Shown here: one piece after another, positions 1-64,000 of the stretch | Layout: each line of letters begins with the position of its first letter | Numbering within the stretch: position 1 is the first letter of the stretch | Assembly (NCBI GenBank): GCA_042569365.1 | Contig: JBHPHK010000004.1 | Location: 6,113 to 70,112, forward strand | Direction: 5' to 3' | Source: Patescibacteria group bacterium | GTDB taxonomy: Bacteria; Patescibacteriota; JAUYIX01; JBHPHK01 | Length of the DNA: 64,000 nt | The notes under the pieces: generated by a model | What the model was told of the DNA's origin: nothing | Seen by the model: only the letters and a program-made list of their open reading frames with translations | Database searches by the model: none | Program-made: the position numbers and the translations under genes

Positions 1-489
1 AACCACAAACCCAACCAAAACAGTAAACAAAGTTACAGACCAGACTATAACCCCTCTCTCTAGATTCACAGCCCAGCACAAACTCAAAAGACTGACCGCC
101 ATAAACACAAAAGCAGCGAGCCATAAAGAATGCCATTTCCCGATCTTCCTTCGAAGCTTCAAGTTATAAATCAAATACACAAACCAAGACAGAAGCCAGA
201 CCGCCCCAATGATCCAACTGACGCGAATCGTGTTGCCAGCCAGTTCCCACGACCCCACTTTTTCGTAGGGCAGGAATAACAAAACTGCGTAAAGCCCCCA
301 CGTTGGCACATTCAAAAACATCAAAAACAAAATTGCACTAAAAACAGCACCAACAATCACGAGTCCGACCCAGACCTCCCAAATTCCAGCTACCAAACCA
401 AGCACAAAAGCCAATAGCGCTCCGCTAATCGACAGAATTAATGTCCGTCTGTTTATTCTGTTGTCTAAATTTCGTATAAAGAGAGGCAT
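1..489 (-). CDS. polytopic membrane protein, O-antigen ligase/polymerase-like (3' end outside window)
   Basis: This open frame reaches the left edge and is not in the supplied track. ATG at 489 gives MPLFIRNLDNRINRRTLILSISGALLAFVLGLVAGIWEVWVGLVIVGAVF... with several hydrophobic helices. It overlaps the stop of the upstream GT gene and lies in a GT/flippase operon. The family is guessed from context only. Confidence 0.45.
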   Translation of the reverse strand, partial: MPLFIRNLDNRINRRTLILSISGALLAFVLGLVAGIWEVWVGLVIVGAVFSAILFLMFLNVPTWGLYAVLLFLPYEKVGSWELAGNTIRVSWIIGAVWLLSWFVYLIYNLKLRRKIGKWHSLWLAAFVFMAVSLLSLCWAVNLERGVIVWSVTLFTVLVGFVV

Positions 490-1567
490 GTTGCTTAGCT
501 ATGCTGTCCCAGGAAAAATTATCACTTGCTATTTGAGATCGTCTCTTTAGTTCATCTAGCATTTCCGGTTTATCAATAATCTTCTCGATCGCCTCAGCTA
601 AATCATCAGGCGCATCAGGTTTTACCAGCCAGAGACCATCCAATGTTTTATCAATCATCTTAGCTTCCGTACTTACGACTGGAAGTCCCGCACTGATCAC
701 AGATATCAGCGTACTGCGCCGACTAGTTGCGCCTTCCACAAACGGCAGGACAAATAAATCTACAAGCGCGAGTTCTTCGGCAAGCGTTCGATCACTATAA
801 TCAGCAGGCCATAAAATATCTTCATCCTCAAAATTGTCTTTGAGGAAGTCTTTAATCTTAGCACGATATCGGCCATTGATTAAGTCTTGTTTATCGCTCG
901 TTTCCTGGATCGAATCCAATGCAGACAACAGTGACAACCTATACCGATATCCACGCTCTCTGAGCCTCTGAAGGCTCTCTAGAAGCGTTAATAACCCTTT
1001 ACTAGGCTCCAAGTACCCCCAAAAACCAATCACTATCTCATCAAGCTGCAGGCCTTTCGCCCCTCTTTTTGCCTGAATCTCTTCCTGCGACAATCTCACT
1101 ATCTCAAGATTTGGACCAACCGGGATCGCACTTATCTTTCTTTCCGAAATCAACCAGAGACGAACCATCGCTTCCACAAAACTTTTGTCCGGCACAATAA
1201 TTTGATCAGCCACTACCATCAAAAGCCAAATCTTAAAACGACCCTTCCATGAATACGTCAGGTATTCGTGTACGGTCAATACCATCTTTGCCTTGGTAAA
1301 AAACCTCAACATCCACCACTTGCAAACAAGACCAACCCTCTTACCATAAGCTGAAGTAGGATATTGTAAGTGCACTACATCTATCTTTTCCATCTGAACA
1401 ACTTTTCTTATTTTAGTAAATTGTGATGTGATAATCATGGTCTCGACTCCTTGTGCTCGCAAACTTTCATGCAACCGCTTGGTATATCTTCCCACTCCAC
1501 ACTCGCAGGGAGGGTAAGTCCCCGATACTAAAGCAATCGATTGTTTCTTTAAAGTATTAACCGGCAT
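425..1567 (-). CDS. glycosyltransferase, GT-B fold (GT1/GT4-like)
   Basis: 380-aa ORF. The C-terminal half has a GT4-type nucleotide-sugar pocket pattern (DLFVLPFVEGATSRRSTLISVISAGLPVVST). It overlaps the flippase gene by 11 nt. Confidence 0.8.
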   Translation of the reverse strand: MPVNTLKKQSIALVSGTYPPCECGVGRYTKRLHESLRAQGVETMIITSQFTKIRKVVQMEKIDVVHLQYPTSAYGKRVGLVCKWWMLRFFTKAKMVLTVHEYLTYSWKGRFKIWLLMVVADQIIVPDKSFVEAMVRLWLISERKISAIPVGPNLEIVRLSQEEIQAKRGAKGLQLDEIVIGFWGYLEPSKGLLTLLESLQRLRERGYRYRLSLLSALDSIQETSDKQDLINGRYRAKIKDFLKDNFEDEDILWPADYSDRTLAEELALVDLFVLPFVEGATSRRSTLISVISAGLPVVSTEAKMIDKTLDGLWLVKPDAPDDLAEAIEKIIDKPEMLDELKRRSQIASDNFSWDSIAKQHASLYTKFRQQNKQTDINSVD

Positions 1568-3005
1568 CGGAACTTCTTATGTTTAGCATCCTACGAACGT
1601 CGCCCGGCGTGATCGCCCTCAAGACGAAAAGTAATCCGCCATATACGATGGCCGCGATCACAACAATCACAAATATATTCCAGTCGCGGACAAGCCAAAT
1701 CACTCCGCCCATGACTGCTGTCGCCACGATCACTGGCGCCCATATTTTTAATGGCGGCCAAGTCTTGAAATAGCGCCCCACTAATATAAATGCAACGACC
1801 GCTACCAAAGCCTCTACGCCCACCGTTGTTATCGCAGCTCCTGTATAACTATACAGTGGGATCGCGATAAAGTTGCTGACCAAGCTCAAGACTGCGCCCA
1901 CTCCAAATATCAAAGTCAAAGATTTAATCCTTTCGCCCGCCACAAAAGCTTGGCTAGCAAGATTTCCTACAAACATAAACGGAATCGACAAGATTATGAT
2001 CTGTAAAACAAATGCCGACTCGGCATACTCACCGCCCGCGATCACCTCGATAATTTTTGGTGCAGTCAAGATCACCCCCACCACTACCGGAACAGAAATT
2101 ATAAGTAATAGTTCAAAAGTTTTGCGAAATACTCGGCGGAAACGTTCACGATTACGATTGACGAAGTGGGTCAGCGTCCCCAGCACCAACCCTGTGATGA
2201 TTGCGGGGAATGCCACCAAAATATCCACCACCTTGAACGCCGCTCCATAAATACCAACATCCGCCTCCGGTTTAAACCAGGAAAGAATAATCGTATCAAA
2301 ATGAAAATAAATAATATTCAAAACGATGGCGGCGGCAAGCGGTACCGCAAGCTTCAGGATTCGCTTCCAAATGGTAAAGTCAAAAGCAAAACCAACTTTA
2401 ACATAACGCCGCGCAAATAAGATATTAATCAGCAAAGCTATCAAGTTTCCGGCCACCAAAACCCACATCACACTGAGCAGACCCGCCTGCAGATAAACCA
2501 CCAACACAACTCCTGCCAAAAAGATTATTCTTCCGACTACTTCAGAAAATGCCAGCTTCCAAGCCGTAAATTTATATTGAAAAATGGCGGCATAAAGACT
2601 CGTCTGCTGCAAAAATAAATAAGATAAGATGCCGACCCAGATACCGACCTTGACCACCAAAGGATAAGGAATAAACCAAGCAATCGCACCGCCGATCACA
2701 AAAAATCCTACCGTTAGTGTAAGACGCAGCGCGGTTACATTTCTAAACAGACGACTCTGTTCGATCTTACCGTCGGCAAACTCCCTGATCGTTATCGCGA
2801 ACAATCCAAAATCAGCCAAGATCGCAAAGAATCCTAGATAAGCCATGATCGTCGAATACTGACCAAAGGCATCGCGCCCCAAATAGCGCGTCAAGATCGC
2901 AAATGTTATCAGCCCGACTATCAGTCCCAGAATCTTCCCTACAAACTGATATACAGTATTTGAAGCGACTTTCGACGTTAAAGTTTTCTCTTGTTTATCT
3001 GGCAT
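1557..3005 (-). CDS. polysaccharide flippase (MOP/Wzx family)
   Basis: 482-aa ORF that is almost entirely hydrophobic helices (about 12-14 TM). Length and pattern are typical of Wzx/MurJ-like exporters, and it forms an operon with the GT. Confidence 0.8.
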   Translation of the reverse strand: MPDKQEKTLTSKVASNTVYQFVGKILGLIVGLITFAILTRYLGRDAFGQYSTIMAYLGFFAILADFGLFAITIREFADGKIEQSRLFRNVTALRLTLTVGFFVIGGAIAWFIPYPLVVKVGIWVGILSYLFLQQTSLYAAIFQYKFTAWKLAFSEVVGRIIFLAGVVLVVYLQAGLLSVMWVLVAGNLIALLINILFARRYVKVGFAFDFTIWKRILKLAVPLAAAIVLNIIYFHFDTIILSWFKPEADVGIYGAAFKVVDILVAFPAIITGLVLGTLTHFVNRNRERFRRVFRKTFELLLIISVPVVVGVILTAPKIIEVIAGGEYAESAFVLQIIILSIPFMFVGNLASQAFVAGERIKSLTLIFGVGAVLSLVSNFIAIPLYSYTGAAITTVGVEALVAVVAFILVGRYFKTWPPLKIWAPVIVATAVMGGVIWLVRDWNIFVIVVIAAIVYGGLLFVLRAITPGDVRRMLNIRSSDAG

Positions 3006-3023
3006 AACTAAAAACTCAGTGGT

Positions 3024-3052
3024 TTATTACGTTTTCTATTATACCTTGTCAA
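3024..3052 (-). promoter_or_regulatory. sigma70-type promoter for flippase operon
   Basis: The minus strand reads TTGACA-17 nt-TAATAA and ends about 18 nt upstream of the ATG at 3005. Confidence 0.5.
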
Positions 3053-3222
3053 GCCCAAATATCCATGCTGATTTATTAAATTAGTTGGGAACGATCATTT
3101 GTCTGCACCAAAAGCAACACATTGATGTTGATCGTGACATATCTACCCGGACGCAAATAAGTAGTCCTTTATTTAACGCCGAGCGCTAAAAACGCTCGGT
3201 TTCTATTACCCGCAAATCACCC

Positions 3223-3251
3223 TTGACAGGAATCAAAAGGTCTGATACAAT
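3223..3251 (+). promoter_or_regulatory. sigma70-type promoter (TTGACA-17-TACAAT)
   Basis: Exact -35 hexamer, 17-nt spacer and TACAAT -10. It faces a 70-nt three-hairpin leader and the 53-aa ORF. Confidence 0.55.
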
Positions 3252-3325
3252 GCGCGGATTTTAAATCCAGACCAGTTATTAATATTGGTTAATTTACTGG
3301 TCATAAGGCCTCTAAGGCCACTCCT

Positions 3326-3487
3326 ATGAACCTAACTCACACTCAAACTATCTTCAAACTCGCCCTGCTTTTTGTTGTACTAACCATTCCTTTGCTTTGG
3401 TTTTTGAGTCAGAGAAACATTGCTGCCTCAATTATCGAGCTACAACAAAACAGCCGCGATAGCTTTGGCGAGATTCTAAATATCTAA
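3326..3487 (+). CDS. small single-TM protein (53 aa), hypothetical
   Basis: The ORF MNLTHTQTIFKLALLFVVLTIPLLWFLSQRNIAASIIELQQNSRDSFGEILNI is below the track cutoff. It lies downstream of the consensus promoter and has one clear hydrophobic helix but no SD. Confidence 0.35.
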   Translation: MNLTHTQTIFKLALLFVVLTIPLLWFLSQRNIAASIIELQQNSRDSFGEILNI

Positions 3488-3489
3488 TT

Positions 3490-4068
3490 TTAGTTAAGTT
3501 TCCTTTGCTGAACCTCCTGGGCACTCGTCTCCAGGAGGATTTTTTCTTTGGCTGTATTTAATATTTTCAAACGACTCCTAGCCTCCGGATCCTTCACGAT
3601 TAATGCCTCTTTATAAAAAGCTAGGACCTCATCGATAGATATTTGCCGTTCTTCATTGTCTCCGCGGCCAGGTAATCCCTTTATCAAAACTATCAGATCC
3701 GTGATCTGCCCCGTATTAAGATCAAAGTGATAATTGATAACGTCTCCCAGATAGCGATTTGCTTCCGTTACCACCTTTTGTCCCAAAACCACAACTCCTT
3801 CTTGGTAGATTTTCTGGGTATAATCATCCTCTTTAAGGTTCATAACCTGCGCAGCAGTTCCTATCTGCGCCGCTTGATCATCAATAGATATAACTGCATC
3901 AAACAAAACAAATTTTGCAGCTTTCAAAAGCCTAGCACGCTTAAAAAGCAGAGCATGTAGCCTTCTTTGTTTCGGATCAATGATGATTTTTTCAACGGTT
4001 CCCTCAATATCCTCTTCATCGCGCACCTTTATTGGTAAGCCTATGATTTGTTTTGCTTTGTGTAACAT
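3490..4068 (-). CDS. PRC-barrel-like domain protein (two repeats), hypothetical
   Basis: 192-aa ORF with two similar segments (GLPIKV..GTVEKIIIDP..; LGQKVV..LGDVINYHFDLNTGQITDLIV) that resemble YlmC/YmxH PRC-barrel proteins. The call is by motif only. Confidence 0.5.
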   Translation of the reverse strand: MLHKAKQIIGLPIKVRDEEDIEGTVEKIIIDPKQRRLHALLFKRARLLKAAKFVLFDAVISIDDQAAQIGTAAQVMNLKEDDYTQKIYQEGVVVLGQKVVTEANRYLGDVINYHFDLNTGQITDLIVLIKGLPGRGDNEERQISIDEVLAFYKEALIVKDPEARSRLKILNTAKEKILLETSAQEVQQRKLN

Positions 4069-4152
4069 ACATCTATCTTATGTTTTCTGTTAAAGACGAG
4101 CAAGCAACAAAAAAGGATCTCTATTGCGAGATCCTTCTTTTTGTTTGGATAA

Positions 4153-4713
4153 TTATTTCTTAGCCGGCTTAACAATCACTCTGCGATCAGGCCCTGTGCC
4201 TTCGCTTTCCGTTTCAACGTAGCTGTTGTCTCCAAGAACTACATGCACAATCCTGCGCTCATAAGCATCCAGGGGAGGAAGCTCTACCTCATCTTCCGTA
4301 GTCGTACAAAGCTCTGCTGCTTCTTTCGCCATATCACGAATTTCCTGCCAACGTTCAGCGCGATAATCATTAATATCTATCACGAAACGTGGCATATCTT
4401 CAATGTTCTCCTGCTTAAACCTATGTCCTGTCATCAAACGAATAAGATACTGTAGTTCCATTAGATTTGCGCCGTGTTTGCCGATCAAGAGGGGAGCATC
4501 CTCCATCTCAATTCGACAAGTCAGAGAATCTGCTTCGCCTGGCTGCGTCTCTACGACAACTTCGGCTGAAAAGCCCATCTTTTCCAGCACATCTTCAATC
4601 GTATCATTAATAATCTCTGCCACTGATGCCTTAGAGCTTGCTGCCGGAGCTTTTGCTTCTGCCTTCTTAGCCGGCTTACTCTTTTTCTTCTTGAACTTCA
4701 ATAATGGTGTCAT
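4153..4713 (-). CDS. jag: Jag/KhpB RNA-binding protein (KH + R3H domains)
   Basis: The KH-like segment LLIGKHGANLMELQYLIRLM and the R3H-like C-terminus ERRIVHVVL...DRRVIVKP are present. It holds the conserved position after yidC. Confidence 0.85.
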   Translation of the reverse strand: MTPLLKFKKKKSKPAKKAEAKAPAASSKASVAEIINDTIEDVLEKMGFSAEVVVETQPGEADSLTCRIEMEDAPLLIGKHGANLMELQYLIRLMTGHRFKQENIEDMPRFVIDINDYRAERWQEIRDMAKEAAELCTTTEDEVELPPLDAYERRIVHVVLGDNSYVETESEGTGPDRRVIVKPAKK

Positions 4714-5476
4714 CTTTTTTATCGTTAGTGTTTGGATTGCGTTTTTCCTGATACAGAATCAAGCCCTGTTGTGCCATAGCAATCAAGCTGCGCGCTGCCC
4801 AATAAAGAGCTAGGCCCGCCGGCAAAACAAAACCGAACCAGACCGTAATCAACGGGGTGATAAACATCATGTTCTTGGTCATAGCCTCTGACATGATGCC
4901 ACGACCTTTTTTCTTCGGTTTTGCAAGAGTCTTATCTTGCTTGCGCTTCCACATCATAAACCAAGTCTGACCAAACTGGAACAGACCGGCTAGGATCGCG
5001 AAGATCCAGTTGCGTGTTGCTGCTAAATCCATGCCGAAGAAGTATGTATTCAGTTCTCCTGGAGATTTAACCCAGCTATACAGAACTGTTTCATCTAATG
5101 CGATGTCCGACAAGATTCCGCGCCTTAAAGCCTGATACAAACCAATCAAGACAATACCCTGGATGATCAAAGGCAAACAGGACGCAAAAGGACTGACTTT
5201 GTTTTCTTTGTAAAACTTCATCATCTCCTGACTCTGTTTTTGCTTGTCGTCCTTGTATTTTTCCTTGATCTCGTTCAGTTTTGGTTGAACTTGCTGCATC
5301 GCACGCTGCGCCTTGAATCCTTTCTGAGAAACAGGCCACAAGACAATGCTAATAATTACAGTAAGTAAGATAATCGACCAACCTAAACTTTCGCCTGGAA
5401 GAAAATTATAAAAATAGACCAATAGGTTAAGAATCGGCTCGAAGAGAATCTTATTGAATATATCGATAAATATCAT
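4676..5476 (-). CDS. yidC: membrane protein insertase YidC (short form)
   Basis: 266 aa with the YidC/Oxa1 core pattern (QPKLNEIKEKYKDDKQKQSQEMMKFYKENKVSPFASCLPLIIQ) and a basic C-tail. It follows the rnpA-yidD-yidC synteny. Confidence 0.9.
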   Translation of the reverse strand: MIFIDIFNKILFEPILNLLVYFYNFLPGESLGWSIILLTVIISIVLWPVSQKGFKAQRAMQQVQPKLNEIKEKYKDDKQKQSQEMMKFYKENKVSPFASCLPLIIQGIVLIGLYQALRRGILSDIALDETVLYSWVKSPGELNTYFFGMDLAATRNWIFAILAGLFQFGQTWFMMWKRKQDKTLAKPKKKGRGIMSEAMTKNMMFITPLITVWFGFVLPAGLALYWAARSLIAMAQQGLILYQEKRNPNTNDKKDDTIIEVQEEKE

Positions 5477-5498
5477 GTTTTATTTTGAGATTAATAAT

Positions 5499-5831
5499 TT
5501 AAGAAAAGGTTTGTGCGGTCTCCGCTTCTATCTTTTGCGTGTTATTTTTTGGTGGAACCTCATCAATCCCGCCGCCGCTCCAGGGATTACACCGCAGTAT
5601 GCGTGCTGTCCCTAAGATAAAACCACCGACAACCCCGTGCTTTAAGACGGATTGTCTGCAGTATTCTGAGCAGGTGGGATGATAACGACAATAACCTTTT
5701 GTGAAAAAATGCCTTACCCAGCTGTGATCTGGCGATATCGTAACCTGATATAGACGAATTAAATAAGCTAAAACAAGACTCGGCAATCCAAGCGCTTGTT
5801 TTATGAATGATTTAATTATGTTTGAGGCCAT
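5499..5831 (-). CDS. yidD: membrane protein insertion efficiency factor YidD
   Basis: It carries the hallmark CRYHPTCSEY...RCNPWSGGGIDEVP. Confidence 0.9.
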   Translation of the reverse strand: MASNIIKSFIKQALGLPSLVLAYLIRLYQVTISPDHSWVRHFFTKGYCRYHPTCSEYCRQSVLKHGVVGGFILGTARILRCNPWSGGGIDEVPPKNNTQKIEAETAQTFS

Positions 5832-6172
5832 ATTTTTGATCTTTTCAATAATGTGTAAATTTCTGCCTCAATCTCTTGATAGGTTTTCCCGGCAAAATCG
5901 CTGCGCACAACAATTATAAAGAGTAAGTTTGCCGGCAATTCATCAATTATGCTTTCTATAATAGAGCGGACCTGGCGTTTGATTCTATTCCTGTCCGTAG
6001 CTTTCTTCGCAACCTTTTTACTAACCACGATCGTGCCTCGGGGAGGGTATTCCACACCATCTTTTTCCCATGAAACATGAATTGTAGCATCCTTACTATG
6101 GAAACGGCGCCCTTCCTTGAATATACGGTCTATTTGGCGCTGTTTGCGTAATCTATTGTGACGTTTGAGCAT
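5816..6172 (-). CDS. rnpA: RNase P protein component
   Basis: 118 aa, basic, with the motif VSKKVAKKATDRNRIKRQVR. It lies directly downstream of rpmH. Confidence 0.85.
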   Translation of the reverse strand: MLKRHNRLRKQRQIDRIFKEGRRFHSKDATIHVSWEKDGVEYPPRGTIVVSKKVAKKATDRNRIKRQVRSIIESIIDELPANLLFIIVVRSDFAGKTYQEIEAEIYTLLKRSKIWPQT

Positions 6173-6222
6173 GTTGATAGGTTGAGGAAATCCTCCCTAT
6201 TTATCAACAGGAAGATAAAAAA

Positions 6223-6360
6223 TTAGACCGCTAATCGCTTACGGTTTTTTTGGCGGCGTTTTGATAATACACGACGACCTGTTGTTGAGCTGCTCCTCTT
6301 ACGAAAACCGTGAATTTTTGCTCGACGGCGCTTTCTGGGCTGATATGTACGTTTTGGCAT
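6223..6360 (-). CDS. rpmH: 50S ribosomal protein L34
   Basis: This ORF is not in the track (45 aa). The reverse strand translates to [45 protein letters not shown], a canonical L34 sequence. Confidence 0.9.
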
Positions 6361-6610
6361 TGTCTTATAACAAATTCAGTAAATCGGCTCTCATCTTAGC
6401 AAGGGATCGCCTTTCAGTCAAAGCATTTTTGAAAAATCAAATTTCTTGTTATTTTCAAACATTTACTTATCCAAAAAGTACTCCACAAAGTTTTCCACTG
6501 TTGAAAAATTATGACTATATCAAGCGAAATAACATGCACTACTTTTTTGTTTTCCACATGAGTGGTATACTGAATTTTGTTGATGTACTTATTTGATTAA
6601 TTTAAAGAGG
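6361..6610. promoter_or_regulatory. dnaA upstream region with DnaA-box-like 9-mers (origin half / dnaA autoregulation)
   Basis: The boxes are TTATCCAAA (6467..6475), TTTTCCACT (6491..6499) and TTTTCCACA (6550..6558), against the consensus TTATCCACA. The region is AT-rich and lies between divergent rpmH and dnaA. Confidence 0.5.
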
Positions 6611-8032
6611 ATGGATCCACAAAAGACTTGGCAAGCCACACTGGGCGAGCTTGAGCTTTCTATTAGTAAAGCAAACTTCACTACATGGTTTCGTAATACA
6701 TTTATCATGGAATGGAATGATGAAGAGGTAGTTATCGGTGTTCCAAATGCATTTACTAAAGAGTGGCTGGAAAATAAGTATCACAAAGAGATTTTTCGCT
6801 CTATTAATAGCGTCGTCAACGGAACAGTCCGCCGTGTCCGCTATGAAATAGGAAGCCTGCGCAACGCAGAGCAACATGCCAACGTTTTAGTTAGCGCCCA
6901 AGAGAATCAAATGGGTGATTCTTACAATTCTAGCGATTCAGAATCCTCTACAACCCAACCTTTTGGAAACGTCAGCATCGAAACTACCATGCCGGGCGTC
7001 GATCGCAACACCAACCTAAACCCACGCTTCACTTTTGACGATTATGTAGTCGGGCCAAGTAACGAGCTAGCTCAAGCAGCTGCTCAGTCAGTTTCATTGA
7101 GTCCCGGCACAACATATAATCCTTTATTTATGTACGGCGCCGTGGGGATCGGCAAGACTCATTTGATGCACGCCATTGGAAACGAAATCGTAAAAAATTT
7201 CCCGGAAAGAAATATTTTATACGTCACATCTGAAGCTTTCACAAATGATTTTGTCGAATCCGTCCGCAACAAAACAATGGCGAGCTTCAAAGAACGCTTC
7301 CGTAACCTCGACCTTTTGATAGTTGATGATATTCAGTTCCTCTCAACCAAAGAACAGACCCGCGAAGAGTTTTTCCATACTTTCAACGCTATTACTAGCC
7401 ATGGCGGTCAGATCGTCATCAGCTCTGACCAGCCACCTAAGTCTATTCCTACTATTGAAGATCGTCTCCGCTCTCGTTTTGAAGGCGGCATGATCGTTGA
7501 TATTGGCATTCCAGAGCTCGAAACTCGCCTAGCCATCTTAAATAAGAAGGTTGCTGAGTCAGAATTAGAGTTTCCTGATGATGTCTTAGAATACGTGGCC
7601 CAAAACGTGCGCCAGAGCGTCAGAGAGCTTGAAGGCGTTCTCAACCGCATTATCGCTACCAGCCAGCTTAAAGGCATCCCACCAGCACTAGAAGACGCGA
7701 AGAACGTCCTAGCAACCGTAGCAGCCAGTCCTAAGAAGCGCGCCATTTCTCCAAAACGTATCCTTGAGATCGTTTCACAATTTTATGACGTTGACGTTGA
7801 TGTTATTAAAGGCAAGTGCCGTAAAAAGGAAATTGTCCGCCCTCGTCAAATTTCAATGTATCTTATGCGTGAAGAATCGCACACAAGCTATCCAACAATT
7901 GGACAAGAGCTTGGCAATAAAGACCACACAACCGCCATGCACGCTGTAGATAAGATCACAAGAAATCTGGAAGAAGATGAAGAACTGCGCCAAGAAATTG
8001 ATTTGATTAGACAGCGCCTTTACCTTCCGTAA
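6611..8032 (+). CDS. dnaA: chromosomal replication initiator DnaA
   Basis: It has the Walker A motif GAVGIGKTHL, an AAA+ core and the C-terminal DNA-binding helix (HTTAMHAVDKI). The track ORF starts at a TTG at 6593, and I prefer ATG 6611 (MDPQKTW). Confidence 0.95.
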   Translation: MDPQKTWQATLGELELSISKANFTTWFRNTFIMEWNDEEVVIGVPNAFTKEWLENKYHKEIFRSINSVVNGTVRRVRYEIGSLRNAEQHANVLVSAQENQMGDSYNSSDSESSTTQPFGNVSIETTMPGVDRNTNLNPRFTFDDYVVGPSNELAQAAAQSVSLSPGTTYNPLFMYGAVGIGKTHLMHAIGNEIVKNFPERNILYVTSEAFTNDFVESVRNKTMASFKERFRNLDLLIVDDIQFLSTKEQTREEFFHTFNAITSHGGQIVISSDQPPKSIPTIEDRLRSRFEGGMIVDIGIPELETRLAILNKKVAESELEFPDDVLEYVAQNVRQSVRELEGVLNRIIATSQLKGIPPALEDAKNVLATVAASPKKRAISPKRILEIVSQFYDVDVDVIKGKCRKKEIVRPRQISMYLMREESHTSYPTIGQELGNKDHTTAMHAVDKITRNLEEDEELRQEIDLIRQRLYLP

Positions 8033-8326
8033 AATAAAAATAAAATAAAATAAAAATATTTTTGACTAACTTTAGTAGAGTGGATATCTACTGGATAGTT
8101 TATGAATAACAACTTGATATGTCTGGTGAGAAAGTGAATAAAAAATCACTCCCCTCTAAACCCTCTGACTTATACACCTCTCTCCACACAAACTATCACT
8201 AACTTCTTCATCTTCTATCCACCTCAATTATCAATCAGTTAAGTAAAAATACTTACCTTTACCCAGTTTCCACACTACTACAATTACTACCACTATATTT
8301 ATATAATATAATTTATTAATAATAGT
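8033..8326. promoter_or_regulatory. putative oriC (dnaA-dnaN intergenic)
   Basis: An A-tract/AT-rich run (AAAATAAAAATAAAATAAAATAAAAATATTTTT, 8033..8065) is a candidate unwinding element. It is followed by at least 5 DnaA-box-like sites: GTGGATAT 8080..8087, TCTCCACA 8181..8188, CTATCCACC 8215..8223, GTTTCCACA 8266..8274 and TGGATAG at about 8092. Confidence 0.6.
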
Positions 8327-9445
8327 ATGCGATTTGTTTGTACTCAAGAAAATCTAAACTCAGTATTAAATATTGTTGCGAGAGCAGTAACTAAAGATAA
8401 TACTTTACCAATTTTAGGAAATATTCTTATTAAAACAGAAGATGGTGGTTTAAGATTGGCCGCGACAAATCTCGAGATTGGTGTGAGAACTATTGTGAGA
8501 GGTCGTGTAGAAGAAGAGGGTGAGTTTACAGTACCTGCTAAATTATTGGTTGATTATGTTAATAATCTTCCGAAAGAGAGAATTACACTGCGTCAAAAGG
8601 AAAATACTCTCGAAATAGAAACTAAACAAAACACAGCCAAGCTTCAGGGCTCTGCAGCAGATGAATTTCCATTGATTCCAGTAGTGCAAGACAAAAAAGT
8701 AGCTGATGTTTTGATAAGCGACTTAAAAATCAGTCTCCAACAAACAGTTTTCGCAGCTGCACAGGATACATCACGTCCTGAAATCGCAGGTCTCTATATT
8801 GGCTTTGAAGATAACCAACTTAGAATTGCAGGTACGGACAGTTTTCGTTTGGCAGAAAAGATTATGTCGGCAAAAAATGTCGCTACAGACGAGTCGCCGA
8901 TTATTTTACCAACCAGAGCCGCACAAGAACTTTCTCGTATCTTAGACAGCAGCACAGAGCGCGAGGAGACAGTTGCAATTTACTTATCACAAAACCAAAT
9001 TCTCTTTAAATTCGGCGATATTGAATTCACTTCTCGTTTGGTAGAAGGAAAATTCCCGGATTACCAACAAATTATTCCACAAGAGTTCAATACAGATGCC
9101 GTTGTGGACCAGGATACTCTCACGCGCGCCTTAAAAACAACAGGCTTGTTTGCGCGTACCGGATCCAATCAACTCAATCTCACTTTCGATGGAGAGCACA
9201 AAAAATTGCAGTTAGCAGCGCGTGCAGATCAGTTGGGAGAAAACCAGGCAGAGGTTCCAGCGAAAGTAACAGGACGAACAGAGACAATTGTCCTTAATTA
9301 TCAATATCTTTTGGATGGACTAGCGGCAGTATCTGCTCAAGAGGTAACTTTGAAAATAAACGACACCCAAAATCCGATAATGTTGAAATCACACGGCACA
9401 GGCAAGGGAGGATTCCTCTATCTTATAATGCCGATAAAAGCATAG
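8327..9445 (+). CDS. dnaN: DNA polymerase III beta sliding clamp
   Basis: 372 aa. Both the N-terminus (MRFVCTQENLNSVLNIVARAV) and the overall pattern are typical of DnaN, and it follows dnaA. Confidence 0.95.
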   Translation: MRFVCTQENLNSVLNIVARAVTKDNTLPILGNILIKTEDGGLRLAATNLEIGVRTIVRGRVEEEGEFTVPAKLLVDYVNNLPKERITLRQKENTLEIETKQNTAKLQGSAADEFPLIPVVQDKKVADVLISDLKISLQQTVFAAAQDTSRPEIAGLYIGFEDNQLRIAGTDSFRLAEKIMSAKNVATDESPIILPTRAAQELSRILDSSTEREETVAIYLSQNQILFKFGDIEFTSRLVEGKFPDYQQIIPQEFNTDAVVDQDTLTRALKTTGLFARTGSNQLNLTFDGEHKKLQLAARADQLGENQAEVPAKVTGRTETIVLNYQYLLDGLAAVSAQEVTLKINDTQNPIMLKSHGTGKGGFLYLIMPIKA

Positions 9446-9512
9446 ACATTTCTTCAAAAACGTGTAATATCTAGATGCGGGGGCAGATGGGCTAGCTGAC
9501 TCTTTTTTATCA

Positions 9513-10661
9513 ATGCGAATCGTAAACCTACAACTAGATAGTTACCGTAACTACGATAAAATCAACCTTACTTTAAATAAGGGGGTTAATATTTTCCGTG
9601 GTTCGAATGCAAGCGGCAAAACGAATCTTTTAGAGGCGATTAGCCTTTTTGTTTTGGGGGGATCGTTCCGAGCACAAGATTTATTTTTAATAAAATATGA
9701 AGAGCCAGCCGCACACGTGTCTCTCAAAATAAAATCTGACCAGGAAAACAAATTAAAGGTAAGTTTGGGAACGACCGACAAGGGCTTAAAGAAAGTTTGG
9801 AAGAAAAATGATATGGGCTCTCAGTTTAGTTATTTGCGCAAGGATCTTCTCGGCGTTCTGTTCTTGCCGACCGACACAGAGTTCGTAACTGGTTCGCCAC
9901 AGATCAGGCGCCAATTTTTCAACCGCGTTTTGTCGCAGATCGATCGCGACTATGCACAAACCCTTTTTCAATATAATAAAACTCTCAGGCAACGAATCTT
10001 TTCTTTGAAAAGAGTGCGTCAAAAATATTCTTTCGAAAATGAGCTTGATACGTGGGACGAAACGCTAGTCAAATATGCCGTGCCTTTGTATCAGGCGCGC
10101 GAAGCACTGGTAAAAAAACTTAATCGTTATTTATCTGAGATTTATAGCGATGTTATTCGGGGAAAGGCGGAGTTGAAGATCGATTATAAGGCATCACCGG
10201 ATGGGATTTTGCTCGAGGATGATCTGGGTCTGCGCCTTTCTGATCAGCTGATCGCTTCGCGCGAACGAGATCTTTCGCGAGTGCGTACGCACAACGGTCC
10301 TCACAGAGACGACTGGCAGTTTATGCTTAATGGAAACCCTCTGAGCGAAACCGGATCGCGCGGAGAGCAGCGCAGTGCAATTATCGCGATGAGGGTTGCC
10401 GAGGCGCGCGTCATTGAAGAAGTATCTAAGCACAGGCCGGTTCTTTTGCTGGATGATGTTCTGTCAGAACTAGATCAGCAGCGCCGCGAGACGTTACTTG
10501 AGATCGTTAAGGAATACCAGACGATTATTACGACTACTGATGTTGATTTTCTAGCCAACCATTTAGACATACTCAGCGATGTTAAGCTGTTTGAGGTTTC
10601 ACAAGGTAAAGTAAAATCAATCAAGCTTGATGATGCAAAAGCTTTATATTTTTCAAACTAA
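9513..10661 (+). CDS. recF: DNA replication/repair protein RecF
   Basis: It has the Walker A motif GSNASGKTNLLEA and the signature/Walker B region (LLLDDVLSELD). It follows the dnaA-dnaN-recF synteny. Confidence 0.9.
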   Translation: MRIVNLQLDSYRNYDKINLTLNKGVNIFRGSNASGKTNLLEAISLFVLGGSFRAQDLFLIKYEEPAAHVSLKIKSDQENKLKVSLGTTDKGLKKVWKKNDMGSQFSYLRKDLLGVLFLPTDTEFVTGSPQIRRQFFNRVLSQIDRDYAQTLFQYNKTLRQRIFSLKRVRQKYSFENELDTWDETLVKYAVPLYQAREALVKKLNRYLSEIYSDVIRGKAELKIDYKASPDGILLEDDLGLRLSDQLIASRERDLSRVRTHNGPHRDDWQFMLNGNPLSETGSRGEQRSAIIAMRVAEARVIEEVSKHRPVLLLDDVLSELDQQRRETLLEIVKEYQTIITTTDVDFLANHLDILSDVKLFEVSQGKVKSIKLDDAKALYFSN

Positions 10662-10958
10662 ATGTCTTGGCATTCCATCCAAAAATTAATTCACACTACT
10701 TCCAAGAAAGAAAAACTTGGGAAAGGTTTGGACGTTATGCTGATCTGCAACTCGGCTGAACGCTCTATCCATAAAAATTGCAGCGAAGCAACTGCACGCA
10801 ACGCGAGCGTTGTGGCTTATACGAATAAAGCTCTGACTGTTTCAGTGAGTGGAGCAGCGTATGCGCAAGATATCAGACTGCACCAAAGAAAAATAATAAA
10901 AGACCTCGATAACGAGATCGAGGTCGGAATTGTCGAGAGGATCTTATATAAGATTTAA
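10662..10958 (+). CDS. DUF721/DciA-like small protein
   Basis: 98 aa, abutting the recF stop. The C-terminal pattern (ALTVSVSGAAYAQDIRLHQRKIIKDLDNEI) resembles DUF721 proteins commonly found after recF. Confidence 0.65.
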   Translation: MSWHSIQKLIHTTSKKEKLGKGLDVMLICNSAERSIHKNCSEATARNASVVAYTNKALTVSVSGAAYAQDIRLHQRKIIKDLDNEIEVGIVERILYKI

Positions 10959-13795
10959 CTCACCGTAACTACAACAGTGTCTGTATGCGAATTCCCCGCA
11001 TAGTCAGTGACGGTCAATATTACGTTATAAATTCCGGCAGAGGTAAAGATGTGTGAAACATTAACGCCAGAGCCTGTTCCTCCATCATCAAAGTTCCATT
11101 CATAACTTGCGATGCCGACATTATCTGTTGAGCCAGATCCGTTGAAGCCTACGGATTGCCCAACTGTTGTGCTCACGTTTGCTCCGCCGTTCGCGACGGG
11201 GTTTTCTGTATCAGGGACAAACGAAATCGTGATCAGGTCTTCAGCGATATTGCCCATGCCGTCGGTAACGCGTACGCGAACCGTGTGACTACCTGCTGTA
11301 AGAGATCCGGTGTATGTAGCCGCGTATGGAGAGTTTGTGTCTGTGGCAAATGAAACATCATCAACAAAGAACTCTACGTTGCCCACGCCTAGCGGCGCAT
11401 TAACACTGGCCGAAACTGTGAAGCTGCCATAAACTGTGGTGCCGTCTCCTGGACCTGTTATCTGGAGCGACAGTGCTGATCCAGCTTGATCAACTGAACA
11501 ATATTCTGTCGGAAGACTGTCAGTATAACCATGCTTGGCACCCCATGCTCTAACCGGCGCCTCCCAGTTGTTATAGAGAGGGTCGTTTTGTGGGTTTTTT
11601 GGAGCAGGTCCATTCGGATTGGTGCGGTCGACATAGTGTAAGATGCTATGTGCCGATTTGAATGTCCTCTCGACAATGTATTGGCTTGGCAAATTGTCTG
11701 GAGCTAGCTTGCTTTGATCAAAAGAACAAACTTTCACAACCTGAGACTTGCCCATCTTACCGGCCAAGGCTGGGTTGCTTGGATTTGTTTTCGTATAACC
11801 GTTAAATTTTTCGACTGGAGTATTAGCCAAGGCATTCTTCATATACTCGTTCCAAATTGGCGTTGCCACAACAAATCCAGGCGAGTTACCACGCATCAAA
11901 GTGTTGTCATTGTTTCCCACCCAGACAACTGCGGCAAGGCTCGGTGTGTATCCAACCGTCCACCCGTCTGTGAAATTTTGAGTCGTACCGGTCTTGGCAG
12001 CGACTGGTCGTCCACTTAGTGTCAATTTGCTGCCGCGTGGAAGTCCAGGTGCGCGTGCACTATCATCTGTCAAAACATTAGTAATCATGCGTGCGATATT
12101 TTCATCGACTACTTGCTCGACGCTGTTTTCAGGATTATGTTCTTCCAGAACTGTTCCGTCAGCTTCCATTACTTTGAGAATGCCAGTCTCTTCAATGCGG
12201 CGACCTTCGTTGGCGAGAGTCGCAAACGCGGATACGTGATCGAGAGGCGTTACGTCATATGCTCCGAGAGCAAACGAAAGACCAACCTCTTCCGCGCTCG
12301 GGAAAGTCGAATAGCCCAAACGATTTGCCAGATCGAGAGTCTCTGGAATTCCGGCCATATACAAAGTCTTAACGGCCGGTGTGTTCATGGAGTTTTGCAG
12401 AGCTTTACGCATGGTTACCGGCCCAGCTTGAGTAAGGCTGTAGTTTTTAGGCTTATAGTTACCGAAGAAAGTAGTGTTCAAGTCGTAGAGAATTGTGTCA
12501 GGCGTGTACCCTCGCTCAAAGGCGGCAGTATACTCCAAAGGCTTAATAGAAGAGCCAGGCTGTTGGAGCGTAGTCGTGATGTTTACGTTTCCATCATTTG
12601 CCGTATCGAAGTAATCAACAGAACCAACCATTGCCAAGATTTCTCCAGTCTTAGGATTAATAGAAGCAAGCGCTGCATTCTTGGCGCCGTGACTTGCATT
12701 AGCGCGCGCGCCGTTTGTCACAGCGGTCTCTGCTATTTTTTGTTTATTTAGATCAAGAGTGGTAATGATTTGCAGTCCACCCTGCTCTAAGCGCTGTTCA
12801 CCGTATCGTTCAGCTAACTGCTCGCGTACATAGAAAACGAAGTGTGGCGCAGTAATATCAATATTCGGTCTTTCGAATTTAGGGAGAGCTCCGACATTTG
12901 CATCATGCTCTTCCTGTGTGATATGACCATGTGCTAAGAGTTTCTCTAGAACGAAATCTTTGCGCACCAAGAGACGATCAGTATGACTACCGTAAGGAGA
13001 ATAGTAGGATGGTGCATTTGGCAAAGAGGCGAGCGTGGCGGCTTCGTTAAGGGTTAGGTCGCCGACTGATTTATTGAAAAATGTTTTGGTCGCAGACTCG
13101 ACGCCATAAGCGTTGCTGCCGTATGGAATTTCGTTTAGATAAAGCTGCAGGATTTCATCTTTTTCTAGGCTGTGCTCGATTTCGATCGCCAAAATGATTT
13201 CTTTTATCTTACGCGTCACCGTTCGATCGGGAGATAAGAGAGAATTTTTAATAAACTGCTGCGTTATCGTAGAGCCACCCTGCTTATTGGCTCCACCACT
13301 ACTGACTGTCTTAAAGACACCGCGGATCAGTCCCATAAAATCAATACCACCGTGTTCGTAGAATTCCTCATCTTCAATAACGATTGTTGCTTCCTTGATG
13401 ATCTCCGGCATTTGATCGATCGGAACCACAGTGCGTTTTTCCTCGCCATAAATCTCATATAAAATATGCTCTCCTGTACGGTCGAAGATTTTTGTCGATT
13501 CTGCGACTAGACGGCTGTTGATTTCGTTTGGATTTGGCAGATCTTTAGCAAACACCACGAACATAATGCCAATCGCGACAACTCCCACAACAAATAGACC
13601 AAGCGCAACATATAAGATGCGTTTGGTTATTTTGATCTTTTGCTCTCTTGTTTTTTTCTTGCGCAACGTGACGAGGCGTCGGTAAGCCTTAGTTTTTCTT
13701 AAGACCTGGTTGGTGCGACCATGAGCTCTTGAAGAAGGCGCGCCGAGAGGTTTTCGGCGGCCAGGCTTAAATTTACGCAAAAATTTCTTAGACAT
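10955..13795 (-). CDS. class A penicillin-binding protein (transglycosylase + transpeptidase) with C-terminal Ig-like/PKD domains
   Basis: It has an N-terminal TM helix, GT51 motifs (EDEEFYEHGGID, GGSTITQQ) and transpeptidase motifs (PGSSIKP, SMN, KTGT). The tail contains the PKD-like repeat WNFDDGGTGSG...YNVILTVTD. Confidence 0.9.
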   Translation of the reverse strand: MSKKFLRKFKPGRRKPLGAPSSRAHGRTNQVLRKTKAYRRLVTLRKKKTREQKIKITKRILYVALGLFVVGVVAIGIMFVVFAKDLPNPNEINSRLVAESTKIFDRTGEHILYEIYGEEKRTVVPIDQMPEIIKEATIVIEDEEFYEHGGIDFMGLIRGVFKTVSSGGANKQGGSTITQQFIKNSLLSPDRTVTRKIKEIILAIEIEHSLEKDEILQLYLNEIPYGSNAYGVESATKTFFNKSVGDLTLNEAATLASLPNAPSYYSPYGSHTDRLLVRKDFVLEKLLAHGHITQEEHDANVGALPKFERPNIDITAPHFVFYVREQLAERYGEQRLEQGGLQIITTLDLNKQKIAETAVTNGARANASHGAKNAALASINPKTGEILAMVGSVDYFDTANDGNVNITTTLQQPGSSIKPLEYTAAFERGYTPDTILYDLNTTFFGNYKPKNYSLTQAGPVTMRKALQNSMNTPAVKTLYMAGIPETLDLANRLGYSTFPSAEEVGLSFALGAYDVTPLDHVSAFATLANEGRRIEETGILKVMEADGTVLEEHNPENSVEQVVDENIARMITNVLTDDSARAPGLPRGSKLTLSGRPVAAKTGTTQNFTDGWTVGYTPSLAAVVWVGNNDNTLMRGNSPGFVVATPIWNEYMKNALANTPVEKFNGYTKTNPSNPALAGKMGKSQVVKVCSFDQSKLAPDNLPSQYIVERTFKSAHSILHYVDRTNPNGPAPKNPQNDPLYNNWEAPVRAWGAKHGYTDSLPTEYCSVDQAGSALSLQITGPGDGTTVYGSFTVSASVNAPLGVGNVEFFVDDVSFATDTNSPYAATYTGSLTAGSHTVRVRVTDGMGNIAEDLITISFVPDTENPVANGGANVSTTVGQSVGFNGSGSTDNVGIASYEWNFDDGGTGSGVNVSHIFTSAGIYNVILTVTDYAGNSHTDTVVVTVS

Positions 13796-13956
13796 AGATG
13801 TTTTAAGGAAGTTATGTACGATCTTTTAATACTAGTATAACTCAAAATAGATCCAAACAAAGATAACAAATTGAGGCCTTTTTGTCAATGGTCCGCTAGG
13901 GACTCTAGGGCGGGGCTGTATTGCGTTTAACGGAAATCTAGGATTCATGTTAATAT

Positions 13957-15162
13957 ATGTTTATGACAGTAGATACCTCTAAAACAACAATTGAAAAGCT
14001 TATTGATCGTGGAACTGGGCAGGTCACTGTTGAAAAGGACCTGCGCAAAAAACTTGCGAGCGGTAAAGTGCTACGTATTAAGCATGGTATAGATCCTACG
14101 ACGCCTGATTTGCACTTGGGATACGCGGTAGTTTATGAAAAATTACGCCAATTTCAAGAGGCGGGACACAAAATTGTTTTTTTGATCGGGGATTATACCG
14201 GGCGGTTTGGTGACCCAACTGACAAAGACGAGGCGCGTGAGATGCGTTCTGCTGCGGAAGTGAAAAAACTTGCCAAAAAATATATAGATCAGGTGGGAAT
14301 TATTTTAGATCTTAAGAAAACTGAAATTCGTTACAACAGTGAGTGGTATGACAAGATGTCCGCCGAGGAGCTTTTACATATCATGAGCGAGTTTACGGCA
14401 GCGCGCGTTTTGGAGCGCGATATGTTCCAGGAGCGCATGAAAGAGAAACAAGATATTCGTTTGCACGAGTTGGTGTACCCAGTTTTACAAGGATATGACT
14501 CGGTGATGCTTAAGTCTGATGCAACAGTTATAGGAAGTGACCAGATTTTCAACGAATTACAGGCTCGCGGCTTGCAGGAAGTGCGCAAACAAGTGCCACA
14601 AGACTTGGTGGCGGTGCCTTTATTGATTGGAACAGACGGAAAGATGAAAATGAGCCAGAGCTTAGGCAACTACATTGGGCTTGCCGATAAACCGAAAGAT
14701 ATGTACGGCAAGATCATGTCGATTCCGGATAATTTGATCGCAGACTACTTTGAATATCTTGCGCGCATTTCAGACGCAGAGCTTCTTGAGATTAAGAAGC
14801 AGCTTAAGGACAGCAAAACAAATCCACGTGATCTAAAAGCACGACTAGCACATCAGATAGTCAGTCAATATCATTCTGAAGCGAAGGCTGATAAGGCCGC
14901 GAAAGAATTTACAAATGTATTTCAAAAACATGAGGTGCCCACAGATGTGAAAGAATATAAGATCGCAGCCGGAACTGTAAATATATTTGACTTGCTTACA
15001 GAGACGGGATTGACGCAAAGCAAAAGCGAAGCGCGCCGTTTAATTCAACAAAATGCGGTAAGTTTCGAGGGAAAGAAAATTATTGAAGAACAGATCGAGA
15101 TGACTGAGTCAGGAGTTCTTCAGGTTGGCAAGAGGCGCTTCTTAAAGATAGTTATAGGTTAA
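13957..15162 (+). CDS. tyrS: tyrosine--tRNA ligase
   Basis: It has a HIGH-type motif (PDLHLGY), a KMSKS-type motif (KMSQS) and a C-terminal S4-like domain (SKSEARRLIQQNAVSFEGKKI). Confidence 0.85.
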   Translation: MFMTVDTSKTTIEKLIDRGTGQVTVEKDLRKKLASGKVLRIKHGIDPTTPDLHLGYAVVYEKLRQFQEAGHKIVFLIGDYTGRFGDPTDKDEAREMRSAAEVKKLAKKYIDQVGIILDLKKTEIRYNSEWYDKMSAEELLHIMSEFTAARVLERDMFQERMKEKQDIRLHELVYPVLQGYDSVMLKSDATVIGSDQIFNELQARGLQEVRKQVPQDLVAVPLLIGTDGKMKMSQSLGNYIGLADKPKDMYGKIMSIPDNLIADYFEYLARISDAELLEIKKQLKDSKTNPRDLKARLAHQIVSQYHSEAKADKAAKEFTNVFQKHEVPTDVKEYKIAAGTVNIFDLLTETGLTQSKSEARRLIQQNAVSFEGKKIIEEQIEMTESGVLQVGKRRFLKIVIG

Positions 15163-15249
15163 ATATTGGCATTTTAACTAAAGACCTCAATACTTGATAT
15201 TTAGGGCTTTGCGTGGTAAAATTCGTTTTGTAATTTGATGAAAATAAGC

Positions 15250-15987
15250 ATGTCAGGACACTCGAAATGGTCAACAATTAAGCGCAAAAAGGCGGTCACG
15301 GATGCGAAACGTGGTGCAGTTTTTACTAAGCTAGCGCGTGCAATTACGGTTGCAGCGCGGCAAGGCGGCGGAGATCCTGCTCTGAATGTTTCCTTACGTT
15401 TAGAGATTGAAAAAGCTCGCCAAGCAAATATGCCTAAGGACAATATAGACCGTGCCGTCAAACGCGGCACAGGGGAACTCGAAGGCGCGATCCTTGAAGA
15501 GAAAACGTATGAAGGATACGGACCAGAAGGAGTGGCGATAGTTATTAAAACAGTTACTGATAACAGCAATCGAACTGTGGCGGATATCCGCAAAATATTC
15601 ACGCAACACGGAGGCTCCTTGGGAGAAAGCGGAAGCGTGCTCTGGATGTTTGAGGCTCGTGGAATCTTACGCATGCCGATTCCGGATGCTAAATCTCGTG
15701 ACGATATCGAGCTTGTTGCAATTGATAAAGGAGCAGAAGACATCAAGGAAGAAGATGATCAGCTTGTGATCAGCGCCAACCCCAAAAATTTAACAGCTAT
15801 CAAAGAAGCGCTGGATGATATCCCAGATAAAGAAATTGCCATGAGCGAAACATCTGTTGAACTTATTGCCAAAAACGAAATCACTATCAGCGATGAGTCT
15901 GTTTTAGATAAACTGGAGAAGTTGTTCGAGGCGTTAGACGATTTAGATGACGTGCAGGAAGTATTCAGTAATCATCGACCGGAATAA
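15250..15987 (+). CDS. yebC: YebC/PmpR family DNA-binding regulator
   Basis: It begins with the canonical N-terminus MSGHSKWSTIKRKK. The track ORF starts 15 nt earlier, at 15235. Confidence 0.9.
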   Translation: MSGHSKWSTIKRKKAVTDAKRGAVFTKLARAITVAARQGGGDPALNVSLRLEIEKARQANMPKDNIDRAVKRGTGELEGAILEEKTYEGYGPEGVAIVIKTVTDNSNRTVADIRKIFTQHGGSLGESGSVLWMFEARGILRMPIPDAKSRDDIELVAIDKGAEDIKEEDDQLVISANPKNLTAIKEALDDIPDKEIAMSETSVELIAKNEITISDESVLDKLEKLFEALDDLDDVQEVFSNHRPE

Positions 15988-15989
15988 CC

Positions 15990-16502
15990 ATGAGCACGAA
16001 ACGTCCAAATATTATTCTCGGGATTGATCCGGGCATCGAACGGACAGGATTTGGAATAATCGAGTCAGCCGGAAAAAATATCAAACTGATCGACCAGGGG
16101 TGTATCACTACCAGCAGTAAAGATACGGCAGCACAGCGCTTGCTCGATATCGAAGAAGATCTCCAAGAATTATTAGCTCAGCATAAGCCCAATACATTGG
16201 CTATCGAAAAATTGTTCTTCGCAAAAAATGTAACATCAGCATTGGCAGTCGGTCAGGCACGCGGCGTTATCTTGCTGACGTGCGCTAAGGCAGGGCTAAG
16301 CATTTTTGAATACAATCCTATGCAAGTCAAAGTCGCGGTGACCGGATACGGGGGAGCGGACAAAGAACAGATGGAAAAAATGGTGCAAAAGTTGATGAAC
16401 TTAGACTTCGTACCAGCTCCCGATGATGTAAATGATGCGCTCGCACTCGCAATCTGTCACGCGCATAACCAGTCGTTCATTGAAGCGGCTGCCAAAAAAT
16501 AA
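15990..16502 (+). CDS. ruvC: Holliday junction resolvase RuvC
   Basis: It has the patterns ILGIDPGIERTGFGII and DDVNDALALAICH. It forms the typical yebC-ruvC pair. Confidence 0.9.
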   Translation: MSTKRPNIILGIDPGIERTGFGIIESAGKNIKLIDQGCITTSSKDTAAQRLLDIEEDLQELLAQHKPNTLAIEKLFFAKNVTSALAVGQARGVILLTCAKAGLSIFEYNPMQVKVAVTGYGGADKEQMEKMVQKLMNLDFVPAPDDVNDALALAICHAHNQSFIEAAAKK

Positions 16503-16512
16503 TATCTCTAAA

Positions 16513-18027
16513 ATGAAAAATCCAAATAAATATATCATTCCAATATTACTATCAGCTCTGATTTTGTTTGGGGTTGGTTTACAAGGAGTAGGTGCTCAAG
16601 AGCTAGAAGCTGAACAACAGCTCGAGATTGTTAATCTTTCTGGTACTGATGCATTAATTAATGAAGCAGTCAGCTTTACTGTGCCTAGCGCAGATGACGA
16701 AGATCAGGTCATCTGGAATTTTGGCGACGACACTGTCGTGACGGGCAAGACTGTCGAAAAGACATATTCTGAAACAGGGGTCTATGATATAAGCGTGAGC
16801 GTTATTGCGAGCGATGGCACCTTAGAGGTCGGTACGCTGGCAGTTTCAGTTTTCTCTGAATACATTGTTGCGCTTATCGACAGAAGCGTCATGGCCGAAG
16901 AAATTAAAACGCTAGCGACGACTGCCGCCGAGCATAATATCTATTTAAAGACTTTGAGAGCAGATGAGCTCCAGACTCTATACCAACGGGAAAGGTCGTT
17001 GACGGACTTGTTAGTAAATACAGCGCCTGTCTTGAGTCAGGCTAAGTTGCTGATTGACTGGACCCAGGGTACGGTTGGCTTAGCGTCTTTGCTGGCAGCA
17101 CAACAAGCGCCCAATGCTGTTCCCCTAGATCTGAGCAATCAAATTATCATAAGCGTCACGAAGACAATATCTTTCGACAAGCGTATCGCTCAACTTACAT
17201 ACGACGTTATCAATCCGGTTGGTTTAGTGTTAACAGAAAAGGAGACACTGCCAGTCTTGGTGGCTAGCGAATCGCTTAGAGATGTTACAGAAAATCTTCA
17301 GCAGACCGGTACTAATTTCGAAATCATTCAACAAACATCACCGCCTTTGTCAGAGCGCGTAAGTATCGTCAATTTCTTTTTTCCCGGCGTAGAATTTGTT
17401 GCTAAGCGAGGATTGCCACTGAATACGCTTGTCATCTTTCTTGCGCTTCCTTTGATCGCATTATTCTTTATCATCGGCAAACAAGTTATCGGCCTGCGCA
17501 CCTTTGGTTTGTATATTCCTGTTCTTTTGACGGTAGCTTTATTGCCACTCGGGCTTGTGACCGGCCTCGTTGTGTTTCTTGGATCACTCTTTATTACAGA
17601 ATTGATTCGACCGTCGTTTAGATGGATGCGTTTATCTTTCTTACCGCGGTCTGCGATCATGGTAACGGCAATCACACTTCTGTTTCTTGGATTTTTTGTA
17701 GTGGCTGGCACGCTTGACTACATACATCTCCTGCCATACGCAATTTTCCCTGCGCTTCTGTCTATTCCTCTGATTGAGAAGTTTGCTTCAGTACGAATCG
17801 AGAAGAGTCGCTCGGCAGCTATTCGATATACATTGGAAACGATGTTGATGGTCGTTATTAGTTTCGTCGTTATCAATTTACCGGTGATAAATACGCTGAT
17901 TATCAGTTACCCTGAGACGATTATCATTGTGGCTTTGCTTGCTTTCTTGGTAGGGCGCTTTACAGGCTTAAGAATAGTGGAATATTATCGTTTCCAAGAT
18001 CTAATTCGCGCATTGCGTCGCGACTAA
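16513..18027 (+). CDS. signal peptide + PKD domain + central domain + C-terminal ~7-TM module protein
   Basis: My preferred start is MKNPNKYIIPILLSALILFGV, a signal-like sequence. The PKD motif WNFGDDTVVTGKTVEKTYSETGVYDISVSV is present. The last 200 aa are multi-pass hydrophobic, like the 7TM module that accompanies RimK-type ATP-grasp genes. Confidence 0.7.
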   Translation: MKNPNKYIIPILLSALILFGVGLQGVGAQELEAEQQLEIVNLSGTDALINEAVSFTVPSADDEDQVIWNFGDDTVVTGKTVEKTYSETGVYDISVSVIASDGTLEVGTLAVSVFSEYIVALIDRSVMAEEIKTLATTAAEHNIYLKTLRADELQTLYQRERSLTDLLVNTAPVLSQAKLLIDWTQGTVGLASLLAAQQAPNAVPLDLSNQIIISVTKTISFDKRIAQLTYDVINPVGLVLTEKETLPVLVASESLRDVTENLQQTGTNFEIIQQTSPPLSERVSIVNFFFPGVEFVAKRGLPLNTLVIFLALPLIALFFIIGKQVIGLRTFGLYIPVLLTVALLPLGLVTGLVVFLGSLFITELIRPSFRWMRLSFLPRSAIMVTAITLLFLGFFVVAGTLDYIHLLPYAIFPALLSIPLIEKFASVRIEKSRSAAIRYTLETMLMVVISFVVINLPVINTLIISYPETIIIVALLAFLVGRFTGLRIVEYYRFQDLIRALRRD

Positions 18028-18031
18028 ATTA

Positions 18032-19519
18032 ATGCCTAGCATCAATACAGAAATTTTAGGGATGAATGCCAGAAATTCAGTTTATCTAAGACCGAATAAT
18101 TTGAGGAGCGCAGTAAGATTGGCAGACAACAAACTGGAAACTAAAAGAATCTTACGTCGCTACGGCATGCCAACTCCAAACTTGTTGGCGGTTATCCCAA
18201 CTGCTCGTGAGTTAGATGAGTTTGACTGGGCACAGATGCCAAGTAGTTTTGTGATCAAGCCTAACGGAGGGCTAGGTGGAGAGGGCATTATTATTTTGAA
18301 AAAGAAATACAGTCCCAAAAAAGAAAAGGAATCGGGATTAGGCAATGTATTCGGATTAGTGCGTGAAGAAAGCGATGAACCAGCTTGGGTTGGGTCAGAT
18401 GGTCGTATTTGGACCGCATCGAAACTGAAAGTGCATGTAGCCAACATATTGAGTGGTAATTTTTCGATCGCTGGTACTTCAGATATTGCCTTAATAGAGC
18501 AAAGAATCAAGCTTGACCCTATCTTTAAGCCGATTACTCCGAGTGGAATTCCTGATATTCGTGTAATTGTTTTTAATAGAGTGCCAGTGATGGCAATGCT
18601 CCGGTTGCCAACAAAACGATCTAATGGAAAGGCAAACTTAGCGTTGGGAGCAATCGGTGTTGGAATCGATCTGGCAACGGGGATGGCCACAAGTTCATAT
18701 GTTAAAAAGCCACGACGCCAAATCATTGAACGTCATCCAGACACGAATGAACCCCTATCTAATATAAGAATTCCATACTGGACTACGATTTTAAAAATGA
18801 GCATAGAATGTCAGGTGGCAAGTCGACTAGGATTTTTGGGCGTGGATTTAGCATTGGATAAAAATTACGGGCCAATGGTTGTTGAGCTGAATGCAAGACC
18901 CGGCTTAGAAATTCAATCTGTTAATCAAGCATCTCTGCGCCGGCGTTTACGCCGTCTATATGGACTAAAAGTTCGTACAATTAATAAAGGAGTAAAGGTT
19001 GCCAAGGAATTGTTTGGCGGCGATACCGAGACAACTGAAGAGGACAGACCTGTATTAGGAATTATCGAACCAGTAGAAGTATATCAACACAAAAGCAGTA
19101 AACGAGAAAAGATTTTGGCAAAAATAGACACAGGTGCGACATACACTTCTATCGATCGCGATGTTGCGGCGCGACTTGGATACAAAGGCGTCATTTCTGC
19201 CTTTAGAAAATACGGACTCGATAAAACTATGACCAGAACCAAGGCGCGCAGAAGTTATCAGCGTTTCCGAAAAGAGATTTTGCAGAAATACTCGAAAGAA
19301 ATCGTGGATACGCGCATTATTCACTCCAGTCACGGTACGACTTATCGCATTTTGATTCCTCTAAGGTTCATGCTGTCTAATGAATTAGTCGAAACGAATG
19401 CCACGGTCATGGTCCGCAAGCATTTGCGCTATCCTATCATTATCGGCCAGCGAGATTTGAAGAAATATATCGTCGATCCGTCCAAACGACGCCATCATAT
19501 TAAAACTTTCTCACGCTAA
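18032..19519 (+). CDS. ATP-grasp (RimK/alpha-L-glutamate-ligase-like) fused to a retropepsin-like C-terminal domain
   Basis: The N-terminal 330 aa have an ATP-grasp pattern (FVIKPNGGLGGEGIIIL, DIRVIVFNRVPVMAMLRLP, VVELNARPGLEI). The C-terminal domain has the aspartic-protease-like motif AKIDTGATYTSID. It begins 5 nt after the 7TM gene. Confidence 0.75.
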   Translation: MPSINTEILGMNARNSVYLRPNNLRSAVRLADNKLETKRILRRYGMPTPNLLAVIPTARELDEFDWAQMPSSFVIKPNGGLGGEGIIILKKKYSPKKEKESGLGNVFGLVREESDEPAWVGSDGRIWTASKLKVHVANILSGNFSIAGTSDIALIEQRIKLDPIFKPITPSGIPDIRVIVFNRVPVMAMLRLPTKRSNGKANLALGAIGVGIDLATGMATSSYVKKPRRQIIERHPDTNEPLSNIRIPYWTTILKMSIECQVASRLGFLGVDLALDKNYGPMVVELNARPGLEIQSVNQASLRRRLRRLYGLKVRTINKGVKVAKELFGGDTETTEEDRPVLGIIEPVEVYQHKSSKREKILAKIDTGATYTSIDRDVAARLGYKGVISAFRKYGLDKTMTRTKARRSYQRFRKEILQKYSKEIVDTRIIHSSHGTTYRILIPLRFMLSNELVETNATVMVRKHLRYPIIIGQRDLKKYIVDPSKRRHHIKTFSR

Positions 19520-19531
19520 ACTTTAAACTTT

Positions 19532-20575
19532 ATGAAAATAGCTCACCTAACACCAAGCGTTACAAGATTCCCTCCTCGTGGAGACCAGGGACGTTATCGT
19601 TTGGTAAATCTATTAATCGAAGGGCTTAGTGCAAAAAAACATAAAGTAACTTTGTATGCTCACAAGGACTCAACGACCAGTGCTGAACTTATTTCGATTG
19701 ATTCCTTACCGCTTGAGGGCCGTTCTCGTATAGAGAAATTGAAGAATGTGACCCTCTCCACTAATTTATTGATTTCAAGGGCTTATCAAGACGCAAAGAA
19801 GTATGACGTTATTCATAGTCACTTCAATGATAAGCATCTAATGTTTAATGCCTTAGTCGATGTTCCGACAGTTGTTACTCAGCATTGGCCAATAACTGAA
19901 GAGATGGATCATATTTTAAGTCAGGCAAATCTAAAAAATTTACATATCGTTCCGATCTCCAAGGCGCAGAAAAAAGCTAATCCAAAATTGCCATACACTC
20001 AAGTCGTTTACAATGGCATAGAGGTAGACAAGTTCAAATTTCGACCTGAATCAGGCAAATATCTAGCAAACTTAAGTCGTGTTATGCCTGAAAAAGGCAC
20101 TCGTGATGCGATTAAAGTGGCTAATAAAGCAAAATTGCCTTTGGTGATCGCAGGAAAATCTAAACATAGTGATAAGGCGCGGGCATATTGGCCGGAGGTT
20201 GAGAAGGCTCTCATTAAATCGGCTTATGCGAAATACCGCGGCATGATTCCACACAAAGAAGTGTCAAACTTTTTGGGACATGCCAAAGCTCTTATCTTCC
20301 CGATCAAGTGGGAGGAACCTTTTGGGTTGGTCATGATCGAAGCGATGGCTACCGGCACACCGGTGATCGCGTATGGACGCGGGTCTGTCCCTGAGATTGT
20401 GAAAGATGGCGTGACAGGGTTTATTGTGAATTCTGTGCGGGAGATGGCAAAGGCTGTTAAAAAAATTGATCAGATCGATCGCGCCGCTTGTCGTAAACAT
20501 GTGGAAGACAATTTTTCTGTACAGCAGATGGTGGAAGGTTACGAAAAAGTTTATAAATCACTAAAGAAAAAATAA
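19532..20575 (+). CDS. GT4 glycosyltransferase, paralogue 1 of 3
   Basis: 347 aa. It carries the conserved block WEEPFGLVMIEAMATGTPVIAYGRGSVPEIV..GVTGFIV, which is shared with the next two genes. Confidence 0.85.
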   Translation: MKIAHLTPSVTRFPPRGDQGRYRLVNLLIEGLSAKKHKVTLYAHKDSTTSAELISIDSLPLEGRSRIEKLKNVTLSTNLLISRAYQDAKKYDVIHSHFNDKHLMFNALVDVPTVVTQHWPITEEMDHILSQANLKNLHIVPISKAQKKANPKLPYTQVVYNGIEVDKFKFRPESGKYLANLSRVMPEKGTRDAIKVANKAKLPLVIAGKSKHSDKARAYWPEVEKALIKSAYAKYRGMIPHKEVSNFLGHAKALIFPIKWEEPFGLVMIEAMATGTPVIAYGRGSVPEIVKDGVTGFIVNSVREMAKAVKKIDQIDRAACRKHVEDNFSVQQMVEGYEKVYKSLKKK

Positions 20576-20578
20576 ATT

Positions 20579-21634
20579 ATGCGTATTGCGCAGGTTGCTC
20601 CGCTTTATTTGCCAGTTCCTCCACCGGGTAGGGGCGGTATTGAGCTGATGGTTTCATATTTAACTGAAGAATTAGTGAAACGCGGGAACGACGTAACGCT
20701 TTTTGCGAGTGGAGATTCACAGACAAGCGCAAAGCTAGTGAATGGTGCTAAAAAAGCGTTCACTTTTGAAAAAGATTTTGAAAATTGGCAGAAAGGCAAG
20801 TCGAGTGCGCTGACAACTCAACATATTGAGAAAGTATTTGAGCAAGCTGACCAGTTTGAAATCATTCATGGCCATTTTAATCAAATATTCCCGACTGTCG
20901 CTGGTAGATCTAAGACACCATCGGTAATGACGTATCATTTACCGATCAAGCCAGAAGCACATGACAAATATCTGAAGACATCGAACTGTCATTTCGTGTC
21001 ACTGACCAAATCACAGCAGGCTGGCCTGCCAAATTTTATAGGAACTGCACCGAATGGTATTCCGATTGATAAAATTCCGTTTAATGCCAAAAAGAAGAAC
21101 GAACTGATTTTTGTCGGGCGCATGGCTACAAAAAAAGGTCCGCATTATGCAATCGAAGCAGCAGAAAAAACTGGCTTGCCGCTGTTTATGCTCGGAAAAT
21201 CATATCCAAACATCGCAGAATACTGGCAGTACTATCAAGAAAAAGTTAAGCCAAGAATCGATGGAAAGAAAATCAAACACATAGAAGAGGTGTCAAATGT
21301 TGAGGCGCTCAAATATATGAGTCAGGCGCGTGCCTTGCTGATGCCGATCGAATGGGAAGAGCCTTTTGGTCTGGTCATGATCGAGGCAATGGCTACCGGT
21401 ACGCCGGTGATTGCCTTTAGGCACGGTTCTGTTCCAGAAGTAATTGTGGATGGCAAAACAGGCTTTATTGTTGATACAATAGAAGAGATGATTGAAGCGA
21501 TCGGAAAGCTTGATCAAATCAATCCGGCAGATTGTCGCAAACATGTAGAACAAAACTTTACGGTCGAGAAAATGGCTGATGCTTATGAAAATATTTATGA
21601 AAAAATCCTCAAACAAGGCTCCCACAAAAAATAA
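20579..21634 (+). CDS. GT4 glycosyltransferase, paralogue 2 of 3
   Basis: 351 aa. It shares the C-terminal block (WEEPFGLVMIEAMATGTPVIAFRHGSVPEVI) and has the N-terminus MRIAQVAPLYLPVPPPGRGGIE. Confidence 0.85.
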   Translation: MRIAQVAPLYLPVPPPGRGGIELMVSYLTEELVKRGNDVTLFASGDSQTSAKLVNGAKKAFTFEKDFENWQKGKSSALTTQHIEKVFEQADQFEIIHGHFNQIFPTVAGRSKTPSVMTYHLPIKPEAHDKYLKTSNCHFVSLTKSQQAGLPNFIGTAPNGIPIDKIPFNAKKKNELIFVGRMATKKGPHYAIEAAEKTGLPLFMLGKSYPNIAEYWQYYQEKVKPRIDGKKIKHIEEVSNVEALKYMSQARALLMPIEWEEPFGLVMIEAMATGTPVIAFRHGSVPEVIVDGKTGFIVDTIEEMIEAIGKLDQINPADCRKHVEQNFTVEKMADAYENIYEKILKQGSHKK

Positions 21635-22766
21635 GAAACTCAAAATCGCTTTTAACTTAGCGCAGCTCTATGCGCTGCCTGAGGCGACACGAGGTGGCAT
21701 TTTCGCACCACTCACTTTAACGCAGGATATTATTGAGGGGCTAGTCGCGCGCGGTCATCATGTCACTTTCTATGGCCCGCCTGGCGTAAAAACAAAAGCC
21801 CAGAAAAATGTCAGTGGAGATGTTCGCGCTATGCGTAAAGATCTGCGCGATCTTAAGTTGAGCTTTTCTGAATATCATGAACAATACGGTCCGCGCTTTA
21901 ATAACGCCTATCATCATCACGAAAATACTTTAGCGTCAGCACTTATTCAAGATGAACAGAAAGGTAAATTCGATATTATTCACGACTACCATAGTCAGCT
22001 TCTGGTATATCTGGCGCCGACCATCAAAACTCCAACGGTTTTCACACTTCATGATCCTGCGCCAAAAGGCCAGTTTGGCCAGATTCATTTTCAGGATCGA
22101 ATGAAAATGTATGCGAAAAATAATTACATCGCAATCAGTAAACGTCAGGGGCAGCTGATGCCAGGCATAAACGTAAAGAAAGTAATTCATCATGGCATAA
22201 GTCTGCGCCACTGGAAGTTTCAGGTAAAAGCTAAAGGTGACTATCTCGCATTTCTAGGGCGCATTACTCCTAAAAAAGGCTTGCATACAGCGATCGAAGT
22301 TGCAAAACAAACTGGATTGAAGTTACGGATTGTCGGAAAACCTTTCTCGGATCGACCAGATTCATATTGGGCTAAGAAAATTAAGCCACAGATCGATGGT
22401 AAGCAAATTATTTATGATGGATATCACAATCCAAAAGAACATAAGTATCTGTCAGATTTCTTAGGAAACGCAAAGGCATTCTTGATGCCAATCGAATGGG
22501 AAGAACCTTTTGGTCTAGTCATGATCGAGGCAATGGCTACTGGTACACCGGTGATTGCGTTTAAGAAAGGCTCTGTTCCTGAAATCGTTCAACATAAAAA
22601 GACCGGTTTTGTCGTAAATACGAAAGCGCAAATGATAAATGCAGTGAAAGATGTTGATCAGATCAAGCGAGCAAATTGTCGTCGACATGTAGAGAAAAAT
22701 TTCTCGATCGAACGCATGGTGGATGACCACGAAAAACTATATTCTCGGCTAGCTAAGGGCAAATAG
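21579..22766 (+). CDS. GT4 glycosyltransferase, paralogue 3 of 3 (start uncertain)
   Basis: 395 aa with the same C-terminal block (WEEPFGLVMIEAMATGTPVIAFKKGSVPEIV). The 5' end overlaps paralogue 2 by 56 nt, and the true start may be ATG 21597. Confidence 0.8.
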   Translation: MLMKIFMKKSSNKAPTKNKKLKIAFNLAQLYALPEATRGGIFAPLTLTQDIIEGLVARGHHVTFYGPPGVKTKAQKNVSGDVRAMRKDLRDLKLSFSEYHEQYGPRFNNAYHHHENTLASALIQDEQKGKFDIIHDYHSQLLVYLAPTIKTPTVFTLHDPAPKGQFGQIHFQDRMKMYAKNNYIAISKRQGQLMPGINVKKVIHHGISLRHWKFQVKAKGDYLAFLGRITPKKGLHTAIEVAKQTGLKLRIVGKPFSDRPDSYWAKKIKPQIDGKQIIYDGYHNPKEHKYLSDFLGNAKAFLMPIEWEEPFGLVMIEAMATGTPVIAFKKGSVPEIVQHKKTGFVVNTKAQMINAVKDVDQIKRANCRRHVEKNFSIERMVDDHEKLYSRLAKGK

Positions 22767-22815
22767 ATCAATATACAGACGGTCTTTAGTTTGTTACAAT
22801 TGATATTGTAAACTT

Positions 22816-23883
22816 ATGAAGCAACAACATCCCGTTGAACAAATTTTAGATAAGAAAGTCATGGAATCTTTTTTCCGAGAGCATTTCTCGGAGATTGTTC
22901 CTGAGGCTGATGAATATGTTGGGTTGGATCTCAAAATGATTCGACGGTTTGATGGCACCGCATTTTACAACAAAGATGTTCCGGTCACGACTATCAGAGC
23001 GCGATACAAAATAAAATACAAGGAACAGGGCGAAGTTCAAGAAGTAGTCCTATACGGAAAAGCAACATCGACTTTTATTACAGAGCCGGGCAGAATGTCT
23101 CGGGTGCAGAAATATTTATTCGATAAGGTTTATACAAAACCTGAGCTGAGCGTGATAAAACCTCTTGGATATTATCCGGAGCAGAATGTGCTGCTGCGCT
23201 ATGAGGCTCCAGGAGCGACATTGAGATCATACTTAGAAAAAGCAAGTGATAACAAAGAAGAGATAACAAAGGGGTTGATCAATACTGCTCTATGGGCAGC
23301 GCGTCTGCATAAAATAAATAAAGTTCCGAAGTATTTTCCACGCAAGGACGATTTCGCGCTGATACGACACTTCAAAAGAGTGTTTAAGGAGCAAGGTCCT
23401 AAGTCTCTGCTAAAAGAATATACAGAGTTGTATAATGAGTTTATTGAAAAAGCTAAGGCTCAGGAAGAAGGCCTGGAGAAACGATTGATACATGGCGACT
23501 TTCATCCTGATAATGTTTTCATAACCGATGAAGGTTTGATGGCGATTGACTTTGACGATACGGGCCTGAGTGATCCAGCGCAAGATCTCGGAAGCTTTCT
23601 AGTTCAGATGAGGAATATGATTGTGGGGGTCGATCAAGATCAGATCAACGAATGGCAACAGTTATTCCTGGAAAAATATTTTGAGAATAGTGAGATCGGC
23701 GAAAATATAAACGAGCGCATTAATCTTATGCAGGCACGTACTATTTTTAAAAATCTTTCGCATCATGTTTCCAGGCATGATGAAGATTATGACGATGACG
23801 AAAAAATTAAACTAGACTTTGATCACATTAAACAATTGTTCGACTTGGTCGATAATAAAAGCAAAATACTAATTACCTACTAA
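22816..23883 (+). CDS. APH/choline-kinase-fold phosphotransferase
   Basis: It has the kinase catalytic-loop motif LIHGDFHPDNVFI and the metal-binding motif IDFDD. The substrate is unknown. Confidence 0.7.
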   Translation: MKQQHPVEQILDKKVMESFFREHFSEIVPEADEYVGLDLKMIRRFDGTAFYNKDVPVTTIRARYKIKYKEQGEVQEVVLYGKATSTFITEPGRMSRVQKYLFDKVYTKPELSVIKPLGYYPEQNVLLRYEAPGATLRSYLEKASDNKEEITKGLINTALWAARLHKINKVPKYFPRKDDFALIRHFKRVFKEQGPKSLLKEYTELYNEFIEKAKAQEEGLEKRLIHGDFHPDNVFITDEGLMAIDFDDTGLSDPAQDLGSFLVQMRNMIVGVDQDQINEWQQLFLEKYFENSEIGENINERINLMQARTIFKNLSHHVSRHDEDYDDDEKIKLDFDHIKQLFDLVDNKSKILITY

Positions 23884-23887
23884 TCAC

Positions 23888-24826
23888 ATGAAATCTCTAG
23901 ATATCCAAAAGTTTTACGAACACCATAAGCCATTTCAGGTTGATTTGCATATGCACAGTATTCACTCGGATGGGGGCAAGACGCCAGATGAGCTCGTACG
24001 CATGGCAGAAAAAATGAAATTGTCTGTTATTTCTATTACTGATCACCATACAGTGGCCGGATATCATGAAGCGAAAGACACTGCCAAGGCCTTGAATATC
24101 GGCCTTTTGCCGGGGATTGAGATTGATGTTGACTTCAAAGGGTCTAACTATCATTTGATGGGATATGGTTTTGATCCTTATCACAAATGCTTATTAAAAA
24201 TACTAAAAGAGAAACAGCAGGAACGCAAAGAGCGAGCCGCGAAGTTGATTAAAAATTTACAGACAAATAATAAATTTGATATAACACTACGCCAAGTGGA
24301 ATCATTCGGATCAAAAGTAATAGCGAGATACCATATCGTTAAGGCTATTATGGATAGTCCACGCAATCGAGAAAAAGTTTGGTGCGAAGTAAATCCACAT
24401 CCCAATATTTTTGAGATTATCAATTACTATATGGGCAAGGAAAGCGGTAATTATGTTCCCAAAGAGCATTTTACTTTAGACGAAGCCTTAAGTTTAATGC
24501 ATGATGCGGGCGGAATTATTTCAGTTGGCCATCCGGGAGCGTTGCAGGCAGATTGTGATTTGAAATTTAAAATGGATGATAATCTGCGTGATTTGATTAA
24601 GTTAGGAGTTGCGGGCATTGAAGTTTATTCTCCAAAACACCTCCAAGTTGAAGTGAAGCATTATGAAGAATTTGTAAAACAGGAAGGAATTATCGCGACC
24701 GGCGGATCAGATTACCATGGAGTTGAGATTCCGGGAGTGCGCTGGACAGACTTCGTAGTGCCCTATCAAGTTTATGAAGATTTAGAAAAAGTCCTAATAT
24801 TAAAAAAACCACATGCCTCCAAGTAA
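23888..24826 (+). CDS. PHP-domain metal-dependent phosphoesterase
   Basis: The N-terminal motifs VDLHMHSIHSDG and ISITDHHTV, and the C-terminal GGSDYHG, are typical of the PHP (TrpH/YcdX-like) family. Confidence 0.8.
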   Translation: MKSLDIQKFYEHHKPFQVDLHMHSIHSDGGKTPDELVRMAEKMKLSVISITDHHTVAGYHEAKDTAKALNIGLLPGIEIDVDFKGSNYHLMGYGFDPYHKCLLKILKEKQQERKERAAKLIKNLQTNNKFDITLRQVESFGSKVIARYHIVKAIMDSPRNREKVWCEVNPHPNIFEIINYYMGKESGNYVPKEHFTLDEALSLMHDAGGIISVGHPGALQADCDLKFKMDDNLRDLIKLGVAGIEVYSPKHLQVEVKHYEEFVKQEGIIATGGSDYHGVEIPGVRWTDFVVPYQVYEDLEKVLILKKPHASK

Positions 24827-26294
24827 AACACGTAAAATATTATTTGTCTCAGCAGAGATCGATCCGTTTCATAAAGCGGGAGGGTTAGCTGATGTTTCAC
24901 GCGCACTTCCTTTGCAACTCAAGAAAAGAGGGCATGATATTCGCGTGGTAATGCCGTTACACAATTCCGTGGAACGAGACTTTAAAGACCAGCTGGAGCT
25001 TGTCGTAGAAAAAGCGACTGTGCGTTTTGGTAACGATTATATTAATTATTCTATCTGGAAAGGCATGCTGGAGGATAAAATTCCAGCCTACTTCATAGAT
25101 AATCAGGGGTATTTTGCACAGCGCAAAGATCCGTATAACTATGTCGACGATAATAATCGATATGCCTTCTTTGCTCGTGCTGTTTTAGAACTGCCAAAAT
25201 ATATCGATTGGTATCCGGAAGTTATTCATAGCAACGAGTGGGCAACTGGCGGTATTCCGCTCTATTTCCAAAAAGTTTATTGGGAGGATGAAAATTATAA
25301 AGATACGGTTAACGTTTTCACGATTCATAACTTGTTTTACCAGGGTCCTCCGGACCGTGTGGTTAAACGGGATGATGAGATAGACAAAGGTGGTCGGATT
25401 CCCGCTTTTGATTCTCCGCAATTCCAACTTGTGAATTTCTTGAAGAGGGCGATCAATAACACAGATGCCATCACGGCTGTTAGTGAACAATATGCTAAAG
25501 AAATTTTAACTAAGGAATATGGAGGGCTATTAGTGGATGATCTTAACAAGCAAAAAGACCGTCTCTTCGGTATTATGAACGGCATCGAGTATGGTAAATT
25601 TGACCCGGCGGCAGACACGAATATTTATACCAACTATTCTCTCGAGACTCTTGATAAGAAAGTAGAAAACAAACTAGCTCTTCAAAAGGAATTTAAACTG
25701 AAAGTGGATAAAGATGTGCCGTTACTGACTTTTGTAGGACGTTGGTGGGGGCAGAAAGGATTTAGTCTAATAAATAAGATTTTGCCTTACTTACTAAAGT
25801 GTGATGTACAAGTGTTCTTGGTAGGCGAGGGCGATCCTAGATTCCACAGGAGCGTGATTAATTTGCATAAGAAATATAAAGATAAATTAGCGGTCTATGA
25901 TCACTTTTCAGTGGAATATGGTCAGAAGGCCTATGCCGCAGGAGATATGTTTTTGCTCCCGTCTCGTTATGAGCCGGCTGGTCTTGTCCAACTTTTTGCG
26001 CTGCATTACGGAAGTATTCCAATCGTGCGCGCAGTGGGAGGTTTGGTGGATTCGGTTAAGAATTATGATCCAGTCAAAGAAACCGGCAACGGGTTTGTAT
26101 TCAAGGGGTTCAATGCATTTGATTTTTATGCGGCGATCGTTCGTGCGCTAGAGATATATAAATTTAAAGACAAATGGCGCAAGCTTCAAGAGTATGGCAT
26201 GAAACAAGACTTGAGCTGGAAGACGGCCGCCAAGAAATACGAAGAAGTCTACGAATTTGCACTAAAAAATCCGCGACGTCGAATTAAGCCGTAA
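24813..26294 (+). CDS. glgA: glycogen/starch synthase (GT5)
   Basis: It has the N-terminal signature FVSAEIDPFHKAGGLADV and a typical C-terminal region (LLPSRYEPAGLVQLFALHYGSIPIVRAVGGLVDSV). It overlaps the PHP gene by 14 nt. Confidence 0.85.
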   Translation: MPPSKTRKILFVSAEIDPFHKAGGLADVSRALPLQLKKRGHDIRVVMPLHNSVERDFKDQLELVVEKATVRFGNDYINYSIWKGMLEDKIPAYFIDNQGYFAQRKDPYNYVDDNNRYAFFARAVLELPKYIDWYPEVIHSNEWATGGIPLYFQKVYWEDENYKDTVNVFTIHNLFYQGPPDRVVKRDDEIDKGGRIPAFDSPQFQLVNFLKRAINNTDAITAVSEQYAKEILTKEYGGLLVDDLNKQKDRLFGIMNGIEYGKFDPAADTNIYTNYSLETLDKKVENKLALQKEFKLKVDKDVPLLTFVGRWWGQKGFSLINKILPYLLKCDVQVFLVGEGDPRFHRSVINLHKKYKDKLAVYDHFSVEYGQKAYAAGDMFLLPSRYEPAGLVQLFALHYGSIPIVRAVGGLVDSVKNYDPVKETGNGFVFKGFNAFDFYAAIVRALEIYKFKDKWRKLQEYGMKQDLSWKTAAKKYEEVYEFALKNPRRRIKP

Positions 26295-26301
26295 ATAAAA
26301 A

Positions 26302-26333
26302 ACAACCCCGTTATTTTCCGGGGCTGTTTTTTT
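26302..26333. terminator. terminator between convergent glgA and LTD-protein genes
   Basis: A CCCCG...CGGGG hairpin is followed by TTTTTTT on the plus strand. It sits between two convergent stop codons. Confidence 0.6.
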
Positions 26334-26341
26334 ATGTCTTG

Positions 26342-27955
26342 TTATTCAGTTGAACCTTCGCGCTTCTCGCGCCGTCTCAGTCCGACGTAGCTGATCGCCG
26401 CAGTCAACGCAAGGCTTATTAAAATTGAGAACAGTAGAGTTGTAGATCCGGCCTGGAGAAGCGAATCTCCAATACCTCCGCCAGTCTCTGTAGAAATATC
26501 TGCATTGCTACGGGGGAGAATACGATAACCGCTGCTGGTTTGGCTGACGACGCCGGTGATCATAAAGAAGTCGCCTTTTTGTTTGTCGGGCAAGTCGATT
26601 TCCGTGTCCGGATCAACATATATCTTCACAGCTCCTGTGTCATCGTCGAGGTAAAAAGTAGAACCGCTCGTTTCCGTAATATTTCCTTGGACGCGCACTA
26701 ATTTGCCCTCGTAATCTTCATCTGTATCTCCAGTTTTAATATCTGTGGGCGTGATGGGCAGATTTGAGCTTAAAAATTCAATGTCAGATAGGTCAGAAAT
26801 TTTTAGCCGTGTTTCACCTTGGGTGGAGCTTAAAGTTCCTTTGATTTTCAACTTATCGCCTAATGAAAAGTCACTGACAGACAAAGTGCCGACATAAATT
26901 TGCATTCCGCCTGTAGAATCTTCGACGTAAAAATATTTCTCACTTAAAACTCCGGGCTTGACCGTAACAATTGCTTCAACTAAGGCTTCTGCATCAGGAT
27001 CTAGCGTGCGTGCTTCTGCAATGGTCAAGACTTCGTCTGTTGGATCGGGATCAACGGGATCAGTTGGGTCTACAGGATCAATCGGATCGTCTGTAACTAC
27101 GACAGTAGCAACTTCAGAATTTTCAGACTGAGCTCCGTGGGAATCAGTTAATGTTATGCTGACGGTATATTCTCCAGGTGTATCATAAATATATTCTCCG
27201 GACATCTCTGTACTCACTCCTCCATCGCCGAAATTCCAAGCAGCCGTGAAAGAATCGTTTTCTGGATCGGTTGAGATCGCGGCATTATAGGTAGCCGTAA
27301 GAGGCGCTTCGCCTTCATCTGGCGTAATTATCGCTGTGATCTGCGGTGCATCGTTATTATCAATACCAGGACTGGAGCCAAAGGCGTTGGCGCTCTGTGA
27401 CCAATTCATAGGCTCGTTAGTGAGTTCGGGAGAGTTCTTCTCCCAGGAAATTCCTTCGCCTGCGTCACCGGACCAGTCAAAGACGTCAATAATATTTCCA
27501 GTGAAGTCTGTGAGTGTTAAAGTGTCGCCGCTGTTTCCGAGTCCGTTGCCAATACTGGTATCGGCGTAGACTTTGATCATAATAGTTGTGGCGGGATCTG
27601 CATTGGCGGTCAGAAAATCGTTATATTCTCCGGCATACTCCGGGTCAACGATAATAGCACGCGCACCCGGCTCCAAAACTGTCCCTGCTTTGCCCCAGTC
27701 ATAGAGGGTCGTATAGTCTTCGAAAACATCGTTATTATCGGCCGGGTCACCCAGCATCCAGCGCCAGAGATCGATCTCAGAGTCGCCAAGATTGATAAGT
27801 TCGACAAATTCGCCCGTGTCTTCATCGAGCGGGTTGGCCATAACTTCTGTGATACGGATTTGTGATAATACTTCAGCTCGGACAGGACTGATATTAACTG
27901 CAAAACTCGTAAATACAAACGTTAAAATAGAAAAGAGGGCAATAGATTTTTTCAT
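26342..27955 (-). CDS. surface protein: signal peptide + lamin-tail domain + PKD + two OB-like domains + C-terminal TM anchor
   Basis: My preferred start is ATG 27955 (MKKSIALFSILTFVFTSFAVNISPVRA). It has the LTD motif RITEVMANPLDEDTGEFVELINLG and a PKD motif (WNFGDGG). The C-terminus is LLFSILISLALTAAISYVGLRRREKRE. The 91 upstream codons of the track ORF run through a terminator and a mini-ORF. Confidence 0.75.
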   Translation of the reverse strand: MKKSIALFSILTFVFTSFAVNISPVRAEVLSQIRITEVMANPLDEDTGEFVELINLGDSEIDLWRWMLGDPADNNDVFEDYTTLYDWGKAGTVLEPGARAIIVDPEYAGEYNDFLTANADPATTIMIKVYADTSIGNGLGNSGDTLTLTDFTGNIIDVFDWSGDAGEGISWEKNSPELTNEPMNWSQSANAFGSSPGIDNNDAPQITAIITPDEGEAPLTATYNAAISTDPENDSFTAAWNFGDGGVSTEMSGEYIYDTPGEYTVSITLTDSHGAQSENSEVATVVVTDDPIDPVDPTDPVDPDPTDEVLTIAEARTLDPDAEALVEAIVTVKPGVLSEKYFYVEDSTGGMQIYVGTLSVSDFSLGDKLKIKGTLSSTQGETRLKISDLSDIEFLSSNLPITPTDIKTGDTDEDYEGKLVRVQGNITETSGSTFYLDDDTGAVKIYVDPDTEIDLPDKQKGDFFMITGVVSQTSSGYRILPRSNADISTETGGGIGDSLLQAGSTTLLFSILISLALTAAISYVGLRRREKREGSTE

Positions 27956-28044
27956 AAACGATAGATTAGATAAATTAATTTTCTCCAATCTAACACGGCG
28001 CGCATTAAGAAAATCTAAAAAAACAATTAAACTATTTTCACAAA

Positions 28045-28092
28045 ATAAAAAAAGGCTCCCCCTGGAGAAGAAAGGTAGAAAAGAGGGGGAGC
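28045..28092 (-). terminator. rho-independent terminator closing the mini-ORF pair
   Basis: The minus strand reads GGCTCCCCCT-(20-nt loop)-AGGGGGAGCC followed by TTTTTTTATTTT. Confidence 0.7.
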
Positions 28093-28149
28093 CAAGGAGA
28101 AGAAAGGTTATGATGGCCTGCATCTTCTCTGAATGCGCCGAGTGTGGTC

Positions 28150-28221
28150 TTAGTCGGTGACGCAGTCCTTGGAAATAACGGCACCGAAACATCGCGTGCC
28201 TGTACAGCCGAAGTGTCGCAT
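28150..28221 (-). CDS. mini-ORF, 23 aa, MRHFGCTGTRCFGAVISKDCVTD
   Basis: It is preceded by ACAAGGAAGG about 7 nt before the ATG. Its SD context and first 9 nt (ATGCGACAC) are shared with the upstream mini-ORF. It contains three Cys and is below the track cutoff. Confidence 0.45.
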   Translation of the reverse strand: MRHFGCTGTRCFGAVISKDCVTD

Positions 28222-28287
28222 AGAACACCTTCCTTGTTGAGGTTAACAGAATTGGTGGCCAGTCTTCGTTTCAAAGAAGCAGACGAG

Positions 28288-28395
28288 CTAGCCGCCGCCA
28301 GTGGAGGCGCCGAAGAGTATTCCGGTCGTTTCGGAGGTTTTGTTGCCAGCGGCGGTGTCTCTCATACCGCCGGCACAGCCGCCAAGGTGTCGCAT
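28288..28395 (-). CDS. mini-ORF, 35 aa, MRHLGGCAGGMRDTAAGNKTSETTGILFGASTGGG
   Basis: It is preceded by ACAAGGAGAA 6 nt before the ATG. It shares the motif TSE[TN]TGIL with the 47-aa ORF at 28929..29072. Confidence 0.5.
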   Translation of the reverse strand: MRHLGGCAGGMRDTAAGNKTSETTGILFGASTGGG

Positions 28396-28524
28396 AATAG
28401 TTCTCCTTGTAATGGTTTATTTTAAGGCTTAATAAGCCTGTTATTTGTAAGCTGCAATCCATTTATATTATAACCTCTGAAAATAGCAAAAACAAGCAAG
28501 GCGTATTATTTAGGTTTCACAATG

Positions 28525-28669
28525 AAAAAGCGCCCTCCCGGAGTGGTCACAAGGGGAGGGCGCGAAGTGATCTAATCCGGGAAAATTCCCGGAAAAGTGG
28601 GGGCATTACCATGTATGTGGCATTCGAGGGTGCCGCATACTTAGGTTAACGATCTCGAGGCAATCGTTA
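28525..28669 (-). ncRNA. candidate small RNA (~145 nt) or leader, class unknown
   Basis: A promoter lies directly upstream. Four hairpins can be drawn: AACGAT..ATCGTT, GTATGCGGCA..TGCCACATAC, CCGGGA..TCCCGG and GCGCCCTCCC..GGGAGGGCGC+TTTTT. The loops and linkers are C-rich (CCUCGA, CCCUCGA, GCCCCCA). No sensible ORF is present. Confidence 0.5.
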
Positions 28670-28675
28670 CTCAAT

Positions 28676-28704
28676 ATACTAGGTGCAATAGAAGTTTTTG
28701 TCAA
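28676..28704 (-). promoter_or_regulatory. sigma70-type promoter (TTGACA-17-TAGTAT)
   Basis: The minus strand has an exact -35 at 28699..28704 and a -10 at 28676..28681. Confidence 0.5.
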
Positions 28705-28711
28705 GAGTTTT

Positions 28712-28754
28712 AAGGTAAAAGAAATAGAGCGCTCCCTAGAAGGAAGCGCTCTAT
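28712..28754 (-). terminator. rho-independent terminator after the 47-aa/14-aa mini-ORF unit
   Basis: The minus strand reads ATAGAGCGCTTCC-TTCT-AGGGAGCGCTCTAT followed by TTCTTTT. Confidence 0.6.
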
Positions 28755-28801
28755 GATGCGTCAAATTTTTCGATTTTGTCCCTTGGGACGTTTGTACAGA
28801 C

Positions 28802-28846
28802 TTAGACGAACCCTGACTCGTATCTCTGCAAATCAGAAACCGTCAT
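28802..28846 (-). CDS. mini-ORF, 14 aa, MTVSDLQRYESGFV
   Basis: A perfect AAGGAGGAA lies 6 nt upstream of the ATG. The ORF sits 82 nt after the 47-aa ORF and just before the terminator. Confidence 0.35.
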   Translation of the reverse strand: MTVSDLQRYESGFV

Positions 28847-28928
28847 AGGGTGTTCCTCCTTGCGGATGTGCCGTCACGGCTGGATTTTTCTTTGTCAGGT
28901 TTGCGACAACTTGCTGTGGACTCAGCTC

Positions 28929-29072
28929 TTAGTTACCGCTTACCGCGTCGAGAAAGGCTTTGTTCCGGCAGTCCTCATTCGCGAGAATGCCAGTGTTTTC
29001 GCTTGTGTGCGCGTTCACCGCGACTTTCTTCTTGTTTTCGCTGGTGTCAGGGTCTTTATTATGGAGGTTCAT
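28929..29072 (-). CDS. mini-ORF, 47 aa, MNLHNKDPDTSENKKKVAVNAHTSENTGILANEDCRNKAFLDAVSGN
   Basis: This is an internal ATG of the 71-aa track ORF, preceded by AAGAGG 9 nt upstream. It is hydrophilic and shares TSENTGIL with the 35-aa mini-ORF. Confidence 0.5.
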   Translation of the reverse strand: MNLHNKDPDTSENKKKVAVNAHTSENTGILANEDCRNKAFLDAVSGN

Positions 29073-29170
29073 AGGCAAGTACCTCTTTTTTGTCTGCGCC
29101 GTATAAATACGGCTCTGGTAATGTTCGAGTTTCGGGAATAACACGACCCGGGGTAAGGAGTGTTTAAGTA

Positions 29171-29199
29171 AATATACTTTTCCCAGCGCGTTTTGTCAA
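29171..29199 (-). promoter_or_regulatory. sigma70-type promoter (TTGACA-17-TATATT)
   Basis: The minus strand has exact hexamers and lies about 90 nt upstream of the 47-aa ORF. Confidence 0.55.
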
Positions 29200-29211
29200 T
29201 TGTGTATAAAG

Positions 29212-29243
29212 AAAAAAGCGCCGCTGATTAAGGCGACGCTTTT
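29212..29243 (-). terminator. rho-independent terminator after the 4-TM protein gene
   Basis: The minus strand reads AAAGCGTCGCC-TTAATCA-GCGGCGCT followed by TTTTTT. Confidence 0.6.
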
Positions 29244-29269
29244 ATGGTTTGATTTTTGAAGTTGGCTGG

Positions 29270-29707
29270 CTAGTCATCATAGTCCAAGTGCTGAAGTTTC
29301 AGATTAACTTCGCAGAGCCGAGCGGGAATTTCCGTGGCCCAGAAGCCTAATTGTAAGAAACAAATCGGAATGGGCCAGATCAGCCACAAAAGCAGTTTGA
29401 CGATCTTGGTGAGCGTCCGTTGCTGGTTGCAGAAAAGGTAAGAGAGAGTCAAGACCAGCATGAGCAGATGCGGGAAATAGTAGACGCCGACTTCGTTTAA
29501 GGAAAACTGGAAAATAATCCAGGGCGCTACCGTGTACAAGAAGGTGTCAGAGAGATTCAAAGGCTGAGTGTCAACGATTGTGAAGAACAGGGAAAGCATA
29601 AAAAATATGCACACGGCCGCAATCGTCACGCGTCCCGCATTGCCAGGACCGCCTTCCAGATCTTTAAGGCTGTTCAGCCATCTGATCAGCGAGAAAGTTC
29701 TTTTCAT
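29270..29707 (-). CDS. small polytopic membrane protein (145 aa, ~4 TM), hypothetical
   Basis: TAGGAGGCACCCAAA precedes the ATG. Four hydrophobic helices are visible, and I recognise no family motif. Confidence 0.65.
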   Translation of the reverse strand: MKRTFSLIRWLNSLKDLEGGPGNAGRVTIAAVCIFFMLSLFFTIVDTQPLNLSDTFLYTVAPWIIFQFSLNEVGVYYFPHLLMLVLTLSYLFCNQQRTLTKIVKLLLWLIWPIPICFLQLGFWATEIPARLCEVNLKLQHLDYDD

Positions 29708-29778
29708 TTTGGGTGCCTCCTATAGGTTACGGTTAAACAGAAAGATGGTTGTTATAAGTTGTTAAACAGCGATATATG

Positions 29779-29807
29779 ATGCTAACAAAATGCCCCGGCT
29801 TTGTCAA
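29779..29807 (-). promoter_or_regulatory. sigma70-type promoter (TTGACA-17-TAGCAT)
   Basis: It reads on the minus strand and lies about 70 nt upstream of ATG 29707. Confidence 0.5.
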
Positions 29808-29844
29808 GCTGGAAAGAGAGTTAGTAAAAGAGTTGTATTGTGGT

Positions 29845-31050
29845 CTAAGCCTTCTTCTTCCTCAAATCAAAACTAATATTCTTGCTTGCTTCTACCTGAG
29901 GCTGATCAAAAGGATTAACTCCGCGCATCCAGCCAGAGTACACCGCAGCATACTGCAGGAAGCCCATCAGTTCGCCGACATTCTCTTCATCCAGCTTTGT
30001 TATCGAAGTCGTGATGACTGGAATCCCGATATTGATCGCATCCTCATAAGTACCACGGTATTCATACTCCATAACCTTCGAGAGAGGAATGTCATCCAAA
30101 TCCGCGAGCGTCCCATCACGCAGAGGAATGTCACCGATCTCTTCCGGAATATATGTTGCGTGATCATGGAAAAAAGTCTCCGGACGAATAAACCAACCGA
30201 CCACGTTCTTGCCTCCACCAAAGAAACGCTGGTTGGTGTGGTGCTGAGACTGCGGGCCTTCGGCGCCGTACATAGTTTGGCCGCCGCCCTCTTTACTGAC
30301 GGATTCATGGAAAAGCTGGACGATCAATTCTGAAATACCGGCTAGTTCATGTGAATAGATTGGGAAAAATATTTCACTGAAACCTTTTTTCTCCAACTGA
30401 TAGAAAGCGGCTGCCACTTGTAGGGCAGGATTTTTTTCCAGCGGAACGGAAGGCGCGCACTTAGCATGCATGCTCTTAAAACCGGCATGGAGTTTGTCGA
30501 TATCAATCTCGAGCAAAGCAGTTGGGAGGAGGGCAGCCTCTGTGCCACCGATAAAACGACCGCCAATGTCCGGGTGCATGAAAGTCTTCCATTTGAGGCG
30601 ATCGGCTATTTCTCGCAGAGCTCCGTTGGGACCTGTGATCGCCGCAATCTTATATTTATGTCGTGAAAAGAATAGTGTGTTTTCGAGTTGTTCGACGTTG
30701 GTACCGGATTTGCTGATCGTTACCACGACAGAATTATCTGCCGGAGCAAAGCGCATCAGGTGTTCCAGATAGTTTGGATCAGACGTGTTGCAGATGAAAA
30801 CTTTGTGTTTGGATTGATGCCAGCCCAGGGCCTCGTAGATCGCCTTGTAGCTGGTGATCGAGCCACCGCGGCCGACGACAATAATGTTGCGGGCATTGCA
30901 ACAGGTCTTCACAGATTCCTTGATTCCTTCCAAGTCCGCTTCGTATTGTGCGAAAGCGGGAACTTTTTGTTTGGCAATAGAGGCGAGCTCTTTTTTAAGC
31001 CCTGCGCCGATGTCTTTGATAGTTGTGTGTTGTAGGTCGTTTTTAAGCAT
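29845..31050 (-). CDS. pgi: glucose-6-phosphate isomerase (short SIS-type PGI)
   Basis: 401 aa with PGI-type motifs (IVVGRGGSITSYKAI, VVTISKSGTNVEQ, GGRFIGGTEAALLP, NPFDQPQVEASK). Confidence 0.8.
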   Translation of the reverse strand: MLKNDLQHTTIKDIGAGLKKELASIAKQKVPAFAQYEADLEGIKESVKTCCNARNIIVVGRGGSITSYKAIYEALGWHQSKHKVFICNTSDPNYLEHLMRFAPADNSVVVTISKSGTNVEQLENTLFFSRHKYKIAAITGPNGALREIADRLKWKTFMHPDIGGRFIGGTEAALLPTALLEIDIDKLHAGFKSMHAKCAPSVPLEKNPALQVAAAFYQLEKKGFSEIFFPIYSHELAGISELIVQLFHESVSKEGGGQTMYGAEGPQSQHHTNQRFFGGGKNVVGWFIRPETFFHDHATYIPEEIGDIPLRDGTLADLDDIPLSKVMEYEYRGTYEDAINIGIPVITTSITKLDEENVGELMGFLQYAAVYSGWMRGVNPFDQPQVEASKNISFDLRKKKA

Positions 31051-31084
31051 AGATACAGTATAACAAATAATTTGGTTTTGGTCT

Positions 31085-31121
31085 GGTGGGCCTCCCCCGA
31101 CCTCCCGCCCCTAATTTTAGA
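31085..31121. repeat. GC-rich 37-nt element, copy 1
   Basis: The sequence GGTGGGCCTCCCCCGACCTCCCGCCCCTAATTTTAGA matches the copy at 35293..35329 at 35 of 37 positions. It lies in the queA-pgi intergenic region. Confidence 0.7.
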
Positions 31122-31142
31122 GGAAAGGAGATTAAATTTTGA

Positions 31143-32195
31143 TTAAATAATCAACATCGCATCCCCAAAACTATAGAAACGATACTTCTGTTTGATTGCT
31201 TCAGCGTAGGCTTGTTTGATAATTTCAATTCCAGAATCAGGGTCTGTAGAATCTGCGACAAAAGACGCAACAAGCGCTAGCAGCGAAGTTTTCGGCAAAT
31301 GGAAATTCGTAATCAGGCCATCAACAATTTTCCACTCATACCCAGGGTAAATATAAATGTCTGTTTCTCCTTCAAGTGCGCCTGATGCTCCAAATGTTTC
31401 CAAAACACGTGCTGCGGTTGTGCCCACGGAGATCACGCGTCTTTTTTCTTGTTTGGCTTGTTTGATTTTTTCCGCGATCTCAGGATCGATCTCAAAATAT
31501 TCAGAATGGATCTGATGTTCTTCAATCTCATCTGTCCGAATAGGCTGGAAAGTCCCAAGGCCTACATGCAAAGTCACGTACTCGATCTGCACGCCTTGTT
31601 TTTCTAAAGAAGCCAACAGCTCCGGCGTAAAATGAAAGCCGGCCGTGGGAGCGGCCGCCGATCCCTCTTTGTCAGGATCAGCAAAAACGGTCTGGTACTG
31701 ATCTTTGCGAGACTTTGAATTCGTAATGTAGGGAGGTAGGGGAACTTCGCCATACTTTTCAAGCTTTTTCCTAAAATCTGCACCCTTCACATTAAAACGC
31801 AGTAAATATGTTCCACCGGAGAGTTTTTCTTCCATCTTCGCACTCAATAAATCATCGCCAGTCTTGCTTATTATCAAATCCTCACCCAGCTTTAGCTTTT
31901 TACCAGGTTTTACTAGTGCTTCCCATGTGTCTTCACCTTTTTGTGCCAACAACAATATCTCAAACTCATGACTAGCCTCATTCACGGCCCGCAACCTTGC
32001 CGGGATCACTTTAGAATTATTCAAAACTAAAACATCGCCGTCTCGTAAGAACTGACCTATATTCTTGAATATATAGTGGCTAAAATTATTTGTCCCTCGC
32101 TCAAGATGAAAAAGACGCGACTCATCTCGCGGCTCTAAAGGTTCCTGGGCGATAAGCTCTTTCGGGAGCTCGTAATCAAAAAGATCACTCCGCAT
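31143..32195 (-). CDS. queA: S-adenosylmethionine:tRNA ribosyltransferase-isomerase
   Basis: It has the N-terminus MRSDLFDYELPKELIAQEP, the motif PLPPYI and the C-terminus YRFYSFGDAMLI, all typical of QueA. Confidence 0.9.
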   Translation of the reverse strand: MRSDLFDYELPKELIAQEPLEPRDESRLFHLERGTNNFSHYIFKNIGQFLRDGDVLVLNNSKVIPARLRAVNEASHEFEILLLAQKGEDTWEALVKPGKKLKLGEDLIISKTGDDLLSAKMEEKLSGGTYLLRFNVKGADFRKKLEKYGEVPLPPYITNSKSRKDQYQTVFADPDKEGSAAAPTAGFHFTPELLASLEKQGVQIEYVTLHVGLGTFQPIRTDEIEEHQIHSEYFEIDPEIAEKIKQAKQEKRRVISVGTTAARVLETFGASGALEGETDIYIYPGYEWKIVDGLITNFHLPKTSLLALVASFVADSTDPDSGIEIIKQAYAEAIKQKYRFYSFGDAMLII

Positions 32196-32890
32196 TATTG
32201 CTGATGATCAGTATTTGTCTGTGTAGCAGAAGGGGTCGTAGGATGTTGCGGAACACCTGTCTGGCTTTGCTGACGCACAATCTGAATAATATTATCAAGC
32301 TCAAGTGTCCTGCCGCGTACATTTTCCCATGAACGGTACATGTTCTGTAATTCCTTTTCCCCGTGGCGGTTATACTGGTCGCGCAGATGGATGATGATGT
32401 CCGAAATTTTCTCAGGATGGGATAGTTTCAAAAATTGGAAAAGTTCTACAGCAGCAGCGGTCTGGATCAGAAGCGTGCCGAACTGCATGAATGTAGGAAT
32501 CACTCCGACTATTTTTGTCGAGACGTCCTGGATCTCCGTTAGAGACAGTTCAGAAACACTACGGTTGAACAAAGCATTTTGTTTGATCTGTACAACGCGG
32601 GAGGTCGTCACGATAAAAACATCCAGATAATAATCGATCCAGCCAATAAACAAGAACAGGAACAAGAACATTAAAAACATGACAGAGAGAAGCTGGATGA
32701 TGCGGCCAGTTTCCTCTCGTGCCAATTCGGGAAAGAAATATCCCAGGGCGAAAATCAAGGCAGTGAAAAGTACGGCCAAAATTACTGTGAAAGTGACGTG
32801 TCCTAGGAAAACTGTCCAGTGGCGACGCATAAAGACGATGATGCGCTCATCGGGTCTTTGGTTTGGGAAATAGTGGGCAGCGTCTTGCAT
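32195..32890 (-). CDS. membrane protein with bacterial PH (bPH_2/YdbT-like) domain
   Basis: Two N-terminal TM helices are followed by the pattern DVFIVTTSRVVQIKQNALFNRSVSELSLTEIQDV. The call is by motif only. Confidence 0.55.
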   Translation of the reverse strand: MQDAAHYFPNQRPDERIIVFMRRHWTVFLGHVTFTVILAVLFTALIFALGYFFPELAREETGRIIQLLSVMFLMFLFLFLFIGWIDYYLDVFIVTTSRVVQIKQNALFNRSVSELSLTEIQDVSTKIVGVIPTFMQFGTLLIQTAAAVELFQFLKLSHPEKISDIIIHLRDQYNRHGEKELQNMYRSWENVRGRTLELDNIIQIVRQQSQTGVPQHPTTPSATQTNTDHQQ

Positions 32891-32901
32891 AATGTGAGAG
32901 T

Positions 32902-33261
32902 TTAAACAGGGGCAATTGCCAAGACAGCGCCGATTACTGCAAGAGCAACTGAGAGGCCGATAAAAATCAGGGTACTAACCAAAGATTGGTCGCCCTTAAA
33001 ACCGTATTTGAGCATATGGTAAACGGCGAATGCAGCAAAGGTGATATAGACAGCAATAAATATAAAGAAGATTATTTGGAAGATCAGCAGGGCAAGATCT
33101 CCAATCTCATCAGCAAAAAAGAATGTGACAGCGACAGCGCCGCCTATCAAAAGCACGCCAATTGATGTAAAAGTAATCAGCGGTGCGTTGCGGCGCTTGT
33201 CTTCCATGGGTGGCTGAACGATATGTTCGCCAAATTGTGGTCGGTCTGGATCTCCTAGCAT
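32902..33261 (-). CDS. small membrane protein (119 aa, 3 TM), hypothetical
   Basis: The ORF has three clear hydrophobic helices and is tightly spaced with the next gene. Confidence 0.55.
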   Translation of the reverse strand: MLGDPDRPQFGEHIVQPPMEDKRRNAPLITFTSIGVLLIGGAVAVTFFFADEIGDLALLIFQIIFFIFIAVYITFAAFAVYHMLKYGFKGDQSLVSTLIFIGLSVALAVIGAVLAIAPV

Positions 33262-33348
33262 AGTCAGGAATGTATTAATAATCGATTTAATTATAAGTAA
33301 AGACGCTTAGATAGGCCAGAGGACAAGGAATAGACCTGATTCTTAGAG

Positions 33349-34392
33349 TTAAAGAAGTTTATCTGGACCGTTTTCTGGCGGTTCAATATCTAAATGCTTG
33401 TAGGCCTTTTCAGTGGCGGAACGTCCACGTGGTGTACGTGCCAGAAATCCTCCCTGCAGCAAAAATGGCTCGATAACTTCTTCGAGAGTGTCTTCTTCGG
33501 CCGCGGTAGCTGCAGCAAGAGTACCAATACCAACTGGTCCGCCCTTGAATTGTTCTATTATAGTATTTAAAATGCGCCGGTCGTTTTCGTCGAGGCCTTC
33601 CGGGTCGATACTTAAAAGATCCAAAGCTTCGAGGGCTAAGTCTTTCGTTATTTTTCCGTCACCTTTGACTTGGGCATAGTCTCTAACACGTTTTAATAAA
33701 CGATTGGCGATACGTGGTGTGCGGCGCGCTCTTTGTGCGATTGCTTCGATCGAATCTGCGTCCGCATTAACATCTAAAATCTTTGAGGAACGCTCCAAGA
33801 TATCTTTAATTTCATCTTCAAGGTAAAAGTCCAGCTGGTGTGTAGCACCAAAGCGATCACGGAATGGGGAAGAGAGTAGACCGATGCGTGTAGTTGCTCC
33901 GATAATAGTGAAACGGGGGAGGTCTAGTCTAATGGATTTTGCGGAAGGGCCTTTGCCGATCACGATGTCGAGGACGTAGTCTTCCATTGCCGGGTATAGC
34001 ACCTCTTCTACGATTTTATTCATGCGGTGGATTTCGTCTATAAAGAGAACGTCATTATCTTCCAAGTTTGTGAGGATCGCACCAAGGTCGCCTGCTTTTT
34101 CAATGGCGGGGCCGGATGTCGTTTTGATATTCACGCCCATTTCATTGGCGATGATGTTGGCAAGCGTAGTTTTGCCAAGACCGGGAGGGCCGTAAAGCAG
34201 CACATGTTCGATCGGCTCTTTTCTCTTTTTAGCCGCCTCCATAAATATATTCAAATTGTCTTTAACCTTTTTCTGGCCGACGTAGTCCTTTAGTTTTTTC
34301 GGGCGTAGGCTAAGATCTAGCGAAGCATCTTCGTTTTCTGGCGTAGGAGAGACTACGCGGTCGATCTTTTTCTTTTTGCGTTCAATAGCCAT
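33349..34392 (-). CDS. ruvB: Holliday junction branch migration helicase RuvB
   Basis: It has the Walker A motif [11 protein letters not shown], the Walker B motif LFIDEIH and the pattern [15 protein letters not shown]. Confidence 0.95.
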
Positions 34393-34458
34393 AGTGATGA
34401 ATCATAGCATTTTTACGGGCTCTATTCAAATTGTAGCATAAAGAAAAAGCGGACCTCG

Positions 34459-34956
34459 TTAAGATCCGCTTTTTGTGTCGATATACTGTATTACGAATTC
34501 CTTTCCAGGCAATTCGCTGGTCCTTTCCACCTCGATGACTCGATCAAGAAGATCGCGATCAAACTCACCGTTGAGAAACGCAGCGAGACCAAATGTGGCC
34601 TCTAGCAAGTTTCTGCGTACCCAACTATCGTCGTATTTTTTCCAGTTCTCTTCGGGATCAGACAGCTTGTGTTTGAGGAGCTGGTGCCAGACGTCATGTG
34701 CGTTTTTTTCTGCAATCTGTAAGAAGGTTTCCATAACCTTGGTTCTTGCAGCCTTGTGCACAAGGTCATCGCTCGTGAAGCAGACGAAACCGAAGCATTG
34801 CATGAGACTGCGACAAGCTACGACAACGTCGATTCTGTCGACGAGAACTTCAAGTTCTTTGATGAAGTTGTCCCAGTGAGACTTGGTAGGAGAGGTGTTC
34901 AGTTGAGCGACTGCTCGGAGGAAACTCATACGGTAAGTTTGCGTGTTCGCTTCCAT
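34459..34956 (-). CDS. hypothetical protein (165 aa), self-contained cassette
   Basis: My preferred start is ATG 34956, preceded by GGAGGTCGTT. The promoter is TTGACA-17-TAGGGT, with its -35 at about 35025. The terminator hairpin includes the stop codon. I recognise no family. Confidence 0.6.
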   Translation of the reverse strand: MEANTQTYRMSFLRAVAQLNTSPTKSHWDNFIKELEVLVDRIDVVVACRSLMQCFGFVCFTSDDLVHKAARTKVMETFLQIAEKNAHDVWHQLLKHKLSDPEENWKKYDDSWVRRNLLEATFGLAAFLNGEFDRDLLDRVIEVERTSELPGKEFVIQYIDTKSGS

Positions 34957-35061
34957 AACGACCTCCAGTTCAAGGTTATTTTTCGTAATGTACAAGACAC
35001 TCTACCCTAGCAGATTTAGCATTATTTGTCAATAGAATTGAACAAGTTTATTACTCAGAGC

Positions 35062-35090
35062 TTGACAATTCTTAAAATCCATGCTATGGT
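35062..35090 (+). promoter_or_regulatory. sigma70-type promoter (TTGACA-17-TATGGT) of the orphan RNA
   Basis: It has an exact -35 hexamer and a 17-nt spacer. No ORF follows. Confidence 0.55.
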
Positions 35091-35096
35091 TCTATG

Positions 35097-35271
35097 TTAT
35101 TCGAAAACGCCCTTTTAAGATAGTGAATAAAAAGAACCGCGTAGGTTCTGTAGACGCCCCCAAGAATATTGCGTAGTCTAGAAGGAATACTTGGTATTTA
35201 AACTTGCTTTTAATATCACTGAGCATCCCCTCGTACGTAATATTTGTCTACAGAGCCTAGGCGGTTTTTTG
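35097..35271 (+). ncRNA. candidate small RNA (~175 nt), class unknown
   Basis: The unit runs from promoter to U-run without an ORF. A 21-nt arm at 35135..35155 pairs with 35246..35266 (one mismatch, one G-U). The helix extends a further 12 bp (AAGAAUAUUGCGUA/UACGUAAUAUUU), and GGTTTTTT follows. Unpaired C-rich segments are GCCCCC (35156..35161) and CCCCUCG. Confidence 0.55.
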
Positions 35272-35291
35272 TTACCTAGTAATATAAAAAC

Positions 35292-35329
35292 GGGTGGGCC
35301 TCCCCCGACCCCCCACCCCTAATTTTAGA
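35292..35329. repeat. GC-rich 37-nt element, copy 2 (also a hairpin/terminator-like structure)
   Basis: The sequence is GGGTGGGCCTCCCCCGACCCCCCACCCCTAATTTTAGA. The stem GGGTGGG/CCCACCC is flanked by T-runs on both strands. It lies between the sRNA candidate and the VanW gene stop. Confidence 0.7.
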
Positions 35330-35379
35330 AAATAGGGAATGAAATAAATCTAAAATAACTATTAAACTATTTTAATATC

Positions 35380-37293
35380 TTAGTGCGAGAATTGCGTCAC
35401 TGGACGATAGCTGGAATAGAAGCTCTTACTATGTAAAACCGAGCCATCAGCGGCTGTCACCAAATGCTCCCAGGATGCTTTCATAGAATTGCCAGGACCC
35501 CAGCCCCAGTTGGATGGGATTGTTTCTTTAACTGTGCGTCCATCATCCGTTCCGTAAAATTCGAAGGTCAATGTATTTCCGGAGACAAATGTCTGAATCA
35601 AGACATAACTTGGCGTGTCATTGATGAACTTCAAGTCCACCGCACCTATATAAATAGTTGCGTCAGCACCAGCGCGACCATAATAATCATAATAAGAAAC
35701 AACGAAAGAATGATTGTGTCGCTCTGTTATATCTAGACCCGACCAGAAAGCGGCGCGGAAAGCGGTCGTTGAGACTTGGCATAAGCCTCCGCCCCATTCT
35801 GGGATAATTTTGTTTCCTTTAATGACAAGTTCCGGCAAAAATCCGCTATTTGCATCCACCTCTCCCAAGTGGTCATTGAATGAAAACTCTTCACCGGGCG
35901 CAATTAGGAGTCCGTCATATTTCTCAGCGCCAAATGCAATATTATAGCGGCGATTAGCGGGACTGCCTGAAAAATCTGAAGTTCCGCGTCCGATCAACTC
36001 TGTGATGCCCAAACCATCGAGCATAGACTCGTTAATATCTGCTTCCGAAGTAATAACATGAGCCGTAATTTCTCGCGGCTTGCTTGTTTGATTCAAACTG
36101 AATAGAGCATCTTCCATCAGCTCTTCCATGTCAACGGCCTGGCCTTTGGTGCTAGGCGTCTTGATGACTAAATCTCCATCTATCCAGTCCAATCGCAGGT
36201 CATCTCCTGGGTTATTTAATGCTGCTCCGACTTTATTAACTAAAGCCCGTTGGAGACTGTCCGGCTTGATGCCGGCAAAACTTTGGACAGGAGAACCAAG
36301 TGTTGCATGCGACCCCAGACCAATATACGCGGCATAGTGACTAGGGCTAGGCAATGTAGTCTGCAGCGGAGGCTTGGCCGGGTTACTGCCCTCATAAAGT
36401 TCATGCGGAATCATCAGAAGGCGCGTCTGTAGATCATCGGACAGATAATTCGCTTCAATATATTGAATGCCCTGATCTTGCAACTCTTCGGTATTTTCTA
36501 AAATAGATGAATCAAGATTCTCAAAACCGATCCACTGCTGGATCTCATTAGCGGCATATTGCCACTTTTGATTTTCATAGGTAACGATTACAGGCTTGCT
36601 CCAGAGCGTGCGGGCGACCTGTTGCGCTTTCAAAGTGTCCCATTTTGTAACCTGCGGCTGTGTTTCGGCAAACCAGACTTTGATCGGCTCAGTATTGAGT
36701 TGATTAAAGTTTTCACGTAGGTTGATCAAGAGTAGATCACGATTAGCCTCATGACCAACCTTTTCCGGCGTGACTTCTAGTCCACCATTCGCAAACTTGA
36801 TAGTCGCATTGACCGCTGGGCGTTCAATATCTTTGAAATTCTCAGAAAGCAACGCCAAGAGTTTATTCTCATCAAAAGAGTAAGAAAGCTCCAGATCGTT
36901 TTTATCAAAACAGGCTACTACGCGGTTGCTCAGGTTAGCTACAAAATTATTGGGATGGCTGTAGCTTAGCGCCTCGTCAACAGAGCCGATGATGTTAAAA
37001 GCCAGGTTGATATCCGCCGGGAAGAAAGAGAATTCCTTATCATCCGTTAATAAAACTATAGGTTTTTCCAAAAAATAGTCTATCTGCTCTTGTAGGGTGT
37101 ATAAAGCGGCCTGCTGCGTCTGTCCGCTAACTGAAACAGGGCCGATCGACAAATTAGCCATCAGCTGGTCATTATACTCAGCGCTATTTACTTGCGCTAA
37201 AAACCCAAAAAAACAAAGAAGAACAGCGAGTCCAACGATTAGAAAAACTAGCCGCACCGAGAATAAGTTGCGTTGATTTGATGATTCTTCCAT
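35380..37293 (-). CDS. VanW-family protein (N-terminal TM anchor)
   Basis: It has the C-terminal VanW signature (GGGLCQVSTTAFRAAFWSGLDITERHNHSF) and an N-terminal hydrophobic anchor. Confidence 0.8.
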   Translation of the reverse strand: MEESSNQRNLFSVRLVFLIVGLAVLLCFFGFLAQVNSAEYNDQLMANLSIGPVSVSGQTQQAALYTLQEQIDYFLEKPIVLLTDDKEFSFFPADINLAFNIIGSVDEALSYSHPNNFVANLSNRVVACFDKNDLELSYSFDENKLLALLSENFKDIERPAVNATIKFANGGLEVTPEKVGHEANRDLLLINLRENFNQLNTEPIKVWFAETQPQVTKWDTLKAQQVARTLWSKPVIVTYENQKWQYAANEIQQWIGFENLDSSILENTEELQDQGIQYIEANYLSDDLQTRLLMIPHELYEGSNPAKPPLQTTLPSPSHYAAYIGLGSHATLGSPVQSFAGIKPDSLQRALVNKVGAALNNPGDDLRLDWIDGDLVIKTPSTKGQAVDMEELMEDALFSLNQTSKPREITAHVITSEADINESMLDGLGITELIGRGTSDFSGSPANRRYNIAFGAEKYDGLLIAPGEEFSFNDHLGEVDANSGFLPELVIKGNKIIPEWGGGLCQVSTTAFRAAFWSGLDITERHNHSFVVSYYDYYGRAGADATIYIGAVDLKFINDTPSYVLIQTFVSGNTLTFEFYGTDDGRTVKETIPSNWGWGPGNSMKASWEHLVTAADGSVLHSKSFYSSYRPVTQFSH

Positions 37294-37388
37294 GTACTTT
37301 GACAGTACCAGTTAAAAAACCTCTCTGTCAAGCCTAGAAAGGAAAAAAGCACCATCTTAGAGACAGTGCTTTTTAATGTCAGAAGTTG

Positions 37389-37838
37389 TTATTCTGATGT
37401 CTTGTGCTTGATCTCCCAGCCCGTTGGGAGGATCAGATCCGTCATCAGGAGAGTCTTGGAATCGTTATGGAGAACTCCCGACGATGCCGAGAGAATTCTC
37501 AAGTAATATTCCATGTTCGTGAGCAGATCATCAGGCAGTTCTTTGTCGGGCTGCAAGAGATCATGCTGCGGATGTACGTTGACCCTCGGCATTTTCGTCT
37601 TTCCGTCAACAACGACTTTTCTGACAGGAACGATCAGCGCATAATGTTTGTAGATGAGTTTGACAAACCCTTTTGGCGCCAGAGAGTTGGGATTAAAGAG
37701 ATAGATCTCTTTGTTGCTGAGTTGTTCGTCCAGGCTTTCGTATGAAAAACGAATACCTTCAAACTTCTCAGCCAAGGTTCTGGTGTATGCTCGGATCATA
37801 ACCTTAAGAGCAGGGTCAGTTACAGATTTCAAATCCAT
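37389..37838 (-). CDS. hypothetical protein (149 aa), self-contained cassette
   Basis: My preferred start is ATG 37838, preceded by GGAGGTACCAAA. The promoter is TTGACA-17-TACCAT (37883..37911). I recognise no family. Confidence 0.6.
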   Translation of the reverse strand: MDLKSVTDPALKVMIRAYTRTLAEKFEGIRFSYESLDEQLSNKEIYLFNPNSLAPKGFVKLIYKHYALIVPVRKVVVDGKTKMPRVNVHPQHDLLQPDKELPDDLLTNMEYYLRILSASSGVLHNDSKTLLMTDLILPTGWEIKHKTSE

Positions 37839-37949
37839 TTTGGTACCTCCGTATGTAAATTGGTAAGAGTGCAAAGTTTTTCATGGTAGCTCGTAGGGGC
37901 AGTATTGTCAAATGAAAAAGCGCCTCGTAAAGAAGCGCTTTAAGGGGGT

Positions 37950-38345
37950 TTATTTTTTGATTAATCTATAGAACAGACTGCCAAAACAGATAGCACTGAC
38001 GATAGTGGTACAAATGTACGTTGCTATGACAATGAGGCATGATTTGTCGCTATAGATAGTATAGCTTGGAGCTACGCAGTAGACGCAGACGATACCGATA
38101 ATCAGATGATAAATCATATAGATTATGTTGCAGCGTCGGAAATATCTGTAAGGTATATCTGTAAACAGCGTTGTCAACGTTGTGAAAGCCACAAAAGCAA
38201 TGATCAGATATGACCAAATGCCGACAACTTCCACTTTATCAGTGAGTGCGCCGTGCATGATGCCACAGATCAGGAGAATTGATAATAGTACTGTTGCTCC
38301 GAACATGGTCCAGAGGCTAGCAACAACTTCACTTTTTGCAGACAT
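37950..38345 (-). CDS. hypothetical 4-TM membrane protein (131 aa), self-contained cassette
   Basis: AGGAGGCATTCT precedes the ATG. The promoter is TTGACA-17-GAGAAT (38394..38422). The terminator at 37915..37940 has a 7-bp GC stem plus a U-run. Confidence 0.6.
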   Translation of the reverse strand: MSAKSEVVASLWTMFGATVLLSILLICGIMHGALTDKVEVVGIWSYLIIAFVAFTTLTTLFTDIPYRYFRRCNIIYMIYHLIIGIVCVYCVAPSYTIYSDKSCLIVIATYICTTIVSAICFGSLFYRLIKK

Positions 38346-38568
38346 AGAATGCCTCCTTTCGTGGGTTATTAAGTTGGGAAATATCGAATTATCATTCTCC
38401 TCTTATCGCAGGAATCTGTCAAATGAAAAAGCACTGATGCTATGCTATAAGTCAGCTCGGATAATGATTGTCATGGAACTGGATCCAGCCTATTGCAGCT
38501 CTCCCTCTTTTTCATAGTCGGAGAACATATCAATATAAAAACCGCCTTTGCCGGCGGTTTTAAGGAAG

Positions 38569-41292
38569 CTATTTCTTTACTTTAGCGGTTGCTTTCTTGC
38601 GCGGCTTAGATTTTGCGGTAGCTTTCACTCTTTCTTTTGTTCCTGTGAAAACTAGCTCATCTGCTTTCAGGTCGATCGTAATAGTCTGACCAGACTTAAA
38701 CTTGCCGGCGAGTAGCATTTCCGATAACGGATTTTCAATCCGGCGCTGAATTTCGCGACGTAGCGGACGCGCCCCAAAACTTGGGTCAAAACCTTTTTTG
38801 GCTAAGAAAGTTTTGGCCTTACCTGTGATTTTCATTTTGATATTTTGGGCACGTAAGAGTTTTTCTAAGTCTTTGAGCATCAATGTGACAATCTGTTTGA
38901 TCTGCTCCTCGGTCAGGGCGTGGAAGACAATAATCTCATCGACTCGGTTTAAAAATTCAGGACGGAAATGTTTTTTAAGCTCTTCTAACAAATGCTCGCG
39001 GAGCTTCTCGTGCTTGCGGTCCGCTCGTTCTTGTTTAGTATTATCATTGTCATCCTCAAAACCAAAACTCTTCGCTTTCGAGTCCTGGATCATTTCAGAG
39101 CCGATATTGGAAGTCGCGATGATAATCGTATTTTTGAAATCGACTGTGCGGCCCTTTGCGTCAGTCAAACGGCCGTCTTCCATGATTTGTAACAGGATAT
39201 TGAAGACTTCGGGATGAGCCTTCTCGATTTCGTCGAGTAAGATGACGCTGTAAGGTTTGCGGCGTACTTTCTCGGTGAGCTGTCCGCCTTCTTCATAGCC
39301 GACATAACCTGGAGGAGAACCGACGAGTCGAGAGACTGTGTGTTTTTCCATATATTCGGACATATCGACGCGGATCATCGATTCTTCGTCTCCAAAGATA
39401 AGCTCTGAGAGCGCTTTGGAAAGTTCAGTCTTACCAACTCCAGTCGGTCCCAAGAAAATAAACGAACCGATCGGGCGATTAGGGTCTTTCAGGCCAGCGC
39501 GTCCACGGCGGACGGCTTCAGAGATCGCTTTGATCGCCTCATTTTGTCCGATGACACGTTCGTGCAAGCGATCCTCTAATTTCAAAAGTTTATCAAGCTC
39601 TTCTTCAGCAAGTTCTGTCACCGGAATACCGGTCGACTCTGCGACAACTTCTTCAATATCGCGCGGAGAAAGGACGACGTTGCCTTGGACAGATGTCTTC
39701 TTCCACTCTTCGCGAAGTTCGCGGAGTTCATCTTCGGCCTCGGCTAATTTTTTCTGTAAGTTACGGGCGCGTGTTTTAGTTTTACCTTTCTTGGCAGACT
39801 CCAACTCTTTAGCGAGCTGTTTGATAGACTTCTCGCGTTCTTTAAGTTCTTCGGGAGTATTGATATTAGCTAAACGGATCTTGGCGGCGCCCTCGTCGAT
39901 TAGGTCGATCGCTTTATCAGGCAAGAAACGATCATTAACATAACGATCGGAAAGGGAAGCGGCCGCAACGATTGCTTCGTCTGAGATCTCGACTTTGTGG
40001 TGCGCTTCGTATTTATCACGGAGGCCGTGGAGGATTTGGATAGTTTCCTCGACACTTGGCTCGCTAACAATAATAGGCTGGAAGCGGCGCTCGAGCGCAG
40101 CATCTTTTTCAATATGTTTTTTATATTCATCTAAAGTCGTAGCACCAATCATCTGAAGATCGCCGCGAGAAAGTGAGGGTTTGAGCATGTTCGAAGCATC
40201 CATTGCGCCTTCAGCAGCTCCGGCACCTACGATAGTGTGAAGCTCATCTATAAAGATCACAATATCTTTCTTGGCAGCTTCGATTTCCTTCATAACCTTC
40301 TTCATGCGGTCTTCAAAGTCACCACGGTGCTTGGTACCGGCGATCATGCTGGAAAGATCGAGACTAATAACTCGTTTATCTTTTAAGGTCTCTGGAATAT
40401 TTCCGCTGACGATGCGTTGCGCCAAACCTTCTGCGATCGCTGTCTTACCTACGCCTGGTTCACCGATCAAGACGGGGTTGTTTTTGGTACGACGAGAAAG
40501 GATCTGAACGACACGTCCGACTTCACGAGCGCGTCCCACGACAGGATCAAGCTTTCCTTCCTTCGCCATTGAAGTAAGGTCGCGAGAGTATTCATCGAGA
40601 GTTGGTGTAGTGCTGCGTCGTTTTTTGCGCGGCTTATCTCCAGTTCCAATAAAGTTAATAACGGCACTGCGCGCTTTCGTATGATCAACTGCATATTTAT
40701 CAAAGACTTGCGCGGCCATACCTTCACCTTCACGGATCAGGCCGAGCAAAATGTGCTCCGAGCCGACATAGTTGTGCTCCATATTGCGGGCTTCATGGAA
40801 AGCAAGCTCCAAAACCTTCTTGGCACGCGGAGATAGGTCAAACTGGCGTGTCTCAGCGTCGCCTTTCTGAATATTTTCTTCGATATACGCCTTAAGATCA
40901 TCAGTTTTAATACCCAGATCCTCAATAATCTTTACAACCACTTCTTTTTCTTCCAGCAATCCCAAAAGCAAATGTTCTGTGTCGATATGGCGCGCTTTAT
41001 AATGATGCGCGGCTTGGGCAGACTCCTCCAAAACCTTCTTCGCACGTTCTGAGAAAAACTCAACGATATTAACCTGCTCGGGCTGAGAAGCGCGTTGCGA
41101 CTGGGGGGAGAGAGGGGCTCCACCGGAAGCACCGGCGCCGCCCATCATAAATGAGTTTAAAAACGAGTCGTTACCAAAAAACATGCGTTCTTCTGCACAC
41201 GTATGACAAAGGTGTAGATAGGATGTGCGACCGTTGACGGTCTGACGGATTGAGATTGCCGCTGGACGGCGGCCACAAGATTGACAGAGCAT
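38569..41292 (-). CDS. clpC: ATP-dependent Clp protease ATP-binding subunit ClpC with N-terminal CxxC..CxxC zinc-ribbon extension
   Basis: It has two AAA+ modules ([15 protein letters not shown]; [14 protein letters not shown]), Clp_N repeats and a short coiled-coil middle domain. The N-terminus is [11 protein letters not shown]...HLCHTCAEE. Confidence 0.9.
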
Positions 41293-41358
41293 ATATTAAG
41301 GTTAACTAGCTTATATAATGATAGCGCGAAACAGGGTAATCATCATGTGGAAGTAAAA

Positions 41359-41385
41359 TTAGCAGTCTCAATAATAGAGTGCTAA
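41359..41385. promoter_or_regulatory. CIRCE-like inverted repeat (HrcA operator)
   Basis: The sequence TTAGCAGTC-N9-GAGTGCTAA has one mismatch to the consensus TTAGCACTC-N9-GAGTGCTAA. It lies just downstream of the clpC promoter. Confidence 0.75.
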
Positions 41386-41399
41386 TTATCAGCTACTTT

Positions 41400-41428
41400 A
41401 TTGTATATAGAGGCATTAGTCATGTCAA
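41400..41428 (-). promoter_or_regulatory. sigma70-type promoter of clpC (TTGACA-17-TACAAT)
   Basis: The minus strand has exact hexamers. The CIRCE element starts about 15 nt downstream of the -10. Confidence 0.65.
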
Positions 41429-41432
41429 GAAC

Positions 41433-41463
41433 AAAAAAACGCCTCTTTTCAAAGAAGCGCTTT
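41433..41463 (-). terminator. rho-independent terminator after hsp20
   Basis: The minus strand reads AAAGCGCTTCTTTGAAAAGAGGCGT followed by TTTTTTT. Confidence 0.6.
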
Positions 41464-41488
41464 ATCACGGTCTCTTATGTATAAACGG

Positions 41489-41908
41489 TTAGCCCGTTAC
41501 TTTTATTTGTTTTGGTTTTGCTATTTTGATTTTCGGAAGCTTCACAATCAAGATGCCGTTTTTGATCTCCGCCTTAACCTTATTGGCGTCGACTTCGACA
41601 GGCAATGCAACACTACGAGAAAAACTACCCCAGTAGCATTCCTGATAGAAATAGTCTTTTTCATCGACCTTTTCTTCAATTGCACGCTCGCCACGAATAG
41701 TCAGCATATTATCATCCAGTGTGACACTAATGTCTTCTGGTAATACACCAGCGATCGTAGATTTTACGACAACTGTAGTTTCTGTTTGGAACATATCAAT
41801 TGTAAGCTGTCCCTCTAATTCCTCGGTATTCTCCAAATCCGTATCAAGAATAGTTGGAGAAATTACTTTCGCATCAGCTGTAGTGGTTTTAGTGTTCAAA
41901 TTTGTCAT
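41489..41908 (-). CDS. small heat-shock protein (Hsp20/alpha-crystallin)
   Basis: My preferred start is ATG 41908 (MTNLNTK...). It has the alpha-crystallin pattern (LTIRGERAIEEKVDEKDYFYQECYWGSFSRSVALPVEVD...NGILIVKLPK). A TTGATT-17-TATAAT promoter lies upstream. Confidence 0.85.
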   Translation of the reverse strand: MTNLNTKTTTADAKVISPTILDTDLENTEELEGQLTIDMFQTETTVVVKSTIAGVLPEDISVTLDDNMLTIRGERAIEEKVDEKDYFYQECYWGSFSRSVALPVEVDANKVKAEIKNGILIVKLPKIKIAKPKQIKVTG

Positions 41909-41985
41909 AAAAAAGTTAGAAATTATCTCAATTCCTTCTTCATTATAGAGAGAACACAACAATAAATCAATCGAGTTAGCATAAC

Positions 41986-42006
41986 AAAAACCCGCCTGCC
42001 GGCGGG
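41986..42006 (-). terminator. rho-independent terminator after the PrsW-like gene
   Basis: The minus strand reads CCCGCC-GGCA-GGCGGG followed by TTTTTG. Confidence 0.65.
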
Positions 42007-42030
42007 CCTTGCAAATCATTTAGGACTTAG

Positions 42031-42735
42031 CTAAAGAGGGGGTTTGAAAAGCCGTAGTTTTCTGCGTTTGACCTCTCGGATACTGCCCGAGAGCAAAATA
42101 TAGAGAACGACCATCAAAAGAACGAGTAAGAAAAGTGTCAAAGGCGTCTGAGATAGAGCAATAAAGTTGTACAAGCCATGCATGATGATACCCACAGCCA
42201 GACCCTCTATCATAAGGCGCGTGCGGTACTGAGGGTAAAATTTAGCAAGACCTAGGTAATAGCCTACAAGGCCACTAGCAAGTGCGTGGAGTAAAGTCGC
42301 AGATACAAGACGGAGAGGCAGTACTTCAGCACCCTCCTGAACAACGATTAAAATGTTTTCAGCGGTTGCAAAACCAAGTGCACCGGTAATCATATAAATA
42401 ACACCATCGATGCCCTCGTCAAAGTGCTTGCTGCGGAACGCGCTCCAGCGTACAGCTGCAAACTTCATAAACTCTTCAACTGGCGCAACGATCAAAAGAG
42501 AGCCGATCGCAAGTGTGAAAAATTCTGTTGAAGAGGAGAAAGGAAAGAAAGTCTCAGCTACCAATTCTAGACCAAGTGCTGGAATCGTAGCTAACATACC
42601 CAAGATAAATACCAAAGCGAGCTGACCTTTCGGTTCTGGTTTATCGCGGTCTTTACGCAAGAACCACCAGAGCCAGAAGAATCCTGGCAGAAGCGCAAGA
42701 GCAATATCCAAAACGATGATCGGCGAAATATCCAT
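42031..42735 (-). CDS. PrsW-family intramembrane metalloprotease
   Basis: The protein is polytopic, with the motifs VEEFMKFAAV and HALASGLVGY plus a later HGLYN motif, all characteristic of PrsW. A TTGACA-17-TACAAT promoter lies upstream (-35 at about 42829). Confidence 0.65.
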   Translation of the reverse strand: MDISPIIVLDIALALLPGFFWLWWFLRKDRDKPEPKGQLALVFILGMLATIPALGLELVAETFFPFSSSTEFFTLAIGSLLIVAPVEEFMKFAAVRWSAFRSKHFDEGIDGVIYMITGALGFATAENILIVVQEGAEVLPLRLVSATLLHALASGLVGYYLGLAKFYPQYRTRLMIEGLAVGIIMHGLYNFIALSQTPLTLFLLVLLMVVLYILLSGSIREVKRRKLRLFKPPL

Positions 42736-42892
42736 GAGATTTAGGTGTATAGCTTATAGTATAACTGATCTGGGATTCTTGAGATCTCTTCAAAAATCGG
42801 AGAATTGTATCAGAAGGTCTCTTCTTTGTCAAGGGCCTTGAATAAATAGGCTATTTCCGGTATCCTATGTAGACGGTAAACAACGGTAAAAT

Positions 42893-43753
42893 ATGCCTAA
42901 AACAGCCTTTCGGGCCAAAATGGACAACTTAATGCAGGACAGTAACAATTGGCTCTTAAAAGGTGCTGAGCCCTTTTTTGATTATGAGGATAAAGTGGAA
43001 ACCAGCCCTGCCAAAACAGCCCTTCTTTTCCTGCACGGTTTCTCTTCTAGTCCGCAAGAAATCAAAGGAATTGCTAAATATTTCGCAGAATTAGGCTATG
43101 GCGTTTCACTGCCTTTGCTGCCCGGCCACGGAACGCACCCTAAAGACCTGAAAGATCAGCGCTGGATGGACTGGTATTTGACGGCAGAAAATAGCTTGAA
43201 AAAATTATTAGGGGCGGGCTATGAAAAAGTAGTTATCGTTGGATCTTCAGTAGGCACAAACTTAAGCCTACTGCTCTCATTTCAATATCAAGATAAGATC
43301 AAGGCACAGATTTGGATCACTCCAGCCCTGCGATTGAGACGTGAAACCTTTTTACGGTTCGGGACATTCATCGTTCACCGATTTGTTCCGTTTTGGAACT
43401 ATAAAAGTAAGCGTCCGATCGACGAATTTAATACTGTTGCTGACAGGTCTGTCTTTGAGGACAGAGTGGCTTACCCGATCAGCCCGTTCCAGGCAGTGGA
43501 GGAGGTTTACCACATCAATGAATTTACACGACGTTCTCTATATCGCAATCAAACTCCAACTCTTGTTCTGCTAGGTAAAAAAGATCGCGTCATTCACGGA
43601 GCTGTTAAAAAAATGCTACAGGAAGAAATTAGGCCGGAGCTTTTGGAGATCAGAGAATTTGAGAATTCCAAACATTTATTGGCGGTAGACTATGACAAAG
43701 AGGAAGTGCGGACAGTTATACGTGATTATTTAGATAAAATTAACCAGAAATAG
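42893..43753 (+). CDS. alpha/beta hydrolase (esterase/lysophospholipase-like)
   Basis: It has the oxyanion-region motif LFLHGFSSS and the nucleophile elbow VGSSVGT. Confidence 0.75.
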   Translation: MPKTAFRAKMDNLMQDSNNWLLKGAEPFFDYEDKVETSPAKTALLFLHGFSSSPQEIKGIAKYFAELGYGVSLPLLPGHGTHPKDLKDQRWMDWYLTAENSLKKLLGAGYEKVVIVGSSVGTNLSLLLSFQYQDKIKAQIWITPALRLRRETFLRFGTFIVHRFVPFWNYKSKRPIDEFNTVADRSVFEDRVAYPISPFQAVEEVYHINEFTRRSLYRNQTPTLVLLGKKDRVIHGAVKKMLQEEIRPELLEIREFENSKHLLAVDYDKEEVRTVIRDYLDKINQK

Positions 43754-43754
43754 T

Positions 43755-44897
43755 ATGAATACTCCAAAACGCATTCTGGTTCTTACTGCTTCGGCTGGCT
43801 ATGGCCATCGCTCGGCGGCGAACAGCATCATCGATGCCCTCAAAGAAGAAAATCCGAACTATGAGATTGAGATTTTTGATACTTGGTCGCTTTTGCCCGC
43901 TTGGCAACACTGGATTTATACGAAAGGCTATGTACTTGCCGGTCGTTTGACGCCCGATTTCTATCGCTTTGTTTATCGCACGATCGTAAATAGTCCCAGG
44001 CATTTAAAAAGCGTCAAAAATGGTTTCCTAAAAAATGCCAGAGGCTTGAATAAATATACCAAGCGTTTTAATCCTGATGTCGTGGTCGCAACGCATGCGC
44101 ACGGTGCTGGAATTGCGCATCATCTGAAAGAACACTTCAAACATGATTTCAAATTAGTCTATGCTTACACGGATTATCATGCGCATAATCTTTTGCGCTA
44201 TGATGCGGTTGATCTATATTGTTTGCCGGCGGAGTCTGTAGCAGATGAACTAAATGCACTAGGAGTTCCTCGCGAAAACATAGCCGTAACTGGTGTCCCA
44301 GTGCGTCGAGAATTTGGGGCATATATCAAACAGTCTGATGCTCGCAAGCAGCTTGGGATTGATCCGGGACGATTCACTGTACTGCTGATGCGCGGCGGTC
44401 ATGCGATTGGCTCGAGCTGGATGAGTCAAGTTTTGAAGCTTGCTCACCAGAAACAACTGGCCGTGAATATTATCGCGGTAACCGGAACAAATGAAATATT
44501 GGAGGATAGGCTAAATCGCTTAGTTTCCAAATATTCTCCAGCGGCCCATAACACTAGCGTGCAGGTGGTTGGTTTTTCAAAAGATATTCCTTTGTTTTTA
44601 GCAGCGGCCGATGTGTATGTTGGCAAGCCTGGCGGTTTGAGTTTATCGGAAGCTCTGACAGTTGGCCGGCCTTTAATCGTAGATAGTGGGATGCCGGGTA
44701 CGGAAGATGGTAACTTGGAATTTGTGAAACGGGAGAAAATTGGGCTCAAAGCAGAGAATCCGCGCGATGTTATTAATCATTTGCGCTACTTTAGCGACAA
44801 TAAAGACAAACTTAAAGAATATAAGAAAAGGGCGCACAGGCTTGGACAGCCTCAAGCGGCTCAGAATATTGCTAAGAACATCGACGGGATCATCTAG
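43755..44897 (+). CDS. diacylglycerol glycosyltransferase (MGDG-synthase/UgtP-like, GT28)
   Basis: It has the N-terminus ILVLTASAGYGHRSAANSI and the C-terminal pattern GKPGGLSLSEAL. It begins 2 nt after the hydrolase gene. Confidence 0.7.
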   Translation: MNTPKRILVLTASAGYGHRSAANSIIDALKEENPNYEIEIFDTWSLLPAWQHWIYTKGYVLAGRLTPDFYRFVYRTIVNSPRHLKSVKNGFLKNARGLNKYTKRFNPDVVVATHAHGAGIAHHLKEHFKHDFKLVYAYTDYHAHNLLRYDAVDLYCLPAESVADELNALGVPRENIAVTGVPVRREFGAYIKQSDARKQLGIDPGRFTVLLMRGGHAIGSSWMSQVLKLAHQKQLAVNIIAVTGTNEILEDRLNRLVSKYSPAAHNTSVQVVGFSKDIPLFLAAADVYVGKPGGLSLSEALTVGRPLIVDSGMPGTEDGNLEFVKREKIGLKAENPRDVINHLRYFSDNKDKLKEYKKRAHRLGQPQAAQNIAKNIDGII

Positions 44898-45309
44898 TTG
44901 TCCCCAAACTGTGTATTACCGAGTGGAGAAATAGTGAATAGATATCTATATCAAAAAAGTGAATTGACTCAATAAAGCCAATTCAGTTTTTGCTTCAGAA
45001 CTGTTATATAAATGCTACGATAAATATGTAATGACCTTTTAGATTGGTGTTGCTATTTGAAGCTTCATTATATTCGGGAGCTGCGTTATTTATCATCTAA
45101 CGACTCTATTAGTAGCGTTGGGTGAACGGTTCTCTTGAACAGTCTAAAAACTTTACTGACCTATTTAAGGTTAACAATTGAATAGCTCAATTGAATTATA
45201 GTCTCTTAATTCCCGGGAAGTGCCCCTCTTCAAAAAGGGTGTTTTCCGGCGTCTAAAAACCGGATATTTGTTTTTCAAAAAGACGCAAACTAGTATATTA
45301 TGACTAAGT

Positions 45310-46446
45310 ATGTTAAGTAAGATTCGTTCAATTTTTACATTTGGCGGCGGCTTTCTCTTGGGAGCCTGGATTGTTTTTATGGGATTTTTTGCGTATCTCC
45401 AGATTAGTGATGCGCAAGTTGAGTACGATGCGAGTCTTTTAAGTCGGCCGCAGGACTTGATCTATGACTTTGACAGTTGGAAGACATACGAAAATGTTAC
45501 TCAGGATTATGAGTTTCAGTATCCGGTGAACTGGTACGCGCAGGACTTTACACTTTTTGTCGGCAGCAACGCTGTGATATCTGATACAGCAGTTCCGCCG
45601 AATGCGCGCTTGCCTGAGTCTCCTCTCGAAGTAAACAAAGGGTTTATCTTAGACGTTTTCATCCGCAAGACTGAAGGCCAGTTAGATCCAGAAAAATGGA
45701 TGAAAGATAATTTGAAAACTTTCGATCCTGAAGCCAGTATTGCCGAGATGCAAAAAATTGAAGTTGCCGGAGAGAATGCACGCTTGGTTACTTTGGAGGT
45801 TGAGGGGACCGATAGCATAAAGTCTAATGCTAGAAATTCATACGAGCTTGTCGTTCTTCCTTATAAAAACGATACCTATTTGATACGGTTGTTTACCGGT
45901 GCTAAAGAAGGGAAGGATTACGAGCCTGTCTTTATGCATTTACTTGAGACATTTACTTTCAAGGACGAGGTTGTAAATGAGCCTTGGACAAAGTACGTAA
46001 ACAAAAACTTAAATTATAGTTTTGAATATCCGGTAGATTGGGAAATAGACGAAGGTAAAAATAATGCGGTAAGAGTTTGGAAAGAATTCGCGCCTGATAA
46101 TACCACTGAAAATCTAAAAGAGCGCGCTGAGTTTTACGTTCGGACGCATAGCTTTCCGAATGGATCAAATCTAGAAAGCTGGATCAATACATATGACAAA
46201 TATAAGGAACGGGGATTAAGACTGATCGATCAAGACAATATTCCGTTTGTGAAGTGGGTCCATGGCATCAAACGCTATTACGGCAAGCCTGATGAGCCGG
46301 GACGCTTCGTAACCCTATTTATTCCGTACAATAATAAGATTTACTGGATCGAGTATAATTTTGTTTTTGATCCGGGTCGCGTTAAGCGCAAGGCGACTTA
46401 TGAGCGCATTCTTTATGATATTTTGAATACACTCGATATTAAGTAG
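45310..46446 (+). CDS. membrane-anchored exported protein with an internal two-fold repeat, hypothetical
   Basis: It has an N-terminal TM helix. Two similar modules begin YEFQYPVNWYAQ and YSFEYPVDWEIDEG. Confidence 0.6.
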   Translation: MLSKIRSIFTFGGGFLLGAWIVFMGFFAYLQISDAQVEYDASLLSRPQDLIYDFDSWKTYENVTQDYEFQYPVNWYAQDFTLFVGSNAVISDTAVPPNARLPESPLEVNKGFILDVFIRKTEGQLDPEKWMKDNLKTFDPEASIAEMQKIEVAGENARLVTLEVEGTDSIKSNARNSYELVVLPYKNDTYLIRLFTGAKEGKDYEPVFMHLLETFTFKDEVVNEPWTKYVNKNLNYSFEYPVDWEIDEGKNNAVRVWKEFAPDNTTENLKERAEFYVRTHSFPNGSNLESWINTYDKYKERGLRLIDQDNIPFVKWVHGIKRYYGKPDEPGRFVTLFIPYNNKIYWIEYNFVFDPGRVKRKATYERILYDILNTLDIK

Positions 46447-46473
46447 GTTCTATTGATATAATGAATGTATATA

Positions 46474-46505
46474 GGGCCCGCCACCCCCGCCTCCACCCTA
46501 AAATA
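46474..46505. repeat. C-rich element related in composition to the 37-nt repeat (copy 3, divergent)
   Basis: The sequence GGGCCCGCCACCCCCGCCTCCACCCTAAAATA lies 50 nt upstream of hisS. It shares the GGGCC..CCCCCG..CCTCC..CCCTAA layout but not the stem. Confidence 0.4.
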
Positions 46506-46554
46506 TCATGAAGAAGATTAAATCAAGATTAAATTTTCATTAAACAAATCTAAA

Positions 46555-47862
46555 ATGGCAGATCAGAAAAAAATTGAAGCAAAGCTTTTGAAAGGTTTTC
46601 GAGATTATCTCCCGCAAGAAATGGTAGCACGCCAAGAAATGCTGGATACAATTCGAAAGACATTCGAACTATATGGTTTTCTGCCACTGCAGACTCCGGC
46701 TCTTGAATATGCCGATGTTCTTCTAGGAAAATATGGAGAAGAGGGAGATAAGTTGCTTTATCGTTTCAATGATCAGGGCAAGCGTGATGTTGCGCTGCGC
46801 TATGACCTTACTGTTCCGCTGGCGCGCGTAATCGCCCAATACAAACAACAATTTCCTTTGCCATTCAAGCGCTATCAGATTGCTCCAGTGTGGCGAGCTG
46901 AAAAACCGCAGAAAGGCCGCTTCCGCGAGTTTGTCCAGTGTGATGTCGATATTGTCGGCACTAAAGATATTTCATCTGACATTGAACTGGTATCACTAGC
47001 TGTAAATGTTCTTGAGAATCTAGGTCTAAAATTTCAATTGCGCGTTTCAGATCGTCGTATCCTGACCGGAGTTTTGACGAAGGCCGGAGTTTCTGAAGAA
47101 AAACAAACTGCCGCTATTCAAACAATCGACAAGTATGAAAAAATAGGCGAGTCCGGAGTACAGGCAGAGCTTGAGAAAAAAGGTTTCGACAAAAACCAGA
47201 TCAGCGAGCTTACAAATTTCTTGCAAATCTCTGGATCAAACGACGCTATCCTAAAAACTCTCACAAAATACGTCGAGGATTCAGACCAAGCACTTGAGGC
47301 GATCAATAGATTTACAGAAATTTTCGCAGAACTAAAAACAGCTGGCGTTGATACGAAGCAAATCAAACTTGATCCGACTCTTGCACGTGGCATGGACTAC
47401 TACACAGGAATTATTTTTGAAGCAGTCCTAATTAAGCCAACAGGTTACGGCAGTGTCTTGGGCGGAGGCCGTTACGATGAGCTCATTGGAATGTTTACTG
47501 GACAGGACTTACCAGCCAGTGGATTTAGTATCGGGATCGATCGTCTTTTTGATGCGGTCAATACAGACACAGCAAAATCCCAAAACATCCAAGCATTAGT
47601 TCTCTTCCTCGACAAAGATGATCGTGCACATTACAGTAAATTACTAAATGAATTACGCAGCGCTGGAGTCCGCACAGACTTTTATCTCAAAGATTCCGAC
47701 AAGATCGGAAAGCAGTTGACCTATGCGGAAAAAATCGGCGCCCAGTATGCTATTTTCTTGGGAGAAGAAGAGATCAAAGCAAAAACGATTAATGTCCGCG
47801 ATATGCAGACTGGAAAATCCAAAAGCCTGAAAGTCAAAGAGTTTATTAAGAAAATCAAATAG
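46555..47862 (+). CDS. hisS: histidine--tRNA ligase
   Basis: It has class II motifs (LLKGFRDYLP; RYDLTVPLARV; FREFVQCDVDIVG; GGGRYDEL) and a C-terminal anticodon-binding domain. Confidence 0.9.
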   Translation: MADQKKIEAKLLKGFRDYLPQEMVARQEMLDTIRKTFELYGFLPLQTPALEYADVLLGKYGEEGDKLLYRFNDQGKRDVALRYDLTVPLARVIAQYKQQFPLPFKRYQIAPVWRAEKPQKGRFREFVQCDVDIVGTKDISSDIELVSLAVNVLENLGLKFQLRVSDRRILTGVLTKAGVSEEKQTAAIQTIDKYEKIGESGVQAELEKKGFDKNQISELTNFLQISGSNDAILKTLTKYVEDSDQALEAINRFTEIFAELKTAGVDTKQIKLDPTLARGMDYYTGIIFEAVLIKPTGYGSVLGGGRYDELIGMFTGQDLPASGFSIGIDRLFDAVNTDTAKSQNIQALVLFLDKDDRAHYSKLLNELRSAGVRTDFYLKDSDKIGKQLTYAEKIGAQYAIFLGEEEIKAKTINVRDMQTGKSKSLKVKEFIKKIK

Positions 47863-47887
47863 AAAAGTTATCCAGTTTGCATCCATC

Positions 47888-47916
47888 TTGACACCTGCTG
47901 TAGCAGATGCTAGTTT
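47888..47916 (+). promoter_or_regulatory. sigma70-type promoter (TTGACA-17-TAGTTT)
   Basis: The -35 is exact and the -10 is weaker. An ATG sits about 6 nt after the -10, at 47922. Confidence 0.4.
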
Positions 47917-48274
47917 GGAATATGCATTTGAATCTGGCAGAAGTGCATAGCGAAAAAACAATTGTGCCAGAACGCTACACATCACATCATCCGCCAAAAG
48001 GAGGCTGGTATGCCATCATGGCCGTAGTGAAATCGTGCAGTTGGCGACTGTAACTCGTCCCCAGGACCGTGCGTAATATTGATATATTAATATTACGCGT
48101 CCACGCCAAACGCTTCATTACGAAGCAGTCAACTTAGTTGACAAGAAGGGGGTTCGCGATCAGATGCGTAATGTATACGAAGAACAACAGGCTCAGGAAG
48201 CCGACAACTCTTCCCCTGTCCTTCGCACACAATACACTCTCATTCGCACCCCGCAATCATATCTAGTATTTTCC

Positions 48275-48308
48275 AAGAGCCTGGTTTTACCGGGCTCTTT
48301 TCCTTTGT
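48275..48308 (+). terminator. rho-independent terminator
   Basis: AAGAGCCTGG-TTTTA-CCGGGCTCTT is followed by TTCCTTT. Confidence 0.6.
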
Positions 48309-48321
48309 CTTTCTAATACAC

Positions 48322-48350
48322 TTGACAAAAAAGTAAAAATAAACTACAAT
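48322..48350 (+). promoter_or_regulatory. sigma70-type promoter (TTGACA-17-TACAAT) of the purC leader
   Basis: It has exact hexamers and lies 354 nt upstream of the purC ATG. Confidence 0.6.
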
Positions 48351-48452
48351 CGTGCTCGCACTGAATGAATGAGCTGTCCGAATATTTGCATGAAAATGCT
48401 CAGTGCCACAGTCCTTTGGACAAATTAATATTTAAGAGACTTTAACGTTGCA

Positions 48453-48584
48453 ATGAATATGCACGTATTCCCGAGCCCGAAGCAGACCTCGGAAACAGAA
48501 GTTATTGATTTCAAAGGAATTGCCCAGTTGATATTGACGGCCTTGGTCGTTACTTTCGTAACTAGCGCATTTCTCTTGTTGTAA
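48453..48584 (+). CDS. possible 43-aa hydrophobic-tail peptide inside the purC leader
   Basis: The ORF MNMHVFPSPKQTSETEVIDFKGIAQLILTALVVTFVTSAFLLL has one C-terminal TM-like helix. It has no SD, and a terminator lies 25 nt downstream. Confidence 0.25.
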   Translation: MNMHVFPSPKQTSETEVIDFKGIAQLILTALVVTFVTSAFLLL

Positions 48585-48610
48585 ATTTCTGTCATCTACT
48601 TCGATCAAAG

Positions 48611-48644
48611 GGCGTAATCTATCATGGAGATTGCGCCTTTTTTC
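48611..48644 (+). terminator. leader terminator/attenuator upstream of purC
   Basis: GGCGTAATCT-ATCATGG-AGATTGCGCC is followed by TTTTTT, 60 nt before the purC ATG. No promoter fits in between. Confidence 0.6.
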
Positions 48645-48703
48645 ATTTCGTGTTATTTTTACTAACCAATTTTGACGACCCTTACCAATAAAAGGAGGCA
48701 TGT

Positions 48704-49648
48704 ATGGATTTTCCATATCACCCAAAATGTGTTCCTTTGAAAGAGATTTCACAGGGCAAGATCAGAACGATCTTTGCCGCGGGAACACGCAACAACGAAG
48801 AACAAGACAAGCTGTTCATCGTAGCATCCGACAGAATCTCGGCCTTTGATTTTGTCTTACCGACTCGGATCCCGGAAAAAGGAGGGCTCCTCACCAAAGT
48901 AACCGATCACTGGCTGAGGAAAGTGCTGACAGGCATTTCTCACCATTTGATCACGACCGAGTGGGATGAGCTCCCAGATAACCTCCGGCTGTATCTCGAA
49001 CAGCGCAACTTGCGCTCGCAGCTTGAGGGCCGATTCAGCTTGGTGCGCAAGGCCGAAGTGATCCCCATCGAGTGTATCGTGCGGGGCTACATCACGGGCT
49101 CTGGCTGGAAAGACTATCAGCGAACTGGCATGGTTTGCGGATTGCCGCTTCCATCAGGCTTAGTCGAAAGTGAAAAACTGCCAGAACCGCTCTTCACTCC
49201 CTCGACCAAAGCTTCCCAAGGCGAACACGATGAAAACATCAGTTACGAGCAGACAGTGGAGATCTTGGAAGAAAGATATCCCGGCCGTGGAGAACGTCTG
49301 GCAGAGGCGCTGCGCGACAAGAGTTTGCAGCTGTACCAGACGGGAGCTGAGCATGCGCTCGCTCGCGGGATCATCATCGCCGATACCAAATTCGAGTTTG
49401 GCTTAATCGACGGTGAAGTCGCTCTGATCGACGAGGTTCTGACTCCAGACTCTTCAAGATTCTGGCCGAAGGACACCTATCAGGCGGGCCGCTCGCAGGA
49501 GAGCCTGGACAAACAACCGGTGCGCGACTGGCTGACTGCCAACTGGGACAGGACTGGCGATCCGCCGGAACTTCCAAACGAAGTCGTGCAGCAGACTACA
49601 GAGCAATATCGGGAAGTTTGCAGACTCCTAACCTCCGATGAACAATAA
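48704..49648 (+). CDS. purC: SAICAR synthetase
   Basis: It has the motifs LFIVASDRISAFD and GIIIADTKFEFG, typical of PurC. AAGGAGG lies 5 nt upstream of the ATG. Confidence 0.85.
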   Translation: MDFPYHPKCVPLKEISQGKIRTIFAAGTRNNEEQDKLFIVASDRISAFDFVLPTRIPEKGGLLTKVTDHWLRKVLTGISHHLITTEWDELPDNLRLYLEQRNLRSQLEGRFSLVRKAEVIPIECIVRGYITGSGWKDYQRTGMVCGLPLPSGLVESEKLPEPLFTPSTKASQGEHDENISYEQTVEILEERYPGRGERLAEALRDKSLQLYQTGAEHALARGIIIADTKFEFGLIDGEVALIDEVLTPDSSRFWPKDTYQAGRSQESLDKQPVRDWLTANWDRTGDPPELPNEVVQQTTEQYREVCRLLTSDEQ

Positions 49649-49728
49649 TCATTTAATTATAAGAGCATCGCTACGGCGGTGCTCTTTTCACATTTGACAT
49701 TATCAGTAAATCAGTGTAAAACTTAACT

Positions 49729-51078
49729 TTGTATATGACATTCAATACCGACAATATAAGGAAGCAATTCCCGATCACAAAACGCCAGGTGCGGATTTTA
49801 GATCATGACGATCCGCAGCCGCTTATTTATTTTGACCATGCCGCCTCGACTCATCCCGTGAGGCGCGCTCTTGATCGTTATGTCGATTTTTTAAACAACG
49901 ACTACGCCAATATCCACCGTGGCAATCACTTGCTTTCAGAACTTGCAACTCAGCAATTTGAAAACGCGCGTACAGATATTATTAACTTCATCAAAGGCGA
50001 TCCCAAGACAAATACTATTATTTTTTCAGATAATACAACAAGCGCTCTTTCTCTCGCGAGTCATATTATGTCGGGAGAAGAGGGAATCGTTGTAACTAGT
50101 CTTTTCGAGCATCACAGCAATGACTTAACGCATCGTCAGCACAGTGACGTTAAGCATGTTAATCCTAAGGAAGATGGGACTTATGACCTCGAAGCCTTAG
50201 AAGATGTGCTGAAAAATAATAAAGTAAAACTAGTCGCGGTAACCGCCGCTTCCAACTCCACTGGGTATATGCCACCTCTGGCAGAGATCGCGACACTAGC
50301 CCACAAGCATGGTGCAAAAATCTTGGTCGATGCAGCTCAAATACTGGCACATGCCCAACTGCAAGTCTATAAAGACGATGATCCGCGCCATCTAGATTTT
50401 GTAGCAGCCGCGGGCCACAAAGCTTATGCGCCTTTCGGTAGCGCCTTCCTTTTCGGGCCGAAAGAAATATTCGATAAATCCGAGCCATATCGTCCCGGAG
50501 GCGGAACAGTCAAGTGGGTCACCACCGATGCGGTTTCCTATCAGCCATCGCCAGAAAGACACGAGGGCGGTACGCCAAATATTGCCGGCGGAATTGCGTT
50601 AGCAGAATCCCTTGCCTTCTTAAAAGATATAGGCTTAGAAAATATTCGCACGCACGAAAAAGAGCTCACTCAACATCTGATCGACGGGATCGCAAATATT
50701 AAAGGCGTAGTTGTTTACGGACCTCTCGATGTGGAGGAGAGAATTGGCATTGTGACTTTTAATATAAACGAAATAGATCACAGCACGGTTGCATCTATTT
50801 TAGATCAAGAATATGGAATCGCTGTTCGCAACGGCTGTTTTTGTGCGCATCCTTATCTGCATTATCTTTTAGAAATTGATCCGGCCGATGTTGAGAAATA
50901 TAAAGAACAATTGGAAGAAAACGATAAAACAAAAGTCCCCGGCGCAGTGCGTGCCTCTATTGGAATCTATAATTCGAAAGAAGAGATCGATGTTTTGATA
51001 AAAGCGATCAAAAAAATTGCCAAGAAAGAGTGGTCAGGAGATTATTCTGGCGTCAAGGCTCCGTGTAGTTCTTCTTAA
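49729..51078 (+). CDS. class V aminotransferase / cysteine desulfurase-like (SufS/CsdA family)
   Basis: It has the PLP-lysine context AAAGHKAYAPFG and the active-site-like motif RNGCFCAHPY. The start may be ATG 49735. A TTGACA-17-TAAAAC promoter lies at 49694..49722. Confidence 0.8.
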   Translation: MYMTFNTDNIRKQFPITKRQVRILDHDDPQPLIYFDHAASTHPVRRALDRYVDFLNNDYANIHRGNHLLSELATQQFENARTDIINFIKGDPKTNTIIFSDNTTSALSLASHIMSGEEGIVVTSLFEHHSNDLTHRQHSDVKHVNPKEDGTYDLEALEDVLKNNKVKLVAVTAASNSTGYMPPLAEIATLAHKHGAKILVDAAQILAHAQLQVYKDDDPRHLDFVAAAGHKAYAPFGSAFLFGPKEIFDKSEPYRPGGGTVKWVTTDAVSYQPSPERHEGGTPNIAGGIALAESLAFLKDIGLENIRTHEKELTQHLIDGIANIKGVVVYGPLDVEERIGIVTFNINEIDHSTVASILDQEYGIAVRNGCFCAHPYLHYLLEIDPADVEKYKEQLEENDKTKVPGAVRASIGIYNSKEEIDVLIKAIKKIAKKEWSGDYSGVKAPCSSS

Positions 51079-51113
51079 GGTATGGGTCCTCACGCCGGAA
51101 TTTTAACAAAGTG

Positions 51114-51143
51114 AAAAGCCCCTCTCGGATGAGAAGGGCTTTT
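51114..51143. terminator. bidirectional terminator between convergent genes
   Basis: The hairpin AAAAGCCCCTCTC-GGAT-GAGAAGGGCTTTT has A/T runs on both sides. Confidence 0.65.
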
Positions 51144-51161
51144 GCGTAATCGGTTTCGTGG

Positions 51162-52634
51162 TTAGTAGCGGTTGATCCACTTAGGCTTCCAGGAGTTGAT
51201 GATCATGATTTTGTAATCACCCGTCGGATCTTCGAAAAGATCTTTCAGGCAAGAAAATGTGATCGACCACCTCTTGGTTGCCTTGAACTTGAGTGAAGGT
51301 CCCGCGGAGAGCAAGTGATGTCCGGATTCCGGGATGTAGCCAGAAATATGCGGGCCAAACCACCAATCACCAGCACCCCAGCGGATGCTTGTGTCGGTGA
51401 ACCAGCCTACGTAGTCAAGTTTGTGATCCGGTCTCGTTACAGCCCAGTTGAACTGGTTGTAGAAGAACAGATCACCGTACTTGGCTGGCCAACCACTGGC
51501 GAAACTGAGCTCTGGATCGATTCCAATAAACTCCCAGTTGCCTTTGGTGTGATCCCAGCTGGTCATCAGGCGTGGCTCCCAAGCGAGTTTGAAAAAACTA
51601 GTGTTTTTCCCAAATCCGATTTTGCCGGCCTTGGCTTCGGGCAAAAGTGAAGTAGATCCACAGGCTACCCAGCCAGACTTAAGCCAGGTTTTGTTGTAGC
51701 GCAGCGAGAGGCTGTCTTCGCCAGTGCCACTGTCGGTGTAGAAGAACACAAGCTGATCCTTAGACGGATCAATCAGTTCTTCAGCGTACGTCGCAATAGC
51801 TGGAGTCAGCACGATCAGACAGCAAAGCGCAACTGAAGTCATAAATGCTTTCTGAAGCTGCGGGCCGCGGAAGCTGTTCTGCATGACAGTCTTAACGAGC
51901 GAGAAAATCTTAGAGTAATCTTGGACTTTCTCTTCGGCAAGTTCTTGCCTATTTTCTGCACGTTGTTTTAAGAACGCCGCTTCGCGGCCGTCGCCGACAT
52001 AGCAGAATAATCCGATCGGCCACATGGCCAGAAAAGGAATAAACAACTGCCAGTCTTCGGCAAAGGCCTGGACAAAATCGCGGTTATGTCGTTCACGGAT
52101 TCGCAACACGAAGCCGCGGAGGGCGGCGAGCATGAAGGCCAGATAGAAAATCACGGCCGACCATTTGAGCGCTGCCCAATTGGTGACATGATCAAGCGTT
52201 GGTTTCTGCGCTTTGTTGTAGGCGACAAAAGCCGTTCGCAAATCGTCAATCTGGGGAAGCTGTCTTGTGTCACGATCCATTTCTGCGATGGCTCCAAAAG
52301 CCATCGGGACGCCGCGCTCCATGAATTCGATCAGCGTTAAACGCATCTCGATGTATTCATCGGCTGTCAGCGCTTCACCACGTTCCTGGATGGTGCTGAG
52401 GATTTCCTGTCTGGTTGCCCCCGCATCTTTTACAAGAGCAGCACGGCCGTCCTGGTCGAGAGCGGACCATTGATTGGTCGGATACCGATCAGGGCCGTTC
52501 ACAGAAACGGTGACCCAGGCAACCAGCACAAAAGCCAGAAGCCCTGCGACGAAAAACCAGCGTTGTGTACTGTTTTTGACGTCATCGAATTGCACGCACG
52601 AGTTGTGCGGGCGGTGGTTATTCCAGTGTTCCAT
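51162..52634 (-). CDS. hypothetical membrane protein (490 aa), GC-rich, aromatic-rich C-terminal domain
   Basis: AGGAGGTACCC precedes the ATG, and the promoter is TTGACA-17-TATTTT (52710..52738). It has 4-5 TM helices. The 200-aa W/F/Y-rich C-terminal domain ends ...WKPKWINRY. Confidence 0.65.
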   Translation of the reverse strand: MEHWNNHRPHNSCVQFDDVKNSTQRWFFVAGLLAFVLVAWVTVSVNGPDRYPTNQWSALDQDGRAALVKDAGATRQEILSTIQERGEALTADEYIEMRLTLIEFMERGVPMAFGAIAEMDRDTRQLPQIDDLRTAFVAYNKAQKPTLDHVTNWAALKWSAVIFYLAFMLAALRGFVLRIRERHNRDFVQAFAEDWQLFIPFLAMWPIGLFCYVGDGREAAFLKQRAENRQELAEEKVQDYSKIFSLVKTVMQNSFRGPQLQKAFMTSVALCCLIVLTPAIATYAEELIDPSKDQLVFFYTDSGTGEDSLSLRYNKTWLKSGWVACGSTSLLPEAKAGKIGFGKNTSFFKLAWEPRLMTSWDHTKGNWEFIGIDPELSFASGWPAKYGDLFFYNQFNWAVTRPDHKLDYVGWFTDTSIRWGAGDWWFGPHISGYIPESGHHLLSAGPSLKFKATKRWSITFSCLKDLFEDPTGDYKIMIINSWKPKWINRY

Positions 52635-52794
52635 GGGTACCTCCTAAAGGTATAAAAGATTGTAAAGACCGATTACTTTCCTCCTCCTGTTTTTAGGGCG
52701 GAAGAGATTAAAATAACACACAAAATAATATTTGTCAATCAAAAAAATGCCAGTTTTCTGATACTGACATTTCTTGAATATTTTTCCTAATTAA

Positions 52795-53271
52795 TTAAAA
52801 ACGAGGACGGCCGCCACTTGGTGGACGACTTTGAGGTCTTGGGGCTGACGAGCCAGATCCAAACAAACCACTCATCACACCACCAAAAAAACCGCCAGAT
52901 TTTTTCACTTGAGATTTTTGTTGCTCAAGCTGAGTTGCTGTGTAGCGAGTTTGCGTCGTACCTTTAGCACGTTCTTGCTTCATAGCCATTCCATGCTGTC
53001 TTTCTAGTATTGCGAGCTGCTTATTTTTTTGCGCCAGACTCTTAGCAACAAAATTTGTCTGGTTAGTTTGTTTTCCAAGCTTAGCTAAAGATGTTTGCTT
53101 ACGCTGCAAGGCAGCGATCTCCTTTTTAGCAGATAACACCTGTCCCCCAAGTGCTTTAGCTTGTCCCTTTGCCTGCATATAGGCTCGCGCCTTCTGAGTG
53201 TCTACGTTTGAAATTTGATCAGGAGTCATAGGAATAAATGTTATTTTGATGTCTTCATCATACCAATTCAT
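52795..53271 (-). CDS. hypothetical coiled-coil protein with Gly/Ser/Pro-rich tail
   Basis: This 158-aa ORF has a Q/K/A-rich heptad-like middle region and the C-terminus GGFFGGVMSGLFGSGSSAPRPQSRPPSGGRPRF. A terminator follows at about 52745..52775. Confidence 0.55.
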   Translation of the reverse strand: MNWYDEDIKITFIPMTPDQISNVDTQKARAYMQAKGQAKALGGQVLSAKKEIAALQRKQTSLAKLGKQTNQTNFVAKSLAQKNKQLAILERQHGMAMKQERAKGTTQTRYTATQLEQQKSQVKKSGGFFGGVMSGLFGSGSSAPRPQSRPPSGGRPRF

Positions 53272-53319
53272 TAATGAAAAACAAAACTAGCGCTAATCAA
53301 ATAATGCTACAATAAAACC

Positions 53320-54117
53320 ATGCAGCTAACCTTCCTCGGAACAGGACCCTCGCTAGCGTTACCGCGCAAAGGGCACGCAGATGCTCTCTGTAAGTCAGCG
53401 CGCAAAGTTGGCAGTAAAGACAAACGGACCCGTTCGTCAGCTTTGATAACGCACAAGCAAAAAAATATCTTGATCGACTGTGGTCCAGATTTTTTAGAGC
53501 AAATCAAACGAGAGTACATTACTAAGATCGATGCGATTCTCCTGACGCATGCCCATCGTGATGCGGCCGGCGGTTTTAATCAGCTGCGGATCTGGCTGAA
53601 CAATCATTCTGAGAAAATTCCGATCTATATCGAGCGACGAACCTGGCAGACTTTAAAGACTAGATTTAAAAGACTGGATCATCTCAAGCCGATATTCATT
53701 TCAGCAGGAAAAAACTTCAAGCTTCTAGACTTAAACGTAAAACCATTTCGTGTGCATCACAGTTTGCAAAAAGAATTTCCAACACTCGGGTATCGTTTCG
53801 GAAACAAGCTAGTTTACGCGAGTGATTTTTGGAAAGTTCCATACAAGAGTAAAGAAAATATGTACAAGGCCGACGTTCTCATGATCGATGCGGCTATTTA
53901 TTTTGGACTGTACATTCACGGTCATCAAAATACAGAACAGGCACTAAAAATGGCGCACGCCTTAAGAGCGGGTCAAACATATTTGACCCAAGTAGGGCAC
54001 AGCTATCCTCCGCACGTAAGAGCACAGCAGGATATTCGCAGAGCCTGGATGGCGATGGGGGAGCAGGCAAAAAGCATGCCTAAAATAGCTTACGACGGGC
54101 TAAAAATAAAATTATAA
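53320..54117 (+). CDS. MBL-fold metallo-hydrolase
   Basis: It has the HxHxD motif context LLTHAHRDAAGG and further His/Asp ligand positions downstream. Confidence 0.7.
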   Translation: MQLTFLGTGPSLALPRKGHADALCKSARKVGSKDKRTRSSALITHKQKNILIDCGPDFLEQIKREYITKIDAILLTHAHRDAAGGFNQLRIWLNNHSEKIPIYIERRTWQTLKTRFKRLDHLKPIFISAGKNFKLLDLNVKPFRVHHSLQKEFPTLGYRFGNKLVYASDFWKVPYKSKENMYKADVLMIDAAIYFGLYIHGHQNTEQALKMAHALRAGQTYLTQVGHSYPPHVRAQQDIRRAWMAMGEQAKSMPKIAYDGLKIKL

Positions 54118-54145
54118 ACCAAAAACGACCCAAAAAGTTATCATC

Positions 54146-54174
54146 TTGACATAATGGCCTAGTCGGTGTACAAT
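54146..54174 (+). promoter_or_regulatory. sigma70-type promoter (TTGACA-17-TACAAT)
   Basis: It has exact hexamers and lies 47 nt upstream of ATG 54221. Confidence 0.6.
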
Positions 54175-54220
54175 CTGGCCGCTATAATCAAGATATAGAG
54201 CACTATTATATATAAATTTT

Positions 54221-56368
54221 ATGAATAAAAAACTTACCCAAATGAAATCCGACACAAGCATTGGCGAAGAAAACTGCCACGCTAAAGACTCACATTTAAT
54301 AGTACGATTCGCTTTGATAGACACCGTTGCTGCGGCTGTCTTATTGTTAGTGATTACGGGTGCATTGTTCTTGGTGCGCAATCAACCCGCGCCAGAAGTA
54401 AGCACCGTAGCTGAAACAAATGGTACTACTGCGCAAATAGGTAAGCCAATAGATCCGAGGGATCCGCCTGGCACTGGTGTTATACTTCAAGGAAAGATAG
54501 ATACAGCGTTACTTCTTGAACGCGTTAACGGCGCTCCCCTCAATCAGCATAATTATCCTCACACTGTTGAGGTCGGAGATCTAGTTCAATATCGTCTGGA
54601 CTATAGGGCTTTTGGTATAACTTTAGAAGCGCCAGTTGAAATAGCTTCAGCGTACAATCCTGGTTATTTACGCTTTGTCGGAATGTATGGCGACCATATT
54701 GGCCCAGATCAGCCAATTACCCAAGGTATCTTGCACTGGCCGGACGCTACTAGTGGTGCAGATATTCCAATGTTTGAAGTTAGAGTAATGAAGCCCATGT
54801 TTAGGGTAATCAAGGCAGGAACTAATCCAAATACAGATATTTCATTTCAGGCTACGGCTGATGCTACTGATGGTGAAACATATATTGATAATATAAAATA
54901 CTCTCCGTTAACTGTTATCAATATTCCACCGGCACCGTCCGTAACTGTTGACTCAAGCTCGCTTCTGACATCAACCTCGGTAGAGATCCAAGATCTATCT
55001 CGCTACCGCATCGCGGTTAAAAATACTGGAGCCATAAAACTAGAAGCACCAGTGGTTCTGCACGTGGCTTACAATCCTAAGATCTTCAAATATGTTGGGA
55101 CTGAAGGAGCGCTCTCCGCGTCTTCAGACCAGGACGGTACGATCATCTTTAATGATATTACCAGCGGCAAAGGTCTTGCGGCTGGAACAGGAGCATACAT
55201 TGGGTTGCGTTTGGTAGCAAAAACACCGGGAGCCTCTCCAAGTACAGACGTTCATGTCTATACTTCTGCGCGTGACGCTAGAAATCGTTTAGCGACTGAT
55301 CGTATGACATTAGCGGGCATCACAGTTGTTGCGCCGCCGCCGCCTCCTGCACCGGAACCGGAACCAGAGCCAGAGCTAACTCTGGCCCAACAATTGCAAG
55401 CATTCTTCACTCTTTCACCAGAGCAAGAAGGTGTAGTTAAGACTGTTGTCGCGCCGTCGACTGCGGTGATCAATGCGATCAACCTAGCCGCGGCCGCTAA
55501 TCCGCTCAATATCGGCTATCTCTTCCTCTTGCTCTTCACTGAGCCTTTGCAGCTTCTCTTCCGTCGCCGCCGCGGATCTTACGGCGTCATCTATAACGCG
55601 TTGACGAAGCATCCGCTTTCGCTTGTTATGATCCGTCTTGTTGAAGCTAAATCTGGCCGCGTCGTGAAGACAGCCGTTTCAGATACTAAAGGACGCTTCT
55701 CAATGACAGGCCCTCCAGGTCAATACCGCATTCAGATTTCTAAGGCCGGATTCGTTTTCCCAAGTCAATCTGTTCCAGGTACGCGTGATTCAGGCTTTGC
55801 TAATGTCTATCACGGCAACACCTTCGAATTGACTGAAGAAAATCCGAACATAGTAGCTAGTATTCCACTTGATCCTCCAAAGGCAGAGCGCACCCGCCAA
55901 GCACTCATGCGCAGCAGAGTTTATAATGTGATCCGCAACGTAATTGCCTGGGTCGGTATGGCTGTTGCTGTCATTCTCGTGATCTTGGCACCGAGCCCAT
56001 TGACGATCGGACTGCTTGTAGCACACGTCATCTTCTTCTTCCTCTTCCGCTTCTTTGCTCGTATGCAAGCTCCTCCAACTTGGGGCGCAGTCTACGACTT
56101 CCTAACCGGCAAACCAATCCGCGGTGCTGTGGTTCGCATCTACGACACTCAGTATGAGCGTCTGTTAGACTCGAGAGTCACAAATCGTCGCGGACAGTAT
56201 GGCTTCATAGTCGGGCAGAACGAGTACTTGCTTGACGCTGCGAAGGAAGGATACAAGTTCCCGGCACCAGAGAAGAAAAAACCTCACGACTATCTCGGAG
56301 GTAAATTTACTCCTCGTCGCGGTTCGGTCAGGATGAATATCCCGATCAGTCCCAGTAAGGGCAAGTAA
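54221..56368 (+). CDS. large envelope protein, paralogue A
   Basis: 715 aa. The order is an N-terminal TM helix, two beta-rich repeat domains, a PEPEPEPE linker and a TM block. Two CarboxypepD_reg-like modules follow (VMIRLVEAKSGRVVKTAVSDTKGRFSM..; GAVVRIYDTQYERLLDSRVTNRRGQYGF). Confidence 0.75.
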   Translation: MNKKLTQMKSDTSIGEENCHAKDSHLIVRFALIDTVAAAVLLLVITGALFLVRNQPAPEVSTVAETNGTTAQIGKPIDPRDPPGTGVILQGKIDTALLLERVNGAPLNQHNYPHTVEVGDLVQYRLDYRAFGITLEAPVEIASAYNPGYLRFVGMYGDHIGPDQPITQGILHWPDATSGADIPMFEVRVMKPMFRVIKAGTNPNTDISFQATADATDGETYIDNIKYSPLTVINIPPAPSVTVDSSSLLTSTSVEIQDLSRYRIAVKNTGAIKLEAPVVLHVAYNPKIFKYVGTEGALSASSDQDGTIIFNDITSGKGLAAGTGAYIGLRLVAKTPGASPSTDVHVYTSARDARNRLATDRMTLAGITVVAPPPPPAPEPEPEPELTLAQQLQAFFTLSPEQEGVVKTVVAPSTAVINAINLAAAANPLNIGYLFLLLFTEPLQLLFRRRRGSYGVIYNALTKHPLSLVMIRLVEAKSGRVVKTAVSDTKGRFSMTGPPGQYRIQISKAGFVFPSQSVPGTRDSGFANVYHGNTFELTEENPNIVASIPLDPPKAERTRQALMRSRVYNVIRNVIAWVGMAVAVILVILAPSPLTIGLLVAHVIFFFLFRFFARMQAPPTWGAVYDFLTGKPIRGAVVRIYDTQYERLLDSRVTNRRGQYGFIVGQNEYLLDAAKEGYKFPAPEKKKPHDYLGGKFTPRRGSVRMNIPISPSKGK

Positions 56369-56433
56369 TCTATCAGAACAATAAACAAAAAGCTGCATGA
56401 CAAAAGTGCAGTTTTTTGTTTTATAAAAGTGTC

Positions 56434-56478
56434 ATTCCCGTCCCCGGATCAAGTCCGAGGACAGGCTCCGGTGGGAAT
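56434..56478. repeat. GC-rich nested palindrome ATTCCC-N33-GGGAAT
   Basis: The sequence is ATTCCCgtccCCGGAtcaaGTCCgagGACaggcTCCGGtGGGAAT. It forms three nested stems in an otherwise AT-rich spacer between the two paralogues. Confidence 0.5.
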
Positions 56479-56549
56479 CTGTAGCTAAATCAGTGTAGGT
56501 TACGGAATTAGAGACTTGTATTTTTAGTAAATGCGATAAGCTGTAGAGC

Positions 56550-56578
56550 TTGACAAAAAAGGCTAGTCAGTGTATGAT
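56550..56578 (+). promoter_or_regulatory. sigma70-type promoter (TTGACA-17-TATGAT)
   Basis: The -35 is exact. It lies 47 nt upstream of ATG 56625, the same spacing as for paralogue A. Confidence 0.6.
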
Positions 56579-56624
56579 TCCTTAGTTATAATGCAGTTAG
56601 ATTTATATAAAGATATTTTCTGAC

Positions 56625-58820
56625 ATGGCTCAAAAACCGGCAGATAAGAAAACGGCTGAAGACCCAGCCGAACAAAATTATAGAAAGAAGGAACCGCACA
56701 TGATTTTGCGGTTTGCTTTGATTGATACAGTTGTTGCGGCCGTATTGCTTTTGCTGATCACCGGTGTGCTTTTCATGGTACGTAACTGGCAAATTAACGT
56801 TGAAGAGACCAATTCATTTTCAATAGTCCAGTCAAATCATGTTACAGCACAGGTACCAATTTATATTGATCCTCGTGATAGACATTCTCCTCCTGTAGCT
56901 CCTCTCCCGCCTGCAATTATCATGGCGGTAAACGTTGAGCGCGTGAACGGTATCGCAATCAACCAAAGCGCTGACCCTATTCAAGTAGAGGTCGGTGATT
57001 TGGTGCAATATCGAGTTGACTATAAACCGTGGAGGATAAACTTAATCGCTCCTTTTGATATGGTTCAGTCTTATGATCCCGGTTTTTTGCAATATGTAGG
57101 TATGTATCAAGATATTAATGGAGCCGACCAGCCTGTTACTCAAGGCTTAATACATTGGACAGATGTCAGTAATGGTGAAGATGTGTATTCTACTGAGACT
57201 AGAACAGTAAAACCTGAATATCGAGTGATCCGTGCCGGCATAAGGCCAAACACTAATTTATCGACTGAGTTGTCTTTTGAGTTTGAGAGCGAGACTATTT
57301 ACGGCACTAGTATTTTTGACAAATTAAAAGTAGATAACCCGCCTCCGCTGCCAGTTATCACAGCTTCCAGAAGTTCGCTGAATACAGCAGCTACCATAGA
57401 CGAAAACGAACTCGTGCGTGCACGTATCTCCATTGCCAATACGGGAGAGATTGCAATTGCGGCACCTGTTAAGGTGACTGTTACATATAATGCAAATTAT
57501 CTAAACTACATTGGCACGGAAACAACTACGGGCGCGTTATCTGTTTCATCTGATAATGTAGCGGCAGCGCAGGTCACATCAGGTGGCGCGTTAGTTTGGA
57601 GTGATGCGACGAATGGACATAGCATCGCACCGGGTACGTCAGCCTTCTTAGGAGTGCGCTTCAAAGCTGTTAAGCCTGGTACTCGTCCCAATACAAATAT
57701 TAACATTGCTGTCGCAGCCAAAGACACTCGCGACCGTTCAGCGACAGCTGCTTTTACAATCGCAGGCTTAGTAGTCAACGCGTTGCCAATACCGGAGCCA
57801 GAACCTGAACCAGAGCCAGTAATTAGGCAGGCTCTGCAAACTATTCAAGACTTTTTCACACTAACCCCGGAACATGAAACCGTGGTTAGTACGGTGATCG
57901 CGCCGTCAACTGCGATCATCAATGCGATCAACCTAGCGGCGGCTGCAAATCCGCTCAATATCGGCTATCTTTTCCTATTACTCTTTACCGAGCCGCTTCA
58001 GTTGATCTTGCGGCGCCGTCGCGGATCTTTCAGTGTTGTTTATAATGCGCTAACCAAACATCCTCTTTCACTTGTTATGGTTCGTCTTGTTGAGGCAGAG
58101 TCTGGCCGCATCATGAAGACTGCCGTTTCAGATCCAAAAGGGCGCTTCTCACTTTCCGGTCCTCCAGGTAAATATCGCATCCAGATCACAAAATCAGGCT
58201 TTATTTTTCCAACCAAGACTATAAAGGGCATACGCGATGCCGGTTTTACAAATATTTATCACGGAGACATTTTCGAGCTCACGGCTGATAAGCCAGCGGT
58301 GACCGCTAGTGTTCCGATTGATCCGCCAAAGGCAGACCTAACACATAAAGCGGTCTGGCGCAGTAATCTATATAATAGTATCCGCAACATTATCGCCTGG
58401 GCCGGTATTGTCGTGGCGATGGTCTTGGCCTTAATCGCACCGAGCGCTTTAACGATCGGACTTTTGGTCGCGCACGTCGCTTTCTTCTTCCTCTTCCGAT
58501 ATTTTGCCCGCCTCGAAGCTCCGCCAACCTGGGGGATGGTTTACAATTTCATAACAGGCAAACCAGTACGCGGCGCTTTGGTGCGCATTTATGATGCACA
58601 GTACGAACGCCTGCTTGATTCGAAAGTAACTAATCGTCGCGGACGCTACGGTTTCTTAGTCGGACAGAACGAATACTTGCTTGACGCTGCGAAAGTAGGA
58701 TACCAATTCCCGGCTCCAGAAAAGAAAAAATCCCATGACTATCTGGGAGGCAAGTTTACGCCACACGATTCTGTCAAATTAGACATTCCGATCAAACGTC
58801 AGGCTCGACAGAAGAAGTAA
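56625..58820 (+). CDS. large envelope protein, paralogue B
   Basis: 731 aa with the same architecture as 54221..56368. The C-terminal 330 aa are nearly collinear and highly similar, and the N-terminal ectodomain has diverged. Confidence 0.75.
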   Translation: MAQKPADKKTAEDPAEQNYRKKEPHMILRFALIDTVVAAVLLLLITGVLFMVRNWQINVEETNSFSIVQSNHVTAQVPIYIDPRDRHSPPVAPLPPAIIMAVNVERVNGIAINQSADPIQVEVGDLVQYRVDYKPWRINLIAPFDMVQSYDPGFLQYVGMYQDINGADQPVTQGLIHWTDVSNGEDVYSTETRTVKPEYRVIRAGIRPNTNLSTELSFEFESETIYGTSIFDKLKVDNPPPLPVITASRSSLNTAATIDENELVRARISIANTGEIAIAAPVKVTVTYNANYLNYIGTETTTGALSVSSDNVAAAQVTSGGALVWSDATNGHSIAPGTSAFLGVRFKAVKPGTRPNTNINIAVAAKDTRDRSATAAFTIAGLVVNALPIPEPEPEPEPVIRQALQTIQDFFTLTPEHETVVSTVIAPSTAIINAINLAAAANPLNIGYLFLLLFTEPLQLILRRRRGSFSVVYNALTKHPLSLVMVRLVEAESGRIMKTAVSDPKGRFSLSGPPGKYRIQITKSGFIFPTKTIKGIRDAGFTNIYHGDIFELTADKPAVTASVPIDPPKADLTHKAVWRSNLYNSIRNIIAWAGIVVAMVLALIAPSALTIGLLVAHVAFFFLFRYFARLEAPPTWGMVYNFITGKPVRGALVRIYDAQYERLLDSKVTNRRGRYGFLVGQNEYLLDAAKVGYQFPAPEKKKSHDYLGGKFTPHDSVKLDIPIKRQARQKK

Positions 58821-58860
58821 AACATGCTAATTATGCGCTATAGAGCTTTCTATGGCCATA

Positions 58861-58889
58861 TTGACAAAAGTCCCTTTCAGATCTATAGT
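58861..58889 (+). promoter_or_regulatory. sigma70-type promoter (TTGACA-17-TATAGT)
   Basis: It has exact hexamers and lies 104 nt upstream of the ATP-grasp ATG. Confidence 0.5.
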
Positions 58890-58959
58890 ATAACTACTTA
58901 TTTCTTTAGCGCTAAAACTTATGACGCTTTCAGCAATTTGGCAAGACTAATTATGAAAT

Positions 58960-58992
58960 AAGGTCGGCTAATAACCGACCTTATTTTTATTT
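58960..58992 (+). terminator. hairpin + U-run immediately before the ATP-grasp start (attenuator or terminator of the upstream gene)
   Basis: AAGGTCGG-CTAATAA-CCGACCTT is followed by ATTTTTATTT, which abuts ATG 58993. Confidence 0.5.
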
Positions 58993-59943
58993 ATGAATCA
59001 AATTATTATAGGCTGCCCATATGATAGGATCATTGATCTTAAAAGTGCCCTTAAGACTATCGCGAAGGGAAGTGTTATCGTAGATGTGAACGACGTGTCC
59101 GCAGTAGACTTCGATGCTATTTACGTTGGATCCGATTTCAAGCCTATGCGTATTTCAGATTTTAACGCGTCTTTCATACGTTACCCGTACGACTTAATTC
59201 CTCCACACACCAGTAACTATTCCCGTCGAGAGAAGACAGAGCTTCTCAAAACACTCGCATTGCTTTTTTCTGATGTGTCGATTAATAAATTTTCTGAGAG
59301 CCTTCGGGCCAGGAATAGAATTTACTCTCTAAAGGTTGCTGCCAGTTGCGGGCTTAATATTCCTAGTTCACTTATAGTCAGTCGTAATATTGGTAATTTC
59401 AAGACAGACTTATTTTCTGACAAAGTCGTAACGAAAAGTTTAGGGAATTGTTATTATGCTAAACGACTCAATAACGAAGAAGAATTGACCAAGAAGCAAT
59501 TGTTTTTTACCAAAGATGGCAATGACTCGGCCTATATTTATCCTGCCCATGCAATAAAAAACGCTGAAGAACTTAACGCGCACATAGAAAGTTTTCAAGT
59601 ATCCTTTCTCCAGAATTGTGTAAAGGGTAAGGAGTTTCGTATTTATCTTATCGGTGAAAAAATCTTTTTCTACAGTCGCGAGAAAGTTGACGGCATAGAT
59701 AAGAGTGCAGGCAAAAAAGTGCCCATAGATTCGCCTATAGACAACAAAGAAAAAGTAAAACTATTTACGCTACTAAAGAAGCTTAAACTTCAATATTTAA
59801 ATATCGATGCTGTCATAGATTCGGCGACTAAAAAGTTTATTGTCATCGACATTAATCCTTTTGGTTCTTTGCCGGACTACGACACTGATCCCGAGCCGAC
59901 TCTCGAATTAGCCAGGCTTATTTTAAAAGACAAGAAAAAATAA
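58993..59943 (+). CDS. ATP-grasp ligase (RimK / peptide-ligase-like), AT-rich
   Basis: 316 aa. The patterns NRIYSLKVAASCGLNIPSSLIV, VVTKSLG, EFRIYLIGEKIFFYSRE and YLNIDAVIDSATKKFIVIDINPFGS resemble ATP-grasp central and C-terminal lobes. The call is by motif only. Confidence 0.6.
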   Translation: MNQIIIGCPYDRIIDLKSALKTIAKGSVIVDVNDVSAVDFDAIYVGSDFKPMRISDFNASFIRYPYDLIPPHTSNYSRREKTELLKTLALLFSDVSINKFSESLRARNRIYSLKVAASCGLNIPSSLIVSRNIGNFKTDLFSDKVVTKSLGNCYYAKRLNNEEELTKKQLFFTKDGNDSAYIYPAHAIKNAEELNAHIESFQVSFLQNCVKGKEFRIYLIGEKIFFYSREKVDGIDKSAGKKVPIDSPIDNKEKVKLFTLLKKLKLQYLNIDAVIDSATKKFIVIDINPFGSLPDYDTDPEPTLELARLILKDKKK

Positions 59944-60172
59944 AACATAAAAAAGTCGCACTCTCCCAACAGATGTCGGTACAGTTTTTAGTGTTTAAAT
60001 CTTAATCGTACAAGAAACAATTTATTTATCTGATTTTTTTGTTCAGAGGTTTTTAAAAATCCTTTATCTTAATTTCAACAGACTATTGTGGTAAACTAAC
60101 AACAGGTTATGCACTAACGCATCTTGTGTTAGTTGTACTAGATATCAATAATTCACATAACTATACTATACT

Positions 60173-60415
60173 ATGAAATTTACTTCTTTCGGAATCATGC
60201 AATTGCCTGATGGATCATATCTGCATGCACCAGGCTTTACTAAGAAGATCGTTCAAAAACTTCCCATGCCAGCCGCTGCTATTAAGGGAACTTTCACAGG
60301 AGAATGGGGGAAGTCTGATGACCTGCAAGTAGAAAAAGGGATGAGAATCCTAGGGGTCAATAGATTGGGCAGAGAATTGGGACTTGATCTAGAACGAAAG
60401 ACAGGGACTTTCTAA
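60173..60415 (+). CDS. small protein A (80 aa), member of a local 3-gene family
   Basis: The ORF begins MKFTSFGIMQLPDGSYLHAPGF...GEWGKSDDLQVEKGMRILG. TATACT lies 5 nt before the ATG, so the mRNA may be leaderless. It is collinear with protein C. Confidence 0.5.
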   Translation: MKFTSFGIMQLPDGSYLHAPGFTKKIVQKLPMPAAAIKGTFTGEWGKSDDLQVEKGMRILGVNRLGRELGLDLERKTGTF

Positions 60416-60498
60416 GGTAAATTCTGTCATCTTCGCTTGAGATTAATCTCATATAAACACGAGAAAAAAGCTGCGCCGAACAGAGAGGGGCAGTTTTT

Positions 60499-60573
60499 TG
60501 GTAGTCCCTACGGGAATCGAACCCGTATTTCCACCTTGAAAGAGTGGCGTCCTAACCGTTAGACGAAGGGACC
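60499..60573 (-). tRNA. tRNA-Glu (anticodon UUC), CCA encoded
   Basis: The reverse strand reads GGTCCCTTCGTCTAACGGTTAGGACGCCACTCTTTCAAGGTGGAAATACGGGTTCGATTCCCGTAGGGACTACCA. It folds as a cloverleaf with anticodon loop CTTTCAA and T-loop GGTTCGATTCC, and closely resembles bacterial tRNA-Glu. Confidence 0.9.
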
Positions 60574-60611
60574 AAAATAATCTTAAAGCAGCAGGCTTAG
60601 CTGCTCCGCCT

Positions 60612-60640
60612 ATGCTACTAGTTGCCGATGAGTTTGTCAA
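60612..60640 (-). promoter_or_regulatory. sigma70-type promoter of tRNA-Glu (TTGACA-17-TAGCAT)
   Basis: It reads on the minus strand and lies about 38 nt upstream of the tRNA 5' end. Confidence 0.55.
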
Positions 60641-60709
60641 CATGAACACACTGTCTATTTAAAGTATAATAAAAACAGAATCAACCAACTATAAAGGAGG
60701 TGTTAAGTA

Positions 60710-60877
60710 ATGCCAATTAAACCAATAAGAGGATGGTTCGGATTTCTTCCACTGCCGAACGGCAATTCAATAACTTTCCCGCTTAAGCCAAAGGCTGCAG
60801 AGGCTCTGCTGGAAGTTCTCAAAAGACATAGTTTACCTTTTGATGTTAGAAGATCTGTTGGTCCACCTAAGATTTAG
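60710..60877 (+). CDS. small protein B (55 aa), member of a local 3-gene family
   Basis: AAAGGAGG lies 9 nt before the ATG. The ORF is MPIKPIRGWFGFLPLPNGNSITFPLKPKAAEALLEVLKRHSLPFDVRRSVGPPKI. A terminator follows at 60892..60916 (ACGCCGG-CTCGT-CCGGCGT+TTTT). It is below the track cutoff. Confidence 0.55.
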   Translation: MPIKPIRGWFGFLPLPNGNSITFPLKPKAAEALLEVLKRHSLPFDVRRSVGPPKI

Positions 60878-60964
60878 TGTTGGATAACAAAAACGCCGGC
60901 TCGTCCGGCGTTTTTAGGTAGTGAAATAATTTTCGCGTAGTTAAGTCTTTTTTCCTAAAAAACC

Positions 60965-60993
60965 TTTACAGAACACAAAATCCATGTTACAAT
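60965..60993 (+). promoter_or_regulatory. sigma70-type promoter (TTTACA-17-TACAAT)
   Basis: It lies 61 nt upstream of ATG 61055. Confidence 0.5.
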
Positions 60994-61054
60994 CGGGTTG
61001 TAATAGTTGAGTGAAAGCTCGATTATTCGAATTAATTAGATTAACTAAACAACT

Positions 61055-61318
61055 ATGGCAGAACAATTCAGTGTTTTACTGAATGGGGCAGGTAAGTTTG
61101 TTGCTGCGCCGATATCTGATCAGGCGTATGCAAACTATCCTCATGACAAAGCAAGATTTGAAGTTGATTCGATAGATCCTGGAGTTTGGGGTTCTGGAGA
61201 TACTCTTAAAGACGTATTATCTAGGATCCTGGAGGAAGGAAATCCTGTTGAGCTTAAGTGGATTGAGGGACCTGAGGGTTGGAGAAGGGACTTTGATGGC
61301 ATGATCACACAACCTTAA
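61055..61318 (+). CDS. small protein C (87 aa), member of a local 3-gene family
   Basis: The ORF begins MAEQFSVLLNGAGKFVAAPISD...PGVWGSGDTLKDVLSRILEEG. A terminator hairpin follows at 61345..61378. Confidence 0.55.
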   Translation: MAEQFSVLLNGAGKFVAAPISDQAYANYPHDKARFEVDSIDPGVWGSGDTLKDVLSRILEEGNPVELKWIEGPEGWRRDFDGMITQP

Positions 61319-61445
61319 GAGTAGTTCTTCTTACCTATATAAATAAATAACAGGCCTCGTGCCTGTTATTTATTTTGTTGATTATTTGCATTTCTGCTTT
61401 CAGGCTGATCATTGTATAATAGCGTTAACACTCTAGAGACTATTT

Positions 61446-62444
61446 ATGCCCGAAAATCTGCTTCAGCAGCCAGTCATTCAGATTGATAATGTTACCAAAA
61501 CCTTTCCCGGTAAAGGCTGGTTTAAGCGTCGTGCGAAAGATGTCTTAGCTATCGACCAGGTCTCGTTTGATGTCGCCCACAACGAGATTTTTGGTATTAT
61601 TGGTCCGAACGGCTCGGGCAAGACTACGCTGATCAAGATGATCACGTCTTTTATCTATCAGGATGCGGGGACGATTTGGGTGAATGGAAGAGATACATTG
61701 GAGGACTTCGAGGCACTCAAAGATCAACTCGGTTTTATCATTAGTGAAGAGAGATCTTTCTTCTTTCGCCTTTCGGGTCGGCAAAACTTAGAATACTACG
61801 GCATGCTCCAAAAGATTCCCAGAAAAGAGCTGCATAAGAAAATAGATGAACTACTTGAACGCCTAGAGCTTGCGCCCGCCGCCGATAAGCGCTATCAGGA
61901 ATATTCGACCGGTATGCGCCGTAAGCTTGGCGTAGCACGCGGGCTTCTGGTCGAGCGTCCAATATACCTTTTAGATGAACCGACTACGGCGATTGACCCT
62001 GTTTCAACAGTTACAATCGAAAACCTTATCAGAGAGCTGCGCGATGCCGGACACACAATCTTGTTTTCTAGTCATGATATGCATCAGGTCGAGCGCTTAG
62101 CAGATCGTGTTGGTATTTTAAATAAAGGTCGCCTCATTGGGTTAGGTGAGCCCAGCGAGCTGATCAAGAGGATTCTTTCTCAGTACGACTATTTCATTAT
62201 GGCCATGCTTGATCGGCCGATCACAAAAGACCTTATCCAACAAATTGGTCAGCTAGAAAATATCAAGCATATCGACAGTCCGGATGCTGAACATAAATCT
62301 CTGCGCGTAGTGACCAATAAGCCAAGTAGTGTCGTTGCGCCACTGATTCATATTTTAGGCAAGCAAGAAGACTTGAATGTCATAAACTTCGGCGTGCGTC
62401 AGCCAAGTCTAGAAGAAGCCTTTATTAAAATATCGGGAGTATAA
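61446..62444 (+). CDS. ABC transporter ATP-binding protein (ABC-2/DrrA-like)
   Basis: It has the Walker A motif GPNGSGKTT, the signature YSTGMRRKLG and the Walker B motif IYLLDEPTTAID. An extended -10 (TGTATAAT) lies upstream. Confidence 0.9.
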   Translation: MPENLLQQPVIQIDNVTKTFPGKGWFKRRAKDVLAIDQVSFDVAHNEIFGIIGPNGSGKTTLIKMITSFIYQDAGTIWVNGRDTLEDFEALKDQLGFIISEERSFFFRLSGRQNLEYYGMLQKIPRKELHKKIDELLERLELAPAADKRYQEYSTGMRRKLGVARGLLVERPIYLLDEPTTAIDPVSTVTIENLIRELRDAGHTILFSSHDMHQVERLADRVGILNKGRLIGLGEPSELIKRILSQYDYFIMAMLDRPITKDLIQQIGQLENIKHIDSPDAEHKSLRVVTNKPSSVVAPLIHILGKQEDLNVINFGVRQPSLEEAFIKISGV

Positions 62445-62449
62445 ACTCT

Positions 62450-63286
62450 ATGTTAAAGCGATTCAAACAAGCATTCATGCACTGGTTTTACCGGCTTTGG
62501 GTTTATCTGAAGAGGTCTTTCATAATCACGGCATCTTATAAGACGCAGTTTGTTTTGTCTTTCGTAAATATCTTTCTATCATTCTTGTCTTTCTACTTTA
62601 TAGCTACTTTCTTGGATACGGGCGATAATCCGTTTTTAGTTCAATATGGAGGAAGCTATATCCAGTTTATGGTGGTAGGTGTTATTTTTGCGAGTTTCCT
62701 ATCTTTTGCCTTTTCTTTTATGATGTCGGCCGTGTCTGAGGGAGTAAGCAAGGGAACACTTGAATATCTATTGCTTTCAAAAGTCGGTTTGATCCAGATA
62801 ACGATTATGACCAGTCTATGGAGCATGCTTTTCTTGGTGATCAACACAGCACTGACTCTGACTATCGTCAAGTTCATTTTAGGAGTGACATTTTTCTATA
62901 ATATCTGGCTGATAGCACTTGTTTTGCTTTTGGCTATGTTTGCGATTACGGGGATCGGGATGATCTCGGCGGGTATTATCGTCGTGATTAAGAGCGGTGA
63001 TCCGATTAGTTTTGTTTTCGGAGCTTTGACTGGCTTGCTTTCGGGAGTTGCTTTCCCAGTTGAGATCTTGCCGGCATTCTTACGCGAGATTGGTGAGATA
63101 TTACCAAATACACATGCTCTGACGGCTTTGCGTGAGGTGATGATCAACAATGCTTCGCTATGGGATATCAAAGAGGAGCTAGCTTTCTTATTTATTTCTA
63201 GTGTGATCACTTTAGCGATCGGATATTTTGCTTTTATCTATGGCTTCCACCGAGCGCGCCAAAAAGGTACACTTGCATTACGTTAA
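62450..63286 (+). CDS. ABC-2 type transporter permease
   Basis: 278 aa with 6 hydrophobic helices. It starts 6 nt after the ATPase gene. Confidence 0.8.
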   Translation: MLKRFKQAFMHWFYRLWVYLKRSFIITASYKTQFVLSFVNIFLSFLSFYFIATFLDTGDNPFLVQYGGSYIQFMVVGVIFASFLSFAFSFMMSAVSEGVSKGTLEYLLLSKVGLIQITIMTSLWSMLFLVINTALTLTIVKFILGVTFFYNIWLIALVLLLAMFAITGIGMISAGIIVVIKSGDPISFVFGALTGLLSGVAFPVEILPAFLREIGEILPNTHALTALREVMINNASLWDIKEELAFLFISSVITLAIGYFAFIYGFHRARQKGTLALR

Positions 63287-63298
63287 TACTGAATTTCA

Positions 63299-64000
63299 AT
63301 GGCAATAAGATCACAAGAACAGAACAGTCAACTGCCGCCACAGCCTATGACGGAAGAAATACCAGCAGTGAGGCCTGATATGCCTAAGAGTGGCCAAAGA
63401 TCAATGCAGATATTGATTGCCACTCTTAAGCGTCCTTGGTATATAGTTTTTTTGATTGCCATTTTATTGACAGCAGGAATCATGCTTTCGACTATGCCGC
63501 GTCCTACCCGGACTTTGTATGTGGATTCACGCGAGACAAGAGAGGAATTTGTCTTGACGGGCAGTGAAGACAAGCCTTTTAAGACTATTCAAGCGGCGAT
63601 TGAGAAAGCAGTCGATGGTGATATCGTTCATATTCGTGCCGGAATGTATCAGGAAAATCTTTATGTGGACGGCGTGAATATTACAATTAAGGGTGAAGGT
63701 GTCGAGGAAACTACTATCGTTTCTGTGAATGCAAAACAAGAGGGAGAGGAAGAGGTAGCGGTGGCTCCGGAAGAGTCTGCAGAGACTTTAGGTCGTGGAC
63801 CAGAAGCAGCTGAAAAAACTGCGCCTTATGAAAATAACGATGTTGTGTCTTACGTGAATGGAGCAACAGGCTTCATTCAGAACCTGTCTATAATTGGCGG
63901 GAGTGCTTTGAAAAGTTTTATTGCCGATGAGGAACGAACAGATGAAGAGTACGAAGAGATAGCGTTGCACGAAAGTGCAATTTCAGCTTGGGAAGCCTCA
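63299..64000 (+). CDS. membrane-anchored right-handed beta-helix (DUF1565/pectate-lyase-fold-like) protein, 3' end outside window
   Basis: This open-ended frame is not in the track. It begins MAIRSQEQNSQLPPQP, then has a TM helix (WYIVFLIAILLTAGIML), then KPFKTIQAAIEKAVDGDIVHIRAGMYQENLYV, which is typical of beta-helix proteins. Confidence 0.55.
   Translation, partial: MAIRSQEQNSQLPPQPMTEEIPAVRPDMPKSGQRSMQILIATLKRPWYIVFLIAILLTAGIMLSTMPRPTRTLYVDSRETREEFVLTGSEDKPFKTIQAAIEKAVDGDIVHIRAGMYQENLYVDGVNITIKGEGVEETTIVSVNAKQEGEEEVAVAPEESAETLGRGPEAAEKTAPYENNDVVSYVNGATGFIQNLSIIGGSALKSFIADEERTDEEYEEIALHESAISAWEAS

Follow-up and report, generated by a model that had tools for sequence, protein, structure and literature searches.

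A candidate family of very small proteins in a 1.3-kb gap of a Patescibacteria genome

Patescibacteria (CPR) genomes are small, come mostly from uncultured organisms, and are full of unannotated space. Among known loci for very small products, those encoding RiPP and bacteriocin precursors include class II bacteriocins, accompanied by a small membrane immunity protein, and the prochlorosin-like precursor families, and dual-function sRNAs with a small-protein ORF of their own are exemplified by SgrS/SgrT, RNAIII/delta-haemolysin, and SR1/SR1P. Orphan small-protein families have reportedly been recovered through microbiome comparative genomics by Sberro et al. in 2019. The GMSC catalogue also collects orphan sORF/smORF families from comparative genomics of microbiomes (PMC11364881). 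The mini-ORFs described here resemble such families in that their products, shorter than 70 aa and without any domain hit, are missed by standard annotation and recognised by conservation, Shine-Dalgarno (SD) sites, and synonymous variation; they are, however, multi-copy and mosaic within a genome, which is untypical of catalogued families, and none was found elsewhere. They represent a candidate new orphan small-protein family, known from the sequence of two genomes, which we regard as a lead rather than a discovery.

In the window (the whole 64,000-nt stretch of DNA analysed), a 1.3-kb gap lies between a membrane-protein gene (29270-29707) and an LTD/PKD gene (26342-27958). On the minus strand only, we found four T-tailed terminators together with promoters that score 11/12 and 10/12; these signals are conserved in the sole relative at hand (L002, Logan contig DRR203715_337), whose neighbouring LTD protein is 74% identical. 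On this strand the gap holds three predicted transcription units, every one of them equipped with a sigma-70-type promoter and an intrinsic terminator; units 1 (D and C) and 3 (B and A) would be small bicistronic mRNAs and unit 2 a structured RNA. A stretch that passes for “intergenic” contains a structured RNA and four genes likely to encode small proteins, gene content that is lacking from the available gene calls or placed by them on the opposite strand. The features, in the order of transcription, are as follows.

29270..29707, minus strand: gene for a 145-aa polytopic membrane protein, directly upstream of the cluster
29171..29199, minus strand: predicted promoter of unit 1, TTGACA-17-TATATT, 11/12
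28929..29072, minus strand: ORF D, 47 aa, MNLHNKDPDTSENKKKVAVNAHTSENTGILANEDCRNKAFLDAVSGN, first cistron of unit 1, family member
28983..29006, minus strand: TSENTGIL motif of D, ACA AGC GAA AAC ACT GGC ATT CTC
28802..28846, minus strand: ORF C, 14 aa (MTVSDLQRYESGFV), second cistron of unit 1, SD AAGGAGGA
28724..28754, minus strand: predicted intrinsic terminator of unit 1, 14-bp stem and T-run, conserved in the relative
28525..28704, minus strand: unit 2, promoter at 28676-28704 (TTGACA-17-TAGTAT) and predicted structured RNA of ~145 nt with its own terminator
28467..28495, minus strand: probable promoter of unit 3, TTGTTT-17-TATAAT, read from the sequence and below the promoter-scan threshold
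28288..28395, minus strand: ORF B, 35 aa, MRHLGGCAGGMRDTAAGNKTSETTGILFGASTGGG, first cistron of unit 3, family member
28315..28338, minus strand: TSETTGIL motif of B, ACC TCC GAA ACG ACC GGA ATA CTC
28150..28221, minus strand: ORF A, 23 aa (MRHFGCTGTRCFGAVISKDCVTD), truncated family member, second cistron of unit 3, SD AAGGAAGG
28054..28094, minus strand: predicted intrinsic terminator of unit 3, GGCTCCCCCT...AGGGGGAGCC then T7, position conserved in the relative

Conservation in the relative extends to the -10 region and the ~95-nt 5' UTR of unit 1, to the region of C, to the TATAAT of the probable unit 3 promoter, to the RNA of unit 2 in its 3' half, and to the DNA block ACAAGGAGAAYTRYTATGCGA. 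Unit 2 sits between the two mini-ORF operons and contains no ORF of the motif family; its RNA folds with z = -6.6 relative to shuffles, and pairing with the motif was discarded as a candidate function, the only match being 6 nt long. ORF C also stands outside the motif family. Its orthologue in the relative is MLVSDLQRYESGFV, separated from it by six synonymous codon changes and one non-synonymous change.

ORF B contains the blocks MRHLGGCAGG, TSETTGIL, and GASTGGG-stop and has AAGGAGAA as its SD site, and ORF D begins with MNLHNKDP, carries TSENTGIL, ends in DAVSGN, and has the SD site AAGAGGT 8 nt 5' of its ATG. The octapeptide common to both had been noticed in an earlier note, whose codons, coordinates, and second TSEN of ORF D (29034-29045) proved exact when the sequence was re-read: two of the eight codons are identical, five differ synonymously (including TCC/AGC), and one differs non-synonymously. 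No further TSE[TN]TGIL exists in any of the six frames of the window. However, the B-D octapeptide match taken alone is not above chance. With B as tblastn query against the window, D appears at E = 0.77; octapeptide pairs with at least 7/8 identity number 574 in the real window, 12 of them within 1 kb, and ~77 in shuffled windows, ~2 of them within 1 kb. The codon pattern, from which the earlier note had deduced homology of the two ORFs and selection on the peptide, is a circular argument without independent homology, since a chance peptide match would also differ mostly synonymously. We accept the homology of B and D, but solely because of the matches and the motif found in the related genome, and it is also there that the motif recurs with synonymous variation, as selection on the peptide would predict.

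The comparison covers these two genomes (156,000 six-frame positions, searched as a 156-kb six-frame database). Eight ORFs, A, B, and D in the window and E1, E2, B', D1', and D2' in the relative, form one mosaic family, judging from their sequences. Matches by tblastn connect A with the N-terminal half of E1 (5e-5), B with B' (1e-5), B with the C-terminus of E2 (9e-4), and E1 with E2 (2e-6), and the B-A spacer is homologous to the spacer between E1 and E1b. The blocks that recur are M[RH]x[LF]G[CG], [SN]KD[CP]VTDFRP, GGCxGG[VM][KRQ], and T.E[TN]TGIL, followed at the C-terminus by GAS[TA]GGG-stop (B, E1, and E2) or KD[VA]x[ST]Gx-stop. In the two contigs, a family HMM (alignment A4) picks exactly the family ORFs and no other sequence, with an E-value of 4e-21 for D, itself a training member of that HMM. 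Two ORFs of the relative, D1' and D2', are of the D type and share the SD context of D; D2', the positional orthologue of D, has just 34% identity to it and no longer carries the motif. Family members measure 23-65 aa (all small ORFs of the two genomes, 9 to 65 aa, the shortest being E1b, MRNFGAVIS), and A and E1b resemble decaying fragments. They are hydrophilic and Gly/Cys-rich, except that the D-type members are Gly-poor (4-9%); their GRAVY values range from -1.5 to +0.1, with no hydrophobic stretch. AlphaFold gave no fold for E1 (pLDDT 49), which is compatible with disorder, and the family peptides are probably disordered. An example peptide predicted from the family is TSETTGILFGASTGGG.

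It is this wider comparison that lends weight to the motif. The hexapeptide pattern E[TN]TGIL occurs five times in the two genomes, against 0.006 expected over all six-frame positions, although the original octapeptide pair stays at the level of shuffled sequence. The motif is conserved at related loci, recurring as TIETTGIL, TVENTGIL, and LENTGIL in three small ORFs of the relative that have SD sites, and every E[TN]TGIL copy lies in a small ORF with such a site on the promoter/terminator strand. Synonymous codons alternate across the copies (ATA/ATT/ATC, CTC/TTG, GGA/GGC, ACC/ACT); 18 nt (GAAAACACTGGCATTCTC) under the motif are the same in D and B'. Outside the motif, the five copies have diverged to 35-45% identity with many indels.

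Other properties of the small ORFs also suggest that they are coding. Between E1 and E2, the block SKDCVTDFRP shows seven third-position changes and no amino-acid change, and differences at the three codon positions amount to 13/11/41, in blocks that were chosen by peptide similarity, which biases the count toward the third position. Indels within the ORFs are multiples of three and 1-nt indels are confined to spacers, while start and stop positions are kept across paralogues. All of the small ORFs of the two genomes (11/11) have AAGGAG/GAGGT 6-9 nt before the ATG; a comparable site is present at only 4/42 long genes and at 4% of all ATGs in the window, so that the family flags a class of genes with strong SD sites where most genes have none. 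The canonical spacing of AGGAGG in front of the four long genes suggests that an SD mechanism works in this genome. The antisense frames are nevertheless almost free of stops (three stops each over all 11 ORFs), the wobble-coincident antisense frame nearly equals the sense frame in pairwise scores, and a codon-usage test did not separate sense from antisense, with the antisense ORF 28144-28425 (plus strand) scoring as coding. The idea of the earlier note that the mini-ORFs are translated thus gains from their SD sites and start codons, the frame conserved in the relative, and the synonymous excess, all features generic to small-protein genes, and is weakened by antisense frames that are almost as open and as conserved. 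On balance, we consider it likely that B, D, and A are translated as small proteins.

Another reading would turn units 1 and 3 into non-coding or cis-acting RNAs, with the octapeptide DNA and the AAGGAG boxes as RNA-level elements and the ORFs incidental. Both units fold better than shuffled sequences (z = -5.2 for unit 1 and -3.1 for unit 3), a structured RNA lies between them, conservation is higher in the 5' UTR of unit 1 and around C than in most of the D coding sequence, and C overlaps a predicted 15-bp hairpin. The SD site is moreover missing from most genes here, and the anti-SD sequence is missing in some Parcubacteria (PMC9297842), which we counted on the same side. We find this reading improbable, however, because the motif copies vary mainly at third positions (three Ile codons, CTC/TTG), keeping neither sequence nor obvious pairing, and because the in-frame indels of the ORFs, the out-of-frame indels of the spacers, and the start and stop positions kept by the paralogues match reading frames; AGGAGG at the four long genes also speaks for functional SD sites. 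In the hairpin stem of C, three of the six changes between the two genomes break pairs. Rfam detected only a tRNA at gathering score in the window; within 27900-29300 the best candidate was RsaE, with 27 bits against a gathering score of 79, and there was no match even at E up to 10. More improbable still is homology without function, in which the ORFs would be decaying copies of an older small gene or of gene fragments and the octapeptide would be residual similarity and no selected motif. Lengths from 9 to 65 aa, the truncated copies A and E1b, the loss of the motif from D2', the restriction of the family to two genomes, and the chance level of the B-D match alone would all suit decay. It would hardly have left the motif in five copies so divergent elsewhere, the promoters, SD sites, start codons, and terminators intact in both genomes, and SKDCVTDFRP unchanged in E1 and E2 under seven silent changes.

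The near absence of stops in the opposite frames raises the question of whether the real genes are longer plus-strand ORFs antisense to the mini-ORFs, for instance 28144-28425 and 28860-29141 (93 aa each). Gene-like codon usage in the former, pairwise scores in which one antisense frame approaches the sense frame, and Prodigal-type calling, which took L001 8825-9085 (minus strand), agree with this possibility. We nonetheless judge it very unlikely: the plus strand yielded no promoter, all strong terminators are in the orientation of minus-strand transcription, an SD site is missing from the antisense ORFs on reading the sequence, and these ORFs would cross the complements of SD boxes, spacers, and terminators. 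In addition, the antisense ORF of the B-A unit is in direct register and that of the E1 unit (L002 1616-1843) is wobble-coincident, so that, the registers being different, the two would be different proteins; the antisense of B' is split into pieces of 28 and 36 aa, and the C-terminal block of B and E2 is 79% identical in the sense frame versus 60% in the antisense frame.

We favour instead the view that B, D, and A are probably translated and belong to a paralogous family that is restricted to its lineage and diversifies rapidly. It would evolve by duplication of whole promoter-ORF-terminator units, to whose divergence in-frame indels, segment exchange between copies, and truncation would add, and purifying selection would hold only a few short linear motifs, the octapeptide being one of them. 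In that case, the family would offer a compact example of how tiny proteins can evolve, with duplication, in-frame indels, and exchange of segments proceeding freely and short linear motifs retained. The peptides would act in trans, their motifs presumably serving as docking sites for a partner.

Searches for further members were conducted in several collections. Exact look-ups of B, D, and the 145-aa membrane protein found none of them on record, with B and D absent from the protein collection, and a word-index protein search with D gave no candidate. A profile search of 1.84 billion representative proteins, an extension proposed in the earlier note, returned nothing but E1, E2, and a single spurious protein, repetitive and eukaryote-like, and so no member beyond the known family (in a local test, single-peptide queries cannot reach significance at this database size). 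Nothing was retrieved from GTDB genome contigs with the LTD protein or the codon-degenerate DLQRYESGFV pattern, nor anything relevant from phage and plasmid collections. The C-peptide pattern had 0 hits in JGI metagenome contigs; the pattern E[TN]TG[IV]L.G[AG][SC][TA]GG had 0 hits in viral contigs and one in JGI contigs, rejected as a chance match within a PilT-like ATPase gene. Queries with the flanking LTD and PGI proteins yielded one relative only, the next PGI matches being 47% identical and many of them annotated as DPANN archaea, and the more distant LTD loci L005-L010 contain no family member. The family therefore appears to be unannotated and, at the sequence level, is known to date from two related Patescibacteria genomes only. 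In the relative, the gene caller of the Logan contig chose an 86-aa antisense ORF (L001 8825-9085, minus strand).

All three clusters of the two genomes are located just downstream of paralogous small membrane-protein genes. The 145-aa protein of the window is 45% and 26-29% identical to proteins of 150 and 128 aa in the relative; several helices are predicted in it with low confidence (AlphaFold pLDDT 52), and its gene is one of only four long window genes with an AGGAGG SD site. A block composed of the 128-aa membrane-protein gene (mem128), E1/E1b/E2, and a 260-aa gene is present in the relative and missing from the window between RuvB and a Yip1-like gene. Peptides, membrane proteins, and neighbouring orphan genes alike had no significant hit in Pfam, NCBIfam, or PADLOC. 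Scanning the long ORFs of the 64 kb with Pfam (save nine beyond 51 kb) revealed no modifying enzyme or transporter, and for this reason adjacency is what guides our functional guess. The partner may be the adjacent small polytopic membrane protein; within an accessory region, the peptide and its cognate membrane protein would then form a module for immunity or export or with a receptor-like role, a possibility that we advance tentatively and with considerable doubt. If functional, this link could hint that episymbiotic bacteria have an interaction system based on peptides. A more specific and unlikely version would be a previously unrecognised, Patescibacteria-specific accessory module of hypervariable peptides, exported or used post-translationally through the conserved Cys and the Gly-Gly-Gly of the C-terminus, with a cognate immunity or receptor protein in the membrane as their counterpart, that would serve strain competition or episymbiont-host interaction and derive its diversity from the exchange of motif cassettes.

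The loci share with those of RiPPs and bacteriocins tandem, fast-diversifying small ORFs with conserved blocks, an adjacent small polytopic membrane-protein gene, and the location of one cluster in a block missing from a related genome, and the GGCGGG and CGGCAGG stretches recall microcin B17-type cores. In contrast with such precursors, the family peptides are hydrophilic, neither amphipathic nor cationic, and their conserved blocks run along the whole peptide instead of being confined to a leader. A double-glycine leader followed by a core was rejected, as B, E1, and E2 end with their Gly run, and so was a microcin C-like peptide, the C-terminal Asn not being conserved. YcaO, radical SAM, LanM, and C39-peptidase ABC exporter were not found by Pfam in 38 long window ORFs and the genes around both clusters of the relative. 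For a comparison with graspetides, the motif region is Thr/Glu-rich, and the only ATP-grasp gene of the window, at 18032-19519, encodes a fusion of ATPgrasp_ST to Zn_protease and belongs to a glycosyltransferase operon on the opposite strand, at a distance of ~9 kb.

Like dual-function sRNAs, the units would be short, structured, independently transcribed RNAs, bounded by a promoter and a terminator of their own, that carry an sORF preceded by an SD site and have untranslated parts better conserved than part of the ORF; unlike them, units 1 and 3 carry two ORFs each, of a paralogous family, and no base-pairing target or seed was identified. Other known types were discarded: type I toxins or membrane-active small proteins, given the hydrophilic character of the peptides; a lipoprotein signal, as [LF]GC stands at residues 4-7 with no hydrophobic region; stop-codon read-through, the sequence after the stop not being frame-conserved; and SecM/MifM/TnaC-like leader or arrest peptides, since a strong terminator ends each unit and the E cluster of the relative is followed by a terminator and a convergent gene. 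A conserved C-terminal motif beside the stop codon is the only resemblance to these leader peptides. Hydrophilins (KGG/GsiB, LEA_5) are likewise small, Gly-rich, hydrophilic, and probably disordered, with short repeated motifs and strong expression signals, but the family has cysteines, which are not a hydrophilin feature, and its D-type members are Gly-poor. None of the eight peptides matched KGG/LEA_5 (PF10685, PF00477) in Pfam/NCBIfam at E up to 10, and the family HMM did not detect the bona fide KGG genes of the Patescibacteria contig L005. In that contig, two GsiB/KGG-like genes adjoin the LTD gene.

Three minus-strand transcription units lie in the 1.3 kb between a gene for a 145-aa membrane protein (29270-29707; MFC1632777.1, locus tag ACFL1U_01375) and the downstream gene for an LTD/PKD/OB-fold protein (LTD; 26342-27958, minus strand), whose product matches an NCBI protein of "Patescibacteria group bacterium" at 100% identity. 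They contain the mini-ORFs A, B, and D, which belong to one motif family, together with the 14-codon ORF C and a structured RNA:

29199-29171, minus, unit 1 promoter, TTGACA-17-TATATT
about 95 nt, minus, unit 1 5' UTR, conserved
28929-29072, minus, ORF D, 47 aa, unit 1
28802-28846, minus, ORF C, 14 codons, MTVSDLQRYESGFV, unit 1
28754-28724, minus, unit 1 terminator
28704-28676, minus, unit 2 promoter, TTGACA-17-TAGTAT
within 28525-28704, minus, unit 2 RNA, about 145 nt, four hairpins (z = -6.6), own terminator
28495-28467, minus, probable unit 3 promoter, TTGTTT-17-TATAAT
28288-28395, minus, ORF B, 35 aa, unit 3
28150-28221, minus, ORF A, MRHFGCTGTRCFGAVISKDCVTD, unit 3
28094-28054, minus, unit 3 terminator

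Among 5.8 billion clustered proteins, LTD and the phosphoglucose isomerase (PGI) have one close relative each (74% and 83% identity, respectively), both encoded on the Logan contig DRR203715_337 (L002, 13,997 nt, of which L001 is a sub-range), and the next PGI matches are at 47% identity. Since only one close relative was found, every comparative inference is based on two genomes. Beyond L002, the closest homologues of PGI (29845-31050, minus strand; ~47%) carry, for the most part, Nanoarchaeota or Woesearchaeota (DPANN) annotations, which hints at an inter-domain transfer of this gene. The plus strand of L002 carries the elements in the same order as the window (D1', D2', C', structured RNA, and B'), and a second cluster follows directly after the gene for a paralogous membrane protein (1106-1492, 128 aa):

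L002 10772-10897, plus, D1', ...TIETTGIL...
L002 10980-11123, plus, D2', MNLRNKDP...
L002 11216-11260, plus, C', MLVSDLQRYESGFV
L002 11653-11835, plus, B', 60 aa, ...TVENTGIL...
L002 second cluster, E1, 65 aa, MRNLGCVGSTRHFGASGTPKSKDCVTDFRPGSGGGGVKLGDNTETISVLDEVGLDLRVGASTGGG
L002 second cluster, E1b, 9 aa, MRNFGAVIS
L002 second cluster, E2, 42 aa, MRYSDCASSKDCVTDFRPKPKEETEIVLENTGILLGASAGGG

An earlier note had read the octapeptides TSETTGIL in B and TSENTGIL in D as the mark of homologous, translated mini-ORFs. Their codons are exactly those that it listed (two identical, five synonymous, including TCC/AGC, and one non-synonymous), and TSE[TN]TGIL is absent from the six frames of the window outside B and D. 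The second TSEN that it described in D is also present (29034-29045); the two TSENs of D sit on a 15-nt direct repeat (28994-29008 and 29033-29047, 14/15 identical, 39 nt apart). This second copy is thus the product or remnant of a small DNA duplication within D and does not count as independent evidence. Taken alone, the B-D octapeptide match is not above chance. Across its six reading frames, the window has 574 pairs of octapeptides, free of stops, that agree at 7 or more of 8 positions, 12 of them at most 1 kb apart, compared with 60-93 overall and 0-7 (mean about 2) within 1 kb in 20 shuffles, and tblastn with B as query against the window retrieves D at E = 0.77. The synonymous codon differences, offered as evidence of selection on the peptide, make a circular argument because accidental peptide matches would also differ at synonymous sites. 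Of the proposed tests, the one that counts is conservation in orthologous loci, and the motif does recur in L002 as TIETTGIL (D1') and TVENTGIL (B'), so that the original interpretation is supported by evidence that the note lacked, a related genome.

In a 156-kb six-frame database, tblastn connects A with E1 (5e-5), B with B' (1e-5) and E2 (9e-4), and E1 with E2 (2e-6); D and D2' match at 0.03. The family alignment (A4) has the shared blocks M[RHN]x[LF]G[CG], [SN]KD[CP]VTDFRP, GG[CG]xGG[VM][KRQ], and T.E[TN]TGIL, and a C-terminal block that reads GAS[TA]GGG-stop in B, E1, and E2 and KD[VA]x[ST]Gx-stop in D, D1', and B'. An HMM built from A4 retrieves from both contigs the family ORFs, D2' weakly, and nothing more, and E[TN]TGIL is seen five times where 0.006 would be expected. 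GRAVY values of -1.5 to +0.1 mark the peptides as hydrophilic; many are rich in Gly (up to 32%), and they contain 0-3 Cys; AlphaFold predicts no structure (pLDDT 49). Pfam and NCBIfam returned no family for any peptide at E up to 10, and Rfam none in the region, unit 2 RNA included. When 1.84 billion representative proteins were searched with a profile made from E1, E2, B, A, and D, only E1 and E2 came back, plus one spurious repeat protein, and no additional member emerged from pattern searches in GTDB genomes, JGI metagenomes, and IMG/VR. The family displays motif-only conservation.

All 11 small ORFs of both genomes have AAGGAG/GAGGT 6-9 nt before the ATG; a 5-mer Shine-Dalgarno (SD) site is found at 4% of all ATGs in the window, and AGGAGG at canonical spacing in only 4 of its 42 long genes: the adjacent membrane-protein gene (29270-29707, minus), 37950-38345 (minus), 48704-49648 (plus), and 51162-52634 (minus). 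Upstream regions of most genes in this genome are A/T-rich and devoid of an SD site; the anti-SD sequence has been reported lost in some Parcubacteria (PMC9297842). The window does not include the 16S rRNA of this organism. The codons of the E[TN]TGIL motif vary at silent sites, SKDCVTDFRP is the same peptide in E1 and E2 with seven third-position changes, and, between the B-A and homologous E1-E1b units, indels inside ORFs are multiples of three and 1-nt indels fall in spacers. Other observations count against translation or are neutral: the antisense frames are nearly stop-free, the one whose wobble positions coincide with those of the sense frame scores nearly equally, codon usage fails to separate sense from antisense, with one antisense ORF being gene-like, and both mini-ORF mRNAs are more structured than shuffles. 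That the antisense ORFs are the true genes is, however, disfavoured, since promoters and terminators are all oriented for the minus strand, and the antisense ORFs lack an SD site, occupy different registers in homologous units, and are fragmented in B'. We consider it likely that the sense mini-ORFs form a homologous family that is translated.

Whole units were duplicated, as seen from the reappearance, from one unit to another, of the promoter, the SD box, the ATGCGA start, the context of the stop, and the stem of the terminator (AGCGCTCC...GGAGCGCT). Motif DNA is shared crosswise by non-orthologous copies: window D (28983-29000) and L002 B' (11767-11784) have 18 identical nucleotides (GAAAACACTGGCATTCTC), and GAAACGACCGG is common to window B (28322-28332) and L002 D1' (10823-10833), which suggests that unit 1 and unit 3 copies have exchanged sequence, by gene conversion or recombination. 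Two members, A and E1b, seem to be truncated, and the motif is gone from D2'.

The neighbourhood consists of housekeeping genes (dnaA, dnaN, recF, PBP1, tRNA ligases, ruvC, ruvB, queA, pgi, and clpB), and the sole contextual regularity is a paralogous small polytopic membrane-protein gene preceding each of the three clusters. Two orphan-gene blocks of L002 are missing in the window, one comprising the 128-aa membrane-protein gene, E1/E1b/E2, and a 260-aa gene (L002 1062-3330; between RuvB and a Yip1-like gene, window 32890-33349), the other three membrane-protein genes (two being paralogues) that separate PGI from a 150-aa membrane protein (L002 7080-9862; window 29707-29845); this places the mini-ORF clusters within or beside variable regions. 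Our best guess at their function, though a doubtful one, is that the peptides would be disordered and act in trans, their short motifs docking on a partner, perhaps the adjacent small membrane protein, within an accessory module.

Four known kinds of system come closest: the orphan small-protein families of microbiome catalogues (PMC11364881), loci with several bacteriocin or RiPP precursor copies and small membrane immunity proteins, stress proteins of the hydrophilin type, and dual-function sRNAs. The mini-ORFs have no leader plus core, KGG/LEA motifs, transmembrane segment, or position in a leader, and the 38 long window ORFs scanned include no linked peptide-modifying enzyme or dedicated exporter. 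Lacking these defining features of specific families, they are classified as nothing more specific than a new orphan small-protein family, predicted from two genomes, which adds gene content to CPR "intergenic" DNA. About 9 kb from the mini-ORFs, with no link established, an operon (16432-22766, plus) encodes a PKD + 7TM_transglut membrane protein, an ATPgrasp_ST-Zn_protease (RimB-like) fusion, and three GT4 glycosyltransferases, a predicted amidoligase or peptide-modification system. On another Patescibacteria contig (L005, 375-870, minus), two GsiB/KGG-type small hydrophilic stress-protein genes adjoin an LTD-domain gene; by HMM they show no homology to the motif family, the likeness being that of genes for small hydrophilic proteins beside an LTD gene.

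The unit 2 RNA, placed between both mini-ORF operons behind a near-consensus promoter, has an L002 counterpart at about 11370-11540 (plus); its 3' half (UUCGGGAAUUUUCCCGGAUUAGAUCACUU and terminator) is almost identical there and its 5' hairpins differ in sequence. ORF C, which shows no relation to the motif family, is preceded by a perfect AAGGAGGA SD site. No other element of the region is conserved as well as this ORF, which shows six synonymous and one non-synonymous codon changes between C and C'; it overlaps a hairpin, and one of its antisense frames is conserved equally well.

Follow-up and report, generated by a model that had tools for sequence, protein, structure and literature searches.

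Does a short interval set among genes for very small peptides, in the genome of an uncultured Patescibacteria bacterium, encode a stand-alone small RNA (sRNA), or do its inverted repeats serve the neighbouring genes in some other way? The interval lies in a 64-kb stretch of DNA, referred to here as the window, in which an earlier note had described a promoter followed by four hairpins and a terminator, with C-rich loops that might pair with the ribosome-binding sites of nearby mini-ORFs in the manner of RsaE/RoxS, or that might alternatively belong to a cis-acting leader or riboswitch. All of the features described there are present at the coordinates given in the note and lie on the minus strand. 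The reading preferred here, to which a probability of roughly one half is assigned, is that the locus is a candidate stand-alone sRNA gene representing a new family. Transcription would start from a sigma-70-type promoter (P2), run through approximately 146 nt folding into four hairpins and stop at a strong intrinsic terminator (T2), the unit being bracketed by T1, the terminator of the upstream unit, and by P3, the promoter of the downstream unit (Table 1). We infer that the RNA would be released as a discrete species and act in trans.

Table 1. Features of the locus in the window and in the homologous contig L002
Feature	Position	Strand	Basis or detail
T1, terminator of upstream small-ORF unit	28724..28754	-	terminator scan, both genomes
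P2 -35 hexamer, TTGACA	28699..28704	-	consensus scan; identical in L002 at 11363
P2 -10 hexamer, TAGTAT	28676..28681	-	consensus scan; identical in both genomes
Predicted sRNA transcript, ~146 nt	28525..28671	-	fold z = -6.58
Hairpin 1, UAACGAUU / loop GCCUCGA / GAUCGUUA	28647..28669	-	predicted fold
Hairpin 2, GUAUGCGGCA / loop CCCUCGAA / UGCCACAUAC	28613..28640	-	predicted fold
Linker 2, AUGGUAAUGCCCCCACUUU, 19 nt with CCCCC	28594..28612	-	predicted unpaired (unpaired probabilities)
Hairpin 3, UCCGGGA / AUUU / UCCCGGA	28576..28593	-	predicted fold
Linker 3, UUAGAUCACUUC, unpaired, conserved	28564..28575	-	11/12 identical in L002
Terminator T2, 10-bp GC-rich stem, 14-nt loop	28530-28563; U5 at 28525-28529	-	
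P3 promoter, TTGTTT-17-TATAAT	28467..28495	-	read from sequence, between T2 and mini-ORFs
Peptide family, three copies in the window	29072-28929, 28395-28288, 28221-28150	-	
Peptide family, L002	10773-10898, 10980-11123, 11653-11835; second island 1500-2400		
Promoter-like sites, L002			P1 TCGACA-17-TATAAT; P2 TTGACA-17-TAGTAT; P3 TTGCCC-17-TATAAT

The limits of the proposed unit are set by elements that recur in a second genome. The TTGACA-17-TAGTAT promoter, read at 28704-28676 on the minus strand, is found as originally described, and its 17-nt spacing is the same in the single close relative that was found, Logan contig L002, although the spacer sequence differs. In 5.5 kb, the consensus scan returned nine promoter-like matches against 6.9 expected, and a P2-like match by itself is near chance expectation. 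The start of the RNA was taken to lie 5-6 nt downstream of the -10 hexamer and its end was placed in the U-tract. Upstream, T1 ends approximately 20 nt before P2 and marks the 5' boundary of the unit. Downstream, the ATG of the first mini-ORF lies approximately 130 nt beyond T2, on the same strand as the RNA, with P3 in between. The window copy of P3 was missed by the consensus scan because its -35 hexamer matches at only three of six positions; the aligned site in L002 (TTGCCC-17-TATAAT, 11549-11577) was picked up. Stand-alone sRNA genes usually show this very order of terminator, promoter, RNA, terminator and promoter. The RNA contains no conserved internal ORF, the ATGs at 28636 and 28612 being without an SD and absent from L002.

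The predicted fold agrees with that which had been proposed by eye. The window RNA forms exactly four hairpins, the MFE structure being also the centroid (-59.2 kcal/mol), and its stability exceeds that of dinucleotide shuffles (average -35.2; z = -6.58), none of the 200 shuffles being as good. T2, composed of GCGCCCUCCC, a 14-nt loop and GGGAGGGCGC followed by UUUUU, is likewise present as claimed and accounts for -22.4 kcal/mol when folded alone; the consensus terminator scan misses it only because that scan allows loops of no more than 8 nt. The C-rich motifs are also where they had been reported, with GCCUCGA in the loop of hairpin 1, CCCUCGAA in the loop of hairpin 2 and UGCCCCCAC in the linker, as is the terminator-arm motif CCCUCCCC. 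The opposite (plus) strand folds about equally well (z = -5.4), a point that would also suit DNA sites rather than an RNA, and the strand assignment therefore rests on the promoter, on the orientation of the U-tract, which occurs on the minus strand only, and on the G-U pairs of the proposed strand.

Most of what can be said about selection on this RNA comes from L002, whose PGI and LTD-PKD-OB proteins are 83% and 74% identical to those of the window. Positions 10568-12081 of the contig are syntenic with 29270-27955 of the window and carry the promoter, RNA and terminator at the corresponding place, and the three promoter-like sites of L002 all lie at homologous positions on the same strand. 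The L002 RNA (11396-11545) also folds into four hairpins ending in a terminator (-56.9 kcal/mol, z = -4.92). At four-fold degenerate sites the two genomes are only 44% (PGI), 37% (QueA) and 36% (LTD) identical, so that neutral sites are nearly saturated. Over the stretch that begins with hairpin 3 and ends in the U-tract, 53 of 56 positions are identical when the terminator loop is excluded, and this comparison shows the 3' half of the RNA to be, by the measure of its sequence, under strong purifying selection. The invariant elements of this half comprise hairpin 3, the UUAGAUCACUU linker and, together with its loop motif UUGUGACCAC, the terminator. Hairpin 3 is identical at 17 of 18 positions, the single change from C-G to U-G keeping the pair; the stem of T2 differs only in its closing pair (G-C to G-U), and its loop has acquired a 7-nt insertion in L002 with the conserved UUGUGACCAC kept.

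In the 5' half, stems are retained in part and loops are not. Hairpin 1 of L002 shows one-sided changes (U-A to U-G and U-G to C-G) that keep pairing, gains two extra pairs, loses the basal U-A pair and has CCCA as its loop. In hairpin 2, the upper six pairs are kept, with a compensatory change from G-C to A-U and the repair of a mismatch; of the four lower pairs only one survives, and the loop reads UUUGCCC. Linker 2 is not conserved and reads AUAACUCUAC in L002. Altogether, the stems carry five pair-preserving changes (four one-sided and one compensatory) and one repaired mismatch, set against four lost pairs, of which the lower stem of hairpin 2 accounts for three and the base of hairpin 1 for one. 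RNAalifold found no covariation in the MAFFT alignment of the two sequences, because the pairs of the 3' half are invariant. The changes between the two sequences, which permit no statistical covariation test, are consistent with an RNA structure under selection, and those that preserve pairing through G-U favour selection on a minus-strand RNA over selection on DNA sites. Support from covariation is nevertheless minimal, amounting to one apparent compensatory pair in two sequences, and has been counted against the sRNA reading. In general terms, two of the features expected of an sRNA gene are present: the unit has its own promoter and an intrinsic terminator, both conserved in the one relative, and between window and L002 it is conserved above neutral expectation, with its structure kept through substitutions.

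How widely is this unit distributed? In the more distant syntenic relatives L004 and L005, which share the order RuvB...QueA-PGI...LTD, the whole island is absent and unrelated genes occupy its place. Two scans of JGI metagenome contigs for exact patterns, one built on the RNA linker and one on a back-translation of a neighbouring 14-aa peptide, gave no matches, and a genome-contig scan with PGI gave only one unrelated match of 28%. In protein searches with PGI and LTD, the next best matches after L002 were 47% and 38% identical, respectively. A phage BLAST for homologues returned nothing, and a single match in a viral-sequence scan fell inside a coding region and was put down to chance. No paralogues were found when a covariance model of the 3' half was run over 142 kb of sequence. 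The absence from L004, L005 and the JGI scans counts against the sRNA reading, wide conservation being unproven. Sampling of this lineage is very sparse. As a credible, lineage-restricted candidate, the sRNA gene has to date been recognised in two genomes, both from a single Patescibacteria lineage.

The PGI gene of the window (29845-31050, minus strand) encodes a protein 100% identical to an NCBI entry from a Patescibacteria MAG (locus tag ACFL1U_01380). It is of the classical PF00342 type, and its nearest homologues outside its own genus are 46-47% identical, several of them named as DPANN archaea; at the same position, the syntenic relatives encode a PGI of the PF10432 bact-PGI_C type (L004 6393-7406; L005 7154-8149). 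This pattern suggests that PGI was replaced in place by a non-orthologous gene through horizontal transfer. On the other side of the island, 26342-27955 (minus strand) encodes a secreted protein of LTD-PKD-OB-fold type that weakly resembles the ExeM/NucH extracellular nuclease, and the start region of this gene is AU-rich and without an SD. A 28-nt AT-rich motif, AAAATAGTTTAATTGTTTTTTTAGATTT, occurs at 28038-28011 and at 35373-35346 (minus strand) with 93% identity between the copies; the copy upstream of the LTD-PKD-OB gene is conserved in L002 and the other directly follows the stop codon of a 637-aa gene. This motif is possibly a shared promoter or operator.

With respect to known families, Rfam 15 gave no match on either strand of 28525-28704, at gathering thresholds or at E <= 10, in agreement with the earlier statement that no known riboswitch consensus could be recognised. 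The 6S, SRP and tmRNA families can be set aside, given the lack of an Rfam match and a fold of four separate hairpins that does not suit them, as can a CRISPR/tracrRNA-type context, the window having no repeat arrays. A sub-threshold RsaE match (RF01820, 27.2 bits where the threshold is 79; E = 0.05 for a search of 1.4 kb) at 29163-29245 on the plus strand is noise, since it is driven by the terminator of a 145-aa membrane-protein gene on the other strand. In the literature searched, no paper describing regulatory RNAs in Patescibacteria/CPR was found.

The likeness to RsaE/RoxS, from which the idea of an anti-SD function had been drawn, lies in a short stand-alone RNA with its own promoter and intrinsic terminator, and in several hairpins with G-poor unpaired segments that carry C-runs. 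Other C-rich sRNAs of this kind in Firmicutes are LhrC and the streptococcal csRNAs. In the window RNA, unpaired positions are indeed G-poor (6 of 63, and 6 of 68 in L002) but not enriched in C, which makes up 33% of them and 32% of the whole RNA. C-runs occur in the loops and linkers of both homologues, although neither their sequence nor their position is conserved between the two. The differences go further than this. There is no homology, the RsaE/RoxS covariance model staying below its gathering score of 79 bits and giving no match at this locus even at E <= 10, and the host belongs to Patescibacteria whereas RsaE/RoxS belong to Bacillota. In RsaE, conservation falls on the duplicated C-rich motifs; in the present RNA, it is lowest in the C-rich loops, those loops and linkers with CCUCGA, CCCUCGA and CCCCC being the most diverged parts of the two homologues, and the invariant part is a non-C-rich linker together with hairpin 3 and the terminator. 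The C-rich motifs of RsaE/RoxS pair with G-rich or SD regions of mRNAs (PMC6158497), whereas no SD pairing above background was predicted for the window RNA among local targets. The likeness therefore remains one of design, and membership of the RsaE/RoxS family fails.

Target prediction employed an accessibility-corrected duplex calculation similar in spirit to IntaRNA, plain duplex folding having produced meaningless long-range pairings. Against the four local start regions of AGGAG type, belonging to ORFs of 47, 14, 35 and 23 aa, pairing energies ranged from -1.3 to -3.8 kcal/mol. The earlier note had held that its claim would fail if pairing with local SD regions proved no better than in shuffled controls, and of 60 dinucleotide-shuffled versions of the RNA, 55 equalled or bettered its best-of-four score. 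The proposal that the C-rich loops are anti-SD parts aimed at the local mini-ORFs is thus unsupported: those loops are the least conserved, and predicted pairing with the local start regions does not surpass that of shuffles. Extending the calculation to 60 start regions in the window gave best accessibility-corrected scores of -6 to -10 kcal/mol, which is the background level, and scans of the whole transcripts of the P1 and P3 units in both genomes found no conserved pairing. Complements to the conserved linker occur in the window at chance level only; one of 8 nt (AUCUAAUC), at -16 to -9 of the LTD start, was discarded as within chance expectation. As far as thermodynamic prediction can tell, the targets of the sRNA would not be the four neighbouring mini-ORF start sites. 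The space searched was the 64-kb window, and the lack of a convincing predicted target within it was counted against the sRNA reading.

That lack lends some weight to a different view of the same transcript, in which the RNA would bind a protein, as a scaffold, sponge or decoy, and would not be a base-pairing regulator. Hairpin 3, the linker and T2 would then form the putative binding site, and the 5' hairpins would be structural. Pairing sRNAs typically show a single short seed, unlike the present RNA, the most conserved parts of which (53/56) include both stems and loops. Known sponges, however, contain a repeated motif, which is missing here as is any second copy; no candidate partner protein has been linked to the locus, and the argument is wholly one from negative evidence in a 64-kb target space. 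We regard this reading as unlikely, if the least so of the alternatives. That hairpin 3, a palindrome, and T2 are invariant at the level of sequence would suit roles in binding DNA or protein as well, and was weighed against the sRNA reading. Under that reading, hairpin 3, the UUAGAUCACUU linker and the terminator with UUGUGACCAC in its loop form an invariant 3' module that would confer stability and provide the conserved recognition surface, whether a seed or a protein-binding site. The loops and linkers of the 5' half, which evolve fast and are G-poor and C/U-rich, could base-pair with G-rich stretches of mRNA much as C-rich sRNAs do in Firmicutes.

The second alternative raised in the earlier note, that of a cis-acting leader or riboswitch, is disfavoured: a conserved P3 precedes the mini-ORFs, nothing competes with T2 and there is no Rfam match. 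As a leader or attenuator, the RNA would be made by transcripts from P2 that mostly stop at T2, and read-through dependent on a ligand or a protein would drive the mini-ORFs of 35 and 23 aa. It shares with known attenuating leaders and riboswitches a structured 5' RNA closed by an intrinsic terminator, upstream of small genes on the same strand; 130 nt separate that terminator from the first ATG. Hairpin 3, the linker and T2 with its loop are moreover conserved in sequence beyond the needs of a plain terminator, as would suit the binding site of an antitermination protein, and in both genomes the nascent transcript is predicted to pair UCAC of the linker with GUGA of the T2 loop in a 4-bp helix. 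This helix sequesters neither arm of the terminator; as an H-type pseudoknot it would have 4 bp only and a 3-nt connector across a 10-bp stem, and was rejected as sterically doubtful. No antiterminator was found. When pairing of the 3' arm of T2 is forbidden, the 5' arm finds no partner in the window RNA, and a weak helix takes up three of its bases in L002. The fold then weakens to -37.3 kcal/mol in the window (from -59.2) and to -37.7 kcal/mol in L002 (from -56.9), a cost of about 19-22 kcal/mol. Riboswitches and attenuators, unlike this locus, have a mutually exclusive antiterminator, belong to a recognisable aptamer family and are followed by no intervening promoter; here the fold offers no such alternative, Rfam 15 no aptamer match, and a putative promoter, with a perfect TATAAT -10 hexamer and a TTGNNN -35 hexamer at 17 nt, stands between T2 and the ORF in both genomes. 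The stretch from T2 to P3 is furthermore unalignable between the two. Since no Rfam family matches, no antiterminator forms and a conserved P3 intervenes, an independent small RNA is favoured over a leader or riboswitch, and the latter is judged quite unlikely, more so than a protein-binding RNA, with some probability left to read-through that depends on a protein.

The least probable reading denies the RNA any function, taking the palindromes CCGGGAATTTTCCCGG and the inverted repeat of T2 for DNA operators or insulating terminators inside the small-ORF array and the P2 match for the leftover of a decayed cassette; it draws on the organisation of the locus as an array of promoter, small-ORF and terminator cassettes of one peptide family, and on a resemblance by eye between the hairpin 2 arm AUGCGGCAC and the cassette start AUGCGACAC, but the cassette similarity lies within the shuffle distribution in all 12 local alignment comparisons, and a decayed promoter would not keep both hexamers and their spacing at such divergence. 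An origin of the 5' half from the start of a small-ORF cassette (AUGCGRCAC, GUUAACCU) was rejected likewise, its alignment scores being within the shuffle distribution.

The candidate sRNA gene sits within an array of very small genes of a single family, each with a strong SD of AAGGAG type. The family is multi-copy, and its members are Gly/Cys-rich peptides of 23-65 aa with the motifs MR[HNY][LF]G at the N-terminus, KDCVTD and E[NT]TGIL.GAS.GGG, and every unit carries a promoter, an SD and a terminator of its own. The family matches no Pfam or NCBIfam model, and a profile search of a collection of 5.8 billion proteins found no homologue. At the 3' end of the upstream unit, approximately 48 nt before T1, a 14-aa ORF, M[T/L]VSDLQRYESGFV, follows a perfect AGGAGG (window 28846-28802, minus strand; L002 11217-11261, plus strand). 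Its two versions differ by six synonymous changes and one non-synonymous change within highly conserved flanks, and it has the look of a micropeptide that is in fact translated. Conservation extends to the 5' UTR of the P1 unit (29165-29075, minus strand). It contains CACUCCUUACC, which resembles the 3' end of 16S rRNA (anti-SD), a block, UCGAACAUUA, that recurs in the UTRs of other L002 cassettes, and a hairpin with compensatory changes (GCCGUAUUUAUACGGC versus GCCGCAUCUCGCGGC); this UTR may be an autoinhibitory leader.

The setting invites a more specific version of the sRNA reading, in which the RNA would be a dedicated regulator or RNA cofactor of the surrounding peptide family, its fast-evolving 5' loops keeping pace with the fast-evolving cassettes and its invariant 3' module binding a conserved partner. 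We consider this improbable, ranking it between the leader and the DNA sites; if true, the Candidate Phyla Radiation would gain its first described sRNA-peptide cassette regulatory module. On present evidence, the locus belongs to an ordinary class, that of orphan sRNA genes, and has a narrow known distribution. As a candidate it is cleanly delimited, its 3' module exceeds neutral sites by far in conservation, and it could be tested directly in metatranscriptomes or with heterologous reporters. It also points to a compact array of peptide genes, very small and strongly SD-driven, that standard annotation largely misses.

Follow-up and report, generated by a model that had tools for sequence, protein, structure and literature searches.

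Three C-rich intergenic islands in the 64-kb stretch of DNA analyzed here (the window), part of a metagenome-assembled genome of an uncultured member of the Patescibacteria (CPR), form a genuine small repeat family. Copies 1 (31085-31121) and 2 (35293-35329) match at 35 of 37 positions, as an earlier sequence-only reading had reported and as we confirmed at these coordinates, the sole differences being T31103/C35311 and G31107/A35315. The looser third copy that it had proposed at 46474-46505 is a real relative, sharing the downstream module AGATTAAATTTTSATTAAA with copy 1 (0.11 expected by chance); with copies 1 and 2 together it has only GGGCC, CCCCCG, CCTCC and CCCTAA in common. The 18-mer GGTGGGCCTCCCCCGACC occurs exactly twice in the window (0.01 expected when up to 3 mismatches are allowed), and the degenerate pattern CCCCCG-N0-1-CCYCC-N1-3-CCCTAAWWTW matches exactly the three copies there (0.00 expected). 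No other intergenic stretch of the window reaches 12 C within 20 nt, which bears out their description as conspicuous intergenic islands. In all three the C-rich strand is the plus strand, an agreement with a chance probability of 0.25 for three copies. Successive copies are spaced 4.2 and 11.2 kb apart, so that the family lies within 15.4 kb, at 23-38 kb from dnaA-dnaN. The likeness continues into AT-rich tails, indicating a unit of ~65-95 nt: repeat family D8 covers 66 nt at 79%, longer than the original 37 nt, and the alignment of a profile built from the three copies spans ~93 nt. A search of the window with this profile (nhmmer) found no further copies, with one weak match at 52680-52716 (E=1).

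We tentatively favor, at somewhat less than even confidence, an interpretation of the family as a lineage-restricted terminator or boundary hairpin repeat, the role itself being read from sequence and position. The family would then be limited to one poorly sampled lineage of Patescibacteria. Each unit would consist of a GC-rich core of ~35 nt and an AT-rich tail of ~30-50 nt, placed at transcription-unit boundaries in the post-stop slot that a hairpin terminator normally occupies in this genome. Any activity of the core, a short all-GC stem closing a C-rich loop of 13 nt (G-rich on the opposite strand), would be that of a terminator or of a hairpin marking a 3' boundary. Copy 2 would serve vanW as an intrinsic terminator that looks functional, the version separating queA from the pgi promoter (copy 1) would be degenerate or leaky, and copy 3 would be older, inverted and decayed. 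Copies 1 and 2 would be near-identical, loop included, because of a recent duplication or gene conversion between their sites, and selection on the loop would not be needed. The genomes of Patescibacteria are tiny and streamlined and contain very little repeated non-coding DNA, and to our knowledge few studies have dealt with their transcription signals. GC hairpins at gene ends are an already known kind of element; a shared one in the terminator slots of unrelated genes would be a handy marker of transcription-unit boundaries for this lineage and a small example of transcription signals spreading through duplication.

Terminator features are present in copy 2 and absent from copy 1, as previously proposed. 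The copy 2 core (35292..35329; no strand is assigned to cores and tails) lies 50 nt beyond the stop codon of vanW, which is on the minus strand. GGGTGGG (35292-35298) and CCCACCC (35312-35318) form its stem, which encloses a C-rich loop of 13 nt and is followed by CTAATTTTAGA. A U-tract, GTTTTTAT, adjoins the stem on the minus strand (35284..35291), giving an intrinsic-terminator-like site for vanW. The terminator scan reported here a stem of -14.8 kcal/mol with this U-tract (minus-strand site 35311..35296), an energy within the range of the canonical terminators of the genome (-11 to -20 kcal/mol). The AT-rich tail (35330..35379) belongs to repeat families D5, D6 and D8, and its segment 35339-35373 is 86% identical to 28004-38 in another spacer. 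A promoter-like sequence, TTACTA-17-TAGGCT, follows copy 2, the same terminator-then-promoter layout as at 37.3, 37.9 and 41.4 kb.

The copy 1 core (31085..31121) lies 21 nt beyond the queA stop codon and directly 5' of the pgi promoter, both genes being on the minus strand. In plus sense it reads GGTGGG-CCTCCCCCGACCT-CCCGCC-CCTAATTTTAGA, with a stem of 6 pairs. The G/A difference between copies 1 and 2 falls in this stem, and pairing is kept only as a U·G in plus-sense RNA, as had been pointed out; in the minus (gene) sense it becomes a C·A mismatch. The terminator scan found no queA terminator at copy 1, and there is no U-tract on the minus strand. In the AT-rich tail (31122..31150), within which the queA stop codon (31143-31145) falls, two GATTAAAT units are spaced 11 nt apart; the tail sequence AGATTAAATTTTGATTAAA (31129-31147) is also present in copy 3. 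On the other side, the end of the core falls in the place expected for the pgi -35 region, and a putative extended -10 box, TGTTATACT, read from the sequence, lies on the minus strand at 31057..31065. This box is only 6 nt before the ATG at 31050, and its predicted position suggests that the pgi mRNA is leaderless.

This junction could be compared with its counterpart in the only comparable relative, L037, whose QueA is 72% identical and which has the same queA-pgi junction. L037 keeps ...GGGAGATGGCCCACC, the pgi promoter with its -10 box conserved base for base, and AAAATTTAATCTC after the queA stop codon, and lacks ~13 nt of the G/C-rich interior of the core. The exact loop sequence is therefore not conserved between lineages. 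For VanW and HisS, no relatives closer than 33% and 50% identity, respectively, were found.

The diverged copy 3 core (46474..46505), (TA)GGGCCCGCCACCCCCGCCTCCACCCTAAAATA, lies between two plus-strand genes, 27 nt past the stop codon of one that is PsbP-like and 50 nt short of the ATG of hisS. The C-rich strand of copy 3 is therefore the sense strand, unlike that of copies 1 and 2. Its sole stem is TAGGG/CCCTA (5 pairs with a 19-nt loop), and the terminator scan found no U-tract. The AT-rich tail (46506..46554), which contains AGATTAAAT units repeating every 11 nt, extends as far as the hisS start, which has no SD sequence; a possible upstream ORF of 11 codons (46508-46543, MKKIKSRLNFH*) can be read within it. 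Just 5' of copy 3, at 46433..46462 on the plus strand, is a predicted sigma-70-like promoter, TCGATA-18-TGaTATAAT, with 10 of 12 matches and the TG present. If this promoter is used, the C-rich core would form the 5' end of the hisS leader.

The position of the copies agrees with that of intrinsic terminators, which are likewise GC-rich stem-loops soon after a stop codon, and the terminator scan found no other terminator at the three element-bearing gene ends. Strong canonical terminators, defined by a stem energy of -11 kcal/mol or lower, follow ~18 of the 32 gene ends that have a gap of at least 40 nt behind them. Copy 2, with its 7-bp all-GC stem followed by GUUUUUAU, matches these in stability. 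In contrast, the loop of 13 nt (not 12 nt, as had been counted) is long for an intrinsic terminator, for which 3-8 nt is usual; copy 1 has no U-tract and a C·A mismatch in its sense-strand stem; and copy 3 is almost stemless, inverted relative to its upstream gene and 3' of the predicted hisS promoter. Conservation between copies 1 and 2 also reaches further on the plus-strand side (CCCCTAATTTTAGA) and not on the minus-strand side, where the U-tract would be. Folding of the six strands was not more stable than that of shuffled sequence (z +0.2 to -1.2). The proposed hairpin, GG(G)TGGG/CCC(R)CC(C), is present. The element is not simply the organism's generic terminator with a variable loop: the generic ones are A-tract/stem/T-tract hairpins that differ from it in both sequence and shape, and they are mutually unrelated in sequence, whereas the element is common to several sites.

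Database searches returned no second home for the full core, which had no match in genome, metagenome, viral, phage or plasmid collections. A full-core pattern with 22 specified bases had no matches in genomes and metagenomes, collections from which the source genome is absent, and blastn against phages and plasmids gave nothing on the core. The degenerate pattern had 21 and 50 matches in the genome and metagenome collections, respectively, in diverse taxa with no Patescibacteria among them, numbers that by a rough calculation are near chance level. In viral contigs a 15-mer gave only chance matches, in GC-rich phages; the viral contigs yielded one match (L110) and two chance matches. L110 and L079 share ~20 nt with the element, but as part of a different conserved element, and were set aside. 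Among the pattern matches only L070, an unrelated low-GC metagenome contig, appears possibly related, its homology being uncertain: a 24-nt stretch matches copy 2 exactly in its C-rich part, and the G arm is missing. A full-text search of the literature turned up nothing relevant. Fragments of tRNA, tmRNA or other known RNAs were rejected, as neither the copies nor their vicinity contain a tRNA or tmRNA gene and the loci match no Rfam 15 family; at gathering thresholds only one tRNA was found in the window, and scans of all three loci by E-value gave noise only (E >= 0.24).

Near-identical copies at unrelated loci could also be explained by a short dispersed repeat, selfish or neutral, that resembles REPs or MITEs or is left over from a longer G-arm/C-arm hairpin after loss of most of one arm; such a repeat would have spread into tolerant spacers without serving any function of its own. 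We regard this as rather unlikely. Copies 1 and 2 are far more alike in the core (35/37) than in the tail (17/29), a contrast that movement of a unit of ~37 nt would produce, and mobile hairpins of small size do occur in the lineage: one of 49 nt is found at 56429-56478 of the window and, with 45/49 identity, at the non-orthologous site 5593-5641 of L037. However, there are only 3 copies in 64 kb, all within 15.4 kb and all in the same kind of slot just 3' of a stop codon, and copy 1 is no clean insertion, its edges having orthologous counterparts in L037. Terminal inverted repeats and target-site duplications, as in MITEs, are absent from the flanks of copies 1 and 2, and a Pfam scan of the ten flanking genes revealed no transposase.

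The suggestion of a REP-like family is unsupported; the copies are not in inverted pairs. Like REP/REPIN elements, which are mobilized by RAYT (Y1) transposases and number tens to hundreds per genome, the element is ~35 nt long, GC-rich, extragenic, hairpin-forming and repeated, and REPs are often found at gene 3' ends. Unlike them, it is seen in only 2-3 copies in these 64 kb, is no near-complete palindrome (6-7 pairs, or 12-14 of 37 bases paired), lacks the conserved GTAG head and has no RAYT gene among the same ten flanking genes. G-arm/C-arm hairpins adjoining TAAWWT tracts were found by pattern search to be common intergenic elements in many other bacteria. Those of L052, L072 and L080 resemble the window copies in lying in spacers, in C runs broken by a single G, A or T and in CCCTAA with an AT tract at the end. 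They differ in having a complete, complementary G-rich arm, with stems 15-20 bp long (-30 to -56 kcal/mol), whereas the window copies keep only GG(G)TGGG; the likeness shown is one of composition and of the search pattern. A short stem with a long one-sided loop would be the expected leftover of a deletion in a long GC hairpin, and L070, with 24 nt of the C-rich part of copy 2 and no G arm, also counts in favor of a dispersed repeat. A further candidate, att-type direct repeats around a mobile island at 31.1-35.3 kb, was rejected, as the ruvB-to-pgi gene order recurs in the relative; this interval holds queA, two membrane proteins, ruvB and one protein without a Pfam match.

Conservation of 37 nt, unpaired positions included, would also be expected of a sequence-specific binding site, either in DNA (for an operator, roadblock or insulator protein) or in RNA, with a core of GGGCC...CCCCTAA usable in either orientation. 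Copy 3 could be reconciled with copies 1 and 2 if the site were recognized in DNA whatever its orientation, and GGCCCACC, directly 5' of the pgi -35 region, is kept in L037 despite saturated divergence. Yet the core is non-palindromic, copy 3 retains only the four short motifs given above, the distance to the nearest promoter varies at every copy, the flanking genes pgi, queA, vanW and hisS are functionally unrelated, and no candidate binding protein can be named, so that we consider such a site improbable.

The conserved loop had itself been taken to indicate a specific role. That argument rests on two copies that are near-identical throughout, and the loop differs in copy 3 while most of the core is lost in L037. 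One form of it, a plus-strand RNA module, would place the anti-SD-like C-rich loop CCUCCCCC in a hairpin that pairs with SD sequences, or make the tract a loading site for Rho, by which plus-strand or antisense transcripts would be stopped. The U·G pair of copy 1 works only in plus sense, the conserved flank CCCCUAAUUUUAGA is 3' of the hairpin in that sense, and strong GGAGG SD sequences exist in the genome (spacers at 29708, 38346, 48690 and 52635). A good predicted plus-strand promoter lies just 5' of copy 3 and a strong one, at 35062-35090, faces copy 2, but a transcript from the latter would meet a long hairpin and U6 before reaching copy 2, and no predicted plus-strand promoter adjoins copies 1 or 2. 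Comparable C-rich-loop regulatory RNAs are known in Firmicutes (the RsaE/RoxS type and terminator hairpin 14 of S. aureus RNAIII); like these the element has a hairpin, possibly a terminator, that would expose a C-rich motif complementary to the SD, but two of the three window copies are antisense to their flanking genes and Rfam gives no match. The tract of ~22-27 nt is short for a rut site (C-rich, G-poor, unstructured, ~60-80 nt) and is C-rich in the gene sense only at copy 3. The anti-SD role of the loop is unsupported, and we judge the module quite improbable.

The same low standing applies to the broader claim that the core is a strand-specific functional module, either such an anti-SD hairpin or a G-rich terminator without a complementary arm, which seems highly doubtful. 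The arm-less version is suggested by L070, where the 24 nt shared with copy 2 follow a gene in the G-rich sense and are succeeded at once by UUUU, no stem partner being present. If the anti-SD version were true, the hairpin loop would, in the streamlined cell of a CPR bacterium, titrate SD sequences or ribosomes. A specific role of the loop or the G-rich strand would amount to a new regulatory device; the present evidence points elsewhere.

A G-quadruplex on the minus strand (or an i-motif on the plus strand), acting on replication or transcription and perhaps replacing the termination hairpin, is very improbable. The copies are the three top |G4Hunter| loci of the window (1.9-2.5), on the same strand, with three loci of at least 1.9 against 0.1 expected, and the dnaA-dnaN origin region lies at the distance given above; in L070 the G-rich sequence after the gene runs at once into TTTT, with no complementary arm. 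But the homology of L070 is uncertain, a strand shared by three copies has the chance probability given above, the orthologous site in L037 is not G-rich, and at copy 3 the G-rich strand is the template strand of the genes, unlike at copies 1 and 2. The complementary strand had been called G4-prone; although it is very G-rich, as in the canonical motif (G3+N1-7, four tracts), a regular expression found no four-G3+-tract motif in any copy, and only G2+ versions matched. With only three G3+ runs per copy the motif is therefore non-canonical, allowing only two-tetrad or bulged forms.

A small proline-rich ORF was rejected as well, as its frames are closed by an upstream stop and lack a start codon, and both differences between copies 1 and 2 alter an amino acid. 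All three cores read G(G)PPP...* and end at the TAA.

The three C-rich intergenic islands described by the sequence-only reading were retrieved at exactly the coordinates it had reported: copy 1 at 31085-31121, copy 2 at 35293-35329 and copy 3 at 46474-46505. Copies 1 and 2 share the consensus GGTGGGCCTCCCCCGACC[T/C]CCC[G/A]CCCCTAATTTTAGA, with two differing positions, while copy 3 reads GGGCCCGCCACCCCCGCCTCCACCCTAAAATA. Within the window, the 18-mer head occurs twice against an expectation of 0.01, a degenerate pattern composed to suit all three copies matches just these three sites (0.00 expected), and no other island in the spacers is strongly C-rich. The three-copy repeat is confirmed as real and lies far beyond chance. 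Its existence had been correctly noted but its length underestimated, as copies 1 and 2 can be aligned over 66 nt (family D8 of the within-window repeat search), and in a three-sequence profile the copies align across ~93 nt. The sequence AGATTAAATTTTSATTAAA is common to copies 1 and 3 a few bases 3′ of the core, and the AT-rich tails carry GATTAAAT-like units at 11-nt spacing. A scan of the window with the three-sequence profile gave no fourth copy. A highly degenerate further relative is possible at 52675-52716 (TTTCCTCCTCCTGTTTTTAGGGCGGAAGAGATTAAAATAAC, nhmmer E = 1), in a 5′ leader region downstream of a − strand promoter (TTGACA-17-TGTTATTTT).

The window is from an uncultured Patescibacteria (CPR) genome, and its QueA (MFC1632779.1), HisS and VanW (MFC1632784.1) match the proteins of a 76-kb contig recorded at NCBI exactly. 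Copy 1 is located between queA and pgi, both on the − strand, 21 nt from the queA stop, and copy 2 lies 50 nt beyond the stop of the − strand gene vanW. Copy 3 has + strand genes on both sides, a PsbP-like gene whose stop is 27 nt away and hisS, which begins 50 nt further on. The genes dnaA, dnaN and recF stand in a row at 6593-10661, adjoining the cumulative GC-skew minimum and including a spacer of 294 nt with 28% GC (8033-8326). A replication origin is likely in this region, which would place copies 1, 2 and 3 at 23, 27 and 38 kb from it, respectively.

The source genome has clear promoters of the form TTGACA-17-TAnnnT and clear terminators, which are A-tract/stem/T-tract hairpins often found immediately before the next promoter. 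A simple terminator scan covered the 32 gene ends that have a gap of 40 nt or more behind them, and ~18 of these carry a strong terminator (stem at −11 kcal/mol or below). The vanW end scores via copy 2 itself (GGGTGGGGGGTCGGGGGAGGCCCACCC, −14.8 kcal/mol, then GTTTTTAT), and a promoter-like TTACTA-17-TAGGCT comes after this terminator-like site. No terminator was found at the queA and PsbP-like gene ends in the same stem-energy scan. Copy 1 ends at the expected −35 position of the pgi promoter, whose extended −10 box (TGTTATACT) is 6 nt ahead of the ATG (31050-31065 with the ATG, − strand). A good + strand promoter (TCGATA-18-TGaTATAAT) is predicted just upstream of copy 3, which may accordingly lie at the very start of the hisS leader.

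The simplest account of position, shape and context is that the copies form a small hairpin family of the boundary or terminator type, confined to one lineage, a reading that we favor tentatively and with less than even confidence. In this reading copy 2 shows all the sequence traits of an intrinsic terminator, copy 1 would be a weaker form at a junction that may tolerate read-through into pgi, and copy 3 would be an older relative that has been inverted and has decayed. This account has real weaknesses in the absence of a U-tract from copy 1, the long loop, the wrong orientation of copy 3, and the conservation of the flank in copies 1 and 2 on the 3′ side of the + strand.

The exact core had no match in 596 Gb of genomes or in the metagenome collection, a 15-mer searched against viral contigs gave chance matches only, Blastn against phages and plasmids returned nothing over the core, and no Rfam family matched the copies. 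The lineage is very thinly sampled and close relatives are scarce: the best relatives of HisS and VanW are 50% and 33% identical, with none closer, and the only near one is L037, a metagenomic (Logan) contig with a QueA 72% identical. The degenerate pattern matched 21 sites in genomes and 50 in metagenomes, about the chance level by a rough calculation, and the matches came from many phyla, with none from Patescibacteria. Many of them are long G-arm/C-arm hairpins, indicating that spacer elements in which a GC-homopolymer hairpin adjoins a TAAWWT tract are common. The feature is real and its sequence new, but short GC-rich hairpin repeats in extragenic DNA at the ends of genes are a familiar kind. 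That the copies are a neutral or selfish REP/MITE-like repeat, or the remnant of a longer hairpin, appears unlikely, but this is the alternative that survives best. For the identity of copies 1 and 2 at 35 of 37 positions, a recent duplication or gene conversion would be the most economical explanation, given that copy 3 and the orthologous site in L037 have diverged.

Contigs matched in the pattern searches carried further core-like sequences. In an unrelated contig with 34% GC (Ga0210057_1078093, positions 265-292, CCCCCGACCCCCCACCCCTAATTTAGAG), CCCCCGACCCCCCACCCCTAATTT-AGAG agrees with the C-rich part of copy 2 at 24 consecutive nt. It runs directly into TTTT without the complementary GGTGGG arm, ~45 nt downstream of an opposite-strand gene of 254 aa, in whose sense it is G-rich. 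This likeness could be either homology or coincidence. A conserved stretch common to a JGI metagenome contig (L079, 3126-3150, −) and an IMG/VR contig (L110, 3952-3971, −) ends in ...GCTCAAGGCTG...CGCC(C)xCGCCAxCCCCGACC(T/A)CCCACCCCTAA, with its last 20 nt core-like. It had no Rfam match and appears to belong to another element.

The queA-pgi junction is also present in L037, where AAAATTTAATCTC after the queA stop and ...CGGGAGATGGCCCACC(T)GA are kept and the pgi promoter is identical base for base (5717-5738). The conserved loop on which the sequence-only reading had relied is not kept between the lineages, since ~13 nt of the G/C-rich interior of copy 1 are absent. The copy 1 site is accordingly old, with edges under constraint. 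A protein or RNA binding site, as the loop had been taken to suggest, is improbable. The pgi start has no SD sequence, and this, together with the −10 box so close to the ATG and an arrangement kept in L037, suggests that the pgi mRNA is leaderless. In L037 the spacer also carries an acquired insert of ~150 nt. It holds a 49-nt hairpin, TGTCATYCCCG(T)CCCYGGATCAAGTCC(G)AGGACAGGCTCCRGTGGGRAT (5593-5641), adjoining the remnant of copy 1. This hairpin is 45/49 identical to a non-orthologous site at 56429-56478 of the window and looks like a small mobile element common to both Patescibacteria.

The C-rich strand is the + strand in all three copies. Because copies 1 and 2 lie past − strand genes and copy 3 amid + strand genes, the mRNA would be G-rich across the former and C-rich across the latter. 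A function as a plus-strand C-rich-loop RNA or rut site is slightly less probable than a binding site. Folding bore out the proposed stem, which closes a 13-nt loop with 6 pairs in copy 1 and 7 in copy 2, and the G/A difference does give a U·G pair in + sense and a C·A mismatch in − sense. In the latter sense the upstream pyrimidine tract and the first runs of G can form a second small hairpin. No strand of the six folded better than shuffled sequence (z +0.2 to −1.2). The copies are the top three G4Hunter loci of the 64 kb (3 loci at 1.9 or above, 0.1 expected). No copy has four G3+ tracts, leaving two-tetrad quadruplexes as the only possible kind, and the L037 site is not G4-prone. A G-quadruplex or i-motif is the least probable reading. 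Neither an anti-SD function of the loop, nor G4 formation, nor a REP family is supported by the present computation.

Several other elements were observed near the copies. A long imperfect hairpin of ~145 nt (35131-35276, AAAAAGAACCGCGTAGGTTCTGTAGAC...GTCTACAGAGCCTAGGCGGTTTTTT) with A5 and T6 flanks lies 17 nt from copy 2, ~40 nt downstream of a strong promoter-like + strand sequence (TTGACA-17-TGcTATGGT, 35062-35090), and contains a canonical − strand terminator (35149-35133). The + strand at 35096-35330 (235 nt, copy 2 included) folds at −72.5 kcal/mol (z = −6.0), and the − strand at 35125-35262 has z = −3.7. The hairpin had no Rfam match; an sRNA gene and a MITE are both possible identities. 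The hisS leader (46508-46554) has no Shine-Dalgarno sequence, though strong GGAGG sites are used elsewhere in this genome, and Rfam gave neither a T-box nor another leader there. A candidate upstream ORF of 11 codons (MKKIKSRLNFH*), with His as its last codon, ends 11 nt ahead of the hisS ATG.

The AT-rich module AAATCTAAAA.AAC.ATTAAACTATTTT in the tail of copy 2 (35339-35373) is 86% identical to 28004-28038, in a spacer that precedes the gene of a protein with a signal peptide. This gene likely starts at 27956 and not at the GTG at 28228 of the listed ORF. A nearby hairpin at 28050-28095 (GGCTCCCCCT...AGGGGGAGCC) looks like a − strand terminator. Two stretches, 27957-29269 (1.3 kb, 46% GC, with several stable-looking hairpins) and 59944-61445 (1.5 kb), have no ORF of at least 100 aa and could hold small genes or uncharacterized RNAs; Rfam identified only a tRNA-Glu in the second (60499-60573). 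Tandem paralogous genes were found at 19532-22766 and 54221-58820, with three adjacent genes of ~350 aa sharing a 267-nt block at 69-72% identity and two adjacent genes of ~720 aa sharing blocks at 73-79% identity with an offset of 2449 nt.
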